The notes under the pieces: model-generated
What the model saw: the letters and a program-made list of their open reading frames with translations, nothing else
Databases searched by the model: none
Told to the model about the DNA's origin: nothing
Position numbers and translations under genes: made by a program
Shown: positions 1 to 64,000 of the stretch, piece by piece
Layout of the letters: each line of letters begins with the position of its first letter
How positions within the stretch are numbered: the stretch's first letter is position 1
IMG/VR virus record: IMGVR_UViG_3300029305_006221
Span: 1 to 64,000 of that record
DNA length: 64,000 bases
Source of the DNA: a virus
Strand: one strand, 5' to 3'

Positions 1-626
1 AACGAGATCAAGATAATTCTGCGCGTAATTAGTGTGCATAAGTGAGTCAAGGTATCTACAAAACTGCCATGTGATGCCAACGCCCGATAGTTGCTTATTT
101 GGATAGGCGCAAAGCTGATTGTTTATAACGATTGCGTTAGGGGAAACAATATCTGCTTCGTGGTGATCTAATACAATGATATCTACACCTTTATCAATAA
201 AGGCTAGATGATACTCATAGTCATTAGAACTCGCGTCTGGACACAAGATTAATGCGTAATTGGCGGCCGCCCATTCAACATCGACATCGCTAAGTCCGTG
301 TTGTTTACCGCTATGAATAAACCAGTCTAAGTTATTTTGAACCCAAGCTGGGAAGTGATCATACAGGTAATTGATTAAAAGCGCAGACGAGGTAAAACCA
401 TCGCAGTCTGAGTCTACGATAACTAGCGCCCGGGCGCCTTGAGAAATCGTTTTTATTAAGGTTTGAGCTGCCTTGCGCAATCGATCGGTGCCCAATAGAT
501 TAAAGTCATTTATATCCGCATCTGTTGTATTCAGCCAGTGATGGATATCATAGTAGGGAATACCTCTATTGGTAAGCACCTACTCTACTGCTGAATAATG
601 CGGATTTATTTTTCCTAAAAGTTTAT
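1..626 (-). CDS. DHH-family phosphoesterase (RecJ/NrnA-like), partial: the 3' end runs off the window start. One in-frame TAG near 570-572.
   Basis: Minus-strand translation gives ...LVIVDSDCDGFTSSALL... and ...IIVLDHHEADIV... (DHH motifs). AGGAGG RBS before a TTG/GTG start. Frame stays open through a TAG. Confidence 0.5.
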
Positions 627-629
627 AAT

Positions 630-956
630 TCAAAAGTAATGCACCCTCCTATCTATTGGTATTTTTGCTTCAGGCGAATCCCAATGATACACCATAGCAT
701 GAGGCAGAATTTTTTCTTCTATAATTTCTTGCGGTATTTTTTTATCTATAAAGCAATAATCCCATCTATATCCTCTCGCTGCATTATAGGAGCTAAATAA
801 ATACCATATATCACCATTTTCAAATTCTACAAAAGTTTTATCTTGGTTAGTTACAAAACATGTATGTCTATGCCCTTCAAGAGCTGCGTCTCCTACAATT
901 TCTTTAAGAAGACGCATACCCTCATAACGATTAATACAATAAATAATTCCTTTCAT
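630..956 (-). CDS. hypothetical protein
   Basis: 108-aa ORF whose stop is 1 nt before the downstream gene. Confidence 0.45.
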   Translation of the reverse strand: MKGIIYCINRYEGMRLLKEIVGDAALEGHRHTCFVTNQDKTFVEFENGDIWYLFSSYNAARGYRWDYCFIDKKIPQEIIEEKILPHAMVYHWDSPEAKIPIDRRVHYF

Positions 957-2092
957 AATCTCACCCTTTCTTTAAATAATTTTATAAATGTTTCTCCATC
1001 ACGGTCAACGGGCGCATCTTTATATCCTAACATATCTCCCTTTTTATCAAAGATAAAAGAGATATTTACTAATTTACTATATTTATTATGCAGCGCCGTT
1101 AGTTTCTTCGTCCACTGCTTAAACTCTGCATCATTAGGTTTCTGAAACTGTTTATCAAAAGCAATCACTATCTCTCTTGCTCCATATTGGCGCAAAAGGT
1201 CAACCTGATGCTGAATTAAGTTACTGCCACAAGTTGCAACAGAGATGTCGTTGTCGGCGCCAAACATTGATGCGTATTTTAAACAGCTTTTTTCACCCTC
1301 AAACACGATGGCAATACCCATCTGTTTAATATGCTCTTTGCTATTGTTTAAGTTATATAAAGCGAAGCCTAGTGGATGATTATATTGAATACCATTAAGA
1401 ATCGCAGGTCGATACTTTCCGTATGCTTCTTCTTCTTTGATAAGAGTGCGCTCACGGATACCTATTAGCGCCCCATTTTCATCGTAATGAGGTATCACAA
1501 TGCCTTGATTTACGGGGTCGTAACAGATACCGCGAGAATCCATTATCTCTTGAGTTATTCCTTCATTAAGCCACGGGATAATGCGCGGGCGTGGCAAGTG
1601 TTGAAGGATATTTTCATCAAATTCTTTGAACTCAATTATTTTTTTATCATTACTGATGGAACTATTTTGTTGATAATTCTTTAAAATATCCCAATCATGA
1701 AGTTTTTGTTGTGAGTCTCCAAAATTTTCGTCTTCAGAAGAAGCTATACCGAAATAGCGGGCAACATACCCCACAGCGCGTGATAGTGGCCACTCTTCGC
1801 CGCGCTGAATCTTCATTGCGCGCCGCGTTAAGTCATATATGTCAAATGCATCTCCTGCGCATTCTGTATAACACTTCCACAAGCGACTGTTATGATAATA
1901 GTATAGCTTGTGCGATCCTGTGCAGGCTGGATTATGACAAATAGTTTGAGATACTATTACTTCAGCTCCAGATGGATCAAGTTTTGGATTGCCCCCCAAT
2001 TCGGCAACATAATCGAATACTTGTTGGAAGGTGAGTTGTTGTTTAATTGCATCACTGTCATACCTCATTCTTTTTTCTCCCAGCAAGTCCAA
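953..2092 (-). CDS. DnaG-like DNA primase (CHC2 zinc finger plus TOPRIM)
   Basis: CHNPACTGSHKLYYYHNSRLWKCYTEC zinc-binding motif. TOPRIM-like VFEGEKSCLKYA and DxD-type acidic residues. 379 aa. Confidence 0.7.
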   Translation of the reverse strand: MDLLGEKRMRYDSDAIKQQLTFQQVFDYVAELGGNPKLDPSGAEVIVSQTICHNPACTGSHKLYYYHNSRLWKCYTECAGDAFDIYDLTRRAMKIQRGEEWPLSRAVGYVARYFGIASSEDENFGDSQQKLHDWDILKNYQQNSSISNDKKIIEFKEFDENILQHLPRPRIIPWLNEGITQEIMDSRGICYDPVNQGIVIPHYDENGALIGIRERTLIKEEEAYGKYRPAILNGIQYNHPLGFALYNLNNSKEHIKQMGIAIVFEGEKSCLKYASMFGADNDISVATCGSNLIQHQVDLLRQYGAREIVIAFDKQFQKPNDAEFKQWTKKLTALHNKYSKLVNISFIFDKKGDMLGYKDAPVDRDGETFIKLFKERVRL

Positions 2093-2643
2093 ATACCATT
2101 AGATGCAACATTTTTACGACTACAAAGATGTCCGTGAGTATCATATTTACATTGACTACAAATTGCTTTTGTAAGAAAAGGTTCATAATCACTTATAACA
2201 GTTTTATTCTTATTAGGCTTGTTAAGCTCAGCTACTTTCATTGTGCAGGGGATAAAGTCTTGTTCTAATGTCTGCTGTATTTTTTCTAAATCTTCTTTTA
2301 AAAATGAAGCATCACAAGCATCATCGTAAATATTACAGTTTGCTCGTTGACCTCTTGTATAATTTGTTGAATGATAATAGTCACAAGGCATATCTTTATA
2401 AAATTCTTTAAGAGGTTCAGGATGATTGAATAAACATATTGGACCTACCATGGGATCACTATCATCAAAATGAATACAATCATCTTGACAGGTTTTTTGC
2501 CCTCTAATAGGCTCAGTCTCAACATAACAGTCGCACTTCCCGTCTTCGCCAATGTTAATCACATAGTTATCACATACCCCATTGTGATTAAATAGGCAAT
2601 TAGGATACGCCTTACATTTCACTATTGTGTTCTTTTGATCCAT
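2065..2643 (-). CDS. cysteine-rich hypothetical protein
   Basis: 192-aa ORF with many CxxC pairs. ATGA overlap with the upstream gene. Confidence 0.4.
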   Translation of the reverse strand: MDQKNTIVKCKAYPNCLFNHNGVCDNYVINIGEDGKCDCYVETEPIRGQKTCQDDCIHFDDSDPMVGPICLFNHPEPLKEFYKDMPCDYYHSTNYTRGQRANCNIYDDACDASFLKEDLEKIQQTLEQDFIPCTMKVAELNKPNKNKTVISDYEPFLTKAICSQCKYDTHGHLCSRKNVASNGIWTCWEKKE

Positions 2644-2834
2644 TAGAACCCCTCCTGAAAACCTGACCAGTCTGTTGCATCTATTTCTTCTCTGATAATC
2701 ATTCTTAAAATATCCTCTCGTAGTTGATCACAGTCGCCAAAATATGGACAAGAGTTACAATTACGTATTTCTCGAAGGCAGCACTTTACTCCTTCTTTTA
2801 CTTTATTACGATGTTGCTCGGAACAATCATTCAT
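2643..2834 (-). CDS. small cysteine-rich hypothetical protein
   Basis: 63-aa ORF, translationally coupled. Confidence 0.3.
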   Translation of the reverse strand: MNDCSEQHRNKVKEGVKCCLREIRNCNSCPYFGDCDQLREDILRMIIREEIDATDWSGFQEGF

Positions 2835-2837
2835 TTT

Positions 2838-3056
2838 TTACTTTTCCTCCTTTATATCTATTAAAGTATTAATGGGAATACCGTTACAAAACACCTGCTT
2901 TAAAGGCACTTCAATTAATTCAAAATGAGTATTTTGATGTAAAGAAAGAAATTCATTAAGCCAAGATTGCGCTACCAAATCGGCTGAGTTAGTAACGAAA
3001 ATACCTAATTGAACACCTAAATATTTTACTTTATAAAATTTAGTTGTATTTTCCAT
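2838..3056 (-). CDS. hypothetical protein
   Basis: 72-aa ORF in the operon between helicase and primase. Confidence 0.3.
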   Translation of the reverse strand: MENTTKFYKVKYLGVQLGIFVTNSADLVAQSWLNEFLSLHQNTHFELIEVPLKQVFCNGIPINTLIDIKEEK

Positions 3057-3065
3057 TTTTCCTCC

Positions 3066-4610
3066 TTAAAACGCTGATAAATCAACGCTCTTCTTTACAT
3101 TTATTTTAAAATCCTCAATATCGACAAGTCCATAATCATATTTAGTGACAAAAACAGGATCTATTCTACAAATTCCTCTATTTGCTTTACACCAAACTAA
3201 AACACCTTTCCAGCGCGAACTTCTATTTTTATAAATTGACATCTTTATATCTGGCATTTCAAAGCCACCTCTTTTACAAATATCTTGCAGTGCTTCTTTA
3301 TCTTTCTCTGTGATTTCCAACATTAGCGCCCCATAGTCAATTTTATCGGCAATTGCCTTGGCACCTCTTAAAAGGTTTTGATCATAAACTTCAGCGTCTC
3401 GATAATCTCCGTTCAACTGGGTTGCACTCATAATAAAAATGCCATATTCGTTACATAGATCCTTGAGTTTAACCGAAAGCATAAAGAGAACATTATCTTC
3501 TCTTAATTTAACTCCTCCACTTCTGCGAGTTATTTCCTCTAAAATACGGAGTGAGGTATGGATATAATCCTGAAAGACATAGCATACTTCATGCTCTCTA
3601 ATGCCCTTTTTAATAACATTCTCTATGTCTTGAAGAGAAAAATCTGGTAGAGATTCGAAGTATATTTTACCATTTTTCAAGAGCTGAGCTGCATGCATAA
3701 CTCTTTCCCATTCGCCTTCATAGTAATCACCTGTTGCAATTCTATCTGAATCGACCGCCGCTAAAAAAGCAATCATCATTTGTTGCACTTCATCAAGACT
3801 TTGCTCTGTTGCAATATAAAGAGTAGGCTGTGGCATTCCAGTGTTTATCCAAGTATTCGTTTCTAAATCGTACATAGATCCACATCCAATATAGCAGGCG
3901 TCTGCAATCATTGAACGGGTTTTACCAACGCCAGTCGCCGCAGAACGAAGATAGAACTTTTTAAGTCTCGCACCTCTTGTAATCGTGTTAATATATTTAC
4001 CATAAAGTGGGTATCCTAATTCTGGCTTTTGTTTAAGCTGTTCTAGCATTAGTTCAACTCCATCTCCCGCCTGAACAATATCTGCTTCACAGTTGTCAAC
4101 ATAAACCGATTTAACATCATCTATCTTTTTATCAATTAAATCTGCGATTTCTACAAGAGGCGTATTATCTAACCAGTCCTCTTGCGCTTGTTTCTTCTTT
4201 GCATCGAAAATATTATCCATATCATAGAGCCACGATAAATCCATTCCACAGCGCTCATTATACATACGCAAGAGAGTCATCTTTTTGACTCTATCATAGT
4301 AATATTGAAATGCGCTTAACTGTGTAGCCTCTTTAAGTTGCTCAAGATACTCTGCACCTTTATTTGCTTTATATATCGCTTGGCGCTTAGGGCGCTGTGC
4401 AAGATAGTCTTCTATTGCATTGAGTGTTATCTCTTTTGCGCCGAGCGCGTGAAGATTATATATAGTTCCAAAAAGAGTTACGTGAAAGTCCTCACAAAAA
4501 TCCTCTTCGTGGAAGTGATAATTTTCGTTATCTAAAAGTGAAGGTTGGATATAGATAGCGCCGATTACTTGCATTATTGCGGCAGTATCTACATATTTAC
4601 TTTTGCTCAT
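3066..4610 (-). CDS. DnaB-family replicative DNA helicase
   Basis: N-terminal DnaB-like domain. Walker A SAATGVGKTRS. RecA-like C-terminal fold motifs. 514 aa. Confidence 0.8.
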   Translation of the reverse strand: MSKSKYVDTAAIMQVIGAIYIQPSLLDNENYHFHEEDFCEDFHVTLFGTIYNLHALGAKEITLNAIEDYLAQRPKRQAIYKANKGAEYLEQLKEATQLSAFQYYYDRVKKMTLLRMYNERCGMDLSWLYDMDNIFDAKKKQAQEDWLDNTPLVEIADLIDKKIDDVKSVYVDNCEADIVQAGDGVELMLEQLKQKPELGYPLYGKYINTITRGARLKKFYLRSAATGVGKTRSMIADACYIGCGSMYDLETNTWINTGMPQPTLYIATEQSLDEVQQMMIAFLAAVDSDRIATGDYYEGEWERVMHAAQLLKNGKIYFESLPDFSLQDIENVIKKGIREHEVCYVFQDYIHTSLRILEEITRRSGGVKLREDNVLFMLSVKLKDLCNEYGIFIMSATQLNGDYRDAEVYDQNLLRGAKAIADKIDYGALMLEITEKDKEALQDICKRGGFEMPDIKMSIYKNRSSRWKGVLVWCKANRGICRIDPVFVTKYDYGLVDIEDFKINVKKSVDLSAF

Positions 4611-5143
4611 TCCTCTTCCTCCAAATCATCTAAGTTAAATAGGCGCGGCGGCTTTACGATTCTCACAGGTGGTTCAATAGAGAACTCTCTAACTTTAACT
4701 TGAAAATGCTCTACATCTTTGTCTTCATTAGCGACCGCCGCCAGATATAAAGCATAGTAATATTTAAGAGCATCGTTATAGATATATGGAATAATTCCAA
4801 TTCCGCCATTGGCTTTTTCAACATCTGCGTGTCTAATATCATACCAATATACTAAACTCTTATACATTCCACTATAAGTATATGGTTTTCCTTGAAAATC
4901 AAGGAGTGTCTTATATTCTTTTAATTGCTTCCATACACGAGGATTTAAATCATTACCTAAAAGTTTTTTTATATAATCAATTAAAATTTCATAATCTCGC
5001 TCTTCTTGCGAAAGTGAACCCATATGTGCATCGTAACATTTTTTATGTGCATATCTGTTGCCTTTTGGCTTTTCAAATGGTTCACTATTTCGGTCAAAAA
5101 GCTGTTGACAATAGAAACACTTAACCATTGCTTTTGTTGCCAT
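4607..5143 (-). CDS. hypothetical zinc-finger protein
   Basis: 178-aa ORF with a CxxC...HxxC N-terminus. Promoter at 5179-5207 lies just upstream. Confidence 0.4.
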   Translation of the reverse strand: MATKAMVKCFYCQQLFDRNSEPFEKPKGNRYAHKKCYDAHMGSLSQEERDYEILIDYIKKLLGNDLNPRVWKQLKEYKTLLDFQGKPYTYSGMYKSLVYWYDIRHADVEKANGGIGIIPYIYNDALKYYYALYLAAVANEDKDVEHFQVKVREFSIEPPVRIVKPPRLFNLDDLEEEE

Positions 5144-5178
5144 TTATTTTTTACCTCTTTTTATACTTTTATATGTAT

Positions 5179-5207
5179 ATTATAACATAAATTAAATAAA
5201 AAGTCAA
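5179..5207 (-). promoter_or_regulatory. sigma70-type promoter, class A (TTGACT-N17-TGTTATAAT)
   Basis: Exact -35, 17-nt spacer and extended -10 read on the minus strand. Confidence 0.6.
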
Positions 5208-5238
5208 TAGAAGATATTATCCTCTATTGACTTAATCA

Positions 5239-7406
5239 TTATTGAGCTGTATTTATTAAATCTCTAATTGCTGTTACAATCAAATCCAAAGCTTCTATCT
5301 GCTCACGAGAACATTGACTTACGCGCATTCCTTTGCCTAAATAGCTTTCGATTATCTGAGTAATACGAGGCTGCCAATAGGTTTTAAATGTTTCTTCATC
5401 ACTTTGAACTGAAAGATCTTGAATCATTGAATTAAACTGCATCATAAGTTCGTCGAAATCAAGTTCTTTAGATGCGGTATAAAGGTTTGCATCGTTTGTA
5501 GTAAAATGTTCTGAACCTTCTTCTGCAGCCTGCCTATCAATTGCATCACAGATAGCATTTACCAGATTTTGATAAGTGAAATCAATAACATCTGGGGTAT
5601 ATTTGAAACGGCTACCTGCTACATATCGAGGAGTTCCACGCATAAACAATTTAGTAGCGGTTCCTCCTTCAGGCAGATCTACTGTACGAGAATACCCAAT
5701 AATATCTGCCATCCTATTAACGATGTTACGAGGTTTGTTATCGAGAGTAGGGACGATCTGATTGTACTCGTTGCCATTCTGATCCTTAAAAGTCTTATCA
5801 ACTGAATGTGAGATAAGAACTAAACCGTAATTCATTTGAAGAATTGAGCGTAGGCAATCGTCAAATTCTTTAGCCGCCATCTTATAGCCCTTCCCGTAAG
5901 GGATGTCTCCTATTGCATCTACTCCAAAACCGCCATCGGCACGAGGTGCATTTGCGCAAATATATTTTTCACAATAGTCATAAGCTATATCAGCTGTATC
6001 AATAATAATAGTAGAAAAACGCTTTTGGACCTTAGGATCTTTTAATTGGCGAAGAACTTTTCGAAATTCACCCCAGCTATTAACTGGTTGTGCCATAGCT
6101 CCGGGGATTGCATTCCAACCTTTTTCAAAGCCAAGCAATAAGTGATTAGGAAATTTGGTGGCGATTGTAGTTTTACCCTTTTGTTTTTATCTATAGATTT
6201 TTTATTCTATACTCTGGAAATTTCTTTCATTTCTTAATACCGCCTTATATTAAGTCATCGAATGGTTTATTCCATTCCAGTTTAGCATAACTTCTCTTCT
6301 TAAGTCTATCAGAAGTCGTAGACTCGTGGTTTTATTATATTCTATTATTTTGTTCTTTCCACGCTAGATACTTTATATATTTTCTTTGTAAATAAAAACA
6401 TTTTTGTTGGTTCATAAGCTCGTAAAGAGTATTTAAAATCAGTTCAGCTTGTTGAGTTGAATACGTAATGGTATAATAATGTTGTTTCTTAGGCTCTTTA
6501 TAAACTTCACGAGGAATATGAAATACAGTATCAATTAACTGTGTAAAATCTTGAAGAATGTTAGGATCATAAGAACAAATTTCAATACGGCAATATTTAC
6601 CATCATTTTTAAAACATCCATCTCCATCAAAATAGCCTAAGAAAAAAGCTAATTGATATTGTTGTTCAAAAGCAGGGAGTCTCATTCCCTTGTAAGTTTT
6701 ATTGGGAACTATTGAGAATTGTGCTAATTTTTTCTTGTGATTTTCGCTACTCCAAGCCAAAGTTGATACTTGAAAACCTTGATTAGTTTCTTTATCGACG
6801 ATATTTCTTTCAATATCCAGTTCTTTTTGAATTTTTTCCAAAATTTCTCTATCTACTGAACTTAGCCCTAATTTAATAGAATTTCTATCTGGAGTAATAC
6901 TACCATCAGCTGCTAAGAATCCTAGCAACCAAGCCTTTTGTAAAGAATCTATATTATCAAAATAAGAGTGGTTTACTTTTTTCCCTCGTTCTTGATTAGT
7001 AATTCTATTTTGCTCTGCATGGGTTCTAGTTTTAATACCTTGCGCCTATAACATATTTTTTATTTTCTCTGGATAGGTTCCATATTTATTCGCAAGAAAA
7101 GTAAGCGATTTTCCTTCGCTATATAATTGTATCATTTCAGTGATGTCCATATACGGTACATGCTCCTTTCAAAATAATAGGTTCAAAAACTATGCGTTGC
7201 ACGTGGGGTGGCTATTACACCACCCCTTCCGTTCGGGTTATCTCTATAAGACCTTCCCGTTTTTTCTACGATGTTTGCCCTTTAATTTCTTAAAGGGAGA
7301 GCAGTAAAAGTTTACTCTTCGGTTCCCCATAAAAGAATACTGAATATCCTCTAAGGGTGCGACTAACCTAGTGGGGGGCTAGTTCAAGTAAATTAATATC
7401 TGCCAT
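5239..7406 (-). CDS. AAA_24/Sak4-like P-loop ATPase, split by a group I intron. Exon 1 is 7406..7314 (contains one in-frame TAG). Exon 2 is 6177..5239.
   Basis: Exon 1 reads MADINLLELAPH*VSRTLRGYSVFFYGEPKS and exon 2 reads GKTTIATKF.... Joining them restores a perfect Walker A (GEPKSGKTT). IIIDTADIAY and LVLISHS motifs lie downstream. Confidence 0.6.
6178..7313 (-). mobile_element. group I intron (about 1136 nt) inside the Walker-A codons of the AAA_24 ATPase gene; carries a LAGLIDADG homing endonuclease ORF
   Basis: Exon 1 ends in U (..AAGAGU) and the intron ends in G before GGUAAAACU. The exons join in frame. The region is structured and GC-richer than its surroundings. Confidence 0.55.
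6335..7150 (-). CDS. LAGLIDADG homing endonuclease with N-terminal HTH; one in-frame TAG at 7046-7048
   Basis: Two LAGLIDADG motifs (LGFLAADGSI and FLGYFDGDGCF). An N-terminal HTH (MDITEMIQLYSEGKSLTFLANKYG) continues in frame through a TAG. Confidence 0.65.
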
Positions 7407-7422
7407 TTAGATCGCCCTCCTA

Positions 7423-8388
7423 TCAGAAATTAAAGCCACCAGCTTTTGCTTGAGGAGCGGCGGGCGCTGCTACAGGATTATTCTTCTGTGCCTTATACTC
7501 TTCGCTTCTCTTCTTTTCCTCAGCAAGCTTAACCTGTCTATCCTGCATAGCCTTAGTAAGCTCTTCGCCCGTAAGGATGCCTTCTTCACCAAAATCATAA
7601 GGATTCTGTGACGCACGAGTTACAAGCCACTCCTTAGTCTTACGCTCAAAGGTTCTGACAGAGTCACCACCAAATGCAGTCTCTTCCTTAACCTCAGTTT
7701 TTACAGTGTTGCAATTAATAACACCTTCAACCCAAGTGTAAACAGGTTCACTGCCAGAGGCGCCAAGTCCTTCAAAATAGTTCATACCATTAGGATTCTT
7801 AACTGTGAAAGTAAGAGGAAGAAGCTCTTTGCGGAAATTAAATACCGCACCACGAATAGCAACATGCTCGTCAACATTCTTCTCTTCATCTGCTTCTACA
7901 TGAGTTACATTTGTGATAACCATATCACAACGGAAATAAGTTCTTTCTGCCTCGTTTTCAGGAAGAGTATTTACTATTGTTGCAAAACCACCTTCATGCA
8001 TTACCTGAGATACGAGTTTATCTTCGCCATTCTCATTGATATAGAAATCATTAAGTGCAAAAGAAGGCTCAAGCTTAACCATAGGCGCAGCATCCTTGCC
8101 ATCCTTTACCCAGGTCTTGCCACCATCGATAAGTGCCTTAAGAGCAGTAAAGGTATTATTGGTTCCGCCAGCTTTAGTAGTAGGACTTACAAAAGTATAG
8201 TGAACAGGAATTACATTAAGACCTGCCTCATCTACTGCTACCTGGATGGTTCCTGCAATAAACTCCTTACCGAAGTTCTCAGACTTCTCATTCTTTACAG
8301 TCTTAATCTCAAGCATATTTCTTCCATTTGCTTCTCCAAAACTGTAAACTCTTCCTTGAATTGTAATTGAATTCTTTGTGTACTTCAT
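7423..8388 (-). CDS. hypothetical protein (possible ssDNA-binding partner of the adjacent ATPase)
   Basis: 321-aa ORF. Promoter at 8452-8480. Sits immediately upstream of the Sak4-like ATPase. No diagnostic motif found. Confidence 0.4.
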   Translation of the reverse strand: MKYTKNSITIQGRVYSFGEANGRNMLEIKTVKNEKSENFGKEFIAGTIQVAVDEAGLNVIPVHYTFVSPTTKAGGTNNTFTALKALIDGGKTWVKDGKDAAPMVKLEPSFALNDFYINENGEDKLVSQVMHEGGFATIVNTLPENEAERTYFRCDMVITNVTHVEADEEKNVDEHVAIRGAVFNFRKELLPLTFTVKNPNGMNYFEGLGASGSEPVYTWVEGVINCNTVKTEVKEETAFGGDSVRTFERKTKEWLVTRASQNPYDFGEEGILTGEELTKAMQDRQVKLAEEKKRSEEYKAQKNNPVAAPAAPQAKAGGFNF

Positions 8389-8451
8389 TTCTTTCTCCTT
8401 TTTTAATTTAATTATTTTACTTATTTAATATTTTTGTCCAATATCTTTATT

Positions 8452-8480
8452 ATTATAACAAAAATTTTTTACTTTGTCAA
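8452..8480 (-). promoter_or_regulatory. sigma70-type promoter, class A (TTGACA-N17-TGTTATAAT)
   Basis: Motif read directly. Upstream of 7423..8388. Confidence 0.6.
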
Positions 8481-8638
8481 GTTGTTTAGATTAATATCGC
8501 CAGCAATATAAAGCTGAACAAGTTTATATAAAACTTCATCAGCAGGACGAACGCTTCCATCTGAATTGTAAATGGTAATTCCGTGTTTTTTAAGCATGCC
8601 TAAAGCATAATTGAAAGTCATTTGCTCTGCCCAGGTCA

Positions 8639-9022
8639 TTATTCTTCATCCTTGGTTTTCTTTTCAGGTATTACTACTGTTACGCTCATACCAAGTTCGG
8701 TAAGTGAATAACAAGTAGGGGTTCCTTCTGTCTTGCTTACATAACCGTCGGTAATAAGTTTTCTCATGGCGCCAGACACAGTGCGCGAAGAACAGAAGAG
8801 TCCATCTCCTATTTCTTTTGCCTTGAGGATATTATTATAAGATACATAATTCTCCTGCATCCAGATAAGAACCTTTGCGCCGTTTTCTGTGAAAGGAGCC
8901 TTCTCCTTTTCTGGAATTGCCTTAAGTTGCTCAAAGTAGGCGCGGGCGTCCGCTGAAAGGATAGTACAGCTCTTGCAAATCATATCCTCAACTTCCTTAA
9001 TAAATACTTCTTTGTTTGTCAT
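8639..9022 (-). CDS. winged-helix DNA-binding protein (MarR/TrmB-like)
   Basis: SSRTVSGAMRKLITDGYVSK recognition-helix-like segment. 127 aa. Confidence 0.45.
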   Translation of the reverse strand: MTNKEVFIKEVEDMICKSCTILSADARAYFEQLKAIPEKEKAPFTENGAKVLIWMQENYVSYNNILKAKEIGDGLFCSSRTVSGAMRKLITDGYVSKTEGTPTCYSLTELGMSVTVVIPEKKTKDEE

Positions 9023-9111
9023 TTAATTAATTTATCTCCATTTCTATTTATTTCATTTATTTTATATAAATATTATAATTAAAATTGTATAAAAAGTCAA
9101 TAAATTAACTA

Positions 9112-9687
9112 TTAACCAGTTATTAATTCACTCATTGGGAGTGTTTCAATCCACTGGCAAAAAGCGCGCCATTCAGGCAATCTATGTGTTTTACGTTGTG
9201 CATAAATAGTTTTAAGTTGACGATAGTTGGTTGTCATACCAGCTGTAAGTTTCATCCCGCAAGGATTTGAATAAAGAACATCAAGATATCTAATAGCTTT
9301 AATTTTTTCATCCTCGCATTCATTGTAAGCAGCTACTTTTTCTTTCATAATTTTAATAATACGAGGATCCACATGCCCATTATAAGCATTATCCAAATCC
9401 ATTTTTGTAATACGATGCATTGTTGATTGACTGGATACAAAATCAAAAAAATGATATCTTTCTGCTTCGGTCCAAGCTTTAATAGTAAAGGTTAAATCAA
9501 ACTGAACTATAATACCAGTTAAAAATTGATCATGCCCAGAACCAATATCGCTTTTTGCCAAGTTCTTAATACCTTGTGTTAGATTAGAATCGAGTGACCA
9601 AGGATCAACAGACATTGGATATTTTGCGCGCTTAATTGATTCTTCAAGTCCATAAACTTTAACATTATTTACTACATTCATTCCCAC
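9112..9687 (-). CDS. hypothetical protein, weak ThyX-like (FAD-dependent thymidylate synthase family) resemblance
   Basis: C-terminal N.R.L...Y..R..H...EW..F..WI pattern resembles the ThyX C-terminus. The RHR motif is not canonical. Confidence 0.3.
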   Translation of the reverse strand: MGMNVVNNVKVYGLEESIKRAKYPMSVDPWSLDSNLTQGIKNLAKSDIGSGHDQFLTGIIVQFDLTFTIKAWTEAERYHFFDFVSSQSTMHRITKMDLDNAYNGHVDPRIIKIMKEKVAAYNECEDEKIKAIRYLDVLYSNPCGMKLTAGMTTNYRQLKTIYAQRKTHRLPEWRAFCQWIETLPMSELITG

Positions 9688-9945
9688 TCATCCTCCATAT
9701 TTTCTTCTTTTATTTCTTTTTTAAGTTTCTTTAAATAACGAATTGCAACATCAATAGAGTCAAAATAACCTTCATGTTCAAATTCGCCACTCTCCTCCCA
9801 TTCAAGAGAGATTTCAATTCTTGTTACTTTCATTGTTTATCCTCACTAATATTTCAGCGACAAAGCTAAAACACTCATTCCATGACCAAAATTCTTTTTC
9901 TTCAATATCACCAATTTCATCTGTCCATTCTAGTTTAATATACAT

Positions 9946-11139
9946 TTAGTTATTCCCACGAGTTTTATTCAGTCCAAAATCATATGTTTGATATAGGTCA
10001 ATATAAAACTTCTCCTTTTCATTTAATTCATTAATACTACATTTCTCTAATATCTCAAAAGTGAAGTTGTCAATACCCTTTTCTCTTGTAAAAGCATAGA
10101 GTTGACTTGTTACAGGGGTATCGATACCCAAACTACATTTAACATGCGTTACCCAACGCTCTTTAATATCTTTAGCCTGACCGATATAGGATATACCAGA
10201 GTCAATGTGAGTTATTTTATATATTCCACTTGCGCCCACCGCACCTACGCGCGCCGCAAGGTCATTGACTTTATCTCTATAGAACGTAGACCATATAAGC
10301 ATGCGTAGAGGTCTTGGTTCGCGCAAGTTATATTCGATACTTTGAAGATATGCCACGTCACGCTTATCTGCTTCATTAAGTTGAAGAGTATAGAATGTTG
10401 CTTGGTTTTTAATCTCTTCTTCGCGCAGTTGAGCTTCCATTGCGGCGGCCCTAGTTGCACGAATTTTTTCTAGTTCTTTACGGATTGAGTCTAGATCGGC
10501 GCGCATTGCCGCCTCTTCTTCTTGCAATTCTTTAGACATTGACTGTTGCTTATCATAAAATAACTATACAAGAGCATCAATATCTTGTCTGCGCTCTTCA
10601 ATTAATCCTTTTTCTCTTGCATCAAGTTCTTGGAGTCTATCAAAGTATAATTGATCAAGAGTATCTATCTCCATATCAAACTCTTGTTCTTTCTATTTGT
10701 ATTCATAATCAAGAGTATCACAGTATTGCTCAAACGATGCGCGGGCTGCAGCTTTTAGGTCGCCTAACATTGTCTCTACAGAGCTGCTTAAAGCGGTGAT
10801 TTGCGCCTCAACTCCTGCTTTTTCAATTTGTTTACTTTGAATTTCATCTATTAATAATAACTTCTATTGAGTTAGTTGATTTAATTTGTCGTAAGAGTTT
10901 TTTGTTTTTTTGCAGTTCTCTTCATACTTTTGAGAAATTTCATTGTTAGATTTTATCAATAAGTCATTTTGAGCTTCTAAACTTTTGCGAGTTGCATGTA
11001 ATGACTAATTAAGTTCTTCCAGCTTCTAATTCTCCTCTGCCGTATAGTGATTAGCTTTTACGGACGTGGTTTTAGTCCATATACCATAAGCAAGACCTCC
11101 CGCTCCAAGAAGAATTGATATTACGCATATTATTATCAT
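9946..11139 (-). CDS. membrane-anchored coiled-coil protein with C-terminal GIY-YIG nuclease domain; five in-frame TAG codons
   Basis: N-terminal TM helix (MIIICVISILLGAGGLAYGIW), then a long heptad-rich region, then GIYKITHIDSGISYIGQAKDIKERWVTH. One frame is open through 5 TAGs and no other stops. ATGA overlap with the upstream gene. Confidence 0.6.
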
Positions 11140-11360
11140 ACAAAAGTAGACTCCTTTGTATTATATAAATCTTTTAAAAGATTAAATATTCCTTCTCCGG
11201 TTTGATATCCATCTGGAAAGTATTTTGTATATTCCTCTTCTGTTAATACCGCTCCTTGTCCCCACCAAGGAGTTTCTGGAGGCATTTTTGGTAAATCAGT
11301 AATGAACTCTGCTTTATCAGAAGGCTGTAAACTTATATATAAATGTAATTCGTATTCCAT
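11136..11360 (-). CDS. hypothetical protein
   Basis: 74-aa ORF. Confidence 0.35.
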   Translation of the reverse strand: MEYELHLYISLQPSDKAEFITDLPKMPPETPWWGQGAVLTEEEYTKYFPDGYQTGEGIFNLLKDLYNTKESTFV

Positions 11361-11411
11361 AGCTTTTACAATTTAAGGGGTAATTTAAGAAATTACCCCT
11401 ATCCTTCCTTA

Positions 11412-11681
11412 TTACTTGCTCTCAGGTGCCTCTGGATCAAAGTCACGACCTGCATCGGTAAGACGAATAAATTTTACCTTCTTATGTGTGTTATCTGCAA
11501 GTTCGACCTCGGCCTCTTCACGAACCATAAGACCTTTCTTTTGAAATGCACTTGTTACAATACCGTTAACACTCTTTACTTCAAGATTAAGAGCTTCTGC
11601 GATATCCTAGGCAGTAAAATCTGCTCCATCATTTTCTTTTACATAGTTAAATACTGCAATTGAGTTGGGCTTAAGTGCCAT
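11412..11681 (-). CDS. winged-helix protein with one in-frame TAG (11607-11609)
   Basis: MALKPNSIAVFNYVKENDGADFTA*DIAEALNLEVKSVNGIVTSAFQKKGLMVREE... A paralogous pattern to the 8639-9022 gene. Confidence 0.5.
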
Positions 11682-11943
11682 AATTTTGTTCTCCTTTTTT
11701 CTCTGTTGAATTTTTATTTTTATTTCTGACAAAGTTATCTTCTAAGAGTCCCTTTGACATAATATAATCTTCCAATGCCATCATCTCCATTAAGGTCATA
11801 GATTCTATGATGGCGCTTATTTTTTCTTCGCACTCATCTTTTTTTTCTGGATCTCGAGCCATGATTTCAAGTGCGGCAACCTCTTTAGCCTTAGGTGCGA
11901 TTTTCTTTTTGAGCGCTCTGCGCTCTTCTCTATTCATAGTCAT
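11671..11943 (-). CDS. hypothetical protein
   Basis: 90-aa ORF. A promoter-like TTGACA-N18-TATAAT lies at about 11945-11985. Confidence 0.35.
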   Translation of the reverse strand: MTMNREERRALKKKIAPKAKEVAALEIMARDPEKKDECEEKISAIIESMTLMEMMALEDYIMSKGLLEDNFVRNKNKNSTEKKGEQNYGT

Positions 11944-11968
11944 ATTATATATTATTTTTTTAAATATG

Positions 11969-13966
11969 TCAATTTAACATATCTAAAAGCTCCTGTTCTG
12001 TAATTATTGGTATATTTAGTTCTTTTGCTTTTTGGTTTTTACTTGAAGTAGAATTTATGTCATTGTTAACAAGGTAGTCAGTTTTTGAAGATACTGATGA
12101 TGTTACCTTGCCACCTGCGGCGGTTACTGCTGCCGAAAGTTCATCTCGATTCTTCCAGATGTGAACTCGACCTGTGACGCAGAAAGTTTTACCTTCGAGC
12201 GCATTTCCAGAATTTTCCAGTGCGCTTATTCCAGGTCCATCTTCAATCACTATAAAACCTCTGTCATACATCATATCAGCTTCTGTATAATCAAAATTAA
12301 CAATAGCATCATGCATTGCTGGGCCAAAACCATCAAGCTCCGTAAAATCCGCTCCGCTACGCATTGTTAATCTAAAGATATCATAATCATCATAAGTCTG
12401 CGCTAACTGACGCGCATAAGTTTTACCAATAAGTGGAATACTGATGGCACTCAAATACTTCTCAAGGGTCGTATGGCGCGCAGTTTCAATAGCATCTAAT
12501 ACTTTATCTACACTCTTGATTCCAAATCCAGGTTTTTCAATCCATTCTCTTCTACGCTGATGCAAATAGAATAGATCCATTATTCTTGTTACCCAACCCC
12601 AGTCAATAAGTTTCTCTAAAGTCGCTTTAGATAAGCCTTTAATATCAAGACCTTTCTTAGAACAAAAATGCTCCAAACGATTTATTAATTTTCCTTCGCA
12701 AGTATCGCTTGAACAATACAGCTCAACAGTTCCACTATCACTCTCTCTGATTTCTGTTGGCGCGCCGCAAATTGGGCATATCTTAGGCGGGAATAAGAAT
12801 TTAATTTCTGAATCATTAAGATAATAACCCGGATCCGCGCCCAATATTTCCTCAGCTTTTTGCCCCCAACTTACTTGAGGATTTATCATTAACGCCTTAT
12901 ATGTTTTTATCTTTTGTCCTACATAGGGATATTCACCAAGAATCTCGACTAAAGTGTTGATATTATGAAGACTTGCCCTTGAGCACATAGTATTTTCCAT
13001 TTCTATTTCTCGATAAATAGCAACTGGACTAAGCACTCCTGTTTTGCCCATGCTCCATTCAATATCTAATAGCTCAGTTTCATATTCTTCATCATAAAAT
13101 TTGAATGCAATCGCTGCTTTCGGATGATGTGCGGTAATGCCAGCTGCATAATATTCGCTCTTATTGTTTAGCTTAAAGACAACCCCATCAATGGGAACGC
13201 CTTCATTTTGAGCATTTAACTGAATTCCTTTGATGATTAACTCCCAGTCATTAGGGCCATTAACATAATCAACAATAGTAAACCCATAAAGAGCCAAATT
13301 CTCAAGCTGTTGGTGAAGCTCGATAGTTTCGCTTTCGTCGTCATAAATACAGTCCCATGCAATAAAGCTTAAATTTCTTTTGGCGGACTCCGCCGCATCA
13401 AGCAATCTAATACTGCCTGATGCAAAATTTCTTGAGTTAGCATATTCTTCTGCAAAAGGTGCAAAGTCTTGCGCCAAACAGACTATTTCTCCATCAACTA
13501 CAAGTCTGCCATCATGTGGAATCCACTTAGGTATATTTTTCACAACCTTAGCATTGTGCGTGATATCTTCGCCTACCTCACCATTGCCTCTTGTCGCTGC
13601 TTGAATTAAGCGTCCATCCTGATAGATAAGACGACACGATAGACCGTCACATTTAGCCATTGCAATCCATTGCTTATTTTCGAATTTATTTTCGATATCA
13701 GAAATCTCTTTTGTTTTATCAAGAGAGAGCATAGGGAAGTCTTCATCGTGCTTTACCTTTTTAAGCTCGCTTACAACTGTATATCTTATCTTTTGAGTTG
13801 GAGAGTTTGGAAGCACTTCTCCTATAGCAATTTCAAGTTCTTTAAGTTCAAGATATGCTTCATCCCAAGCAGAGTCTGAAATTGCAGGCATACCTTTATC
13901 ATATAAATCCTGATATTTATTTAGATAATCAACAAGGAAAATCATTCTTTCTTTAAGATTACTCAT
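11969..13966 (-). CDS. ligA: NAD-dependent DNA ligase (LigA-like)
   Basis: N-terminal Ia domain with the SPTQKI signature. KxDG adenylation motif (AKCDGLS). C-terminal BRCT (GKTFCVTGRV...). 665 aa. Confidence 0.8.
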   Translation of the reverse strand: MSNLKERMIFLVDYLNKYQDLYDKGMPAISDSAWDEAYLELKELEIAIGEVLPNSPTQKIRYTVVSELKKVKHDEDFPMLSLDKTKEISDIENKFENKQWIAMAKCDGLSCRLIYQDGRLIQAATRGNGEVGEDITHNAKVVKNIPKWIPHDGRLVVDGEIVCLAQDFAPFAEEYANSRNFASGSIRLLDAAESAKRNLSFIAWDCIYDDESETIELHQQLENLALYGFTIVDYVNGPNDWELIIKGIQLNAQNEGVPIDGVVFKLNNKSEYYAAGITAHHPKAAIAFKFYDEEYETELLDIEWSMGKTGVLSPVAIYREIEMENTMCSRASLHNINTLVEILGEYPYVGQKIKTYKALMINPQVSWGQKAEEILGADPGYYLNDSEIKFLFPPKICPICGAPTEIRESDSGTVELYCSSDTCEGKLINRLEHFCSKKGLDIKGLSKATLEKLIDWGWVTRIMDLFYLHQRRREWIEKPGFGIKSVDKVLDAIETARHTTLEKYLSAISIPLIGKTYARQLAQTYDDYDIFRLTMRSGADFTELDGFGPAMHDAIVNFDYTEADMMYDRGFIVIEDGPGISALENSGNALEGKTFCVTGRVHIWKNRDELSAAVTAAGGKVTSSVSSKTDYLVNNDINSTSSKNQKAKELNIPIITEQELLDMLN

Positions 13967-14201
13967 TTTCTTCCTCCCAATAACTTTGATTTCTTGCGCC
14001 CATTTTTTCTTGCTCCCAAATTAAATCGCTGAACAAATCATCTTGTTTGTCTTTAATATTCTCTGCTATTGTGGCATATAGCAATGCAAATAAAGCAGGC
14101 GGAATTTCTCTTGTCGTATTTGTTCTATTATTCACACATAACACTTGACTAAAATCTCCATTATAATGAATAGTATAATCTTCATTATGTTTACTGTGCA
14201 T
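13959..14201 (-). CDS. hypothetical protein
   Basis: 80-aa ORF overlapping the ligase start. Confidence 0.35.
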   Translation of the reverse strand: MHSKHNEDYTIHYNGDFSQVLCVNNRTNTTREIPPALFALLYATIAENIKDKQDDLFSDLIWEQEKMGARNQSYWEEENE

Positions 14202-14202
14202 A

Positions 14203-14742
14203 TTATTTCTCCTCTATTCCCCAACCTAAATTCAAATTTTCCTTAATCCAAGATGGTAAATCTTTTTTCTGCATTAATTCAAAATGCCTTTTGCTTGGCG
14301 CCATACATTCAATCCAATCAAACGGAATAATAACTGTTGCGCCATAGATCCCGTTTAGCTCAAAAACATAAGCATCTCTGATTTGAGCCAATATTTTTCC
14401 TGCAAACTTATGATTAATAGTAGTATTTTTAAAGTTAATTTGGAACTCTGGTTTAACTCTTACTATATAAACCATATCTGTATTATTTTGAGGCTGTTCT
14501 GTTTCTTTCTTTGGAAAAGTTTCCATAATAATTGAAAATTGTCCTCGATTGAGTTTTTCATCTAATTCAACAGGATATCCAAAAAAGTATGTTGTTTTTA
14601 ATTTATTAAAATCAAAACCTTTGGGTAAGCAAATTTTTGTTATTCCACATCCTCTAAAATCATCATATTCTCTAAAATTTTCAAGAAGTGCATCAAATAC
14701 TCCAATTCGCTCACAATCATAATTTACAATATACTCAACCAT
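14203..14742 (-). CDS. hypothetical protein
   Basis: 179-aa ORF. Promoter at 14773-14801. Confidence 0.45.
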   Translation of the reverse strand: MVEYIVNYDCERIGVFDALLENFREYDDFRGCGITKICLPKGFDFNKLKTTYFFGYPVELDEKLNRGQFSIIMETFPKKETEQPQNNTDMVYIVRVKPEFQINFKNTTINHKFAGKILAQIRDAYVFELNGIYGATVIIPFDWIECMAPSKRHFELMQKKDLPSWIKENLNLGWGIEEK

Positions 14743-14772
14743 TTTTTATTTCTCCTTTTATTCTTATAATAT

Positions 14773-14801
14773 ATTATAACATATTTTTAATAAAAAATCA
14801 A
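14773..14801 (-). promoter_or_regulatory. sigma70-type promoter, class A (TTGATT-N17-TGTTATAAT)
   Basis: Motif read directly. Upstream of 14203..14742. Confidence 0.6.
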
Positions 14802-14802
14802 T

Positions 14803-14823
14803 AAGAGGGTTATTCACCCTCTT
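14803..14823 (-). terminator. rho-independent terminator after the gyrA-like gene
   Basis: AAGAGGGUGAAUAACCCUCUU hairpin followed by a U-rich tract on the minus strand. Confidence 0.5.
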
Positions 14824-14828
14824 ATTGT

Positions 14829-17165
14829 TTATAGTTTTATTACTGATTTAATAATGCTATTTTTAATCATTATATTACCTTGCGCCGTGCGCGCTAAAAG
14901 CGGAATTTCAGTGGCTGATATACAGATACTGTTTGGTGAACCTACTATGAGAAGGTTATCTTCATCACTGATAAGAGCTGCGCCGGACAGGTCTCCGCTT
15001 CCTATCTTTAGACCTTTACCACCCCTGCCCTGAACAGGGAATTCTTCAATCGGGGTCTTGCGCCCCATGCCATTTGCGCTAAATGTTGCAAGAGTGTCAG
15101 TCTTGTGTTTAATAGGCAATCCAGTCAAAACTTCATCACCATCATTTAACTTAATGCTCTTTACACCAGAAGTTACGCGCCCAATAGGAGAGATATCTTT
15201 CGTTTCAAAGCGAATACTCATTCCCTGCTTTGTAATGATGATAAAATCTTCTTCATTAGCAAAGGTAACAGTGGCAAGCGAGTCACCTTCCTTAAACTTA
15301 ATTGCGGCAATACCTGTTGTGCGTTTAGTTTGAAGGTATTCTTCTAACTTAGTCTTCTTAAAGAGTCCCTGCTTTGTAATAAAGATTACATATTCTGCTT
15401 GGCTCTTGCGATATAGAGATGTCATAGCTACGACTTTTTCATCTGCTTCAAGATTTATCAATGCGCCGATACGTCCACCCTTAGAAGCATTGGTTCCAGT
15501 AGGAACTTTATCTACCAAGAGACGATACATCTTACCCTTATCCGTAAAGAACATCAAGGTATCAACGGTGTTAGTAGAAATCATATCAAGGATTGCGTCA
15601 TCTGTTGTCTTTACCCCTTTGCCATTACGTCTCTGCAATTTAAAGCTACTTGAAGGCACTCTCTTAATGTCACCATTTTGCGTAGCTATTACAACACAAT
15701 CTTCAGGCACTACAGTTTCAAGTTCCTTTTCTGCTTTAGGAAGCTCAATCTGTTCAAGACTGGTTCTACGCGCATCGCCATATTTCTTGACAAATGTAGT
15801 AAGGCGCTCGCGCAATACCTCACGCTGCTTAGTTTCATTAAGGAAGAGAGTGTTTAATTCCTCAACTTCTTTGCGCAATTCTTCTGCCTCTTGATTCAAC
15901 TCAACCTTTTCAAGTCCAGCGAGCTTACCAAGCTTCATATCTACGATAGCTTTTGCCTGTGCTTCGGAGAACTTATAGGTGGCGATTAACGCATCCTTGG
16001 CGGCCGTCGCACTTGCAGATTTCTTAATGAGCGCAATAATGTTATCGATATCTTCCAATGCACGAAGAAGTCCTTCAACGATATGAAGTCTATCCTGTGC
16101 CTTTTCCAAATCAAACTGCGCTTCGTTTTGAATACAAAGCAGATTATGGTTTACATAAATCTCGCAACACTGTTTCAAATTAAGCTCTGTAGGAGTCTTA
16201 TCCACAAGCGCGACTTGGTTATACGAGAATGAGGACTGGAGATCGGTCTTTGCGAACAATTGCTTTACGATAGCGTCAGGGTTTGCGCCTTTCTCACATT
16301 CGATAACGATTCTCATACCCTTCTTATTACTCTCGTCTCTTAAATTCTCAATACCTTCAAGTTCTTTTGCATCACAGAGCTTTCCAATTTCTGCAAGAAG
16401 AGCTTCTGTTTGAACTCCATAAGGTATTTCATAAAAGACGATATTTTGCTTTTCAATATTATATCTACCACGAACCTTTACTGTTCCGTGACCTGTTTTC
16501 ATTATTGCAGGGATGTCATTTTTGTTTATTACAACACCACCTGTTGGGAAGTCAGGTCCAGGCAACATAGGCTCAGCGCCATCCATATATGCGAAAATTG
16601 CATCTGCGACTTCGGTTAAGTTGTGTGGCGCCCAGTTACAAGCAATAGCCCATCCAATACCCATATTCGGATTGCAAAGTAAGTTAGGAAACAATGCAGG
16701 AAGAGTCATAGGCTCTTCTGTTGTTTCATCATAATTGCGCATAAAACGCACATTGCGCTTCTTTAATCCTTGCAATAGTCCGTCTTCTGTAAACTTAGCA
16801 AGGCGCGCCTCAGTATAACGATAATGCGCCGGGCCGTCGCCTCCCACATTACCCATGTTTCCGTGGAAATCAATCAGCGGATATCTCATTTCCCAAGGCT
16901 GTGCAAGGCGAACAAGCGCGCCGTAGATGGAGCTATCTCCATGAGGATGGAACCTAGCCATTACATCACCGACGATATTTGCACACTTAACATGAGGCTT
17001 ATTGGAGCTTCTACCCGAATCATATGCGCCATAGATAATTCTTCTTGCAACGGGTTTCAAACCGCTTGTAGCATCTGGTATCGCGCGGTCTTCATTCACG
17101 GCGGCCGCGTACTCAATACAGTTATTTGATAACTCTTGTGTTAATTCAACTTTATTATACTCCAT
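14829..17165 (-). CDS. type II topoisomerase A subunit (GyrA/ParC-like)
   Basis: AIPDATSGLKPVARRIIYG and the catalytic Tyr region. GGAGG RBS. 778 aa from MEYNKV. Terminator hairpin at 14803-14823. Confidence 0.8.
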   Translation of the reverse strand: MEYNKVELTQELSNNCIEYAAAVNEDRAIPDATSGLKPVARRIIYGAYDSGRSSNKPHVKCANIVGDVMARFHPHGDSSIYGALVRLAQPWEMRYPLIDFHGNMGNVGGDGPAHYRYTEARLAKFTEDGLLQGLKKRNVRFMRNYDETTEEPMTLPALFPNLLCNPNMGIGWAIACNWAPHNLTEVADAIFAYMDGAEPMLPGPDFPTGGVVINKNDIPAIMKTGHGTVKVRGRYNIEKQNIVFYEIPYGVQTEALLAEIGKLCDAKELEGIENLRDESNKKGMRIVIECEKGANPDAIVKQLFAKTDLQSSFSYNQVALVDKTPTELNLKQCCEIYVNHNLLCIQNEAQFDLEKAQDRLHIVEGLLRALEDIDNIIALIKKSASATAAKDALIATYKFSEAQAKAIVDMKLGKLAGLEKVELNQEAEELRKEVEELNTLFLNETKQREVLRERLTTFVKKYGDARRTSLEQIELPKAEKELETVVPEDCVVIATQNGDIKRVPSSSFKLQRRNGKGVKTTDDAILDMISTNTVDTLMFFTDKGKMYRLLVDKVPTGTNASKGGRIGALINLEADEKVVAMTSLYRKSQAEYVIFITKQGLFKKTKLEEYLQTKRTTGIAAIKFKEGDSLATVTFANEEDFIIITKQGMSIRFETKDISPIGRVTSGVKSIKLNDGDEVLTGLPIKHKTDTLATFSANGMGRKTPIEEFPVQGRGGKGLKIGSGDLSGAALISDEDNLLIVGSPNSICISATEIPLLARTAQGNIMIKNSIIKSVIKL

Positions 17166-20159
17166 ACTTAGCCTCCTTACTGTGATCCTGAATAAATTTC
17201 TTTCTTGCTGCAACTCCTACGCCCATCAGCTGATCAAACAAAACATCTGCTTTCTTTGCTTCTTCAACCGTAACCTGATTCAACACTCTTAAGCCTGGGT
17301 CTACAAGAATTTCAGTCTCGTCCTCTGACATCTCGCCTAATCCTTTGAATCTATTGACCTGATACTTTTTTCCTCTATTTTTCTCTTGAAACTCAGCCAA
17401 CTCTTTATCGTCTCTTAAATACAGATAAGTATCTTTACCCATCGTAATCTTATAGAGCGGCGCCACAAGTGCATATACATATCCATTTTCAATTAAAGCG
17501 GGGCAAAAATTCCATATAAATGTGTAAAACAAGTTTCTAATGTGTGCCATTAAACATTAGAATTGAGTATTTCTCCTGACTATCTTTTACTCTCTGTTTG
17601 AGAGGAAACCATTTCAGCATTTAATGGACTTCGTTTCCTAAAATCCAACTGCGTACCAATAGCAGCCTTACTTCCTTGCCCAGAAGGCTTAAGGAATAGT
17701 CGATACAGGTCAAATATTAACCCATTTTTTTTCTTTTTTCTTGTAAATAGGAAGGTTATCATAATAACGACCCCATAAAATCATTTGGAAAGTTTGATAA
17801 GCGACTCTGTTTTTATAATCTTCATAAATTTGCTTCGCAGTTTCATTAATATAACGAGTGCGAATAGCAATAATTTCTTCATCTGTAAAATGAGCATCTT
17901 TACCTTTTGAGCCACGGCTATTTTCATAGATGTAATAATCTTTATTCTCTTTGGTAAAAACCTCGGGCATAATGTGTGCCCAAGTTCTACCCTGCCAAAC
18001 AGATTGAAAGTTACTAAAAGTAGTTTTATCTTTAAATAATTCATATACATCTTTTTGGCGAAGATGCTTAGCGTATGCTTTACGAATTATCATAACATCT
18101 TCTTCGTTTAATTTTGCATTACCATTTAAAGAACCAACAGATGCTTGTTCTCCTCCGGGATTACAATTGTATCCATTTGGATAACTTTTATAATAAGCAA
18201 TCCAATACTGTTCTCTTTCATTTAATTGCTCTAATGAACATTCTTCTAATATCTCAAAATCAAAAGCTTCAGTTCCATATAAACCAATAGCTACGTCTAC
18301 TGGGATATCGGTTCTATCTCCTCTTTTATGCTCAGAGAAGCGCCTTTTTATATCATTAGTTTGTCCAATATAACACTTTCCATTAGATTTTTTAGTAATT
18401 TTATAAATTCCTATCATAATATATCTCCTTTTTGTATTTGGAGATAAGAGTTAATAAATGTTCCCACGGGATTACCAATACTCAGGCTTCCCCGTTAGCA
18501 TTGAAAAATTCTTATCTCTGTTCTATTATTATATGAAAATCGTACTAATCACATATTCTAATTTTAACCAAAAATTTTAAATTTTTCAATACCCTGCTGG
18601 TTAGCAGTAAAGTTTTTCATCGGCGCAACTTAAACTCGTTCACCGTCTGCATCCGCATCGGCAGCTATAATAATCTTCCCATAGCGCAGTGAGTCTTTAT
18701 CATACGTTAGCTTCATTGTTTTCGGATCGGTTTTAAGACCAAAGGCTTCAATCATAGTCATAATTTCTGCATTCTTTTGAATTTTATCTAAGGCTGCTTT
18801 TTGCGTATTTAATATCTTTCCGCGCACGGGCAGCACTGCTTGAAACTCATTATCGCGGGCAGCTTTCATATTGCCGGAGGCGCTATCGCCTTCCGTCACG
18901 TAAATTTCACAGTTAGCGCGAACCTTTGAATAACAGTCTGCTAATTTTGAATCAAACTTAAGCGCCTTTTCCTTTTTCTTTTTATCGCCTCGAGCCGCGT
19001 CGCGCGCCTTTTTAGCAGCTTCTCTTGCTTTCCTTGCAGATAAGGCTTTTTCAATAATTGTTTTAAAGGCATTTTTATAAGAAGATGTTAAATCTCCAAG
19101 AGCTTGAGTTGTTAGCTTCTGCGCATAAGTTCTACCTTCAGAAGAACTAAGCTCCTCTTTATTTTGTCCTTTAAAAACAGGATCAATCATCTTAAAGTTT
19201 AGAATTAAAATCATACCTTCTTCATAGTCTGAACCAGTAAGATTTTCTTCTTTTTCTTTAATTAACTTATTTTCTCTTGCAAAATTATTTAATCCCATTG
19301 TCCAAGCTGTTTTAAAACCTGTCAAATGAGTTCCTTTTTCTTGGGGAATATTGTTTGTATATAGTTTAATAACAGAAGAATAAGATTTACTATATCCAAT
19401 AGCAACCTCGAGTTGAAACTTACCTTCTTCGCTATTGAAGTAGAAAGGATCAGCTATAAACTCTCCTTTTGGATTTAAATAATCCATATAATCTGCAAGT
19501 CCGCGCTCAGAATAGAAATCTTCTTTTGTATCTAAAACGGTATAAATAAAATGTAGCCCTTTGCATAAAAAGCTAAATTCTCGAATCATATCTCGAATAC
19601 CTTTAATATCAAACTCTACTGTTTCAAGGACTTCTGGGTCAGGATAGAATTCAACAGAAGTTCCAGTGATCGATTTGTCAATTTTATTCTCTTTATGAGA
19701 AATAAATTGACCTCTTGAAAATTCTACGATTTCTTCAATGCCTTCGCGGCGGGTTTTTACAATCATAGATTTAGATAAAGCATTTACAGCCTTACCTCCA
19801 GTTCCGTGTTCTCCGCCAGAAGTATTATATCCAGATTCTCCAGTAGCATTATCAAATTTACCGCCAGTATTTGCAATACCAAAACAAGCTTGAAGCACAC
19901 TACAACCACTTGGATGTTTACCATGCGGAATGCCGCGCCCATTATCTTCTATGCGAATACCATTGTTTGGTAAAATAGTTACTTTTATTTGATTACCAGC
20001 TCCATTTAAATATTCATCAATACTATTAGAAATTATCTCTTTTACACAATGAAGTAATCCTTTTGCATCCTTACTTCCTATATACATACCGGGATACTTT
20101 CGGATATGCTCAAAGTAATCAAGAGATTTAATATTATCTGCTTGATAATTTTGTGTCAT
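17155..20159 (-). CDS. type II topoisomerase B subunit (GyrB-like), split by a group I intron. Exon 1 is 20159..18642. Exon 2 is 17547..17155.
   Basis: Exon 1 carries the GHKL ATPase (YIGS, NGRGIP) and TOPRIM EGDSA. It ends ...IIIAADADADG. Exon 2 starts AHIRNLFYTF...KGLGEM. The join recreates the conserved DxDxDG-HIR block. Confidence 0.75.
17548..18641 (-). mobile_element. group I intron (about 1094 nt) in the gyrB-like gene, carrying a GIY-YIG homing endonuclease
   Basis: U before the 5' splice site (GGU|GAA). G before exon 2 (..UUUAAUG|GCACAC). Structured GC-richer 3' region at 17580-17700. Confidence 0.6.
17710..18417 (-). CDS. GIY-YIG homing endonuclease (I-TevI-like), intron-encoded
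   Basis: MIGIYKITKKSNGKCYIGQTNDIKRRFSEHKRG. 235 aa. Confidence 0.75.
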   Translation of the reverse strand: MIGIYKITKKSNGKCYIGQTNDIKRRFSEHKRGDRTDIPVDVAIGLYGTEAFDFEILEECSLEQLNEREQYWIAYYKSYPNGYNCNPGGEQASVGSLNGNAKLNEEDVMIIRKAYAKHLRQKDVYELFKDKTTFSNFQSVWQGRTWAHIMPEVFTKENKDYYIYENSRGSKGKDAHFTDEEIIAIRTRYINETAKQIYEDYKNRVAYQTFQMILWGRYYDNLPIYKKKEKKWVNI

Positions 20160-20215
20160 TCATTTTCTCCTTTACTTTATTTTATTTTTTATTCATTTTT
20201 ATTTACTTATACTAT

Positions 20216-20244
20216 ATTATAACATATTTTTTCAAAAATTTCAA
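20216..20244 (-). promoter_or_regulatory. sigma70-type promoter, class A (TTGAAA-N17-TGTTATAAT), upstream of the gyrB-like gene
   Basis: Motif read directly. Confidence 0.55.
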
Positions 20245-20287
20245 CAAAATAAGCCTCAGATTAAATCTGAGGCTTATTATTTAATTA

Positions 20288-20908
20288 TTAATCATCGCCT
20301 TGTTTATAACTTGTATCACAGAATAAGAATGGGAATACATCTGCTTTAGTTAAAAAGCTAATGCCAAAGAAAGAAAGCGCAATGGTTTCTATTAACCAAA
20401 TCTAAATACGGAAATAAGGTAATAACAAAATGCCAAATGAAGCAATCATTCCAATTCCGCAAATTCTATAGATAATATTACGCGCCTTTTTCTTTTTAGT
20501 CATTTCTCCGCTTGATTTTGTAAACAAAAATAAAGAGTTGTAAGAAAGAAGACCGAAGAATACAATAGCTGATACATTATGAATGGTTGCACTAATGTTT
20601 ACAGGAATCTAAAAGGTTCCTACTAGCGCCGGCGCTAATGCATCCCAACAGGGACAGAAACAGATAAGCAAGCCACATATTCCTGCAAGTGTCAGAATAA
20701 TATCATCCAATTTAGTATATCCTCGGTAGGAAATCAAAAGAAAAGATGCTGAGCATAAGATTCCCATAAAAGGGGTTATACATTGAGCGATATAATAAGT
20801 GGCGGAAATAGATGAGGGTATGCCGCCGAAGAGTAAAGCAACAATCCAAGGAAGTGCCATACTTAATATACCAATTAAAATGCGCAAGCGCGCGGTGTTT
20901 AATTTCAT
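20288..20908 (-). CDS. polytopic membrane protein with two in-frame TAG codons (20609-20611, 20402-20404)
   Basis: The hydrophobic ORF continues in frame ...VGTF*IPVNISATIH...PYFRI*IWLIETIALSFFG... down to a TAA at 20288. Confidence 0.55.
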
Positions 20909-20981
20909 AGGTTTTTCCTCCTTTAATATATTTTCTAATAATATATTAAAAGAAAATCAATAAAATTAAATAATATTGACC

Positions 20982-21455
20982 TTAATGAAGATATTGTTTA
21001 TATCCTTCTAACATTACTCTAAATTTAAAATATAATTGAGGAAGAGTATCAGCTTCGAGCGCCGGATCATTATAGGGAAAAACAGGTTCAATCATTGGAA
21101 GATCATTTTCGGCTAAAAAATTTCTAAAAGCCAAATCAATTTCACGAAGACGCTGGATTTCTGTCCGAGCCAACTCAGCATTATACTTTAAATTATAAAA
21201 TCCTGTATCTATTGTCATAAAGTATTTTTTAGAAACTCTGTTATAATAGATATAAGCGTCATCCCATGAGTAGAAAGAAGGAGTTATATTTTTATCTATA
21301 TTGTATCCCCAAATAAAAAGATTGTCAAGCATATTGAATTCGTCATCTTTCCAATCAGGATAAAGGCGCGAACATCTTTCTTTTTCATATCTATAGTCTT
21401 TGTTTAATTCTTCATATAGCTTTTGCAGATAAGCATCAAATTTTTGTTTATTCAT
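20982..21455 (-). CDS. hypothetical protein
   Basis: Start at MNKQKF, just downstream of the suppressor-tRNA terminator. Confidence 0.45.
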   Translation of the reverse strand: MNKQKFDAYLQKLYEELNKDYRYEKERCSRLYPDWKDDEFNMLDNLFIWGYNIDKNITPSFYSWDDAYIYYNRVSKKYFMTIDTGFYNLKYNAELARTEIQRLREIDLAFRNFLAENDLPMIEPVFPYNDPALEADTLPQLYFKFRVMLEGYKQYLH

Positions 21456-21488
21456 ATTGAAACTCCTTATTAATAAATAAAATAAAAA

Positions 21489-21510
21489 CTCCTTTGAAAA
21501 TTCAAAGGAG
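21489..21510 (-). terminator. terminator immediately after the suppressor tRNA
   Basis: CUCCUUUGAAUUUUCAAAGGAG hairpin plus a U-run. Confidence 0.55.
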
Positions 21511-21519
21511 TTTAAATAA

Positions 21520-21595
21520 TGGCGGCGGAGGTGAGATTCGAACTCACGCATATGCACTTTTAGAGAGTGCCGCCTTCCCGCTTGGCTACTCCGCA
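21520..21595 (-). tRNA. amber suppressor tRNA, anticodon CUA, tRNA-Gln-like D-arm
   Basis: Cloverleaf folds. Anticodon loop is CU-CUA-AA. D-arm AGCCAAGCGGGAAGGC matches the tRNA-Gln D-arm. T-arm is GUGAG/UUCGAAU/CUCAC. CCA is encoded. Own promoter (21625-21653) and terminator (21489-21510). Confidence 0.8.
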
Positions 21596-21624
21596 ATATT
21601 GATTTCTTAACTTATTACATATAT

Positions 21625-21653
21625 ATTATAATTAAATTTTTTTAAGAAATCAA
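21625..21653 (-). promoter_or_regulatory. dedicated promoter of the suppressor tRNA (TTGATT-N17-TATAAT)
   Basis: -10 lies about 30 nt upstream of the tRNA 5' end. Confidence 0.55.
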
Positions 21654-21677
21654 TTAAATTAATCAATAGGGAACTGG

Positions 21678-22535
21678 TTATGAATTATAATATTCCCAAT
21701 GATATCCCGCAGCTGTTTGCTGCAAACCCATAACGCAATGCTAAATGTCTCCTCCATATTTTCGTTCCGCATCTCCAATGCTTAAAAATATTTCACCCGT
21801 TTCTAAACAAATTATAGATCGAGCTCGGCCTGTTTTTTTACGACGACTCTCAATTATTTCGATTGTAGTTATATTATCATCTGCTTTCACCCAATGTTTA
21901 CCATTAATGGATAGCGCTTGACCTAAAACACAACGATTGATACCTTTTCTATCGCAATGTGTTTTTCGTGCAGCTTCACTAATAGTAGGATAAATTTGAC
22001 CTGTCTCTAAACACTTAACAGCATAGCCGTATGCATTATCATGTTTTTGCTTTTCTTCAGGCGATAAATTTTTTCGCCAATTCTATAATGCTTGTACGCA
22101 CTATTCTTTAAGCTCAGGATACTATTGCAACCTTTCTTTTGTTTTTATAGATTGTTTAATATGTTCTTCTTCTCGCTAATATCTTATTATTTGTCCTTGT
22201 GACATATTTTGACGAGCTTCATTTGATAAAGCATCTCTACATCCATCTTTAATTCTTTTATTATAGCCCTTTTCTGGAAGATAAGTTTCGTATTGTAAAA
22301 TATATTTTGTTTCTAGTTCTAAAGCTTCTTTTTCAGACAGATTTTCATGTAAAATAGAATGGATAAATCCTTCTTGCCATCCGTCTTCTTGTATATCTCG
22401 CCAAAAACGCTAATTTTTGTTATACCCGTTACCATTACGCCATCTAGCCGTGGCAGAAGCAGAAGTGATACCAAAGTATTTCTAACCAGTCTTTTTTCTT
22501 TCGTGCATATAAACAAGATATTTTTTTTGATCCAT
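21678..22535 (-). CDS. free-standing GIY-YIG-family homing endonuclease with tandem C-terminal DNA-binding modules; six in-frame TAG codons
   Basis: MDQKKYLVYMHERKKTG*KYFGITS... Two repeats of a CLETGxIF..S..EA.RK....I..C..G...A.GYHW module. All interruptions are TAG. Confidence 0.55.
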
Positions 22536-22536
22536 A

Positions 22537-23034
22537 TTAGGTTTCTCCTTTGTATTTAATATTATACTCTTCACAAAGCTTGTTAAATTGTTTTATATTA
22601 CCTGTAGCTAAGCAATCTGCTAATTCATTACCTAATATATTTGCATGTCCTGGTACTTGCAGAATTTGCGTGGCAAAACTAAGTTGTTGATATAATTTAT
22701 AAGCTTCTTGTATATATATTAAATTTTGAATAGGTTTTTTATCTTTTTTTGTCCAATTATTCTTAGCCCAGGTATCGGCCCATTGAGTAATGCTATTAAC
22801 AACATAGGCGCTATCAGAGTAAATAACGAATTGATGTTGTGGATTAGACTCTGCATAATTGAGGGCGCAAATCATTGCTTTAAGTTCCATACGGTTATTG
22901 GTTACATTATCTTCAGAATCGTGTTCTAAGAAAAGAATTTCAGAATCGTCTCCGCTCATCACGATCATTCCCCAACCACCTGGACCAGGGTTTCCGCGAC
23001 TAGAACCATCTGTATATGCATAGTATTTAGCCAT
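22537..23034 (-). CDS. rnhA: ribonuclease HI
   Basis: YTDGSSRGNPGPGGWG, MELKAMICAL, VPGHANILGNELADCLA. 165 aa. Confidence 0.85.
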   Translation of the reverse strand: MAKYYAYTDGSSRGNPGPGGWGMIVMSGDDSEILFLEHDSEDNVTNNRMELKAMICALNYAESNPQHQFVIYSDSAYVVNSITQWADTWAKNNWTKKDKKPIQNLIYIQEAYKLYQQLSFATQILQVPGHANILGNELADCLATGNIKQFNKLCEEYNIKYKGET

Positions 23035-23641
23035 TAGATTTCTCCTTTTCTAAAGACTCTTTTACACCCTTATAAAACTCTTCTGTTAATTCACGAGATT
23101 CATACCATTCATAAATCCATGCTAAATCAATATCTTGTAATTTTAACCCATGAGTTAACTGTTTTAATGCGTGGGTAATAAAATCTTTGGTATTTTGATG
23201 CATTGCTAAAGGCTTTTCACATTTTTTACACCACCATTCATATTCCTTTTGGTAAGTGAAATCCTTCCCCATATAAGCGCGCCCGGCGCCGAGATAATCA
23301 CAAAGCATTTCAACAGCATCTTTATAAGGCATTTGAAGCGGCTGTCCACCGTTATCAAAGTTGTCTTGGTGATATTCGTAGTGATGAGAATTACGCCCTT
23401 TATGATGTAGCCATGCTTTAGAGACGCCTTTATCTTCCTTACAGGCATCAATAGGAGAGCGATTACCTTGATAATATCTCACCGACTCCCAGAATTCAGT
23501 CGGTGAGAACTTGGACATATCGTGTTTAATTCCGCGCCAAGGGATACCTGCTTTACAACAATAATAAAATACCCAATATTTATGCTTACATATTTTTCCA
23601 AAATGTCGAAAAGTATTTTTAATAGTAATTCGAGTCTTCAT
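23027..23641 (-). CDS. hypothetical protein (His/Cys-rich)
   Basis: 204-aa ORF. Confidence 0.4.
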   Translation of the reverse strand: MKTRITIKNTFRHFGKICKHKYWVFYYCCKAGIPWRGIKHDMSKFSPTEFWESVRYYQGNRSPIDACKEDKGVSKAWLHHKGRNSHHYEYHQDNFDNGGQPLQMPYKDAVEMLCDYLGAGRAYMGKDFTYQKEYEWWCKKCEKPLAMHQNTKDFITHALKQLTHGLKLQDIDLAWIYEWYESRELTEEFYKGVKESLEKEKSNG

Positions 23642-23921
23642 TTAATCCTGTTAACCTTTCTGCTTTATATCCATTATCATTTATTACCATAAAATCAACA
23701 TCATCATACCAAACAATAACTTGATGACATGGGAAAGTTTCTTTTAGCATCTTTCTTAGTTCGCGTAATTCATCTATATCATATCCGCTATCTTTAGAAA
23801 AGCGTGCAACAAGAACAGAATTTCGTTCAAGAGTAAGGGTATTTAGATTTAATGGGGTAATATTAGGCGGCTCATTATCTAAACCCTAGTTAATAATATT
23901 CGTCTTATAAGTATCTATCAT
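23619..23921 (-). CDS. hypothetical protein with one in-frame TAG (23886-23888)
   Basis: MIDTYKTNIIN*GLDNEPPNITPL... stays open to a TAA. Overlaps the downstream start. Confidence 0.4.
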
Positions 23922-23924
23922 ATC

Positions 23925-24353
23925 TTAAACCTCTTTAAAGCTTTTACGATTTGCATTAGCCGCATCAAAATTCTTTATTTTTTCATAATAAAGAGATTTT
24001 AGAGTAATAATTCTATCTGCCCAATAACAACGCTTATTACGAGCATCATCAACAGCTATGCGCATTTTCTTTACCCAAAACGCGTCCTGATCATAAGTGC
24101 GAGTTGCAGACATCTCTCTCCAAAACTGAGTAAGTGCCTTTAGACGATCATTCCAATGTCTTCGCTGAGCTCGGCAATATTCAATCTCAGCCTTCATTTC
24201 AGCAAGCTCAAAGCCGAAATATCTTGATTCGTTATAATAATCTTCTTCTTTGCATTGAACGGCGCCTGTAAATTGCCCCATATTGGTTCCTATTGTTACA
24301 ATATAGGCGTGCTGTGCTTCATCGTGAAGTGTTTCTATAAGAGTATGTTTCAT
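23925..24353 (-). CDS. hypothetical protein
   Basis: 142-aa ORF. Confidence 0.4.
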   Translation of the reverse strand: MKHTLIETLHDEAQHAYIVTIGTNMGQFTGAVQCKEEDYYNESRYFGFELAEMKAEIEYCRAQRRHWNDRLKALTQFWREMSATRTYDQDAFWVKKMRIAVDDARNKRCYWADRIITLKSLYYEKIKNFDAANANRKSFKEV

Positions 24354-24451
24354 ATTAGTTATCTCCTTCTATCCAATTATTTATTAATCTTTCGATTTCA
24401 AATCTATTTGTTATAATCCACTCCCAAATAGGAGCTATAATGTGTATCATA

Positions 24452-25015
24452 TTAGTCATTATCAAGCATCTCCTCACATTTATTCATTTCTGCTCTGATA
24501 TCTTCGAGAACTTGATCAAGAGAAACAGGGTATCCGTCATGACTATCCACTCCTACGTGATACATCCAAGGATCTCCTTTATAAAAGTTAGATGTCTGAT
24601 GAAGGTGACCATATAAGTTCACTACAACCTGCCAGAGTTCTTTCTCCTTAAGGTTGTGAGTAATAGTAGGATAATGTGAAAGATAAAAGTTGATTTTCTT
24701 ATATTTTAGGCGCGCGCAAAGCTGCACATCCCAGCCCATATCGCGATAAGCCTGCTCTCTCCTTGAAGTATCGTGATTTCCGAGACAAACATGAATTTTA
24801 CCTTTAAGCTGCTTAAGAAGCGCTAGGCCGCCTTCAATGTCGCCAAGAACGAGATCTCCAAGAATCCATACTTCGTCTTCGTCAGATACCACAGAATTGA
24901 ATTTCTCAATCTGCTTAATATTCATTTCATTTACATCTGCATAGCCTCGGGCGCCCCAAATAAATTCGCGGTCATGCCCCAGATGCAGATCCGACGTGAT
25001 CCAAATCTTACTCAT
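24452..25015 (-). CDS. calcineurin-like metallophosphoesterase (polynucleotide 2',3'/3'-phosphatase candidate)
   Basis: SDLHLGH, GDLVLGD, GNHD, GHLH motifs. Stop overlaps the kinase gene start. Confidence 0.7.
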   Translation of the reverse strand: MSKIWITSDLHLGHDREFIWGARGYADVNEMNIKQIEKFNSVVSDEDEVWILGDLVLGDIEGGLALLKQLKGKIHVCLGNHDTSRREQAYRDMGWDVQLCARLKYKKINFYLSHYPTITHNLKEKELWQVVVNLYGHLHQTSNFYKGDPWMYHVGVDSHDGYPVSLDQVLEDIRAEMNKCEEMLDND

Positions 25016-25476
25016 TACTCTTCCTCCTTTATAACAGTTATTTTATTAAACCCCTCTGCCTCTTCAGGCATCTCCATTGTGAAAAACATACGGCGGATAA
25101 TACCATGCTTAACCCAAGCGCGCCCTTCGCGTTGGTCATTTCTTTTAAATGCAGTTTCTACACTTGTATCGAGTACCACTGCCTCAATTTCATCTGCAAA
25201 CTTACGCACTTTATCAAGCACTCTTGCGCGTGATTTTTTATTAAGATGAGTAGCATCTGCTATTGTTACTTCATCTGCTACAAGGCTACCGATAATTTGA
25301 CGAATAAACTTATCAAAAACTTCATCTTCGTAGTCAAAGTATTCGCCGCCTCTTTCATCAAGTGATTCAAAACGGATTGCATCTCTTGATACAGGTGTTA
25401 TATCTGGAAAATTATTTTTAATATAGGTCGACTTACCCGATCCTGGAATACCTACCATCATAATCAATTTACTCAT
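25015..25476 (-). CDS. P-loop polynucleotide kinase-like protein
   Basis: Walker A GIPGSGKST. AAA_33/Pnk-kinase-like length of 153 aa. Confidence 0.6.
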   Translation of the reverse strand: MSKLIMMVGIPGSGKSTYIKNNFPDITPVSRDAIRFESLDERGGEYFDYEDEVFDKFIRQIIGSLVADEVTIADATHLNKKSRARVLDKVRKFADEIEAVVLDTSVETAFKRNDQREGRAWVKHGIIRRMFFTMEMPEEAEGFNKITVIKEEE

Positions 25477-25797
25477 TTAGTTCCTCCAATTTATATATAC
25501 CGTTATTTTTACTATTGCTCCCATAAGTTCATCGGTTCCTATTTCTGCATTATATCCGAGTAAAACTAAAAACTTTTTTAACTCATCTTGAAAAAGATGC
25601 ATATCAACACCCTGTTCCATCAGTGTATTAGCAGCCCAAAAATAACTACAGGTATAAGTGCCAACCTCTGCGGCTGCAATAATTCTCGGAGCAATAAATT
25701 CTTCCCATTCAGCTTCGACAACTTCTCTTGCTCTTTGTCTTTTATTTGTATTTATTTTGTTTGCTATTTCTCTTACCGTTTTTGCATCTGTAAACAT
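25477..25797 (-). CDS. hypothetical protein
   Basis: 106-aa ORF. Promoter at 25831-25859. Confidence 0.4.
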   Translation of the reverse strand: MFTDAKTVREIANKINTNKRQRAREVVEAEWEEFIAPRIIAAAEVGTYTCSYFWAANTLMEQGVDMHLFQDELKKFLVLLGYNAEIGTDELMGAIVKITVYINWRN

Positions 25798-25830
25798 CTT
25801 ATTTTCTCTCTTTCATTTCTTTTATAATTT

Positions 25831-25859
25831 ATTATAACATAATTTTTATAAAAAATCAA
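25831..25859 (-). promoter_or_regulatory. sigma70-type promoter, class A (TTGATT-N17-TGTTATAAT), for the kinase/phosphatase operon
   Basis: Motif read directly. Confidence 0.6.
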
Positions 25860-25860
25860 A

Positions 25861-25886
25861 AAAGCCACATAGTCGTGGCTTTTTTA
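25861..25886. terminator. bidirectional hairpin terminator after the RNA ligase gene
   Basis: GCCACAUAGUCGUGGC hairpin flanked by A-runs and T-runs. Confidence 0.55.
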
Positions 25887-25889
25887 TTT

Positions 25890-26105
25890 TTATTCTTCTG
25901 TTACTTCAACTTCTTGTGCTTCTTCTACATCGGGAGCAGTTGCTTCAGCTTTAACCAGCCCCTCTAAGCATTTGAAACTAAAATTTTTATGTTTAAATGC
26001 GGCGAACTTAGGCCTATTAACAATACGAACCACTACGCCTTCGCGCACATGGGTCTTGCCTATCGGATCGGGACCATCATAAAACTGCTCTGCCTTAAAA
26101 CCCAT
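25890..26105 (-). CDS. RNA ligase C-terminal segment (motifs IV/V) in the -1 frame relative to 26060..27295
   Basis: EGVVVRIVN (motif IV) and FKHKNFSFK (motif V) with an acidic tail. Overlaps the upstream ORF by 46 nt. Confidence 0.45.
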   Translation of the reverse strand: MGFKAEQFYDGPDPIGKTHVREGVVVRIVNRPKFAAFKHKNFSFKCLEGLVKAEATAPDVEEAQEVEVTEE

Positions 26106-27295
26106 TCACCCGCAGAAATAGTAGGATCGTCTGCTGACGCGCAGTGGTCAGGAATAATACCTTTCCACATTACAGGAACGGTTTTTACTCCCATCTGTTC
26201 ACAGCGATAACGCATGAAGTCAGGAGTATACTCAACTACATCACCATCCTCGTTAGTCATAGTCATACGGTAGATATAGATATCTGACTGAGGGACTTCC
26301 ACAGAAATAGAAAAAACTCCATTATCATCATTGCCATACATTGTCTTTAAACCATCAGGAGCGCATCCATAAGAAAAACGAGTAGTTTCACCATACTGTT
26401 TAATAAAATCTTTATCATTTAGCTTTTTATTATTTGCATCTCCCATAATAGGCTTTCCATCGGTTGTAAAACCAACTACCTCGTAGTAAATAGTCTCGCC
26501 CTTCCAAAGTTTTCCTTCAAAAGTCTTTGAATGTTTTTCTCTAAACTCATTAGAGCCATAAAACCCACCTTCATAATCTTCAAGAACTACGCGGCGGGTG
26601 CCAGAAACACCGCCCCAGTCATATATAGGAGTACCTTCTTTTCGAGTGATCTTATCCCAAAGGCTACGCTTGTATCCTTTTAGAGTAGGCAGATAACCAG
26701 TTCTCTGACTAGTGCCATGTAGCTTAAGCGTGATCTCAATCTCGTCACCAGGCTTAAAAGCGCCAAGGTTATAAGCTAACTGCTCAGTGTCAGCATGCTC
26801 CTTGAACAAAGGCGCGGTAGAGACCTTCTTCTTACGAGTTCTGTTTCCATCTGATACATAACCGCGACGAGTATTAGAACGAGGAATATACTTGCAACAA
26901 ATCTCGTGTCCATTAACAAGACCTTCGATTATATCTCCCTCTTTAAGATGCGCGGCGGCTGCCTCATCTTCGAAGCAATAGTCGAGCGCAGATAAAGGAA
27001 GGAAAATACCATCTGATTTCTCTCCGCGCAAACGAATAGCGGTTATATTGCGTTTGTCAGGATCCATGTAGCCACCTATATTCACTCCATTTTCGTCTTT
27101 CTTACGAAGTAGATTATTATGTTTAGCAAATTCTACTGATACCTGACCATCGGTAGGTAGATAGATACCAAGCTGTCCCTCTTTATAATCAAGAGAGACG
27201 CATATAGTATTTCCAAAACAGTCTGCAAGAAGCAGTCTATCTGCATTGGGATGAGGGCGCACATTTTTAAGTGTAGTTATATAAGCCTTATACAT
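26060..27295 (-). CDS. RNA ligase (Rnl2-like), N-terminal part: tRNA-binding (Trbp111/Myf-like) domain plus adenylyltransferase motif I. The ORF ends at a TAG and continues in the -1 frame.
   Basis: N-terminal VRPHPNADRLLLADCFGNTICVS. Motif I KLHGTS (KxHG). 411 aa. Confidence 0.55.
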   Translation of the reverse strand: MYKAYITTLKNVRPHPNADRLLLADCFGNTICVSLDYKEGQLGIYLPTDGQVSVEFAKHNNLLRKKDENGVNIGGYMDPDKRNITAIRLRGEKSDGIFLPLSALDYCFEDEAAAAHLKEGDIIEGLVNGHEICCKYIPRSNTRRGYVSDGNRTRKKKVSTAPLFKEHADTEQLAYNLGAFKPGDEIEITLKLHGTSQRTGYLPTLKGYKRSLWDKITRKEGTPIYDWGGVSGTRRVVLEDYEGGFYGSNEFREKHSKTFEGKLWKGETIYYEVVGFTTDGKPIMGDANNKKLNDKDFIKQYGETTRFSYGCAPDGLKTMYGNDDNGVFSISVEVPQSDIYIYRMTMTNEDGDVVEYTPDFMRYRCEQMGVKTVPVMWKGIIPDHCASADDPTISAGEWVLRQSSFMMVPIR

Positions 27296-27319
27296 TTCTA
27301 TTCTCCTTTTATCTCTTTT

Positions 27320-27547
27320 TTATTCTTTCCAAAACCAACTATTAGGATTACTACATTTATTAACATACTTACATGTTGCATAACAACTGAAAAATGTTGC
27401 TATCATACAGCCAATTACAACGCTCCATACTGGAAGATCAAATAGATAAAAAAAACTAACGCCAATTAAAACAGGCGCACTAGCTGCTATTATAGCGCCT
27501 ATGATTGCTACTAAAAATAATTTACAATATATCTTAAAAGATATCAT
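27320..27547 (-). CDS. small membrane protein
   Basis: Two hydrophobic helices. The ATG lies 1 nt after the sigma-factor stop, with a GGAGG RBS. Confidence 0.4.
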   Translation of the reverse strand: MISFKIYCKLFLVAIIGAIIAASAPVLIGVSFFYLFDLPVWSVVIGCMIATFFSCYATCKYVNKCSNPNSWFWKE

Positions 27548-27548
27548 A

Positions 27549-28445
27549 TTAAGCCTCCAAAAATTCTCTAAGCGCATTGGCGCGCATTGGATTACGAAGT
27601 TTCTTAAGTGCTTTTTCTTCAATTTGTCTTATACGCTCTTTAGAGAGTCCATAAAAATTACCTACTTCTTCAAGAGTCTGAGGATGTCCTGTTTCGAAGC
27701 CATACCTACGGCGCAAAACGTCGGCTTCGCGCGCCTCAAGAGTCTCTAATACAGTATCAATCTTTTTGCTAACCTCTTGTCTATAAAGGTTTTCAATAGG
27801 ATGTTCTATTGAGTCATCTGCAATTAAATCTCCAATAGTGCCATCATCTTCATCATTAAATGTTTGATCAATAGAAACAGGGTCTTTAATTATAGATTGA
27901 AGCTCTCGCACTTTATTCTCTTCTATTTCCATTCTGCGCGAGATTTCACTTATAGTAGGTTCACGGTGAAGTTCTTGAAAAAGTTCATTAGTGACTCGAC
28001 TAAGTTTACTAAGCTGCTCTATAACATGAGCAGGAACTCGAACAAAACGAGATTGTTCAACAACTACTTTTGAGATTGCTTGTCTTATCCACCAAGTAGC
28101 ATAGGTTGAAAATCTATAGCCAAGACTATAATCCCACTTATCAACAGCTGTCATAAGTCCGATATTTCCCTCTTGAATAAGATCAAGTAGCGGAATCTTA
28201 GAGCGATGGGTATATTTCTTTGCGATGCTTACAACTAGGCGCAAATTAGCGTTTATAAGTGCTTCACGGGCGCTCTTATCTCCTTCTTTTATTAAGGCTC
28301 CAAGATGTTGCTCTTCTTCTGCTGTTAAAAGAGGGGTTTTACTAATTGATTTTAAATAGGCGCGAGTCGCTTCCATTACAAAACCAACATTTTCTTCTCC
28401 ATAAATTTCTGTTTCATTTTCTAAAGTCATTACGTTATCATTCAT
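27549..28445 (-). CDS. sigma-70 family RNA polymerase sigma factor
   Basis: Regions 2.1-2.4 ([40 protein letters not shown]) and 4.2 ([20 protein letters not shown]). 298 aa. Confidence 0.85.
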
Positions 28446-28493
28446 ATTATCTCTCTCTTTTCTATTTTATTTTTATTTTTTTTTAAGTATAAT

Positions 28494-28522
28494 ATTATAA
28501 CATAATTTTTTTAGAAAGTCAA
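28494..28522 (-). promoter_or_regulatory. sigma70-type promoter, class A (TTGACT-N17-TGTTATAAT), upstream of the sigma factor gene
   Basis: Motif read directly. Confidence 0.6.
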
Positions 28523-28776
28523 CTATTATATTCTCCTGTGAGCTCTTTTATTGAAACTGGTGGAACTATTGCTATAAACTTTGACCAACTTCCATAGTCA
28601 ATAAAAGTAGCCGTTTCTCCCATTATAATGCGCCAATAAGGATCTTGATGGAAGTTGTTTACAGAAAGATATTCTTTGATTATTTTACACGCTTCTTGAT
28701 AAGAATTAGCTGCGCTAATTGGCTGTTCATTAAGAAGCGTTTCTATACTATCTGATAAAAATATTTTATATCTCAT
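28519..28776 (-). CDS. hypothetical protein
   Basis: 85-aa ORF. Confidence 0.35.
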   Translation of the reverse strand: MRYKIFLSDSIETLLNEQPISAANSYQEACKIIKEYLSVNNFHQDPYWRIIMGETATFIDYGSWSKFIAIVPPVSIKELTGEYNS

Positions 28777-29068
28777 TTATTTCCTCCTTGTTTTCTGATG
28801 CATATGTTTGGAGTATACTACCTATTTTTATGTCTGTTGGATTTCCATACTGCGCCGAAGTAGATTCAAGTTCTTTTTCCTGAAGTTTAGATTCTAATTC
28901 AAGCACTTGCGCCTTTAACTCATCCCTGTCGCGCACGATGGCTTCCATCTCATTTAAAATATTTACAAGTTGTGTGAATTCACAAGCAAGATTAGGAAAA
29001 CTTATTTTATTGTAATAAACAGCTCTTTCAGTGGCTTTATTTCTTAATTCATCTATTCGATTTAACAT
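28766..29068 (-). CDS. hypothetical coiled-coil protein
   Basis: 100-aa ORF. Confidence 0.35.
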   Translation of the reverse strand: MLNRIDELRNKATERAVYYNKISFPNLACEFTQLVNILNEMEAIVRDRDELKAQVLELESKLQEKELESTSAQYGNPTDIKIGSILQTYASENKEEINEI

Positions 29069-29457
29069 AATAATTTCTCCATTTCTGATACATCAACGCC
29101 CTTACCACGAAGATTGTTGATACATTCTTTCAAGTATTCATCATTGTGTTCAGGATAAATAATTTCTCTAGTATAAGCATATTCACAACCACAAAATTGC
29201 GGAACGAAGCCTAATATTGTTCCTCGGTAAGAAGAGTGCCTCCAATTTCGATCAGGATGATAGCCACGACGCTCCATTTCATCCATAACGCAACAGTGAT
29301 ATTCATAAAGATATTCAGGATCATACTTGAATACATAGTCAACTGTTGCATGTTTCTTGCCCCAACCCTTGCCGCGCAATGCGCAACACTCGCGATGCTG
29401 ACCTAGCAACTGCTGTCTTGGAAGGTAGGGTATTAATTGCTGTGCCCAGAGTCTCAT
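29062..29457 (-). CDS. pyrimidine-dimer DNA glycosylase (T4 endonuclease V/DenV-like)
   Basis: MRLWAQQLIPYLPRQQLLGQHRECCAL resembles the N-terminus of the Pyr_excise family. Confidence 0.5.
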   Translation of the reverse strand: MRLWAQQLIPYLPRQQLLGQHRECCALRGKGWGKKHATVDYVFKYDPEYLYEYHCCVMDEMERRGYHPDRNWRHSSYRGTILGFVPQFCGCEYAYTREIIYPEHNDEYLKECINNLRGKGVDVSEMEKLLC

Positions 29458-39940: not shown

Positions 39941-40461
39941 ATATAAGTGGCAGTAAGTTGCCAGCCGCGTATTGCTTTTCCTTATGGTTCCATTTGCTCT
40001 ACCAAGAGTTGGATTACTCCAACGAAAATAGAAACTTTAAGTGGATCGGCGTTGCCTCTATTCCACTTTTCCGCGTTGTCGACTTACGCTTAACCGTTTT
40101 ACTTTTTATCTGCGTCCAGACCTGCTTATTGCTTACAGGTGTTTCTATATAGATGCACGCATCTTTGGGCAATCCAAATTATGGCGGCGTGCCAGCCTCT
40201 GGCGGAGAGCTGAGGTGTCGATCCCCATACGGGTACTAGCCGTACCAACCGTTTTCAAGACGGTGTTGCGAGCCGTCGCAATTAACCCTCCATATAAAGC
40301 AGAGGTTATCGTACTCTGCGCAGTCCCATATGGCGCCTTGTAAAGACTGCAACGATTCGACTATTCGCTATCGACAAACGCTACTTCTGATTGTGGATGG
40401 TCCACCAATACGCTTCCAACTTAGGGAGTTTCACCTTTTATGTCGCCGCATTAACGACAGC

Positions 40462-40553
40462 TGGCAGCGAGGGTGAGACTTGAACTCACACACCGATTAC
40501 TCGATTACTGGTAGGTTAGCAACCTACTGCCTTACCAATTAGGCTTACCCCAC
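40462..40553 (-). tRNA. class-II tRNA-like gene (Ser GCU-like anticodon arm), atypical. The acceptor pairing is unresolved and may indicate a pseudogene.
   Basis: Anticodon arm GUAGG-UUGCUAA-CCUAC. The variable arm contains a tandem AGUAAUCG repeat. T-arm GUGAG/UUCAAGU/CUCAC. 3' ..GCCA. Confidence 0.35.
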
Positions 40554-40873
40554 TATAAGTGATAAGCTGCGCCAACATACGCCCTTATCTTGTCACTGTG
40601 TTTTACAACCCGTCAGTGAGCCAGTTGTTGGGTTTTTCCCTCTGCGTAATGTTGGGCGCTTTTGGGGAGTTGTCCTTCTCCTGTTAAGGCATTCGCTCTA
40701 AGCTGCTCTTACTTAGTGGGGCCGCTTTATTCCCATACCTTATGTATTGTGTGTTCCACTTGCGTTTTCTCTTCTTAATCGGTTTACACACAACCTTCCA
40801 CTTGAAGCGCCACTAATTTATATACCGAATCTGGCTTTCATCGGTGAGTATGATATCGATCCCTTTAAGGGAC

Positions 40874-40961
40874 TGGTGGGGGAGATGAGATTCGAACTCA
40901 CAGCGTTTCTAATGTACGCGATTTTAAGTCGCGGGCGTCTCGCCAATTCCGCCACTCCCCC
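40874..40961 (-). tRNA. tRNA-Leu (UAA), class II
   Basis: Acceptor GGGGGAG/CUCCCCC-A-CCA. Anticodon arm CGCGA-CUUAAAA-UCGCG. Long variable arm. Confidence 0.7.
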
Positions 40962-40990
40962 GTGTCGCCTCATAGTGAGGCTTTTGCGCC

Positions 40991-41335
40991 TTAACAGACG
41001 CGAACAAAATGATACATCATTGGATGATGAGTATCTGCAAAAGACATATCTCCAAAAGCATTTTCAAATTCTTTATCAATAGCATCTGTTTCATATTCAA
41101 ACCAACAGATAGCGTCTATTGAGTCAAGATCAATTTCTCGACCAAGAGTGACTCCAAAATAGTAATCACCATAGTTGCCATAGGCATTATCTGTGATAAA
41201 TGAGTACTTGTCAGTTCCATCGTACTTATCGCAGAACTCTTCTATGAACTTACCTGTTTCTTCCTCAAGGCGCTTAATTTCACTTTTAGATATTTTATAT
41301 CCATAAATTAAAACTGACTCATAATCAACACTCAT
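40991..41335 (-). CDS. hypothetical acidic protein inside the tRNA island
   Basis: Start MSVDYESV. Promoter at about 41365-41400. Confidence 0.4.
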   Translation of the reverse strand: MSVDYESVLIYGYKISKSEIKRLEEETGKFIEEFCDKYDGTDKYSFITDNAYGNYGDYYFGVTLGREIDLDSIDAICWFEYETDAIDKEFENAFGDMSFADTHHPMMYHFVRVC

Positions 41336-41431
41336 TTTTTCTTTTTTCCTCTCTTTCATCTTACATATATATTATATCATAAATTTTTGTAAAAATCAAA
41401 GAAGTTTCATAGTAATTGATTAAAATTTCAT

Positions 41432-41520
41432 TGGTGGGCGATGAGGGAATCAAACCCACTCGAGTCACAATGACGCTAGATTTACAGTCTAACCCGCCTA
41501 TCTTAACGGTTTAATCGCCC
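41432..41520 (-). tRNA. tRNA-Tyr (GUA), class II
   Basis: Acceptor GGGCGAU/AUCGCCC-A-CCA. Anticodon loop CU-GUA-AA. Variable arm stem GUCA/UGAC. Confidence 0.65.
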
Positions 41521-41587
41521 ATATAAAATAACTTTAGGTCAGTCAACCACACATCTATTTTAACCTCGACATTTGTTCTCTGAGGAC

Positions 41588-41677
41588 TGGAGCAAGATGC
41601 TGGAATCGAACCAGCATTAATGGAGTATATAACCCGTCCCTATAACAGGCGCGTATAACCTATTCCGCCAATCTTGC
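41588..41677 (-). tRNA. tRNA-Leu (UAG)-like, class II, A33 in anticodon loop
   Basis: Acceptor GCAAGAU/AUCUUGC-U-CCA. T-arm GCUGG/UUCGAUU/CCAGC. Anticodon arm CCUGU-UAUAGGG-ACGGG (one G-U pair). 17-nt variable region. Confidence 0.45.
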
Positions 41678-42001
41678 ATATAAAATGAGGCGCCAGTGCA
41701 TGCTACAGCCAAGCCGGCAGTTACCCATCGCCGCCTCTCTTGGATTTATGGGTGCGGATATCGGTACTGCCCCGATCACCCTGAGCTTATGAGGCTCTGG
41801 TGAGCACTATGCCCATCCGCGATATAAAGTGAGAGTTTACAGTACCCTCGGAACCTTATCCCAACTTCCCATTAAGTACAGCCAAGTTGGCACTGTACGC
41901 CTGATTTTTATTTATACTCCCACTCGGACAGGAGTGGCGCGACCTTAAGAGATTAACTCTTCCCCATCGGCGCTCTTATTAGTTGATGGGCGGCATTAAT
42001 A

Positions 42002-42076
42002 TGGTGAAGCTTGAAGGAATTGAACCTTCGCCTAAGCGCTGAGAACGCCTCGTTGTAACCACTTAACTAAAGCTCC
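42002..42076 (-). tRNA. tRNA-Glu (CUC)
   Basis: Anticodon loop UU-CUC-AG. Acceptor GGAGCUU/AAGCUUC-A-CCA. Confidence 0.6.
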
Positions 42077-42126
42077 ATATGAGGGACAGTAATTTCGATT
42101 ACGCGCTGTACCTCTGACCGCGTTTC

Positions 42127-42203
42127 TGGTGATGCCGACAGGATTCGAACCTGCGAATATAGGGATGAAAACCCTAGGAGTTAAACCACTTCTCAACGGC
42201 ACC
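42127..42203 (-). tRNA. tRNA-Glu (UUC)
   Basis: Anticodon arm UAGGG-UUUUCAU-CCCUA. Acceptor GGUGCCG/CGGCAUC-A-CCA. Confidence 0.65.
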
Positions 42204-42416
42204 GCATGCCTTGATGCATTTAACGCTCATCAAGTAGCGTGGTGTTTTCTCTCGGATTACTCCCTAACCGCCCTTTGATTATGCCACCTCGCAACTCACA
42301 AACGGGTAATTTGTTGCGCCATATCTTCATTAAATACCCTACACCGTCACTCCATCAACGGCGGGTTTATCTAAACGATTTTACTAATATAGGATTATCG
42401 TGAACCTATACATAAG

Positions 42417-42490
42417 AGGGACTTAACGGACTCGAACCGTTGCCACATAGCTTATCCATTCTACTGCTCTACCATCTGAGCTAAGGTCCC
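42417..42490 (-). tRNA. tRNA-like gene, atypical: the anticodon stem cannot be paired and there is no CCA. May be a pseudogene.
   Basis: Good acceptor, D-arm (GCUC/GAGC) and T-arm (AACGG/UUCGAGU/CCGUU), but the central UGGAUAA loop region lacks a stem. Confidence 0.3.
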
Positions 42491-42905
42491 ATATTCCAAG
42501 GGGTTCGTATCGCGGTTATCCCCACCGCGTGTGTACACAAGCATTTTCAGACTCCTAACGGTTGTCTACTGATGCTTACAGGTATTTCCCGCCTTTATTC
42601 ACCCACTTTTGCAATTCGCTTGCAGGTTGGAGAACAAAAGTAAATGCAGCTCCTATGCGGAGGGTTCTCTCTCTTTCACACCCACAACGTCAGCTCCGTC
42701 ACGAGGAAGCCACGCTCATTTTTTCATAGGAGTTGAGTATTCTCCCAATGTCACGCAGACCTCATGCAGTCCTTGCGACTATACCAAGCGTAGTTGTCTT
42801 TCAGACTTTCACGGGACTACGCAACTCCGTTCACTTTTTGCTTCTTTGCTTTTCTATTGTATATATATTATATCATATTTTTTTAATAAAATCAATAGAG
42901 AATGA

Positions 42906-43124
42906 TTAAACGATAATAAAATCGCTTATATTTCGATAAATATCATTCTCTGCTTCGCACCAGAGTTCATCAAACTCCATTGCATAAAGTGCGCCAAGCA
43001 ATGATTTTGCATTAACCTTAAGCCCCGCTCCATCGGTGATATGAACTGCGCCTTCCATCTTAGTTGTGATGTTAACAAACTCTTGAACATCACGCATTGT
43101 ATCAAGTCTTATTTTTGCTTTCAT
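42906..43124 (-). CDS. small HPr-like (phosphocarrier-fold) protein (tentative)
   Basis: VNAKSLLGALYAMEF resembles the HPr VNLKSIMGVMSLG segment. 72 aa from MKAKIRLD. Confidence 0.3.
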   Translation of the reverse strand: MKAKIRLDTMRDVQEFVNITTKMEGAVHITDGAGLKVNAKSLLGALYAMEFDELWCEAENDIYRNISDFIIV

Positions 43125-43247
43125 TTTTTTTTCTTTTCTTCCTCTCTCATTATTACATATATATATTATATCATATTTTTTTATAAAAATCAATAATTGC
43201 GCAAGAAATTACTTTTAAATGCCTTAAGATATGGATTAAAATGTTTT

Positions 43248-43322
43248 TGGCAGGGGACCTAGGATTCGAACCCAGACCAAGCGGGTTGGAGCCGCGTATG
43301 CTAGCCGTTACACCAATCCCCT
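43248..43322 (-). tRNA. tRNA-Trp (CCA)
   Basis: Anticodon loop CU-CCA-AC. Acceptor AGGGGAU/GUCCCCU-G-CCA. Confidence 0.65.
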
Positions 43323-43329
43323 ATATCTC

Positions 43330-43575
43330 TCATAAAACCTCCCACCAAAACTCAGAAATTTTACGATATCTTCCTTTGCTGCCTAAATCGCCTTTATAGC
43401 GACGGACAGCGCGATTACATTTTCGCTTAACAAAGCGAACTCGCTCTGGCATTTGATATCTGCGATAAATACCTTTTTCTTCATCATAGTAAACACCTTT
43501 ACCATACCAAGTTTTGGTTTGGGAATAACAGTGTTTATCTCGTCTTCTTTGGTCTCTACTTCTTTTCCAACCCAT
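43330..43575 (-). CDS. small highly basic protein
   Basis: 81 aa, Arg/Lys-rich, between tRNA genes. Confidence 0.3.
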   Translation of the reverse strand: MGWKRSRDQRRRDKHCYSQTKTWYGKGVYYDEEKGIYRRYQMPERVRFVKRKCNRAVRRYKGDLGSKGRYRKISEFWWEVL

Positions 43576-43654
43576 AAGCCTCTCCTTTCTGAGTGGGTAT
43601 TATTATATTAAAATTTCTTTTAATACTTTAATTACTTTTGAAAAAATTTTTACC

Positions 43655-43807
43655 CTAATCTTCCATAGAGCGACAGTCGTGCGCCTTTTCACGCTTGCGA
43701 TTATGTTTCTTCTTACTTTCAATTACTCTTGTATGCAGAGAGGGCGAGTTGCGCATTCTTTCTTTACGCATAGCTTGAGTCTCTTTTGCTTCAAGCGGCT
43801 TTTTATT
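43655..43807 (-). CDS. small highly basic protein
   Basis: Start MSNKKPLEAK. Arg/Lys-rich. Confidence 0.3.
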   Translation of the reverse strand, partial: NKKPLEAKETQAMRKERMRNSPSLHTRVIESKKKHNRKREKAHDCRSMED

Positions 43808-43906
43808 ACTCATTTCCTCTCTCCTTTTGTTTATTAACACAAACTCGACCACACGCGTCCCACCGTCCTGTTTCATACGCCTAAGCCTTGTCCGTCGGTT
43901 GTGTAT

Positions 43907-43981
43907 TGGCACGGGATAAAGGAATCGAACCCTTGTCTTGGCGTCCGTAGCGCCACGTTCTGTCCATTAAACTAATCCCGC
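43907..43981 (-). tRNA. tRNA-Arg (ACG)
   Basis: Anticodon arm UGGCG-CUACGGA-CGCCA. CCA encoded. Confidence 0.7.
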
Positions 43982-44108
43982 ATAAAAATGCAAAGGTATC
44001 TAAGGCGATTCTGATAGAGTTGTCCTTTGCTAGTGTTTTTATCTCTATGTTTAAACACTTCTTTCAGTCTTTATATAAACCCGAATAGAGATGAGGTTTA
44101 TATCGCAT

Positions 44109-44185
44109 TTGGTGCGCCACCAAGGGCTCGAACCTTGGGTCTGCTGATTAAGAATCAGCTGCTTTACCACCTAAGCTAGTGGCGC
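44109..44185 (-). tRNA. tRNA-Lys (CUU)
   Basis: Anticodon arm GCUGA-UUCUUAA-UCAGC. Acceptor GCGCCAC/GUGGCGC-A-CCA. Confidence 0.7.
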
Positions 44186-44274
44186 ATATTTACTTCCAAC
44201 CGCCGAACGGGTAGCACGGTCATCTGGTCTCCTTTTGCGGCGAGACGCTTACTACATTCCCCATGTTGTCCTTG

Positions 44275-44349
44275 TGGCACGGGATAAAGGATTCGAACCT
44301 TTGGCTTATCGCTTAGAAGGCGATTACTCTTCCGCTGAGTTAATCCCGT
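44275..44349 (-). tRNA. tRNA-Arg (UCU)
   Basis: Anticodon arm AUCGC-CUUCUAA-GCGAU. CCA encoded. Confidence 0.7.
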
Positions 44350-44363
44350 ATATGTAGCAGTCA

Positions 44364-45107
44364 TCATTGAAGTGACTGCATTCTGTATTTAATCATATCT
44401 AAAATGAAACTTTCAAGAAACTCGTCAAGCGCCTGCTTTTCCCACGGAGTGGTTCCCCAACTATCGGCGTGCTCAATCATCGACTCAAAGTAGATTTCCA
44501 TATCTTTTATAAAGTTAGGAGGAATAGGCGTCTCAAGAGTGCGAATACCACGAATATTTTCGTTCTGCCAGATAATATCCTTATAGGACCTATCTCTATT
44601 GGTTACAAGATTTGCAAGAGTATTAGCAATTCTTGCAGTATTCATAAGTTTCTTAAGATCAGTTGGGTCTTGATGCATTGTATGAAGCGCCTGATGTGAC
44701 ATCGACTTAACTGCTGCCGCAATATCATAGCGCGCAATCCTTTCACGCATCTCTTTAGAAAAATAACCATACCAAACCTCTTGATAGAAAGGGTTGATAA
44801 TGCAATAGTCGGTAAACAGAATTTCAACAAAGTTGATATTCTGCTTCTTCCAATTTGCAACCATATGCATTATCGACATACACTCGCAAACCTCATCGTC
44901 AATATGAAGATGCTTTACCTCGTATGGCTTAATAGCAAGAGAATAGAGATTAGGGACAAGGATACACTTGGTATCGACATCCGAATTTTCAAGCGCTGTG
45001 TTATAATTCCAAGAGCCATAACAAAATACGCCAAGAACTGCGCCTGCACCATAATGCTCTACCGCGCGCTCATAATGCTTCTGCACTCTCTCCATTACAT
45101 TCGTCAT
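44364..45107 (-). CDS. nucleotidyltransferase-fold protein (minimal NTase, GS...SDVD)
   Basis: CYGSWNYNTALENSDVDTKCILVP matches the pol-beta-superfamily hG[GS]-x9-13-Dh[DE]h motif. Lies immediately upstream of the tRNA array in the same orientation. Confidence 0.5.
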   Translation of the reverse strand: MTNVMERVQKHYERAVEHYGAGAVLGVFCYGSWNYNTALENSDVDTKCILVPNLYSLAIKPYEVKHLHIDDEVCECMSIMHMVANWKKQNINFVEILFTDYCIINPFYQEVWYGYFSKEMRERIARYDIAAAVKSMSHQALHTMHQDPTDLKKLMNTARIANTLANLVTNRDRSYKDIIWQNENIRGIRTLETPIPPNFIKDMEIYFESMIEHADSWGTTPWEKQALDEFLESFILDMIKYRMQSLQ

Positions 45108-45111
45108 TTTC

Positions 45112-45423
45112 TTACTCCTCTATATCACTATTTTCCACGCTCAGTGCATCTTCAAGCGCCACTCGAAGCTGAGGTCCTACCGCGCTAGTAAATGCTTCCT
45201 CTTTCTCTTTGTAGTTAAGATATTCAAGCATTTCTTCAAAAAGAAGCATTCCACCGCATTCTCCAATAGGCTCAACCTGAATACTTTTAATATTATCAAA
45301 GTGGTACTCTACGAGTTGCTGGACTGCATCTGAAAAACTTTCTCCAGTAATAATTCCTTCAGAAATCTCAGGCTGACAATCTTCATTCTGCCATCTTACT
45401 GTAAACTTATAAAAATCTCTCAT
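45112..45423 (-). CDS. hypothetical protein
   Basis: 103-aa ORF. Promoter at about 45440-45480. Confidence 0.4.
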   Translation of the reverse strand: MRDFYKFTVRWQNEDCQPEISEGIITGESFSDAVQQLVEYHFDNIKSIQVEPIGECGGMLLFEEMLEYLNYKEKEEAFTSAVGPQLRVALEDALSVENSDIEE

Positions 45424-45516
45424 TTGTTTTTTTCCTCTCTTTCATTTTACAATTTATTATATCATAAAATTTTATAAAAATCAATGAAGAAATCATTGTT
45501 TAGTAATTTTTTATTA

Positions 45517-45819
45517 TTAAACTACAAAATTATGCTTCCTTGCCTGCGCATTGAGCCAATTCTTAAAGCGCCTCATATCATTTATATTGCGCCAAGAATA
45601 GACTAAGACATCTGCCTCTTTAAAATATTTGATGCGGTCTGGATGAAATTGCTCTACTAAAAGAGTAACATATTCTGCAGGAGAGATATTGAGCATATAT
45701 GCAGGAGTTGCCCATAAAGCTCTAACACTACACAAGTCTGATGTATCATTACAATGCCAGTTACCATTGCCATCATTCCATTCGGTATATCGTAATAGTT
45801 GCGGTGCCTTATTACTCAT
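45517..45819 (-). CDS. hypothetical protein
   Basis: 100-aa ORF. Confidence 0.4.
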   Translation of the reverse strand: MSNKAPQLLRYTEWNDGNGNWHCNDTSDLCSVRALWATPAYMLNISPAEYVTLLVEQFHPDRIKYFKEADVLVYSWRNINDMRRFKNWLNAQARKHNFVV

Positions 45820-45837
45820 AATATCTCTCCTTTCATG

Positions 45838-46149
45838 TTAAATCATTCCAAGTGCTCTTAATGCATCTTCAACTCTTTGTTTTTCATCTGCTGTTTTTTC
45901 AACAGGGACGGTGCGCTGAGGGGTTGGTGCTGTCATCTTAGGCGCTGGGAAATCGCCCGGTATAGCTGCATCGGCGCCCATTTCTACATTCTCTTTAGCG
46001 CAGGTTAAAGTTACTTTAATCTGGATTGGCTGCCCCTCTTCAATGCCACAAATTCTTATTTCCTTCGCATCATTATGCAAAAAGGAATTAGGAAATAACT
46101 GCAAAATTTTTTCTTGAACTTCCTTTTTAAATTGCTGTCCTTTAGCCAT
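45838..46149 (-). CDS. hypothetical protein
   Basis: 103-aa ORF. Promoter at about 46170-46205. Confidence 0.4.
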   Translation of the reverse strand: MAKGQQFKKEVQEKILQLFPNSFLHNDAKEIRICGIEEGQPIQIKVTLTCAKENVEMGADAAIPGDFPAPKMTAPTPQRTVPVEKTADEKQRVEDALRALGMI

Positions 46150-46204
46150 TTTTTATTCTCCTTTTTTATTTTATAATTTATTATATCATATTTTTTTTAG
46201 AAAA

Positions 46205-47032
46205 TCAATCATCTTTTATTGCTTTTGCATAAAGATGCTTTTCTTCAAGCTTTTGTCCGATTGAAGCAACAGTATAGCATACCCTACAACCATTGCCTTT
46301 TTCGCACTTTTTACCACAATTCTTTCGAGTCTCTGCAAATACTGAAAGAATGCGATGCGAATCTATATCTTCATCAAAATCAAGAATAATATCTTTTAAA
46401 GATGCCATCCAGTTGCGCTTTTCATAAATATGGCGCAATATTTTTTGTCTATCAAGAGGACCCCAGAACTCAAATACATCAATGTATTCTTCATAGACGC
46501 CTACATCTTGCGGTCTAATAAAGAATTTAGTAATTGTATCAGAGGTTCTTATTTCACTTTGCGCCACGTTTGGATAGGCGCGAACCTGGGCGCCGTATTT
46601 TGCACAAAGATTTTTAACCGCTTCTACTTCAAACCCAAGATTCTCTCCTATATAAACATCGCTTACGCCAAAATCTAAAAGATATGTTAGCTGTGAAAAG
46701 TTAGTAGCTAAATCTCCAGTGAAATAAGGGATTGTGTGTAGGTTGTTTATAATTTCATCTATTCTCAAATCTTCAATCATAGAGAAGCGCTTGGCGCCTC
46801 CAAAGCAAATATAAAGTTCTCTTTCTGGCATAGCTTCTTTTATTTTTTCAAGTTTAATCCACTCTTGATTATTATAGAATTTTTCAATATCTCGTACAAT
46901 AAGATTGATGCGCTGGTCTGGATATTCTTGTAAAAATCCTAAAAGTTCTTTTGATTGATCTTCATAGATAATTGATATTTCGTCAAAAATTTTCATATTT
47001 ATTTTATTAGAATAAAAACCGCAATATTTCAT
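46205..47032 (-). CDS. hypothetical protein with a C-terminal Cys cluster
   Basis: 275-aa ORF. A hairpin at 47042-47076 immediately precedes its RBS. Confidence 0.45.
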   Translation of the reverse strand: MKYCGFYSNKINMKIFDEISIIYEDQSKELLGFLQEYPDQRINLIVRDIEKFYNNQEWIKLEKIKEAMPERELYICFGGAKRFSMIEDLRIDEIINNLHTIPYFTGDLATNFSQLTYLLDFGVSDVYIGENLGFEVEAVKNLCAKYGAQVRAYPNVAQSEIRTSDTITKFFIRPQDVGVYEEYIDVFEFWGPLDRQKILRHIYEKRNWMASLKDIILDFDEDIDSHRILSVFAETRKNCGKKCEKGNGCRVCYTVASIGQKLEEKHLYAKAIKDD

Positions 47033-47114
47033 TTTATCCTCCTTTAATGAAAAACAAACGGCGGCAATTGGCGCCGCCGTTTGTTTTATTACTTAAATTT
47101 TTAATTATCTTAAA

Positions 47115-47507
47115 TTACTCTGCGTCGCCAGTAAAAACGGTATAAGCAGTCTTCTTCTTGCCGTCCTCAGTCTTAACTTCACACTTAGAAGCCTGACCGA
47201 ACTTAACAAGGTTATTAAGTTTAGCCTGAACTTTGCCCACAGTCAAAGTCTCATCTCCTGTAGCCTCGATTGTTGCTGCAAGGATGTCATCTCTTGTCTG
47301 AGGATCCTCGGTAAGAGTAGCCGCTACATTAGCCTGAAGCTCATCGCCCTCAGCTCTCTTCTTATCCTGACGCTCTCTTGCCTTAACCTTCTTACTCTCA
47401 AGAAGAGCGAGTTCGTTTTCGCAGTATGCTACTACATCTGCGTTGTCTGCCATTGCCTCAAGAATTACTCCGAGTACTTCTGCTTTAGTGATTTTCTTGT
47501 CTGCCAT
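47115..47507 (-). CDS. small conserved protein, member of a 3-gene paralog family (with 56122..56556 and 57124..57519)
   Basis: MADKKITK.. N-terminus and a conserved C-terminal block shared with the two paralogs. Confidence 0.45.
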   Translation of the reverse strand: MADKKITKAEVLGVILEAMADNADVVAYCENELALLESKKVKARERQDKKRAEGDELQANVAATLTEDPQTRDDILAATIEATGDETLTVGKVQAKLNNLVKFGQASKCEVKTEDGKKKTAYTVFTGDAE

Positions 47508-47709
47508 AATTTGTTTCTCCTTTAAAATTATTATATTATTTTTATTTGGTGTTATTATTATACCAAAAATTTTTTATTTTTTCAACCAAAGTAGCATTGA
47601 CTTAAAGATTTTTTTATTAACTCTTTTATTCGCCACTTTCTTTATCTTACATATTTATTATATCAAAAAATTTTAAGTTTTTCAAGGTGCAGTCACTATT
47701 CTATTCTTA

Positions 47710-48564
47710 TTAATCCCAATACCTAAAGCCTGAATAATCAAACAAGATTGGCGCGCCATCAAGATAGCCAATATTACTACCACGCAAATCGCCAATATTC
47801 ATTTCATTAAGGAAAGTATTAAGACGCTTTAACTCGTCTTCTCCATAGTATTCTATAAAGTCTGCAATCCATAGAGGATTAAAGCAATAGATATCAAGCT
47901 CTTTACAGCGGGCGCGCGTTTTTGCGCTTTTCTTACTATATTCAACAGATGAATAATCATAATTTAATTCTTCAATAGGAGTGCATCTTGTTTGAATATA
48001 AACAGGATGATTACAATCAAGTGTTCCTAGAAAATGCTCTTCTGCAAAATAGGCGCCTAATCCTCTTTCAACTGCTTTGTTATAAATTACACATTCAAGA
48101 TTGCAATAATCCCAGTCCGGTTCTTTTTGCATTTCTTCAATATCGATATAAGTTGCTCCTTCAAGCTTATAATAAAATCTATCATCATCGCACATAGGCT
48201 CTGCCGCCTTATAATTTTCACAGATGATATCTATCTCTGCCTGGCTAGCATTGCGCGCTTCAGCTTCTTTTATTGCGTCATCACATTCTTCTCTCCATTC
48301 ATAATGAGCATTAGAGTAGTCATCTTCGTTAAACATATGAGAAAAAGGAAGTTTAATAACAAAAGACGCGTTTTTAATTAAAATTACTGCTTTGCTTATA
48401 CCGCTCGTCACTGACCAGTCAAGCCATTTTTCATTTGCTAGTTGATCTGTCAATTGCCAATCACAATCTTCGCTACAAAAGCGCTCTGGAATACTTGTAA
48501 TTGTTTTATTAAGTAATTCAAATAATACCTTTTCTTCTTTCGTCATATTTATTTCCTCTTTCAT
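47710..48564 (-). CDS. hypothetical protein
   Basis: 284-aa ORF. Promoter at about 48565-48605. Confidence 0.45.
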   Translation of the reverse strand: MKEEINMTKEEKVLFELLNKTITSIPERFCSEDCDWQLTDQLANEKWLDWSVTSGISKAVILIKNASFVIKLPFSHMFNEDDYSNAHYEWREECDDAIKEAEARNASQAEIDIICENYKAAEPMCDDDRFYYKLEGATYIDIEEMQKEPDWDYCNLECVIYNKAVERGLGAYFAEEHFLGTLDCNHPVYIQTRCTPIEELNYDYSSVEYSKKSAKTRARCKELDIYCFNPLWIADFIEYYGEDELKRLNTFLNEMNIGDLRGSNIGYLDGAPILFDYSGFRYWD

Positions 48565-48647
48565 TATTTCTATATATATTATAACATATAAAATTTAAAA
48601 AATCAATAAAAAAGAAGCGGCGCAGATGCGTCGCTTCTAAATGCTTA

Positions 48648-48896
48648 TTATTCTTCGTAAAATACCTTTATTACTCTTTTGCATTGAGGGCAAGAGACAA
48701 GAAAACCATTACTGTGTTTAACCGATGCGTTTTCTTCACTCCAAGAAATTAGATGATTACATTCTTTGCAATTGGTAAATCTGCGTCCTTTGGGGACGAT
48801 TATATCCTCTTCATAGTCGGAATGACGCGCACTTATAACCAACGCCGTAACAGTAGTAATAATTACTCCTGCAATAAGAATTATGATTGTCCACAT
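48648..48896 (-). CDS. small membrane-anchored zinc-ribbon protein
   Basis: N-terminal TM helix plus CKECNH...CPQC. Confidence 0.35.
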   Translation of the reverse strand: MWTIIILIAGVIITTVTALVISARHSDYEEDIIVPKGRRFTNCKECNHLISWSEENASVKHSNGFLVSCPQCKRVIKVFYEE

Positions 48897-49144
48897 ATTC
48901 TTTTTCTAACCTCCTGCTTTATATATTCAGCTTCAGAACAAAATCCATCATCAAGGAGACTATAGCGCTCAAGAGTATCGTTAAAGATTTTTGGATCTTC
49001 AATATCATAATCATCGTTATGAAGATCAACAAGCTTCCTAATAGCAAGGTCTATTGATTCATAATGATGTGCAATAGCAAAAGATGATGGATTGTTATTT
49101 CCTGCGGTAAAAGCGGAAAAAGGGGTTTTAAAATTAGGTGTCAT
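48881..49144 (-). CDS. hypothetical protein
   Basis: 87-aa ORF. Confidence 0.3.
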   Translation of the reverse strand: MTPNFKTPFSAFTAGNNNPSSFAIAHHYESIDLAIRKLVDLHNDDYDIEDPKIFNDTLERYSLLDDGFCSEAEYIKQEVRKRICGQS

Positions 49145-49371
49145 TATTTAACCTCCTCAATAATATATTCGCAAGCCTCTGCGATAGTTTCAAAAGGTGT
49201 TGAAAGAGTGTTCCAGATATCGCTGTGCATATCAAGATAAGTGCCACAAGCTTCATTTATGCAGTAATCCATCTCTTCTTTATCAAAGATGTCTACTGAT
49301 GGATAGTAGAAGTTTTCAGAAACTCCTATTGCGTAAGGATTTGTAATTGAAATACAGATGTTTGTAATCAT
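49144..49371 (-). CDS. hypothetical protein
   Basis: 75-aa ORF. Confidence 0.3.
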   Translation of the reverse strand: MITNICISITNPYAIGVSENFYYPSVDIFDKEEMDYCINEACGTYLDMHSDIWNTLSTPFETIAEACEYIIEEVK

Positions 49372-49413
49372 TTTCTTTTTACCTCGCGTTTTTCCAAATT
49401 TTTCCAGCGGCGC

Positions 49414-49737
49414 TCAACACCAAATATAGATAATGACGCCATCAGTGTAACCTGCTTCGCGCAGAGCCTTGATAAGGTCAAGATCGTTCTGGAGATGTCT
49501 GATAGCATCAGAATAATCCCACTCAGGATGCTGCTTCATAATCTCAAGAAATCCCTCAATTTCCTGCTCGCAATAGACAACATCATCCTCGTCAGTACCG
49601 AACCAAAAGTATCCCTCATACTGGTCGGCGCGATTATAGAATGAGTATTCCTCTTTCTTGATTTCAAACTCGCACTCGAGCTCATCAAAGTCTATCACGG
49701 GAGCATTGGTTACTCTTACATTCTTAATATCTTTCAT
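49414..49737 (-). CDS. hypothetical acidic protein
   Basis: 107-aa ORF. Promoter at about 49755-49795. Confidence 0.4.
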   Translation of the reverse strand: MKDIKNVRVTNAPVIDFDELECEFEIKKEEYSFYNRADQYEGYFWFGTDEDDVVYCEQEIEGFLEIMKQHPEWDYSDAIRHLQNDLDLIKALREAGYTDGVIIYIWC

Positions 49738-49827
49738 ATTTTTATTTCCTCTCTTTCTTTATTACATATATATTATATCATAAAATTTTCAAAAAATCAA
49801 TAATGAAAAATGCGGATGAAACTATAC

Positions 49828-49856
49828 TTGACTTATTTTTAAATTTATATTATAAT
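49828..49856 (+). promoter_or_regulatory. plus-strand sigma70-type promoter (TTGACT-N17-TATAAT) for the 49.9-51 kb plus-strand genes
   Basis: Motif read directly on the plus strand. Confidence 0.55.
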
Positions 49857-49893
49857 AAAGGTGTATAAAAAGAAAATATGATAGGAGAAATAT

Positions 49894-50355
49894 ATGAAAA
49901 TTGGATTGCTTTTATTATTAGCTTGTTTAATCTATATTGGAATTGACTATGGGCGGCGTGTATACAACGATGGGCGCAATTAGGTTATTTTTGAACCTTT
50001 TGAACTTACACGATATATTTTTATATTAGGTAAAAATGTTGGAAAAGTGCAAGAGTATGTTGATTTAAGATTGGCTTCATTAAAAAACAAAAATATTAAA
50101 TTACTTACCACTACTAATTTAAATAATTCAAAACTATATCGCTTTGAAAATGGTGATGAAATGTGGGTAGTTCAATATGAAAAAGGAACGCTTCCAACCT
50201 TAACCAAAGAAGAAATTGAAAACTATAATAACAAGATATTTTTTGACTGCAATTTACCGCGTGCGACTGTTGCAGAAACAATAATTAAATTAGGATTAGA
50301 AGATTATGCCATTACTGTTGGCATATGCAAAGGAGATGATGAAAATGCCGTATAA
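49894..50355 (+). CDS. secreted or membrane-anchored protein with one in-frame TAG (49981-49983)
   Basis: MKIGLLLLLACLIYIGIDYGRRVYNDGRN*VIFEPF... continues in frame into the annotated 50047 ORF. Plus-strand promoter at 49828-49856. Confidence 0.45.
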
Positions 50356-50731
50356 GAAAACAAATGAAGCTTGGTTTGGAGATAGCTTTAATAGAGATAA
50401 TACTATGTGTACCTACACTATTGCTAATAATGATTTGCAATCGATCTCAGCGGCGCTTGATGGTTTAACTGGGACTGCGAATAATTTTACAATAACCGCA
50501 GATTGCGCCAAGGGAATAGATACAAGTGCTATAGCTACTGTAAAATCTAATGATTCTGCACTTGAATGGAAGGATACTGTTTCTATTAGTTTAGTAGATC
50601 TTTTAAGTGATAAACTTGAAAATTTACAAGCGCAAATTGACAACTTAAAGAAGACTATAGAAAAGCGTGGAGTAGGATTAAGTATCAGACCGGCGCTTAA
50701 GACATTGAAGTATCAAAGAGAGGTAGAATAA
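50345..50731 (+). CDS. hypothetical protein
   Basis: Start MPYKKTNEAW. 128 aa. Confidence 0.4.
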   Translation: MPYKKTNEAWFGDSFNRDNTMCTYTIANNDLQSISAALDGLTGTANNFTITADCAKGIDTSAIATVKSNDSALEWKDTVSISLVDLLSDKLENLQAQIDNLKKTIEKRGVGLSIRPALKTLKYQREVE

Positions 50732-51058
50732 ATGAATTATTTTGATATGGGTAAAGGAGCTTATGTAAGGACAGGTTTACTCAATGAAAGATCTATTGTA
50801 AAACCCATAGAGTATGCGACAAAAGAAGAATTAAAAGAAGAGATAATATTGGCGCAAAATGCGCGTTCTAAGATGACTAATAAAATAGGACAGAATGCAG
50901 AATATATTGAAGATTTATATAATAGACACAATATAATGCGTAGTGATTTAAATGATTTGATAAATTATGTTGATTATTTAAAAAGATATATTAATGAACA
51001 AGAGTCTGCGCCAAAGGTCGGAAAAAGGCGCAGAAGAGTGACTATATTACAAGGTTAA
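50732..51058 (+). CDS. hypothetical protein
   Basis: 108-aa ORF starting immediately after the upstream stop. Confidence 0.4.
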   Translation: MNYFDMGKGAYVRTGLLNERSIVKPIEYATKEELKEEIILAQNARSKMTNKIGQNAEYIEDLYNRHNIMRSDLNDLINYVDYLKRYINEQESAPKVGKRRRRVTILQG

Positions 51059-51276
51059 AAGAGATGAAAAAAGGCGCTGATTAGTAAAAATTGGCGCCTT
51101 ACTAACAAGAAGGATGTTTTTTGTAATTTGTAATTACAAATTTGTGTTTCGACAAAAATACGACAAAAAAGCAGTAGAATTATACAAAATAAAGCATTAT
51201 TCAAGCAAAAAGTTTGGACATTTTCAAATAAAATGCTTGAATTAATTTTTATATATAAATAGAGGAGGATAAGAGT

Positions 51277-51465
51277 ATGACATTAAAAGAGGTGGCCGCT
51301 TTGCTCGGCAAAAGTGAATCCACATTAATTAACTCTTTTCCGCGAACATAGGCTAATTTGCGCAAGAAGGGAATTATACTTATGAAGTGGGGAAGAGGCA
51401 AAGATGCCGAATATGAAATAGAGTATGAAAAATTTGATTCTCTTGAAGAAGAGGATGAAGAGTAA
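51277..51465 (+). CDS. small HTH protein (excisionase/AlpA-like) with one in-frame TAG
   Basis: MTLKEVAALLGKSESTLINSFPRT*ANLRKKGIILMKWGRG... with an acidic tail. AGAGGAGGA RBS. Confidence 0.45.
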
Positions 51466-51484
51466 CTAAAAGGAGATACCAATT

Positions 51485-51685
51485 ATGCCAAAACACGAAG
51501 AACAAGAGTATGCTTTTGTTTATCGAAAGCCATACGCAATGAAGATGATTGAGAAAGGACATTAGGTCTTTTCTACAATGCCCAATCCAAAGAATAATAG
51601 ATTGATTGTTTGGATTTTTTATAAAGATGAGACCTTCCAAAAAGATTTTGATAAGATTATAGAGGAGGGTTTGCGCAATGGCTGA
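51485..51685 (+). CDS. small protein with one in-frame TAG
   Basis: MPKHEEQEYAFVYRKPYAMKMIEKGH*VFSTMPNPKNNRLIVWIFYKDETF... Overlaps the next start (ATGGCTGA). Confidence 0.4.
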
Positions 51686-52064
51686 TATTACATTTGTAGT
51701 TCATAAGGATTGGCTTGATGCCATTGCAATGTTACCTATTGATCAACAAGATAAGATTATTGCGGATATTATTAGACATGGAACAGAATTGCCTGCCGCA
51801 CATGCAGAAGATCCAAATATTGTTTCTTATGTTAATCTATTGCGTGGTCGAATAGATGCAAGTAAAGATGATTATGCGCGGAAGATAGAAAATGGTAAAA
51901 CCAATGGGCGCAAGAAAAAGATAGATAGTAAAGAGGTTTGGCGCCTTGCAAGGACAGGAATAGGCGCAGCGAAAGTGGCCGCAGAATTAGGAGTATCTGC
52001 CGCCTCTATATATCATGATGAAGGTTGGGAGAAAAGAAATGATCCTATGTGGGGATTAATGTAA
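51678..52064 (+). CDS. hypothetical protein with a C-terminal HTH
   Basis: AAKVAAELGVSAASIY segment. 128 aa. Confidence 0.45.
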   Translation: MADITFVVHKDWLDAIAMLPIDQQDKIIADIIRHGTELPAAHAEDPNIVSYVNLLRGRIDASKDDYARKIENGKTNGRKKKIDSKEVWRLARTGIGAAKVAAELGVSAASIYHDEGWEKRNDPMWGLM

Positions 52065-52349
52065 GTAGCAGCTTTACAAATGTTTGTAAAAATGATTTTA
52101 CAAGTTTTGTAAATTTGTAAAAATGATTTTACAAAAAGTAGTAGGATTTACAAATAATTTCTACAAAAATTTTTGTATGAAGTGGCATATTTGTACAAAT
52201 TCTTTGTAATTTGTAATTTGTTATCTTATATGTTCAAATTTACAAGAAATTTGTACAAATTCTGTACTCTTTTTACAAACAAAATGCTACGCATTTTGAA
52301 TGTAAATATAATTGCGCTGTCCCGGGATGAACGGGAGAAAGGAGAAGAT

Positions 52350-52739
52350 ATGTGTGGAATTTATATAATTGCAGATGCGAGTGGAAGGGTATACTATGTA
52401 GGTAAGAGTAAACATATAAAAAAAAGAGCGAAGTAGCATCTGTATGAAATGAGTAGGGATGAAGATGATTGGAGAAAGAATAAAATGTATTGGATACTTG
52501 GAAGATTATATTATACGCAACCTATAGATTTAGGATTATATGTAGCTGGAGAATGTAAAGAAGAGTGGTTGGACTTTCACGAATAGAGAATAATAAAATA
52601 GCTATAGCCCGTGTTAAATTCGATTGTGCCACCAGGATGTAGAAGAGTTATTCATAAGATAGACACTGTAACAGATGCAATAGTATATGCGGATTAGAAT
52701 GGATGCTGGGACTTTAATCACTTGAAAAGAATATGGTAA
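52350..52739 (+). CDS. mini GIY-YIG (URI-domain) nuclease with five in-frame TAG codons
   Basis: MCGIYIIADASGRVYYVGKSKHIKKRAK*HLYEM... stays open through 5 TAGs to a TAA. Confidence 0.5.
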
Positions 52740-52995
52740 GGAAGGAGAGAAGGTTAGGTAGGATTGAGGAAAATCAAAGAAGATTGGATAAGATTGGTGA
52801 GTTGTAGCTAAAATTATAAAAAATGTGTTAAAATTATAGAAAATGTGAAGTTGCGGTGGAACCTAATCCAACCCCACTCTTCTTCTCCCTCGTTACCGTC
52901 TTCCTTATAGAGATTAGTATCTCTAATTTGACTTATACAAAAAAATATGTTATAATAATTATAGAAAATAAGAAAGGATTAAAAAGTGAACACCA

Positions 52996-53367
52996 ATGAA
53001 TATAGAAGATATGATCATGAATGGCGCTTCTGATAAAGAAATTAATGAGGCGCTGAACCAGATTAAAGCAGAAAAGGCTAGACAAGAGGAGGCGCTAAGA
53101 CAGAATAAAGAAAACAAGAGCGCGAAGGAAGCGCTTAAGGCAGAGGGCCGCGCCTATCTAATTAATGCGCTGATGTGTTATTCTCAGGCTTTTGACCTCT
53201 TGGATGAAGATGAGGAATGGGGTCAAGAGGAAGTAGACAGAGCCGAAGAGGTAATAAAGAAACTTGAGGATATGATTCCTTTGTATATAAAGCTTGCAGA
53301 AATGCAGGGAGATATGGATAAACATTTTGGACTTGATGGAGATATATTCTTCAAGGGAATGTTTTAA
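52996..53367 (+). CDS. hypothetical acidic coiled-coil protein
   Basis: 123-aa ORF. TTGACT-N17-TGTTATAAT promoter at about 52932-52960. Confidence 0.4.
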   Translation: MNIEDMIMNGASDKEINEALNQIKAEKARQEEALRQNKENKSAKEALKAEGRAYLINALMCYSQAFDLLDEDEEWGQEEVDRAEEVIKKLEDMIPLYIKLAEMQGDMDKHFGLDGDIFFKGMF

Positions 53368-53620
53368 GAGGTAAAAGGAGAGGGCGCCAGTCGCTGGAAT
53401 TGGCGCCCTAGGGGGTGAGTAGAAATACTCACCTTTTTTTGTTGCGCAGGACTGGGTTATAGAAACTTAGGGCAGAATTAGATAAATGTGTTACTTTTAT
53501 TTTTATATATTAATGAACAAGTAAAAGTGTTGAAAAAAGAATTATCGTGTTGAAATTTTTGTGTAACCGGTAAATTATATAGGTTACACAAAAAAATATG
53601 CAAGAAAAGCTTGTATCCTA

Positions 53621-54070
53621 TTGATGAAAGGAGATGAATATCAAATGATTGAAGCAGGAAAAATTTATGACTTTAAAGGCGAGTTTTTTGAATTGACAGG
53701 AATCACTACGTATCAATTTCGCAATCGTAAAGAAGATTTATTCGAATGGCTTAAAGAGTTTTATGATTATGAAATCTATGAAGGGCGCCCAATTAGAATC
53801 TATATAAAACAAGTCATTGGTGAATACAAGCCACTGCCGCGCAAAGTTAACTCACGTGAATTAACAGAGCGAAAGAAGAAAAGCTATACTACTTTTGCTA
53901 TTGCATCGTTAGGAACAGAGTATGCTCCTAATAGTAAATCAAGAGTGGCGCGAGAAGCAATATCTGAGTTTGGCTATGAAGAGTTTGGACACACCAGTGT
54001 CCCAGCTGTAGTTGAGCGCTATGTGGGTCCCGCTATGAATGAATATGGAGAGCATAATGATAAATATTAG
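53621..54070 (+). CDS. hypothetical protein
   Basis: 149-aa ORF preceded by a TGTGTAACC..GGTTACACA palindrome. Confidence 0.4.
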   Translation: MMKGDEYQMIEAGKIYDFKGEFFELTGITTYQFRNRKEDLFEWLKEFYDYEIYEGRPIRIYIKQVIGEYKPLPRKVNSRELTERKKKSYTTFAIASLGTEYAPNSKSRVAREAISEFGYEEFGHTSVPAVVERYVGPAMNEYGEHNDKY

Positions 54071-54109
54071 TGGGTTTGGTTTATTGATTATACTCCATTA
54101 CCAGAAGAT

Positions 54110-54313
54110 GTGCTGATACATTGGAAACAAATTCTTAAAGAGGAAAAAATTTCTGAAGAAGAAGCGGCAAATGCTTTCTATCGTCAAGAGAATGGCGAAG
54201 ATATTACCAAAGAAAAGAACTCTTATAAGAAAGCGCAAAAGCGTTTTAAAGAGATCTATGGAACTATCCCTGTAAAAGTTGCAGAGTGGAGAATAAAAAA
54301 GAATATCAATTGA
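54110..54313 (+). CDS. hypothetical protein
   Basis: 67-aa ORF. Confidence 0.35.
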   Translation: MLIHWKQILKEEKISEEEAANAFYRQENGEDITKEKNSYKKAQKRFKEIYGTIPVKVAEWRIKKNIN

Positions 54314-54913
54314 ATAACTTTAGCGCACTTTTCCCCTAATTTTTCTAACTGTTTCATATTTAGAGGAAAGTGCGCCTTTCCAATTTTTACGTTTTTACCA
54401 ATTTTTGGAAGTGCGCACCTATACTACCCCCAAGTCACGGCTTCCCTTAATATCTTCACCTTTTGCCCCCCTTTTATTCTCTTTCTATAATAATTATAAC
54501 ATAAATTACTATAAAAATCCAATTATTCTTCGCTATTGAGCGCGCATCTCTTAAAAACTGGCTCTGAGTTTAAAATTTGCTGTTATTAAAAGAGCTAAAA
54601 TAAATAAAAAACATTAGAAATATCACTTTTTGATTAAGAATTCATATGTTTTGAAATAAAATTTACAGGATTTTCGCTAAAATGAAACAAACAGCAAAAT
54701 CGAGCGTATAAGTATAGAAGCGCTGGTCCAGGCTCTAGACGGGCTTTCGCGGTCGCCCGCGGCCCGAGCTCAATGTACATCTGCTATGAGGTGTATTTAG
54801 GGAAAATGAAAATCAATCAACTATTTAAACAATCGCATATAGAAGTATGGAATGGTGGTCTAGTGCTGGAATCGGCAGCCTACCGGAGGTAGGCGTGCCG
54901 GCGATTTGCACAA

Positions 54914-54951
54914 AAAAGGTGTGCAGTTTTTAGTTATTCTGCACACCTTTA
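54914..54951. terminator. bidirectional terminator between the convergent plus and minus gene blocks
   Basis: AAAGGUGUGCAG...CUGCACACCUUU hairpin with flanking T-runs. Confidence 0.5.
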
Positions 54952-54952
54952 T

Positions 54953-55273
54953 TTATTTATTCATATTGCGTTCATAAGCCTCTATCATTTGGCGCACCAT
55001 CTGTCCGCCAATAAAGGTCGGCATAGGGTCAGGCTTTGGCGCTTTCTCTGTGCGCTCATAGTCCTCGATATGCTCCATCATATCATCCTCATCTATTGCG
55101 CCCAATCCTGCAACTGAGCCATCAGGCGCAAAGCAAACCATACCTAAACCTGTATCGGCAAATTCGGCAAAATAGATAGTTGCGAGATAGGAGCGAGACT
55201 CTGGGACTACCTTATAACAATCTGTGTTAAGGTGTTTCTCACACCACGCTTTTAGTTCTTCGTATGCGGTCAT
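54953..55273 (-). CDS. hypothetical protein
   Basis: 106-aa ORF. Bidirectional terminator at 54914-54951. Confidence 0.4.
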   Translation of the reverse strand: MTAYEELKAWCEKHLNTDCYKVVPESRSYLATIYFAEFADTGLGMVCFAPDGSVAGLGAIDEDDMMEHIEDYERTEKAPKPDPMPTFIGGQMVRQMIEAYERNMNK

Positions 55274-55314
55274 TTTTCTTCTTCCTCACTTTCTTCTTTT
55301 GATGATGTTTGATA

Positions 55315-55542
55315 TTAACTTTCAAACAGACAACAACGCCAATCTGTTGTATAGGCATCTTCTATCCATTCGGTAGTGGTTTCGGTTGCATTTGCACCTA
55401 ACGGCAACTCCATTTTCTCTTGTAAAAGATTGCAAAATTCTTCGTGAAGTTCGTGATAGTTGATAGGCTCTTCAATGTCCACAAGACCTTCAAAGCAATC
55501 ATCGACTTCTATTTCTTTGACAATAGTTACATAGATTTTCAT
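55315..55542 (-). CDS. hypothetical acidic protein
   Basis: 75-aa ORF. Confidence 0.35.
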   Translation of the reverse strand: MKIYVTIVKEIEVDDCFEGLVDIEEPINYHELHEEFCNLLQEKMELPLGANATETTTEWIEDAYTTDWRCCLFES

Positions 55543-55581
55543 ATCATTTCCTCTCCTTCGTTTTATGTATGCAAGGGGTTT

Positions 55582-56007
55582 TCACCCCTTGCTTTCTTTG
55601 GGCGGTCTTTGTCTTATAAGGTCAAACTTGAATTTATCTGCGCCTACGGTAAAGGTGATAAGTTTTCCTTTTTTCTCTATGACCACATTCTCGGCTTGGA
55701 GATTAGGAAGCATATCCGCTACCGCTTGGATAATGTCCTCTTTGACCTTATCCTCTTTAACTACTCGCTCTCTCTGTGTTTTCTGCTTGACCTCTGCCCT
55801 TGCGCCTTTGCTTACTTTGTTTTCTTTTGCCTTGGCGGTCAGCTCGTCTGCTTCGGGACAGTCGATATATCCCTCGTCATATAACCAACAATCAACCGCT
55901 TCTGCTCTGCTACATTTGAGAGCCGTTTGGAGTTTGGTTATTTCAGCATTGGGAACATTGACTACTCTACCGCCTTTAAGTCTGTATGGAGTGTATGCAC
56001 TTGCCAT
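55582..56007 (-). CDS. hypothetical protein
   Basis: 141-aa ORF. Consensus promoter at 56045-56073. Confidence 0.45.
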   Translation of the reverse strand: MASAYTPYRLKGGRVVNVPNAEITKLQTALKCSRAEAVDCWLYDEGYIDCPEADELTAKAKENKVSKGARAEVKQKTQRERVVKEDKVKEDIIQAVADMLPNLQAENVVIEKKGKLITFTVGADKFKFDLIRQRPPKESKG

Positions 56008-56044
56008 TTCTGTTTACCTCTCTTTCTGTCCTCTTGACATATAT

Positions 56045-56073
56045 ATTATACCATACTCTCGGCTATTTGTCAA
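56045..56073 (-). promoter_or_regulatory. consensus sigma70 promoter, class B (TTGACA-N17-TATAAT with an upstream A/T UP-like tract)
   Basis: Perfect consensus hexamers with a 17-nt spacer. AAAAATTTTTTAAAAAG tract upstream. Confidence 0.65.
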
Positions 56074-56121
56074 GAGGTTTGGTAAAACTTTTTAAAAAAT
56101 TTTTTTCAATGGGTGGGGAGA

Positions 56122-56556
56122 TTACTCTCCCTCACCCTCTCCCTCAACACCATAGTTAAGGGAATAGTATGCGACTTTCTTCTCAACAGTACGGATAAAT
56201 GCGCCGTTGGGGTTCTTGTCGGATACGGTGTCCTTAGTGAATATAGCGGTTATCTTCTGAGAAGATACGCTATCTCCGTTAGCGCACACATAGGACTTTA
56301 TGCGCTCGTCTTTGAGGATTGCGCCTACGGTCATACCCTTGTTATCCTCGACCTCTGCGAGTATGTCCTTGACTATCTCCGCTATAGCAAGAGCGTCTTT
56401 CTGTGAGGGAGAGAGAGTTGCGGATTTGGAGTTCTTACGAGCGAGGAGGTCTATCTCGTGAGCCATAACCTCTGCCCACTCGGTCTTTCCGTTGGCTTCA
56501 AGGTATGCACGAATGTTCTCGAAATTCTCTCTCTTAGTGATTTTCTTTTCTGCCAT
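56122..56556 (-). CDS. small conserved protein, paralog family member
   Basis: MAEKKITKRENFENI... with the shared C-terminal block. Promoter at 56636-56664. Confidence 0.45.
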   Translation of the reverse strand: MAEKKITKRENFENIRAYLEANGKTEWAEVMAHEIDLLARKNSKSATLSPSQKDALAIAEIVKDILAEVEDNKGMTVGAILKDERIKSYVCANGDSVSSQKITAIFTKDTVSDKNPNGAFIRTVEKKVAYYSLNYGVEGEGEGE

Positions 56557-56635
56557 AATTTTCTACCTTTGCGGTCTGTGACCGCCCTTTCAAATTTTTT
56601 ATTTTCAAGGGGTGTTCCCTCTTGATTACATATAT

Positions 56636-56664
56636 ATTATACCACAAGTTTGTGGTTTTGTCAA
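56636..56664 (-). promoter_or_regulatory. consensus sigma70 promoter, class B
   Basis: TTGACA-N17-TATAAT on the minus strand. Confidence 0.65.
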
Positions 56665-57123
56665 GGGGTTTTTGAAATTTTTTCAAAAAATTTTTTGGTT
56701 TCATTCAAGCGGGTAGCCTCACCGCCCTTTGCCTCTCCCCTTGACTACGATAATATTATACCATAGAATATTAAAAAAGTCAATACGGAATATTACACAA
56801 AGTTTTAGGGAATTTTTTGTGCAGATTGACGGGCGCCAAGCGCTTGATAAAAAATGCCACTTATGGAAAAAACTGGAAAATCGTGGCGGAGCGGCCGCTC
56901 GCGCCACGGCAAAAATAAAGACCTCTGCCGTCGCAGAGGTCTATCCTCGAGGTTGAGCATTCTCACTTTCTCACCGCTCCTTGCGCTTAGGGGGCTTTGG
57001 ATTTAATGCTCTGCGATGGTGTGAGATTTGAACTCACCTCTGTGCTTACTACACACTGTTTTTACCGCTAAACTACCCACCGTTATGTATGGGAGAGGGT
57101 TTTGCGCCCTCTCCCTTGCTTAC

Positions 57124-57519
57124 TCACGCAAGGCGAAAATAAGTCACTTTCTTGTCAGTGGTCTTGACCACATCACCCTTGTCAACGAGCTTCTTCAGCA
57201 TTGCGGACACTCTCTGAGAAGAGGTTTCCTTGCCGTCTTTCCAAGCAAAAGTTGCCGCTCTCTCGTCCTTTGCGATAGCACCGCACTGCATACCCTTGAC
57301 ATCTGCGCACTCGCAAAGAATGTCACGGATTACCTCGAAGAACGCTTCCTGTTCCTCGTCCTTCTTTGCCGAACCGCCTGAAGCCTTGTTTGCCAACTGT
57401 GCGAGTTTCTTCTCGGCAAACTCGATTACCTTATCCATAGGGATTGAGGTAGGCTCACCGCTCGCCATCTTGATAACCTCTTCATACATCTGCTTCTGTG
57501 TGTACTTGATTTCTGCCAT
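57124..57519 (-). CDS. small conserved protein, paralog family member
   Basis: MAEIKYTQKQ..CADVKGMQCGAIAKDERAATF.. Promoter at 57585-57613. Confidence 0.45.
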   Translation of the reverse strand: MAEIKYTQKQMYEEVIKMASGEPTSIPMDKVIEFAEKKLAQLANKASGGSAKKDEEQEAFFEVIRDILCECADVKGMQCGAIAKDERAATFAWKDGKETSSQRVSAMLKKLVDKGDVVKTTDKKVTYFRLA

Positions 57520-57584
57520 AATTTTTTTCCTCTCTTTATTTAAATATTTTTTATTTTGTAGGTGTATCTCAACCTTACATTCAT

Positions 57585-57613
57585 ATTATATCATACTTTT
57601 GACGATTTGTCAA
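57585..57613 (-). promoter_or_regulatory. consensus sigma70 promoter, class B
   Basis: TTGACA-N17-TATAAT on the minus strand. Confidence 0.65.
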
Positions 57614-57658
57614 TAGGTTTTTGAAAAGTTTTTTAAATTTTTTTTGGTGGTAGAGGAC

Positions 57659-58375
57659 TTAGTCCTCTACCTCTTTGCGCTTATGGAAAGGGAATACCCA
57701 TTCACCTTCAGGAGTGAGACAGCCATTTCTTGCGCCCTCTTGAAATATGTTGCAACCTCTTTTACCTAATTCACAGAGTATGCGGAGTTCCCATTGCACA
57801 TCGGAAAGTGCGGTGTGGTCTTCGACAAATTCCTTGTCATTGTTAAGGAAAGCGGTTACACCCTCAACAGAGGTGGGGATATATTTACCACTTGGAGTGC
57901 GGAGTTCGTACTCATTGCAAAATGCGATATAATCCTCGGTGGAGCATATCCAATTCTGTGCATTACACCATATATCGACAACCTTTATATCATCAAGGGG
58001 ATTGTGAAGATTAAGTTCAACTGCGGTTCTGCGGAATTTATCCTCGTCAAAGTCAGAGTTGTATGCAAAGCCATAGGTTATACCATACTTCGCTATATCT
58101 CTTGACATTTGTTCAAAAATCTGTTTTTCAGTTCGGAGAATAGCAGAGCCATTTTCTACATTGGTATCAAACTTGATAAGTTTTTCTGCCTTAACAAACA
58201 TATCATTCAAGAGCCAAAGACGGTTCTTATAATGTTTGCCTATGAGATAATCTCTACCTTTAAGTATGCGATACTTAAAAGTGGTTAGGTCAACATCTGC
58301 TATACAATAGCCTATGTTAAGTAAGGTTTGAGTGCAACAACCTGCGGTTTCGGTGTCAAATACCATAATGTTCAT
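57659..58375 (-). CDS. DEDDh 3'-5' exonuclease (DnaQ/RNase T-like)
   Basis: Exo I MVFDTETAG. Exo II YNSDFDEDKF. Exo III HTALSDVQW (H-x4-D). Confidence 0.65.
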   Translation of the reverse strand: MNIMVFDTETAGCCTQTLLNIGYCIADVDLTTFKYRILKGRDYLIGKHYKNRLWLLNDMFVKAEKLIKFDTNVENGSAILRTEKQIFEQMSRDIAKYGITYGFAYNSDFDEDKFRRTAVELNLHNPLDDIKVVDIWCNAQNWICSTEDYIAFCNEYELRTPSGKYIPTSVEGVTAFLNNDKEFVEDHTALSDVQWELRILCELGKRGCNIFQEGARNGCLTPEGEWVFPFHKRKEVED

Positions 58376-58469
58376 TTCTTTTTTTCCTCTCTTTCTGTCA
58401 TAGGGGATTGCTTCCTTTCCCTCTCGACATATATATTATATCACATCTTGACGGATTTGTCAAGAGGTT

Positions 58470-58913
58470 TTACGAAATTTTTTTCAAAACTTCAAAAATT
58501 TTTTCTGGCGGATATGCCTTGCCTTTTTTCCACTCAAGGCGGTTGCGCTCTTCATCATCAAACAGTATGCCGATATTTTTTGTTACTGTTGACTTTGGAG
58601 TGCCATAGGGGACTATATGCACCTCATCAAAGTTTACAGATTTGAGATGCTTTTTGAGCCATTTGCGCTTTGCTCTTGCGACCGCTTTGTTATAGTCATC
58701 TGTTGCGCTCTTAGATAGCCACGATATAATGCCTATACGATAGCCGTTGCGTTGAGCCTTGTTTAATGCTCTTGCAAGTGCGGACATATTGTGCATTACT
58801 TTGGCTTCGTCATAAGGGCGAGTGCGGTGTGCTTCAAGGTCTGCTAACCAGCCCTCTACGCCATAAAGGTCAGCAATAGTGCCATCTAAATCAAAGTAGA
58901 TTGCTTTCGTCAT
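58470..58913 (-). CDS. HAD-superfamily phosphatase (5'(3')-deoxyribonucleotidase-like)
   Basis: Motif I IYFDLDGTIADL. 147 aa. Confidence 0.55.
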   Translation of the reverse strand: MTKAIYFDLDGTIADLYGVEGWLADLEAHRTRPYDEAKVMHNMSALARALNKAQRNGYRIGIISWLSKSATDDYNKAVARAKRKWLKKHLKSVNFDEVHIVPYGTPKSTVTKNIGILFDDEERNRLEWKKGKAYPPEKIFEVLKKIS

Positions 58914-59215
58914 TTGTTATCTCCTTTCCTCTTGTGTATATATTATACCACACTTTGAGTGATTTGTCAAGGGGTTTTTGAAAAGTTTTTCAAAAATTTT
59001 TTTAGCTTACATCGCCCCATTCGGTTTGGTAGAACTCCCTGCCCCTTGACTACATTAATATTATACCACAAAGGGCGCAAAATGTCAAGAGAAAATGGGA
59101 AATTTCTTTTCGTCAAGTTGCACAAACATTTGGCGAAAAAAGATGTGAAATTGTGCACTTTGCACAAAAACGGCGCGCAACGGTCGGGCGCGCGCCGGGC
59201 AAAAGAAAAGGGAGA

Positions 59216-59575
59216 TTACTCTCCCTGATAAATTGAATTGATAACCTTCATAAAACTATCTTGTGCTTCACGCACCTTCTGTGCGGCTTCTCTTAGTGGA
59301 CAATGGTCGCATTTAAGAGTGCTACAATTAATAAATGCACAAGGGTCAACCAAGACATTATCTCTCGTTTCTTCGTATTCTTTTGTAGTCATTACAATTT
59401 TCATATTTACCCCCAAATCAAATTGATAATATAGTATCCGTTCATCGCAAAAAGCGATACATTTAATAGTATAAGGTTTAGCCGCCTTGTTTGAAAACAA
59501 AATGCGGTTGATATTGCCGAGCCTATGAAGAACAGTATCGTCATATCCACTCCGCACATAACACCTATAGCGCAT
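59216..59575 (-). CDS. cysteine-rich hypothetical protein
   Basis: 119-aa ORF. CxxC pairs near the C-terminus. Confidence 0.35.
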   Translation of the reverse strand: MRYRCYVRSGYDDTVLHRLGNINRILFSNKAAKPYTIKCIAFCDERILYYQFDLGVNMKIVMTTKEYEETRDNVLVDPCAFINCSTLKCDHCPLREAAQKVREAQDSFMKVINSIYQGE

Positions 59576-59658
59576 ATCGTGTAGATTAAAGCGGTTATGT
59601 CTGTGATATCAAACTCATATGGGCGGTCAAGATTGAAAAAGGTTTTGATTTTATTCAT
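59407..59658 (-). CDS. small membrane protein (alternative frame overlapping 59216..59575)
   Basis: Two TM helices. The ATG is at 59658, right after the upstream zinc-ribbon gene's stop. Confidence 0.3.
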   Translation of the reverse strand: MNKIKTFFNLDRPYEFDITDITALIYTICAIGVMCGVDMTILFFIGSAISTAFCFQTRRLNLILLNVSLFAMNGYYIINLIWG

Positions 59659-59659
59659 T

Positions 59660-59839
59660 TCATTTCCTCATTTCAACATCATATATTTTTTTCCCGTCGT
59701 GAATTTGTTTCAATTCCCATACGGCAGAAAAGTTGCACCCACACCCACATTTATATTTTTCTATTTTGGTAAGTGCGCACTGTCTATCGTCAATTTTGTA
59801 GACTTGTGCGGTGCTACCGCAATTTGGACATTTAATCAT
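59660..59839 (-). CDS. zinc-ribbon small protein (59 aa)
   Basis: MIKCPNCGST...KYKCGCGCNF. ATGATTAA overlap with the upstream gene. Confidence 0.4.
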   Translation of the reverse strand: MIKCPNCGSTAQVYKIDDRQCALTKIEKYKCGCGCNFSAVWELKQIHDGKKIYDVEMRK

Positions 59840-60008
59840 TGATAATATCTACCCTCACTCTCTCATATCTTACTACAAAAGTTTGGTTGCAATCGGGACA
59901 AAAGTATTCTTCATTATATTTAAGGAAACTTGGCGACCAACCTTGCTTACCTATGGCTACAGGATTGTGGCAACAAGGACAAAAGTATGTTTTACCTTTA
60001 ATATTCAT
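59832..60008 (-). CDS. zinc-ribbon small protein (58 aa)
   Basis: YFCPCCHN...FCPDCNQ. Consensus promoter upstream at about 60030-60060. Confidence 0.4.
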   Translation of the reverse strand: MNIKGKTYFCPCCHNPVAIGKQGWSPSFLKYNEEYFCPDCNQTFVVRYERVRVDIIND

Positions 60009-60286
60009 AAGTATTACCTCTCTTTCACACTTATATTATACCATATTATGTAGGTTTTGTCAAGAGGTTTTCGAAAAATATTTGCAACTATTTTTCTTAT
60101 ACAAGACCTACTCATACTCAACAGAATTGTTTCTGAGTCCAACCCAAGCGAGTCAGTGCGCACTGTCCTTGAAAGTATCGTATCTGCCTGTCCACTGTTT
60201 CTTGTCTTTCGGTCTTGTGTTCCCCTCTTGACATTATTATTATACCACAAAAGTGGCGATTTGTCAAGAGGTTTTGAGAAATTTTT

Positions 60287-60754
60287 TTAATTTTTTTCGT
60301 TCAACTTGAAGATGATTTCAGTTTGGTCGGAATAGTCGCTTACTACCTTTTTAGTGAAGCCCTCCAGCTCAAACTTTTCAATCAAATACTTGCGAACATC
60401 GCCACCGCCCCAATGTGTGTGGTTTTTCCACCATCTGCGGTCTTTTCTTTTGAGATACTGTTTAGCGAGGTTCATGTTCCATCCGTAGCCGTTGTCAAAG
60501 AAGTAGAATTCCTCTTCTTCGGCATCCCATTCTGCTCTACGGGGAATATAGTAGCGAAGGATTTCGTCAACTCTCTCCTCGTTCCATACTTGGCGAGCAT
60601 TGAGTTTCTTCTGTATCTTTTCAGAGATAACCATTATAATCCAGATAGGGAAGAAGATTACTCTGTTGACCTTATAGCCGTTCTTGCTCCACCACTTGCG
60701 GAAGGTGTTCTTCTTGGACTTTCTGTTCATTGCTTTGATGATTTCGTTGTTCAT
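60287..60754 (-). CDS. hypothetical basic Trp-rich protein
   Basis: 155-aa ORF. Promoter at about 60780-60810. Confidence 0.4.
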   Translation of the reverse strand: MNNEIIKAMNRKSKKNTFRKWWSKNGYKVNRVIFFPIWIIMVISEKIQKKLNARQVWNEERVDEILRYYIPRRAEWDAEEEEFYFFDNGYGWNMNLAKQYLKRKDRRWWKNHTHWGGGDVRKYLIEKFELEGFTKKVVSDYSDQTEIIFKLNEKN

Positions 60755-61034
60755 GGTGTTTACCTCTCTTTCACACCTATATTATACCACATTTAAGGGA
60801 AAATGTCAAGTGGTAATGTTGCACAAACTTTCAGCAGAAAAATAGCGAGAAGTATACAAAATGCACAAAACGGCGCCGCTCGGCTGAAAAGGCGCCGGCC
60901 GGCACTTTAAGTTGCGTGTGGGTAATTGCAGGAAAAAGAAAAAGCCCCGAACTTTTGACAAAATTCGCGGCAAATGTTGCAGAGGTCTAAGTCGCGGAAA
61001 ATCGGACTTGGCGCGACCGCCTTCGTCCGTCAGC

Positions 61035-61337
61035 TTAATGGCTGAAGTGTTTCAACACGTCTTGCGCATCATACTCATTTTCATCATCACTCATAATTAT
61101 AATTTTATTTTCCCATTCAGCAGGAATGCTTAAAATTTTAAATGTTTCCTTTAAGAAGGAGATTAACTCTGCACAATCATTTTTTTGATTGTCAGAATGA
61201 AAGAGAAGGGCGCCCAACTCTTCACAATATAGCGTGTGAAGTGGATAGTCTTGCGCTGAGAGGGTTTCCCAATCAAGGGGAGTTAGTGATGATTCAAAAG
61301 AAGTGATGACAAGAGCGTGGATGAAGTGATACTTCAT
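61035..61337 (-). CDS. hypothetical protein
   Basis: 100-aa ORF. Confidence 0.35.
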   Translation of the reverse strand: MKYHFIHALVITSFESSLTPLDWETLSAQDYPLHTLYCEELGALLFHSDNQKNDCAELISFLKETFKILSIPAEWENKIIIMSDDENEYDAQDVLKHFSH

Positions 61338-61419
61338 ACCGCGCGACCTCCTTGTATCTCTTATTTCTTTTTACATTTATATTATAATATAAAATTTTAT
61401 AAAAGTCAATGGGTGTGGA

Positions 61420-61740
61420 TTATTCCACACCCATGTTTTCTTCATATTCTTCTTTTGAAATTTCCTCATACTCATAAGAGCAATCGGCATAATAATTATC
61501 AAGAAGCTCTTGAATTTCATCTTCGTTCATATCTTCCACATTCTCGTCATTCCAACCTGTTACAAGATATTCGAAACTTTCCGCATTTTCTCTTGTTAAT
61601 TCTTCTGCGGTTTCTCGCAATTCTTCTTCGCTCATAGGCTCTTGTGAAGCAATATAGTGTTCGTTGTCAGTACCACAGAAGATTGTGGTTGTGGTTATTT
61701 TATAGTATTTCATTTTTTCTCCTTTGATGCGAATTTCCAA
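61420..61740 (-). CDS. hypothetical acidic protein
   Basis: 106-aa ORF. Confidence 0.35.
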   Translation of the reverse strand: MEIRIKGEKMKYYKITTTTIFCGTDNEHYIASQEPMSEEELRETAEELTRENAESFEYLVTGWNDENVEDMNEDEIQELLDNYYADCSYEYEEISKEEYEENMGVE

Positions 61741-61774
61741 ATTTTTCCAATGCGCTCTTCCTTAGTCCACCGCA

Positions 61775-62197
61775 TTATACGGTGGAGCTTTTGCGCTCAA
61801 AGGGTGTCATATCTTTGCGGAAAGTAAGCAACTTTGTATAAGTTTCTCTGATTTCAGCGAAGATATCATCGTAATTTTCCCAACCATCATATTTGCAATT
61901 ATATTTATAAATTCCGATTTTTTCTTTGCAATTAGAGCCTCTATCCCACGGATAAGAATACCCATATTCTGTTGCAATATGCTTTATATATTCAATATCT
62001 TCTTGCTTATTGATGATAAGATAATATGCACTTTCATACCCTTCTTCATCAAGAGTAAGCTCTTGAAATTCATCATTAAGCATTTTTAAACCGAGACTTT
62101 TTGACCGTAAAGTAGCTTCATATTCTTGGCACTCTTTTGCATTTGTAAAAGATTTTCCGTCAAAAGCTTCATAAGTATAGTGAATAATTTCTTTCAT
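61775..62197 (-). CDS. hypothetical protein
   Basis: 140-aa ORF. Promoter at about 62225-62255. Confidence 0.4.
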   Translation of the reverse strand: MKEIIHYTYEAFDGKSFTNAKECQEYEATLRSKSLGLKMLNDEFQELTLDEEGYESAYYLIINKQEDIEYIKHIATEYGYSYPWDRGSNCKEKIGIYKYNCKYDGWENYDDIFAEIRETYTKLLTFRKDMTPFERKSSTV

Positions 62198-62532
62198 AAG
62201 TATTTCCTTTCTTTCTTTGGTATCTATATTATACCATACTTTTATGTATTTGTCAAGAGGTTTTTGAAAATTTCTGCAAAAATTTTCAAAAGACTTTGCT
62301 ACTTGTCTTTACTCTATTGCAGTAGAGAAAGTCTTTGGTTATCCTTGCGGAGTTGCGACTACTCTTGCAACCGTCCTTTCCTCTTGACATACTTATTATA
62401 CCACATTTATCGGGATTTGTCAATAGGTAATAATCAACAAAGTTTTGTGCAGATTTTTGTGCAAAATGCCGGCTTGCAGATAAATCGGCACGCGCGCGAC
62501 TGTGCTCGTGCCGCCCGATAAAAAGAAAAAAA

Positions 62533-62548
62533 GAGGGCGGGCGCCCTC
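62533..62548 (-). terminator. terminator after the MazF-like operon
   Basis: GAGGGCGCCCGCCCUC hairpin followed by U8 on the minus strand. Confidence 0.55.
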
Positions 62549-62550
62549 TC

Positions 62551-62745
62551 TTATACAATATTCAAAAGGCTATCTTGCAATTTTTCATAGCTACAACGTG
62601 CTGACCATAACGGACAACTTAGACAGTCCATACCTTGACAGTCCACATTTGCACAGATATCCCCAAGATTATCTACTGCAGTTTGATATGCGATTATTTT
62701 CTCTTTTTCTTCTTTTTCATATACTGCTACTATTTTTGTTTTCAT
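62551..62745 (-). CDS. small cysteine-rich protein
   Basis: CANVDCQGMDCLSCPLWSARC. Last gene before the terminator at 62533-62548. Confidence 0.35.
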   Translation of the reverse strand: MKTKIVAVYEKEEKEKIIAYQTAVDNLGDICANVDCQGMDCLSCPLWSARCSYEKLQDSLLNIV

Positions 62746-62747
62746 AT

Positions 62748-63080
62748 TTAAACCCCCAAACTTTTCATTATTGCTTTGTTGACCTTTTGCATAAGGCTTT
62801 CATCAATTTCGGTTACCAACCATTTTAATCTGCTCTTGTCTATCGTACGCAACTGTTCAGTTAATATACAACTATCTTTTATTAGTGCGCCTGAGAGATT
62901 TATGTGAGTTGGTATGCGCTTTTTTGATTGAACTGAAGTGATTGCCGCAACGATTGTGGTTGGCGCATTTTTATTGCCTATATCATTTTGAATTATAAGC
63001 ACTGGTCTATATCCCCCTTGCTCGCTACCGACGACGGGCGACAAATCAGCATAATATATTTGTCCTCTTTTGATTTCCAT
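62748..63080 (-). CDS. MazF/PemK-family endoribonuclease toxin-like protein
   Basis: RGQIYYADLSPVVGSEQGGYRPVLIIQNDIGNKNAPTTIVAAITS matches the PemK/MazF N-terminal signature. Confidence 0.6.
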   Translation of the reverse strand: MEIKRGQIYYADLSPVVGSEQGGYRPVLIIQNDIGNKNAPTTIVAAITSVQSKKRIPTHINLSGALIKDSCILTEQLRTIDKSRLKWLVTEIDESLMQKVNKAIMKSLGV

Positions 63081-63106
63081 ATGTATCTCCTCTCTATAGA
63101 GGGCGA

Positions 63107-63397
63107 TTACTCGCCCTCACACACTGCAATGATTGCTTCCATTATGGAATTATAGCGGTAAAGCGGAACGAACCAATCATCAGCTACATAATGAGATATC
63201 AAAACCTCTCCTGTGGTTTCGCTAACTACCTCTACCTCACGAAACGCATTTTTTACTATTTTATAGATTTTCTTTGCCTTATCTTCGGGCAAATCGTTTA
63301 AACGGAGTGTGAGATTTGGAACTTCGTTCGACTTTGCAGTGATGGTGCAAGTGTGGATAATTCTGTCAATATTAGAGTTTATTTCTTTTGGTCTCAT
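63107..63397 (-). CDS. hypothetical protein upstream of the MazF-like gene (candidate antitoxin or partner)
   Basis: 96-aa ORF 27 nt upstream in the same operon. Consensus promoter at about 63425-63455. Confidence 0.3.
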   Translation of the reverse strand: MRPKEINSNIDRIIHTCTITAKSNEVPNLTLRLNDLPEDKAKKIYKIVKNAFREVEVVSETTGEVLISHYVADDWFVPLYRYNSIMEAIIAVCEGE

Positions 63398-63498
63398 AGA
63401 TATGTACCTTTCCTTTCTTTATCTTACATATATATTATACCATATACTTAATGATTTGTCAATATGGCATTTTGCACAAACTTTTGGGTGGGGACTTG

Positions 63499-63807
63499 TC
63501 AACAATAGACAAGTCCCATATCTCTCCATCTCAGTATGGAGATTTGCTCACAAGCGCGCCCAACCTCAAGCGCCTTTTTGAGAGTGCTCTCACGATGTGA
63601 TTTATCAATGTAGTATATGCCATTGCTAAACCATACACCGCAGTTACCGCCATATGCCTTAACAGCATTGATTGCTTCTCTTGCTGTGCGACATTCTATA
63701 CCCTCTGTTGCGACTTGATAACCTGTCTTATATATGATAGGCGCGCCCTTCTTGAGTGTTAAACCGTCATTATCCTTCAGCTTGAGAATTGAACGAATGT
63801 TAATCAT
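63499..63807 (-). CDS. hypothetical protein
   Basis: 102-aa ORF. Promoter at about 63835-63865. Confidence 0.35.
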   Translation of the reverse strand: MINIRSILKLKDNDGLTLKKGAPIIYKTGYQVATEGIECRTAREAINAVKAYGGNCGVWFSNGIYYIDKSHRESTLKKALEVGRACEQISILRWRDMGLVYC

Positions 63808-64000
63808 AGTATGTATTACCCCTTTCCTTTATTACACTTATATTATATCACAAATGCGGGATTTTGTCAATAGTCAAATGTAACAAAGTTTTGAAGAAAA
63901 AAAGACGATGATTTGTGCAGATTGCATAAAACGTGCCGCGGCGGGGGATTGCGGCACGGCGAGTGAAAAAAGACTGCTGTGTTAGCAGTCCTTTAAGTCA

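Follow-up and report, generated by a model that had tools for sequence, protein, structure and literature searches.

Several described systems come close to the locus reported here. In bacterial Pnkp, as in the Pnkp-Hen1 system of Clostridium thermocellum (CthPnkp), kinase, phosphoesterase and ligase activities are united in one polypeptide (TIGR04075). In bacteriophage T4, a Pnkp in which the kinase is fused to a phosphatase of the DxDxT (HAD) type acts with the ligase Rnl1 in tRNA repair and counters the anticodon nuclease PrrC. In the HD-Pnk clusters of Runella slithyformis and of Bacillus phage PBC2 (gp157/gp158), a ligase is followed by a Pnk kinase and a metal-dependent 2',3' phosphoesterase, the latter taking the form of an HD domain joined to the kinase. 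Phage RNA repair against host tRNA-cleaving defenses, and the use of Pnk kinases with HD or calcineurin-like phosphatases, were already known. The Rnl5 ligases, typified by NgrRnl and DraRnl (339-342 amino acids), have also been found in phages (PMC4408790), and their physiological functions were called uncharted in 2017 (PMC5397189).

The locus shares the three predicted activities with CthPnkp but distributes them over three separate genes, with an extra gene of 106 amino acids; the neighboring genes examined included no Hen1 partner. It resembles the T4 system in being a phage-encoded set for healing and sealing, and differs from it in having a separate metallophosphoesterase and an Rnl5-type ligase. 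As in the HD-Pnk clusters, the ligase gene precedes those of a Pnk kinase and a metal-dependent phosphoesterase, although the latter is a stand-alone calcineurin-like enzyme here. Homology to Pnkp is confined to the kinase, the other two enzymes being from different clades; thus, the split Pnkp-like module described in an earlier note on this DNA holds as an analogy, and not as a derivation. Our main reading, to which we assign a probability of roughly 60%, is that the cassette mends broken ends of nucleic acids, most likely RNA, by healing and sealing, and that the ligase of this particular strain is probably broken.

Organization of the locus

The window, i.e., the whole stretch of 64,000 nucleotides that was analyzed, comes from an uncultivated, large phage. 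The features of interest are as follows.

25890..27295, minus strand: RNA ligase region (frameshifted), Rnl5-type, ATP-dependent; conceptual product of 468 amino acids
26060..27295, minus strand: frame-0 ORF of the ligase, 411 amino acids, ending in TAG; OB domain, motif I (K191-L-H-G), motif III (E272)
25890..26105, minus strand: overlapping -1 frame ORF of the ligase, 71 amino acids; motif IV (E419-G-V-V-V), motif V (K435-H-K437)
26093..26104, minus strand: frameshift site UGG GUU UUA AGG, located by frame comparison
25857..25886, minus strand: terminator-like hairpin with T-run, directly past the ligase stop codon
25831..25859, minus strand: sigma-70-like promoter match, by consensus only
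25477..25797, minus strand: gene of a conserved 106-amino acid protein, no family match
25015..25476, minus strand: predicted polynucleotide 5'-OH kinase, 153 amino acids; AAA_33, match to the CthPnkp kinase
24452..25015, minus strand: small binuclear metallophosphoesterase, 187 amino acids; Metallophos_2, phrog_547
36151..44349, minus strand: array of 20 tRNA genes (ARAGORN); context, outside the cassette proper

All three enzyme genes are co-directional on the minus strand within 24452-27295, where the earlier note had placed them; it had described them as adjacent, whereas the 106-amino acid gene in fact stands between ligase and kinase. The cassette is surrounded by a replication and repair region, with genes for RNase H, pyrimidine-dimer glycosylase, gyrase, DnaB and DNA ligase. 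Since this last, an NAD-dependent enzyme, is encoded by a separate gene of the phage (11969-13966), the Rnl5-type ligase should be dispensable for DNA sealing in replication. The window contains 22 tRNA genes by ARAGORN, rather than the 21 counted earlier, namely the array and two single genes at 21520-21595 and 57013-57082, the former having a CTA (amber-reading) anticodon. The array offers a context for a role of the cassette in the protection of translation.

The ligase is of the Rnl5 type

In the fused ligase, an N-terminal OB domain (approximately residues 1-135) is followed by a nucleotidyltransferase domain that reaches to the C-terminus, with no accessory domain after it, as judged by its AF2 model (pLDDT 91.9), Foldseek and profile searches; this is also the architecture of NgrRnl and DraRnl. 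In Foldseek the best 13 matches of the model were all NgrRnl, over the full length (E 1e-16 to 1e-18; target-normalized TM 0.66-0.70), and NgrRnl was likewise the best PDB match in a profile search (9e-9), spanning the OB domain to motif I. In contrast, Rnl2 and REL1 aligned with the nucleotidyltransferase core alone (Foldseek E ~1e-7; target-normalized TM 0.37-0.52; profile E-value of 0.013 against 2HVQ), and the ligase domain of CthPnkp gave Foldseek E-values of 0.035-0.13, the lowest with 3TY8. The ligase is, then, an Rnl5-type enzyme, not the Rnl2-type one proposed earlier, and not of the Pnkp type. Its best relatives are RNA ligases, and not members of the DNA ligase or capping families that the earlier note had named as a possible contrary outcome. 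Membership in Rnl2 was also rejected on domain order, which is reversed in that family: the nucleotidyltransferase domain comes first and is followed by an Rnl2-specific C-terminal domain.

In common with the Rnl5 enzymes, the fused sequence has the motif I lysine in a KxHG/KxDG context, the glutamates of motifs III and IV, and the motif V lysine; in fused numbering, KLHG begins at K191, EGVVV occupies residues 419-423 and KHK residues 435-437. K191, E272, E419 and K435/K437 were invariant in alignments of 42 and 60 sequences, as was G420 in the latter, so that the -1 frame ORF contains four residues (E419, G420, K435 and K437) that do not vary among 60 homologs. The phage ligase is nonetheless about 130 residues longer than the Rnl5 enzymes, is only ~15% identical to NgrRnl, and has a motif I histidine where NgrRnl has Asp172. 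An intact ortholog (P0002) scored 48.4 bits, and in its N-terminal half only, against the cut-off of 151 bits for the DraRnl equivalog TIGR02306 (RNA_lig_DRB0094), and the window ligase fell slightly under the Pfam cut-offs (PF09414, 23.8 vs 27; PF21189, 21.3 vs 27). These low scores mark it as a member of a divergent subfamily, phrog_968, which it matched from end to end (E 4e-63). The closest cultured homolog was the ligase of Bacillus phage PBC2, 49% identical in a single alignment over residues 2-451.

The N-terminus had been taken for a tRNA-binding domain on the strength of its HPNADRL motif. This motif is indeed present at residues 15-21, and there is a likeness to tRNA-binding-type OB domains at the level of the fold, but Pfam tRNA_bind found no match in the sequence. 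Since the OB domain is a defining feature of Rnl5, this region is not a newly acquired tRNA-binding module; in NgrRnl, it promotes adenylylation of the ligase (PMC7261155). Sealing is the predicted activity of the phage enzyme, which may, like Rnl5 enzymes, depend on Mn and act on duplex nicks whose 3'-OH strand is RNA.

A one-base deletion in the ligase gene

The three ligase motifs listed in the earlier note are all present, but they do not lie in one ORF, a frameshift having been overlooked. KLHG is encoded in the 411-amino acid ORF, and EGVVV and KHK in the second ORF, which overlaps the first in the -1 frame; motifs IV and V of the window are therefore out of frame with motif I. The single 468-amino acid ligase is obtained only by imposing a -1 shift at GUU_UUA_AGG (26101-26093), which amounts to putting back one lost base (T or A) and gives ...EWVLKAEQFYDG... 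at the site. Compared with intact relatives, the break corresponds to the loss of a single base, and in the DNA of the three that were compared at the site (L008, L010 and L012) the reading frames are intact. It is to be noted that annotation based on motifs alone would label this ligase intact.

The frameshift is a real feature of the strain. The 411-amino acid product (P0001) is identical on six JGI contigs, all of which have the same arrangement of 411- and 71-amino acid ORFs. Four of the six were read, each from a different, separately assembled sample and each with 0-3 SNPs relative to the window, so that at least four metagenomes of this strain, each with its own assembly, show the lesion. 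That it arose in sequencing or assembly, the phage gene itself being intact, is highly improbable: the homopolymer context (T4 followed by A2) could be cited for such an error, yet the window and the six contigs agree, and the contigs that were read have SNPs elsewhere. A T4 run is not error-prone for short-read data. The frameshifted allele reads TTTTAAGG at the site.

A different explanation would keep the cassette functional: ribosomes would shift by -1 at GUU_UUA_AGG and produce a fixed, low proportion of full-length ligase, as a form of regulation. The shift would occur during a pause with the rare AGG codon in the A site, when tRNA-Leu(UAA) would move from UUA onto UUU. Several properties of the site fit this proposal, namely that the required shift is exactly -1 and falls on a U-run, that AGG is scarce in the neighboring genes (3 AGG vs 20 AGA), that a weak Shine-Dalgarno-like GGUGA lies ~6 nt upstream, and that the downstream frame is open and free of further lesions, the C-terminal segment being 77-91% identical to intact orthologs, just as the upstream part is. 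The allele has also lasted across several samples; this persistence, however, is that of one young lineage, since the contigs that bear it are mutually 99.9-100% identical. Moreover, the site reads G_GUU_UUA and contains no slippery heptamer of the form X_XXY_YYZ, re-pairing in the P site (GUU to GGU) would be poor, and no stimulatory RNA structure was found downstream, the fold being no better than that of shuffled sequence (z-score +0.66). The frameshift was absent from all 80 related phages, and equally from the 119 other listed homologs (71-80% identical), all of which are intact at 451-494 amino acids. We consider regulatory shifting quite unlikely on these grounds and, from the sequence comparisons, read the frameshift as recent and not programmed.

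The motif IV glutamate and motif V lysine are required for ligation by Rnl5 (PMC7261155). Since the 411-amino acid product is without both motifs, and thus without residues found essential in mutagenized Rnl5, the sealing step has probably been lost or strongly reduced in this strain, which in turn points to a recent decay of the cassette. Some -1 slippage at U_UUA, ahead of AGG, may occur at a low level, and the out-of-frame C-terminal part bears no trace of decay. The allele suggests that phage populations in circulation may lose their sealing enzyme.

Kinase and phosphoesterase

The P-loop kinase had been recognized correctly: GIPGSGKST is present, and the 153-residue protein matches AAA_33 with an E-value of 6.5e-16. 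Among PDB entries, it matches the CthPnkp kinase domain best (4GP7, 7e-7), followed by PSTK, Pnkp1 and T4 Pnk, and it matches TIGR04075 (bacter_Pnkp) over profile positions 10-157 of 851 (2.6e-14). In CthPnk, the essential residues comprise the P-loop lysine and serine, an aspartate general base with its orienting arginine, an acceptor-binding threonine and the lid arginines (PMC3902929). Every one of them is kept, K15, S16, D32, R35, T76, R112, R116 and R119 of the phage kinase corresponding to K21, S22, D38, R41, T80, R116, R120 and R123 of CthPnk. The protein is thus predicted to be a polynucleotide 5'-OH kinase of the CthPnk / T4 Pnk clade; its best relatives are not nucleotide kinases, an assignment that the earlier note had considered as evidence against its reading.

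The phosphoesterase (187 amino acids) is calcineurin-like, as had been noted, with matches to Metallophos_2 (E 4e-11; 43.5 bits vs a cut-off of 27) and phrog_547 (3e-42). All five metallophosphoesterase motifs (DxH, GD, GNH(D/E), H and GHxH) were found, as D9-x-H11, G53-D54, G79-N80-H81-D82, H114 and G136-H137-x-H139, and these are invariant in 33 homologs. The GNHD motif noted earlier is therefore genuine, but GDxxDRG is absent, motif II reading GDLVLGD. The nearest structure to the AF2 model (pLDDT 94.1) is 1XM7 (Aquifex AQ_1665, function unknown; TM 0.70), with MJ0936 also near, and phage relatives are labeled COG4186. A place in the lambda-phosphatase/Pnkp clade was rejected on the basis of motif II and these nearest structures; the enzyme belongs to a separate, small and uncharacterized phage clade. 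As this clade has no characterized member, gene context, namely the coupling to the kinase and the HD domain that relatives have in its stead, is what suggests its predicted role as the enzyme that heals 2',3'-phosphate ends.

Gene neighborhoods in related phages

A kinase homolog was found within 5 kb of the ligase in 58 of 80 loci, downstream of it in all but one. The remaining 22 loci, in which no kinase was seen within this distance, count against the heal-and-seal reading. Among the 58, the kinase stands alone in 18, and in 16 of these this phosphoesterase follows it, the other two kinases lying where the retrieved locus ends. A longer kinase ORF (289-313 amino acids) occurs in 40 loci, and a C-terminal HD domain was found in five of the six tested; Bacillus phage PBC2, with its ligase followed by a kinase-HD fusion, has a similar arrangement. 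Two more distant loci, L014 and L015, also have kinase and phosphoesterase side by side, and in the syntenic locus L016 the position of the ligase, ahead of the 106-amino acid, kinase and phosphoesterase genes, is filled by a T4 Rnl1-type ligase (PF09511, 5e-18). Overall, the neighborhoods support the healing and sealing role proposed in the earlier note, with the provision that sealing has probably been lost in this strain.

Proposed pathway and its substrates

In the proposed pathway, the small metallophosphoesterase would strip the 2',3' phosphate to leave a 3'-OH, the Pnk-type kinase, whose general base would be Asp32, would transfer an NTP phosphate onto the 5'-OH, and the Rnl5-type ligase, adenylylated at Lys191, would join the 3'-OH to the 5'-phosphate. 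In this strain, the one-base deletion that moved motifs IV and V out of frame would interrupt the last step. We infer that the substrates are RNA, tRNA in particular.

The same enzymes could instead repair DNA or RNA:DNA junctions, in phage replication or after attack by host nucleases, by healing nicks with 3'-phosphate and 5'-OH ends and sealing those with a ribonucleotide 3' end. Such substrates are suggested by the sealing of duplex nicks with a 3'-OH RNA strand by Rnl5 ligases and by DraRnl, which protects against ionizing radiation and speeds genome reassembly (PMC5397189); HD-Pnk has been described as an end-healing enzyme for both DNA and RNA (PMC6097658), the neighbors of the cassette belong to replication and repair, and the phosphoesterase shows a weak match (E 4e-5) to the model of the ligase-associated PdeM. 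Against this stand the T4 Rnl1-type ligase in the same position in L016, together with the reversal of PrrC cleavage of tRNA-Lys by T4 RNA ligase and polynucleotide kinase (summarized in PMC9703825), the RNA-repair kinases that are the closest relatives of the kinase, the tRNA genes of the phage, and the established use of calcineurin-like or HD phosphatases in phage RNA repair (PMC7824862). We regard DNA repair as unlikely, and RNA end repair as the preferred reading.

A more specific form of RNA repair can be offered tentatively, and as a whole remains on the doubtful side. The enlarged Rnl5-like ligases of this large clade of metagenomic phages (2315 clusters at 50% identity) may be specialized for tRNA repair. 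Their tRNA-binding-type OB domain would recognize broken tRNAs, the stand-alone Pnk kinase, the COG4186 metallophosphoesterase and a conserved 106-amino acid adaptor would be the partners, and T4-type Rnl1 could replace them in the ligase position; for this strain, low-level -1 slippage would then be needed to supply the full-length ligase. If true, this would provide the first natural RNA substrate for Rnl5 and the first function for the COG4186 phage phosphoesterases. In general, the ligase position held by Rnl5-like or Rnl1 enzymes, combined with a kinase partner of the HD or COG4186 kind, offers a route to assigning substrates to Rnl5 ligases and small phage metallophosphoesterases.

The 106-amino acid gene and control elements

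The 106-amino acid, kinase and phosphoesterase genes form a tightly coupled operon, and the ligase gene lies just upstream with its own terminator. The stop codon of the 106-amino acid gene abuts the kinase start codon, the kinase gene is preceded by a GGAGG Shine-Dalgarno sequence, and a TAATG overlap, with AGGAGG ahead of it, couples translation of the phosphoesterase to that of the kinase. The hairpin and T-run that follow the ligase stop codon resemble an intrinsic terminator, and their position between the ligase and the kinase operon counts against our main reading. A promoter match (TTGATT and TATAAT spaced by 17 nt, the -10 being TG-extended) precedes the three operon genes, although the number of such matches in the region was not above shuffled expectation.

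The 106-amino acid protein had no family match in domain and profile searches; in L010 (33% identity, E 1e-17) and L016, a homolog immediately precedes the kinase. In three of the four contigs read (L004-L006), a GAA to TAA change at 25716 creates a nonsense allele of this gene, which is compatible with relaxed selection.

Organization of the cassette

The genes at 24452-27295 are best read, with a probability of about 0.6, as a phage heal-and-seal cassette of known kind, comprising a Pnkp-like kinase, a 3' phosphoesterase and an Rnl5-type ligase. The earlier note had proposed a split Pnkp-like RNA repair module with an Rnl2-type ligase; its observation was confirmed in part, and of its interpretation the heal-and-seal genes stand, but neither the split Pnkp nor an intact Rnl2-type ligase does. 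All relevant genes of the window lie on the minus strand, and those of the cassette region are listed in transcription order.

Features of the cassette region
27549-28445, minus: sigma-70-type factor, first in transcription order
Between the sigma factor and the ligase region, minus: small hydrophobic ORF
25890-27295, minus: ligase region
25886-25857, minus: terminator (hairpin and T-run), overlapping a candidate promoter
Overlapping the terminator at 25886-25857, minus: promoter-like TTGATT, 17 nt, TATAAT with extended -10, a consensus-like match
25477-25797, minus: 106-aa ORF, its stop codon abutting the kinase ATG
25015-25476, minus: kinase, 153 aa, with a GGAGG-type Shine-Dalgarno before its start
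24452-25015, minus: phosphoesterase, 187 aa, with a TAATG overlap with the kinase stop and a GGAGG-type Shine-Dalgarno
After the phosphoesterase gene, minus: 142-aa ORF, then DUF5662 protein, then RNase H

Also encoded in the window
3066-4610, minus: DnaB-type helicase
11969-13966, minus: NAD-dependent DNA ligase
14829-17213, minus: gyrase A
18630-20159, minus: gyrase B, 509 aa, the ORF ending inside the Toprim domain

Given the abutting or overlapping codons and the Shine-Dalgarno sequences, the 106-aa ORF, the kinase and the phosphoesterase form one tightly coupled unit; the ligase is a neighbouring gene with its own termination, outside this unit. The 106-aa and 142-aa ORFs had no family match in Pfam, PHROGs or NCBIfam. 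Megablast of window positions 24000-28500 against GenBank phages returned no match, and thus a close cultured relative is absent there. The window holds 22 tRNA genes.

The ligase is of the Rnl5 type

The ligase motifs quoted in the earlier note are indeed present, but they are split between two reading frames: KLHG (K191) lies within the ORF at 26060-27295 (411 aa, TAG stop), and EGVVV and KHK lie within an overlapping 71-aa ORF at 25890-26105 in the -1 frame. When the frames were joined at UGG GUU UUA AGG (26104-26093), the conceptual 468-aa protein matched phrog_968, a family of phage RNA ligases, over its whole length (E 4e-63) and aligned in one piece with the ligase that Bacillus phage PBC2 encodes without interruption (residues 2-451, 49% identity). 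The model of the fused ligase showed a single coherent fold, with a pLDDT of 91.9 overall and about 88-93 over the junction. The ligase family numbers 2315 clusters at 50% identity with E of 1e-3 or better, and its invariant residues are K191, E272, E419, G420, K435 and K437.

As a single sequence, the fused ligase retrieved nothing meaningful from the PDB, and a 42-sequence profile was needed to obtain matches. The best solved relative of this profile was the Rnl5 exemplar NgrRnl (5COT, 9e-9), with T4 Rnl2 at 0.013 and faint matches to PheRS-beta and MetRS-C in their tRNA-binding OB domains. In Foldseek, the best 13 matches of the ligase model were all NgrRnl, at full length (E 1e-16 to 1e-18; target-normalised TM 0.66-0.70); REL1 and Rnl2 came next at about 1e-7, their alignments being confined to the NTase core, and the Pnkp ligase domain scored 0.035. 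The ligase is therefore Rnl5-type by profile and by Foldseek alike, and not Rnl2-type as had been proposed. The Rnl5 family is defined by an N-terminal OB and a C-terminal NTase domain, and phage members are known (PMC5397189, PMC4408790, PMC7261155); in NgrRnl the OB domain promotes ligase adenylylation (PMC7261155). Since this domain defines the family, the N-terminal 'tRNA-binding domain' of the earlier note holds as a likeness of fold, the ligase N-terminus being matched in Foldseek by MetRS-C and EMAPII-like OB domains, but it is the signature of a known family. In NCBIfam, an intact orthologue matched the DraRnl model TIGR02306 with its N-terminal half only, far below the cut-off. Compared with NgrRnl, the ligases of the phage clade are enlarged, being about 130 residues longer, and have His in place of Asp172 in motif I. 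It is to be noted that some homologues (P0124, P0131, P0134, P0142 and P0150) are about 790-813 aa long, their match being split after the motif I region by an insertion of ~350 aa, possibly an intein or an inserted homing endonuclease.

A recent frameshift in the ligase gene

Beside the DNA of intact orthologues, the window looks as though a single base (T or A) had dropped out of TTTTAAGG, within a linker of variable length. An identical 411-aa product is present on six JGI contigs, and the four that were read, each from another sample, had the same arrangement of 411-aa and 71-aa ORFs. With this recurrence in different samples the lesion is not a random error, and the 99.9-100% identity of the carrying contigs to the window points to one young lineage. 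The frameshift was absent from all of the 80 IMG/VR loci compared, relatives with 61-78% identity, and the other ligase homologues among the matches listed were all intact (119/119, 451-494 aa). The out-of-frame C-terminal segment is 77-91% similar to orthologues versus 75-80% for the upstream part; being as similar as the latter, it marks the lesion as recent. An exact-pattern scan for the site with 0 or 1 extra base found no match in viral_contigs or metagenome_contigs; as the pattern itself matches the window and the site is carried by the JGI contigs of the same strain (L004-L007), these evidently lie outside the scanned collections, and the scan carries no information on an intact allele.

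Ligation by Rnl5 needs the motif IV glutamate and the motif V lysine (PMC7261155), so ligase activity is not expected from the 411-aa product, and its sealing is probably lost or strongly reduced, judging by its sequence. A full-length ligase might still be made by low-level -1 slippage, but the site has no slippery heptamer X_XXY_YYZ, and a search 3' of it revealed no frameshift-stimulating RNA structure, with shuffled sequences folding at least as well as the 95 nt downstream (z +0.66); we consider such a rescue improbable. Separate translation of the 71-aa ORF is also unlikely: GGTGA abuts its ATG without spacing, and no further Shine-Dalgarno was found for it, the neighbouring genes having a well-spaced GGAGG. 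Read-through of the TAG stop by a tRNA with a CTA anticodon offers no route either, because motifs IV and V are out of frame with the 411-aa ORF and would both still be missing. Provided that the heal-and-seal reading holds, the ligase of this strain is thus likely a very recent pseudogene. At window position 25716, in the 106-aa ORF, the window has GAA (Glu28) and three of the four same-strain contigs (L004, L005, L006) have a TAA stop, a nonsense allele that would fit a relaxation of selection on the cassette.

Kinase and phosphoesterase

The P-loop kinase was rightly taken to be of the RNA-repair type: its best solved relatives were the CthPnkp kinase domain (4GP7, 7e-7), PSTK, Pnkp1 and T4 Pnk, and the NCBIfam model bacter_Pnkp matched over the kinase segment (2.6e-14). 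Its K15, S16, D32 and R35 align with CthPnk Lys21, Ser22, Asp38 (the general base) and Arg41, and its T76, R112, R116 and R119 with Thr80, Arg116, Arg120 and Arg123 (residue roles from PMC3902929). By these signatures, it is predicted to be a polynucleotide 5'-OH kinase and not a nucleotide kinase. Since Pnkp homology is confined to the kinase, the module is not a split Pnkp.

The second enzyme is a calcineurin-like phosphoesterase as noted earlier, with all five binuclear metallophosphoesterase motifs invariant among 33 homologues, but its motif II reads GDLVLGD instead of GDxxDRG. A single-sequence PDB search found nothing; with a profile, the nearest solved structure was Aquifex AQ_1665 (1XM7; 9e-9, TM 0.70), followed by MJ0936, PptH, Vps29, Rv0805 and LpxH. 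The model had a pLDDT of 94.1, and predicted viral structures of this fold carry the label COG4186 or that of a putative phosphoesterase. The enzyme thus lies outside the lambda-phosphatase/Pnkp clade, in an uncharacterised clade, and its context suggests a 3' end-healing role.

Neighbourhoods in related phages

The cluster is kept in close relatives. The related contig L008 has the order sigma factor, ligase, tube-like gene, kinase, phosphoesterase; a comparable order is seen in L010 and L017, both with the 106-aa homologue directly upstream of the kinase. In L008 (5499-6272) and L010 (5543-6319), the gene between ligase and kinase is a YomU-like tail-tube gene (PF27173, about 257 aa); the window is without it, the same gap being taken by the terminator and candidate promoter. 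The kinase-phosphoesterase pair is adjacent in the more distant L014, L015 and L016 as well. Across the 80 IMG/VR loci, a kinase homologue lies within 5 kb of the ligase in 58, downstream in all but one. It stands alone in 18 loci: the phosphoesterase is directly next in 16, and in the remaining 2 the fetched locus ends at the kinase. Kinase ORFs of 289-313 aa occur in 40 loci, with a C-terminal HD phosphohydrolase domain in five of six tested, and PBC2, which has the closest cultured ligase homologue, likewise encodes a kinase-HD fusion after its ligase. A characterised end-healing enzyme, HD-Pnk, combines 2',3'-phosphoesterase and 5'-kinase activities and is found clustered with a ligase (PMC6097658). 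The exchange of the HD domain for a metallophosphoesterase beside the same kinase is the best evidence at hand for the end-healing role of the phosphoesterase.

In L016, the order is sigma factor, ligase, 106-aa homologue, kinase, 99-aa ORF, phosphoesterase, DUF5662, RNase H, and the ligase slot (2723-3865) holds a T4 Rnl1-type enzyme (PF09511, 5e-18), a non-orthologous replacement of the Rnl5-type ligase that connects the module with classical phage RNA repair. With tRNA, nicked RNA:DNA and DNA as candidate substrates, this replacement favours RNA. A mode of working similar to that of Pnkp and of T4 Pnkp with Rnl1 is ascribed to the cassette. A survey of phage RNA repair described ATP-dependent RNA ligases with polynucleotide kinases and HAD, calcineurin-like or HD phosphatases near tRNA arrays (PMC7824862), and Bacillus phage relatives were likewise read as RNA repair (PMC9703825). 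The kind of system is not new, but the cassette is a useful model for assigning function to Rnl5 ligases and COG4186 phosphoesterases. The use of Shine-Dalgarno sequences and the kinship with Bacillus phages give a hint that the host belongs to Bacillota.

Other features of the window

At 21520-21595 (minus), ARAGORN called a tRNA, labelled tRNA-Pyl, whose CTA anticodon reads amber. Of the 42 ORFs on the minus strand with 120 aa or more, only one has TAG as its stop, and the tail-tube-like gene of L008 (5499-6272) has two in-frame TAG codons; a window-wide screen of long ORFs for TAG recoding found no convincing in-frame TAG. Amber suppression or TAG reassignment may occur in this phage clade. 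Within the tRNA array, at 42416-42490 (minus), ARAGORN reported a tRNA without an assigned identity that has a four-base anticodon (ggat); it may be an erroneous call, have an unusual anticodon loop or resemble frameshift-suppressor tRNAs. At 50001-54000, GC skew and AT skew flip sign (+0.26 to +0.32 versus about -0.1 elsewhere), which indicates an opposite-strand gene block or an inserted segment. Finally, an 830-aa protein with major-vault-protein shoulder and repeat domains is encoded at 30265-32757 (minus); among GenBank phages, its relatives (40% identity) are confined to LR756500, LR756501 and LR756503, uncultured huge phages of 462-735 kb.
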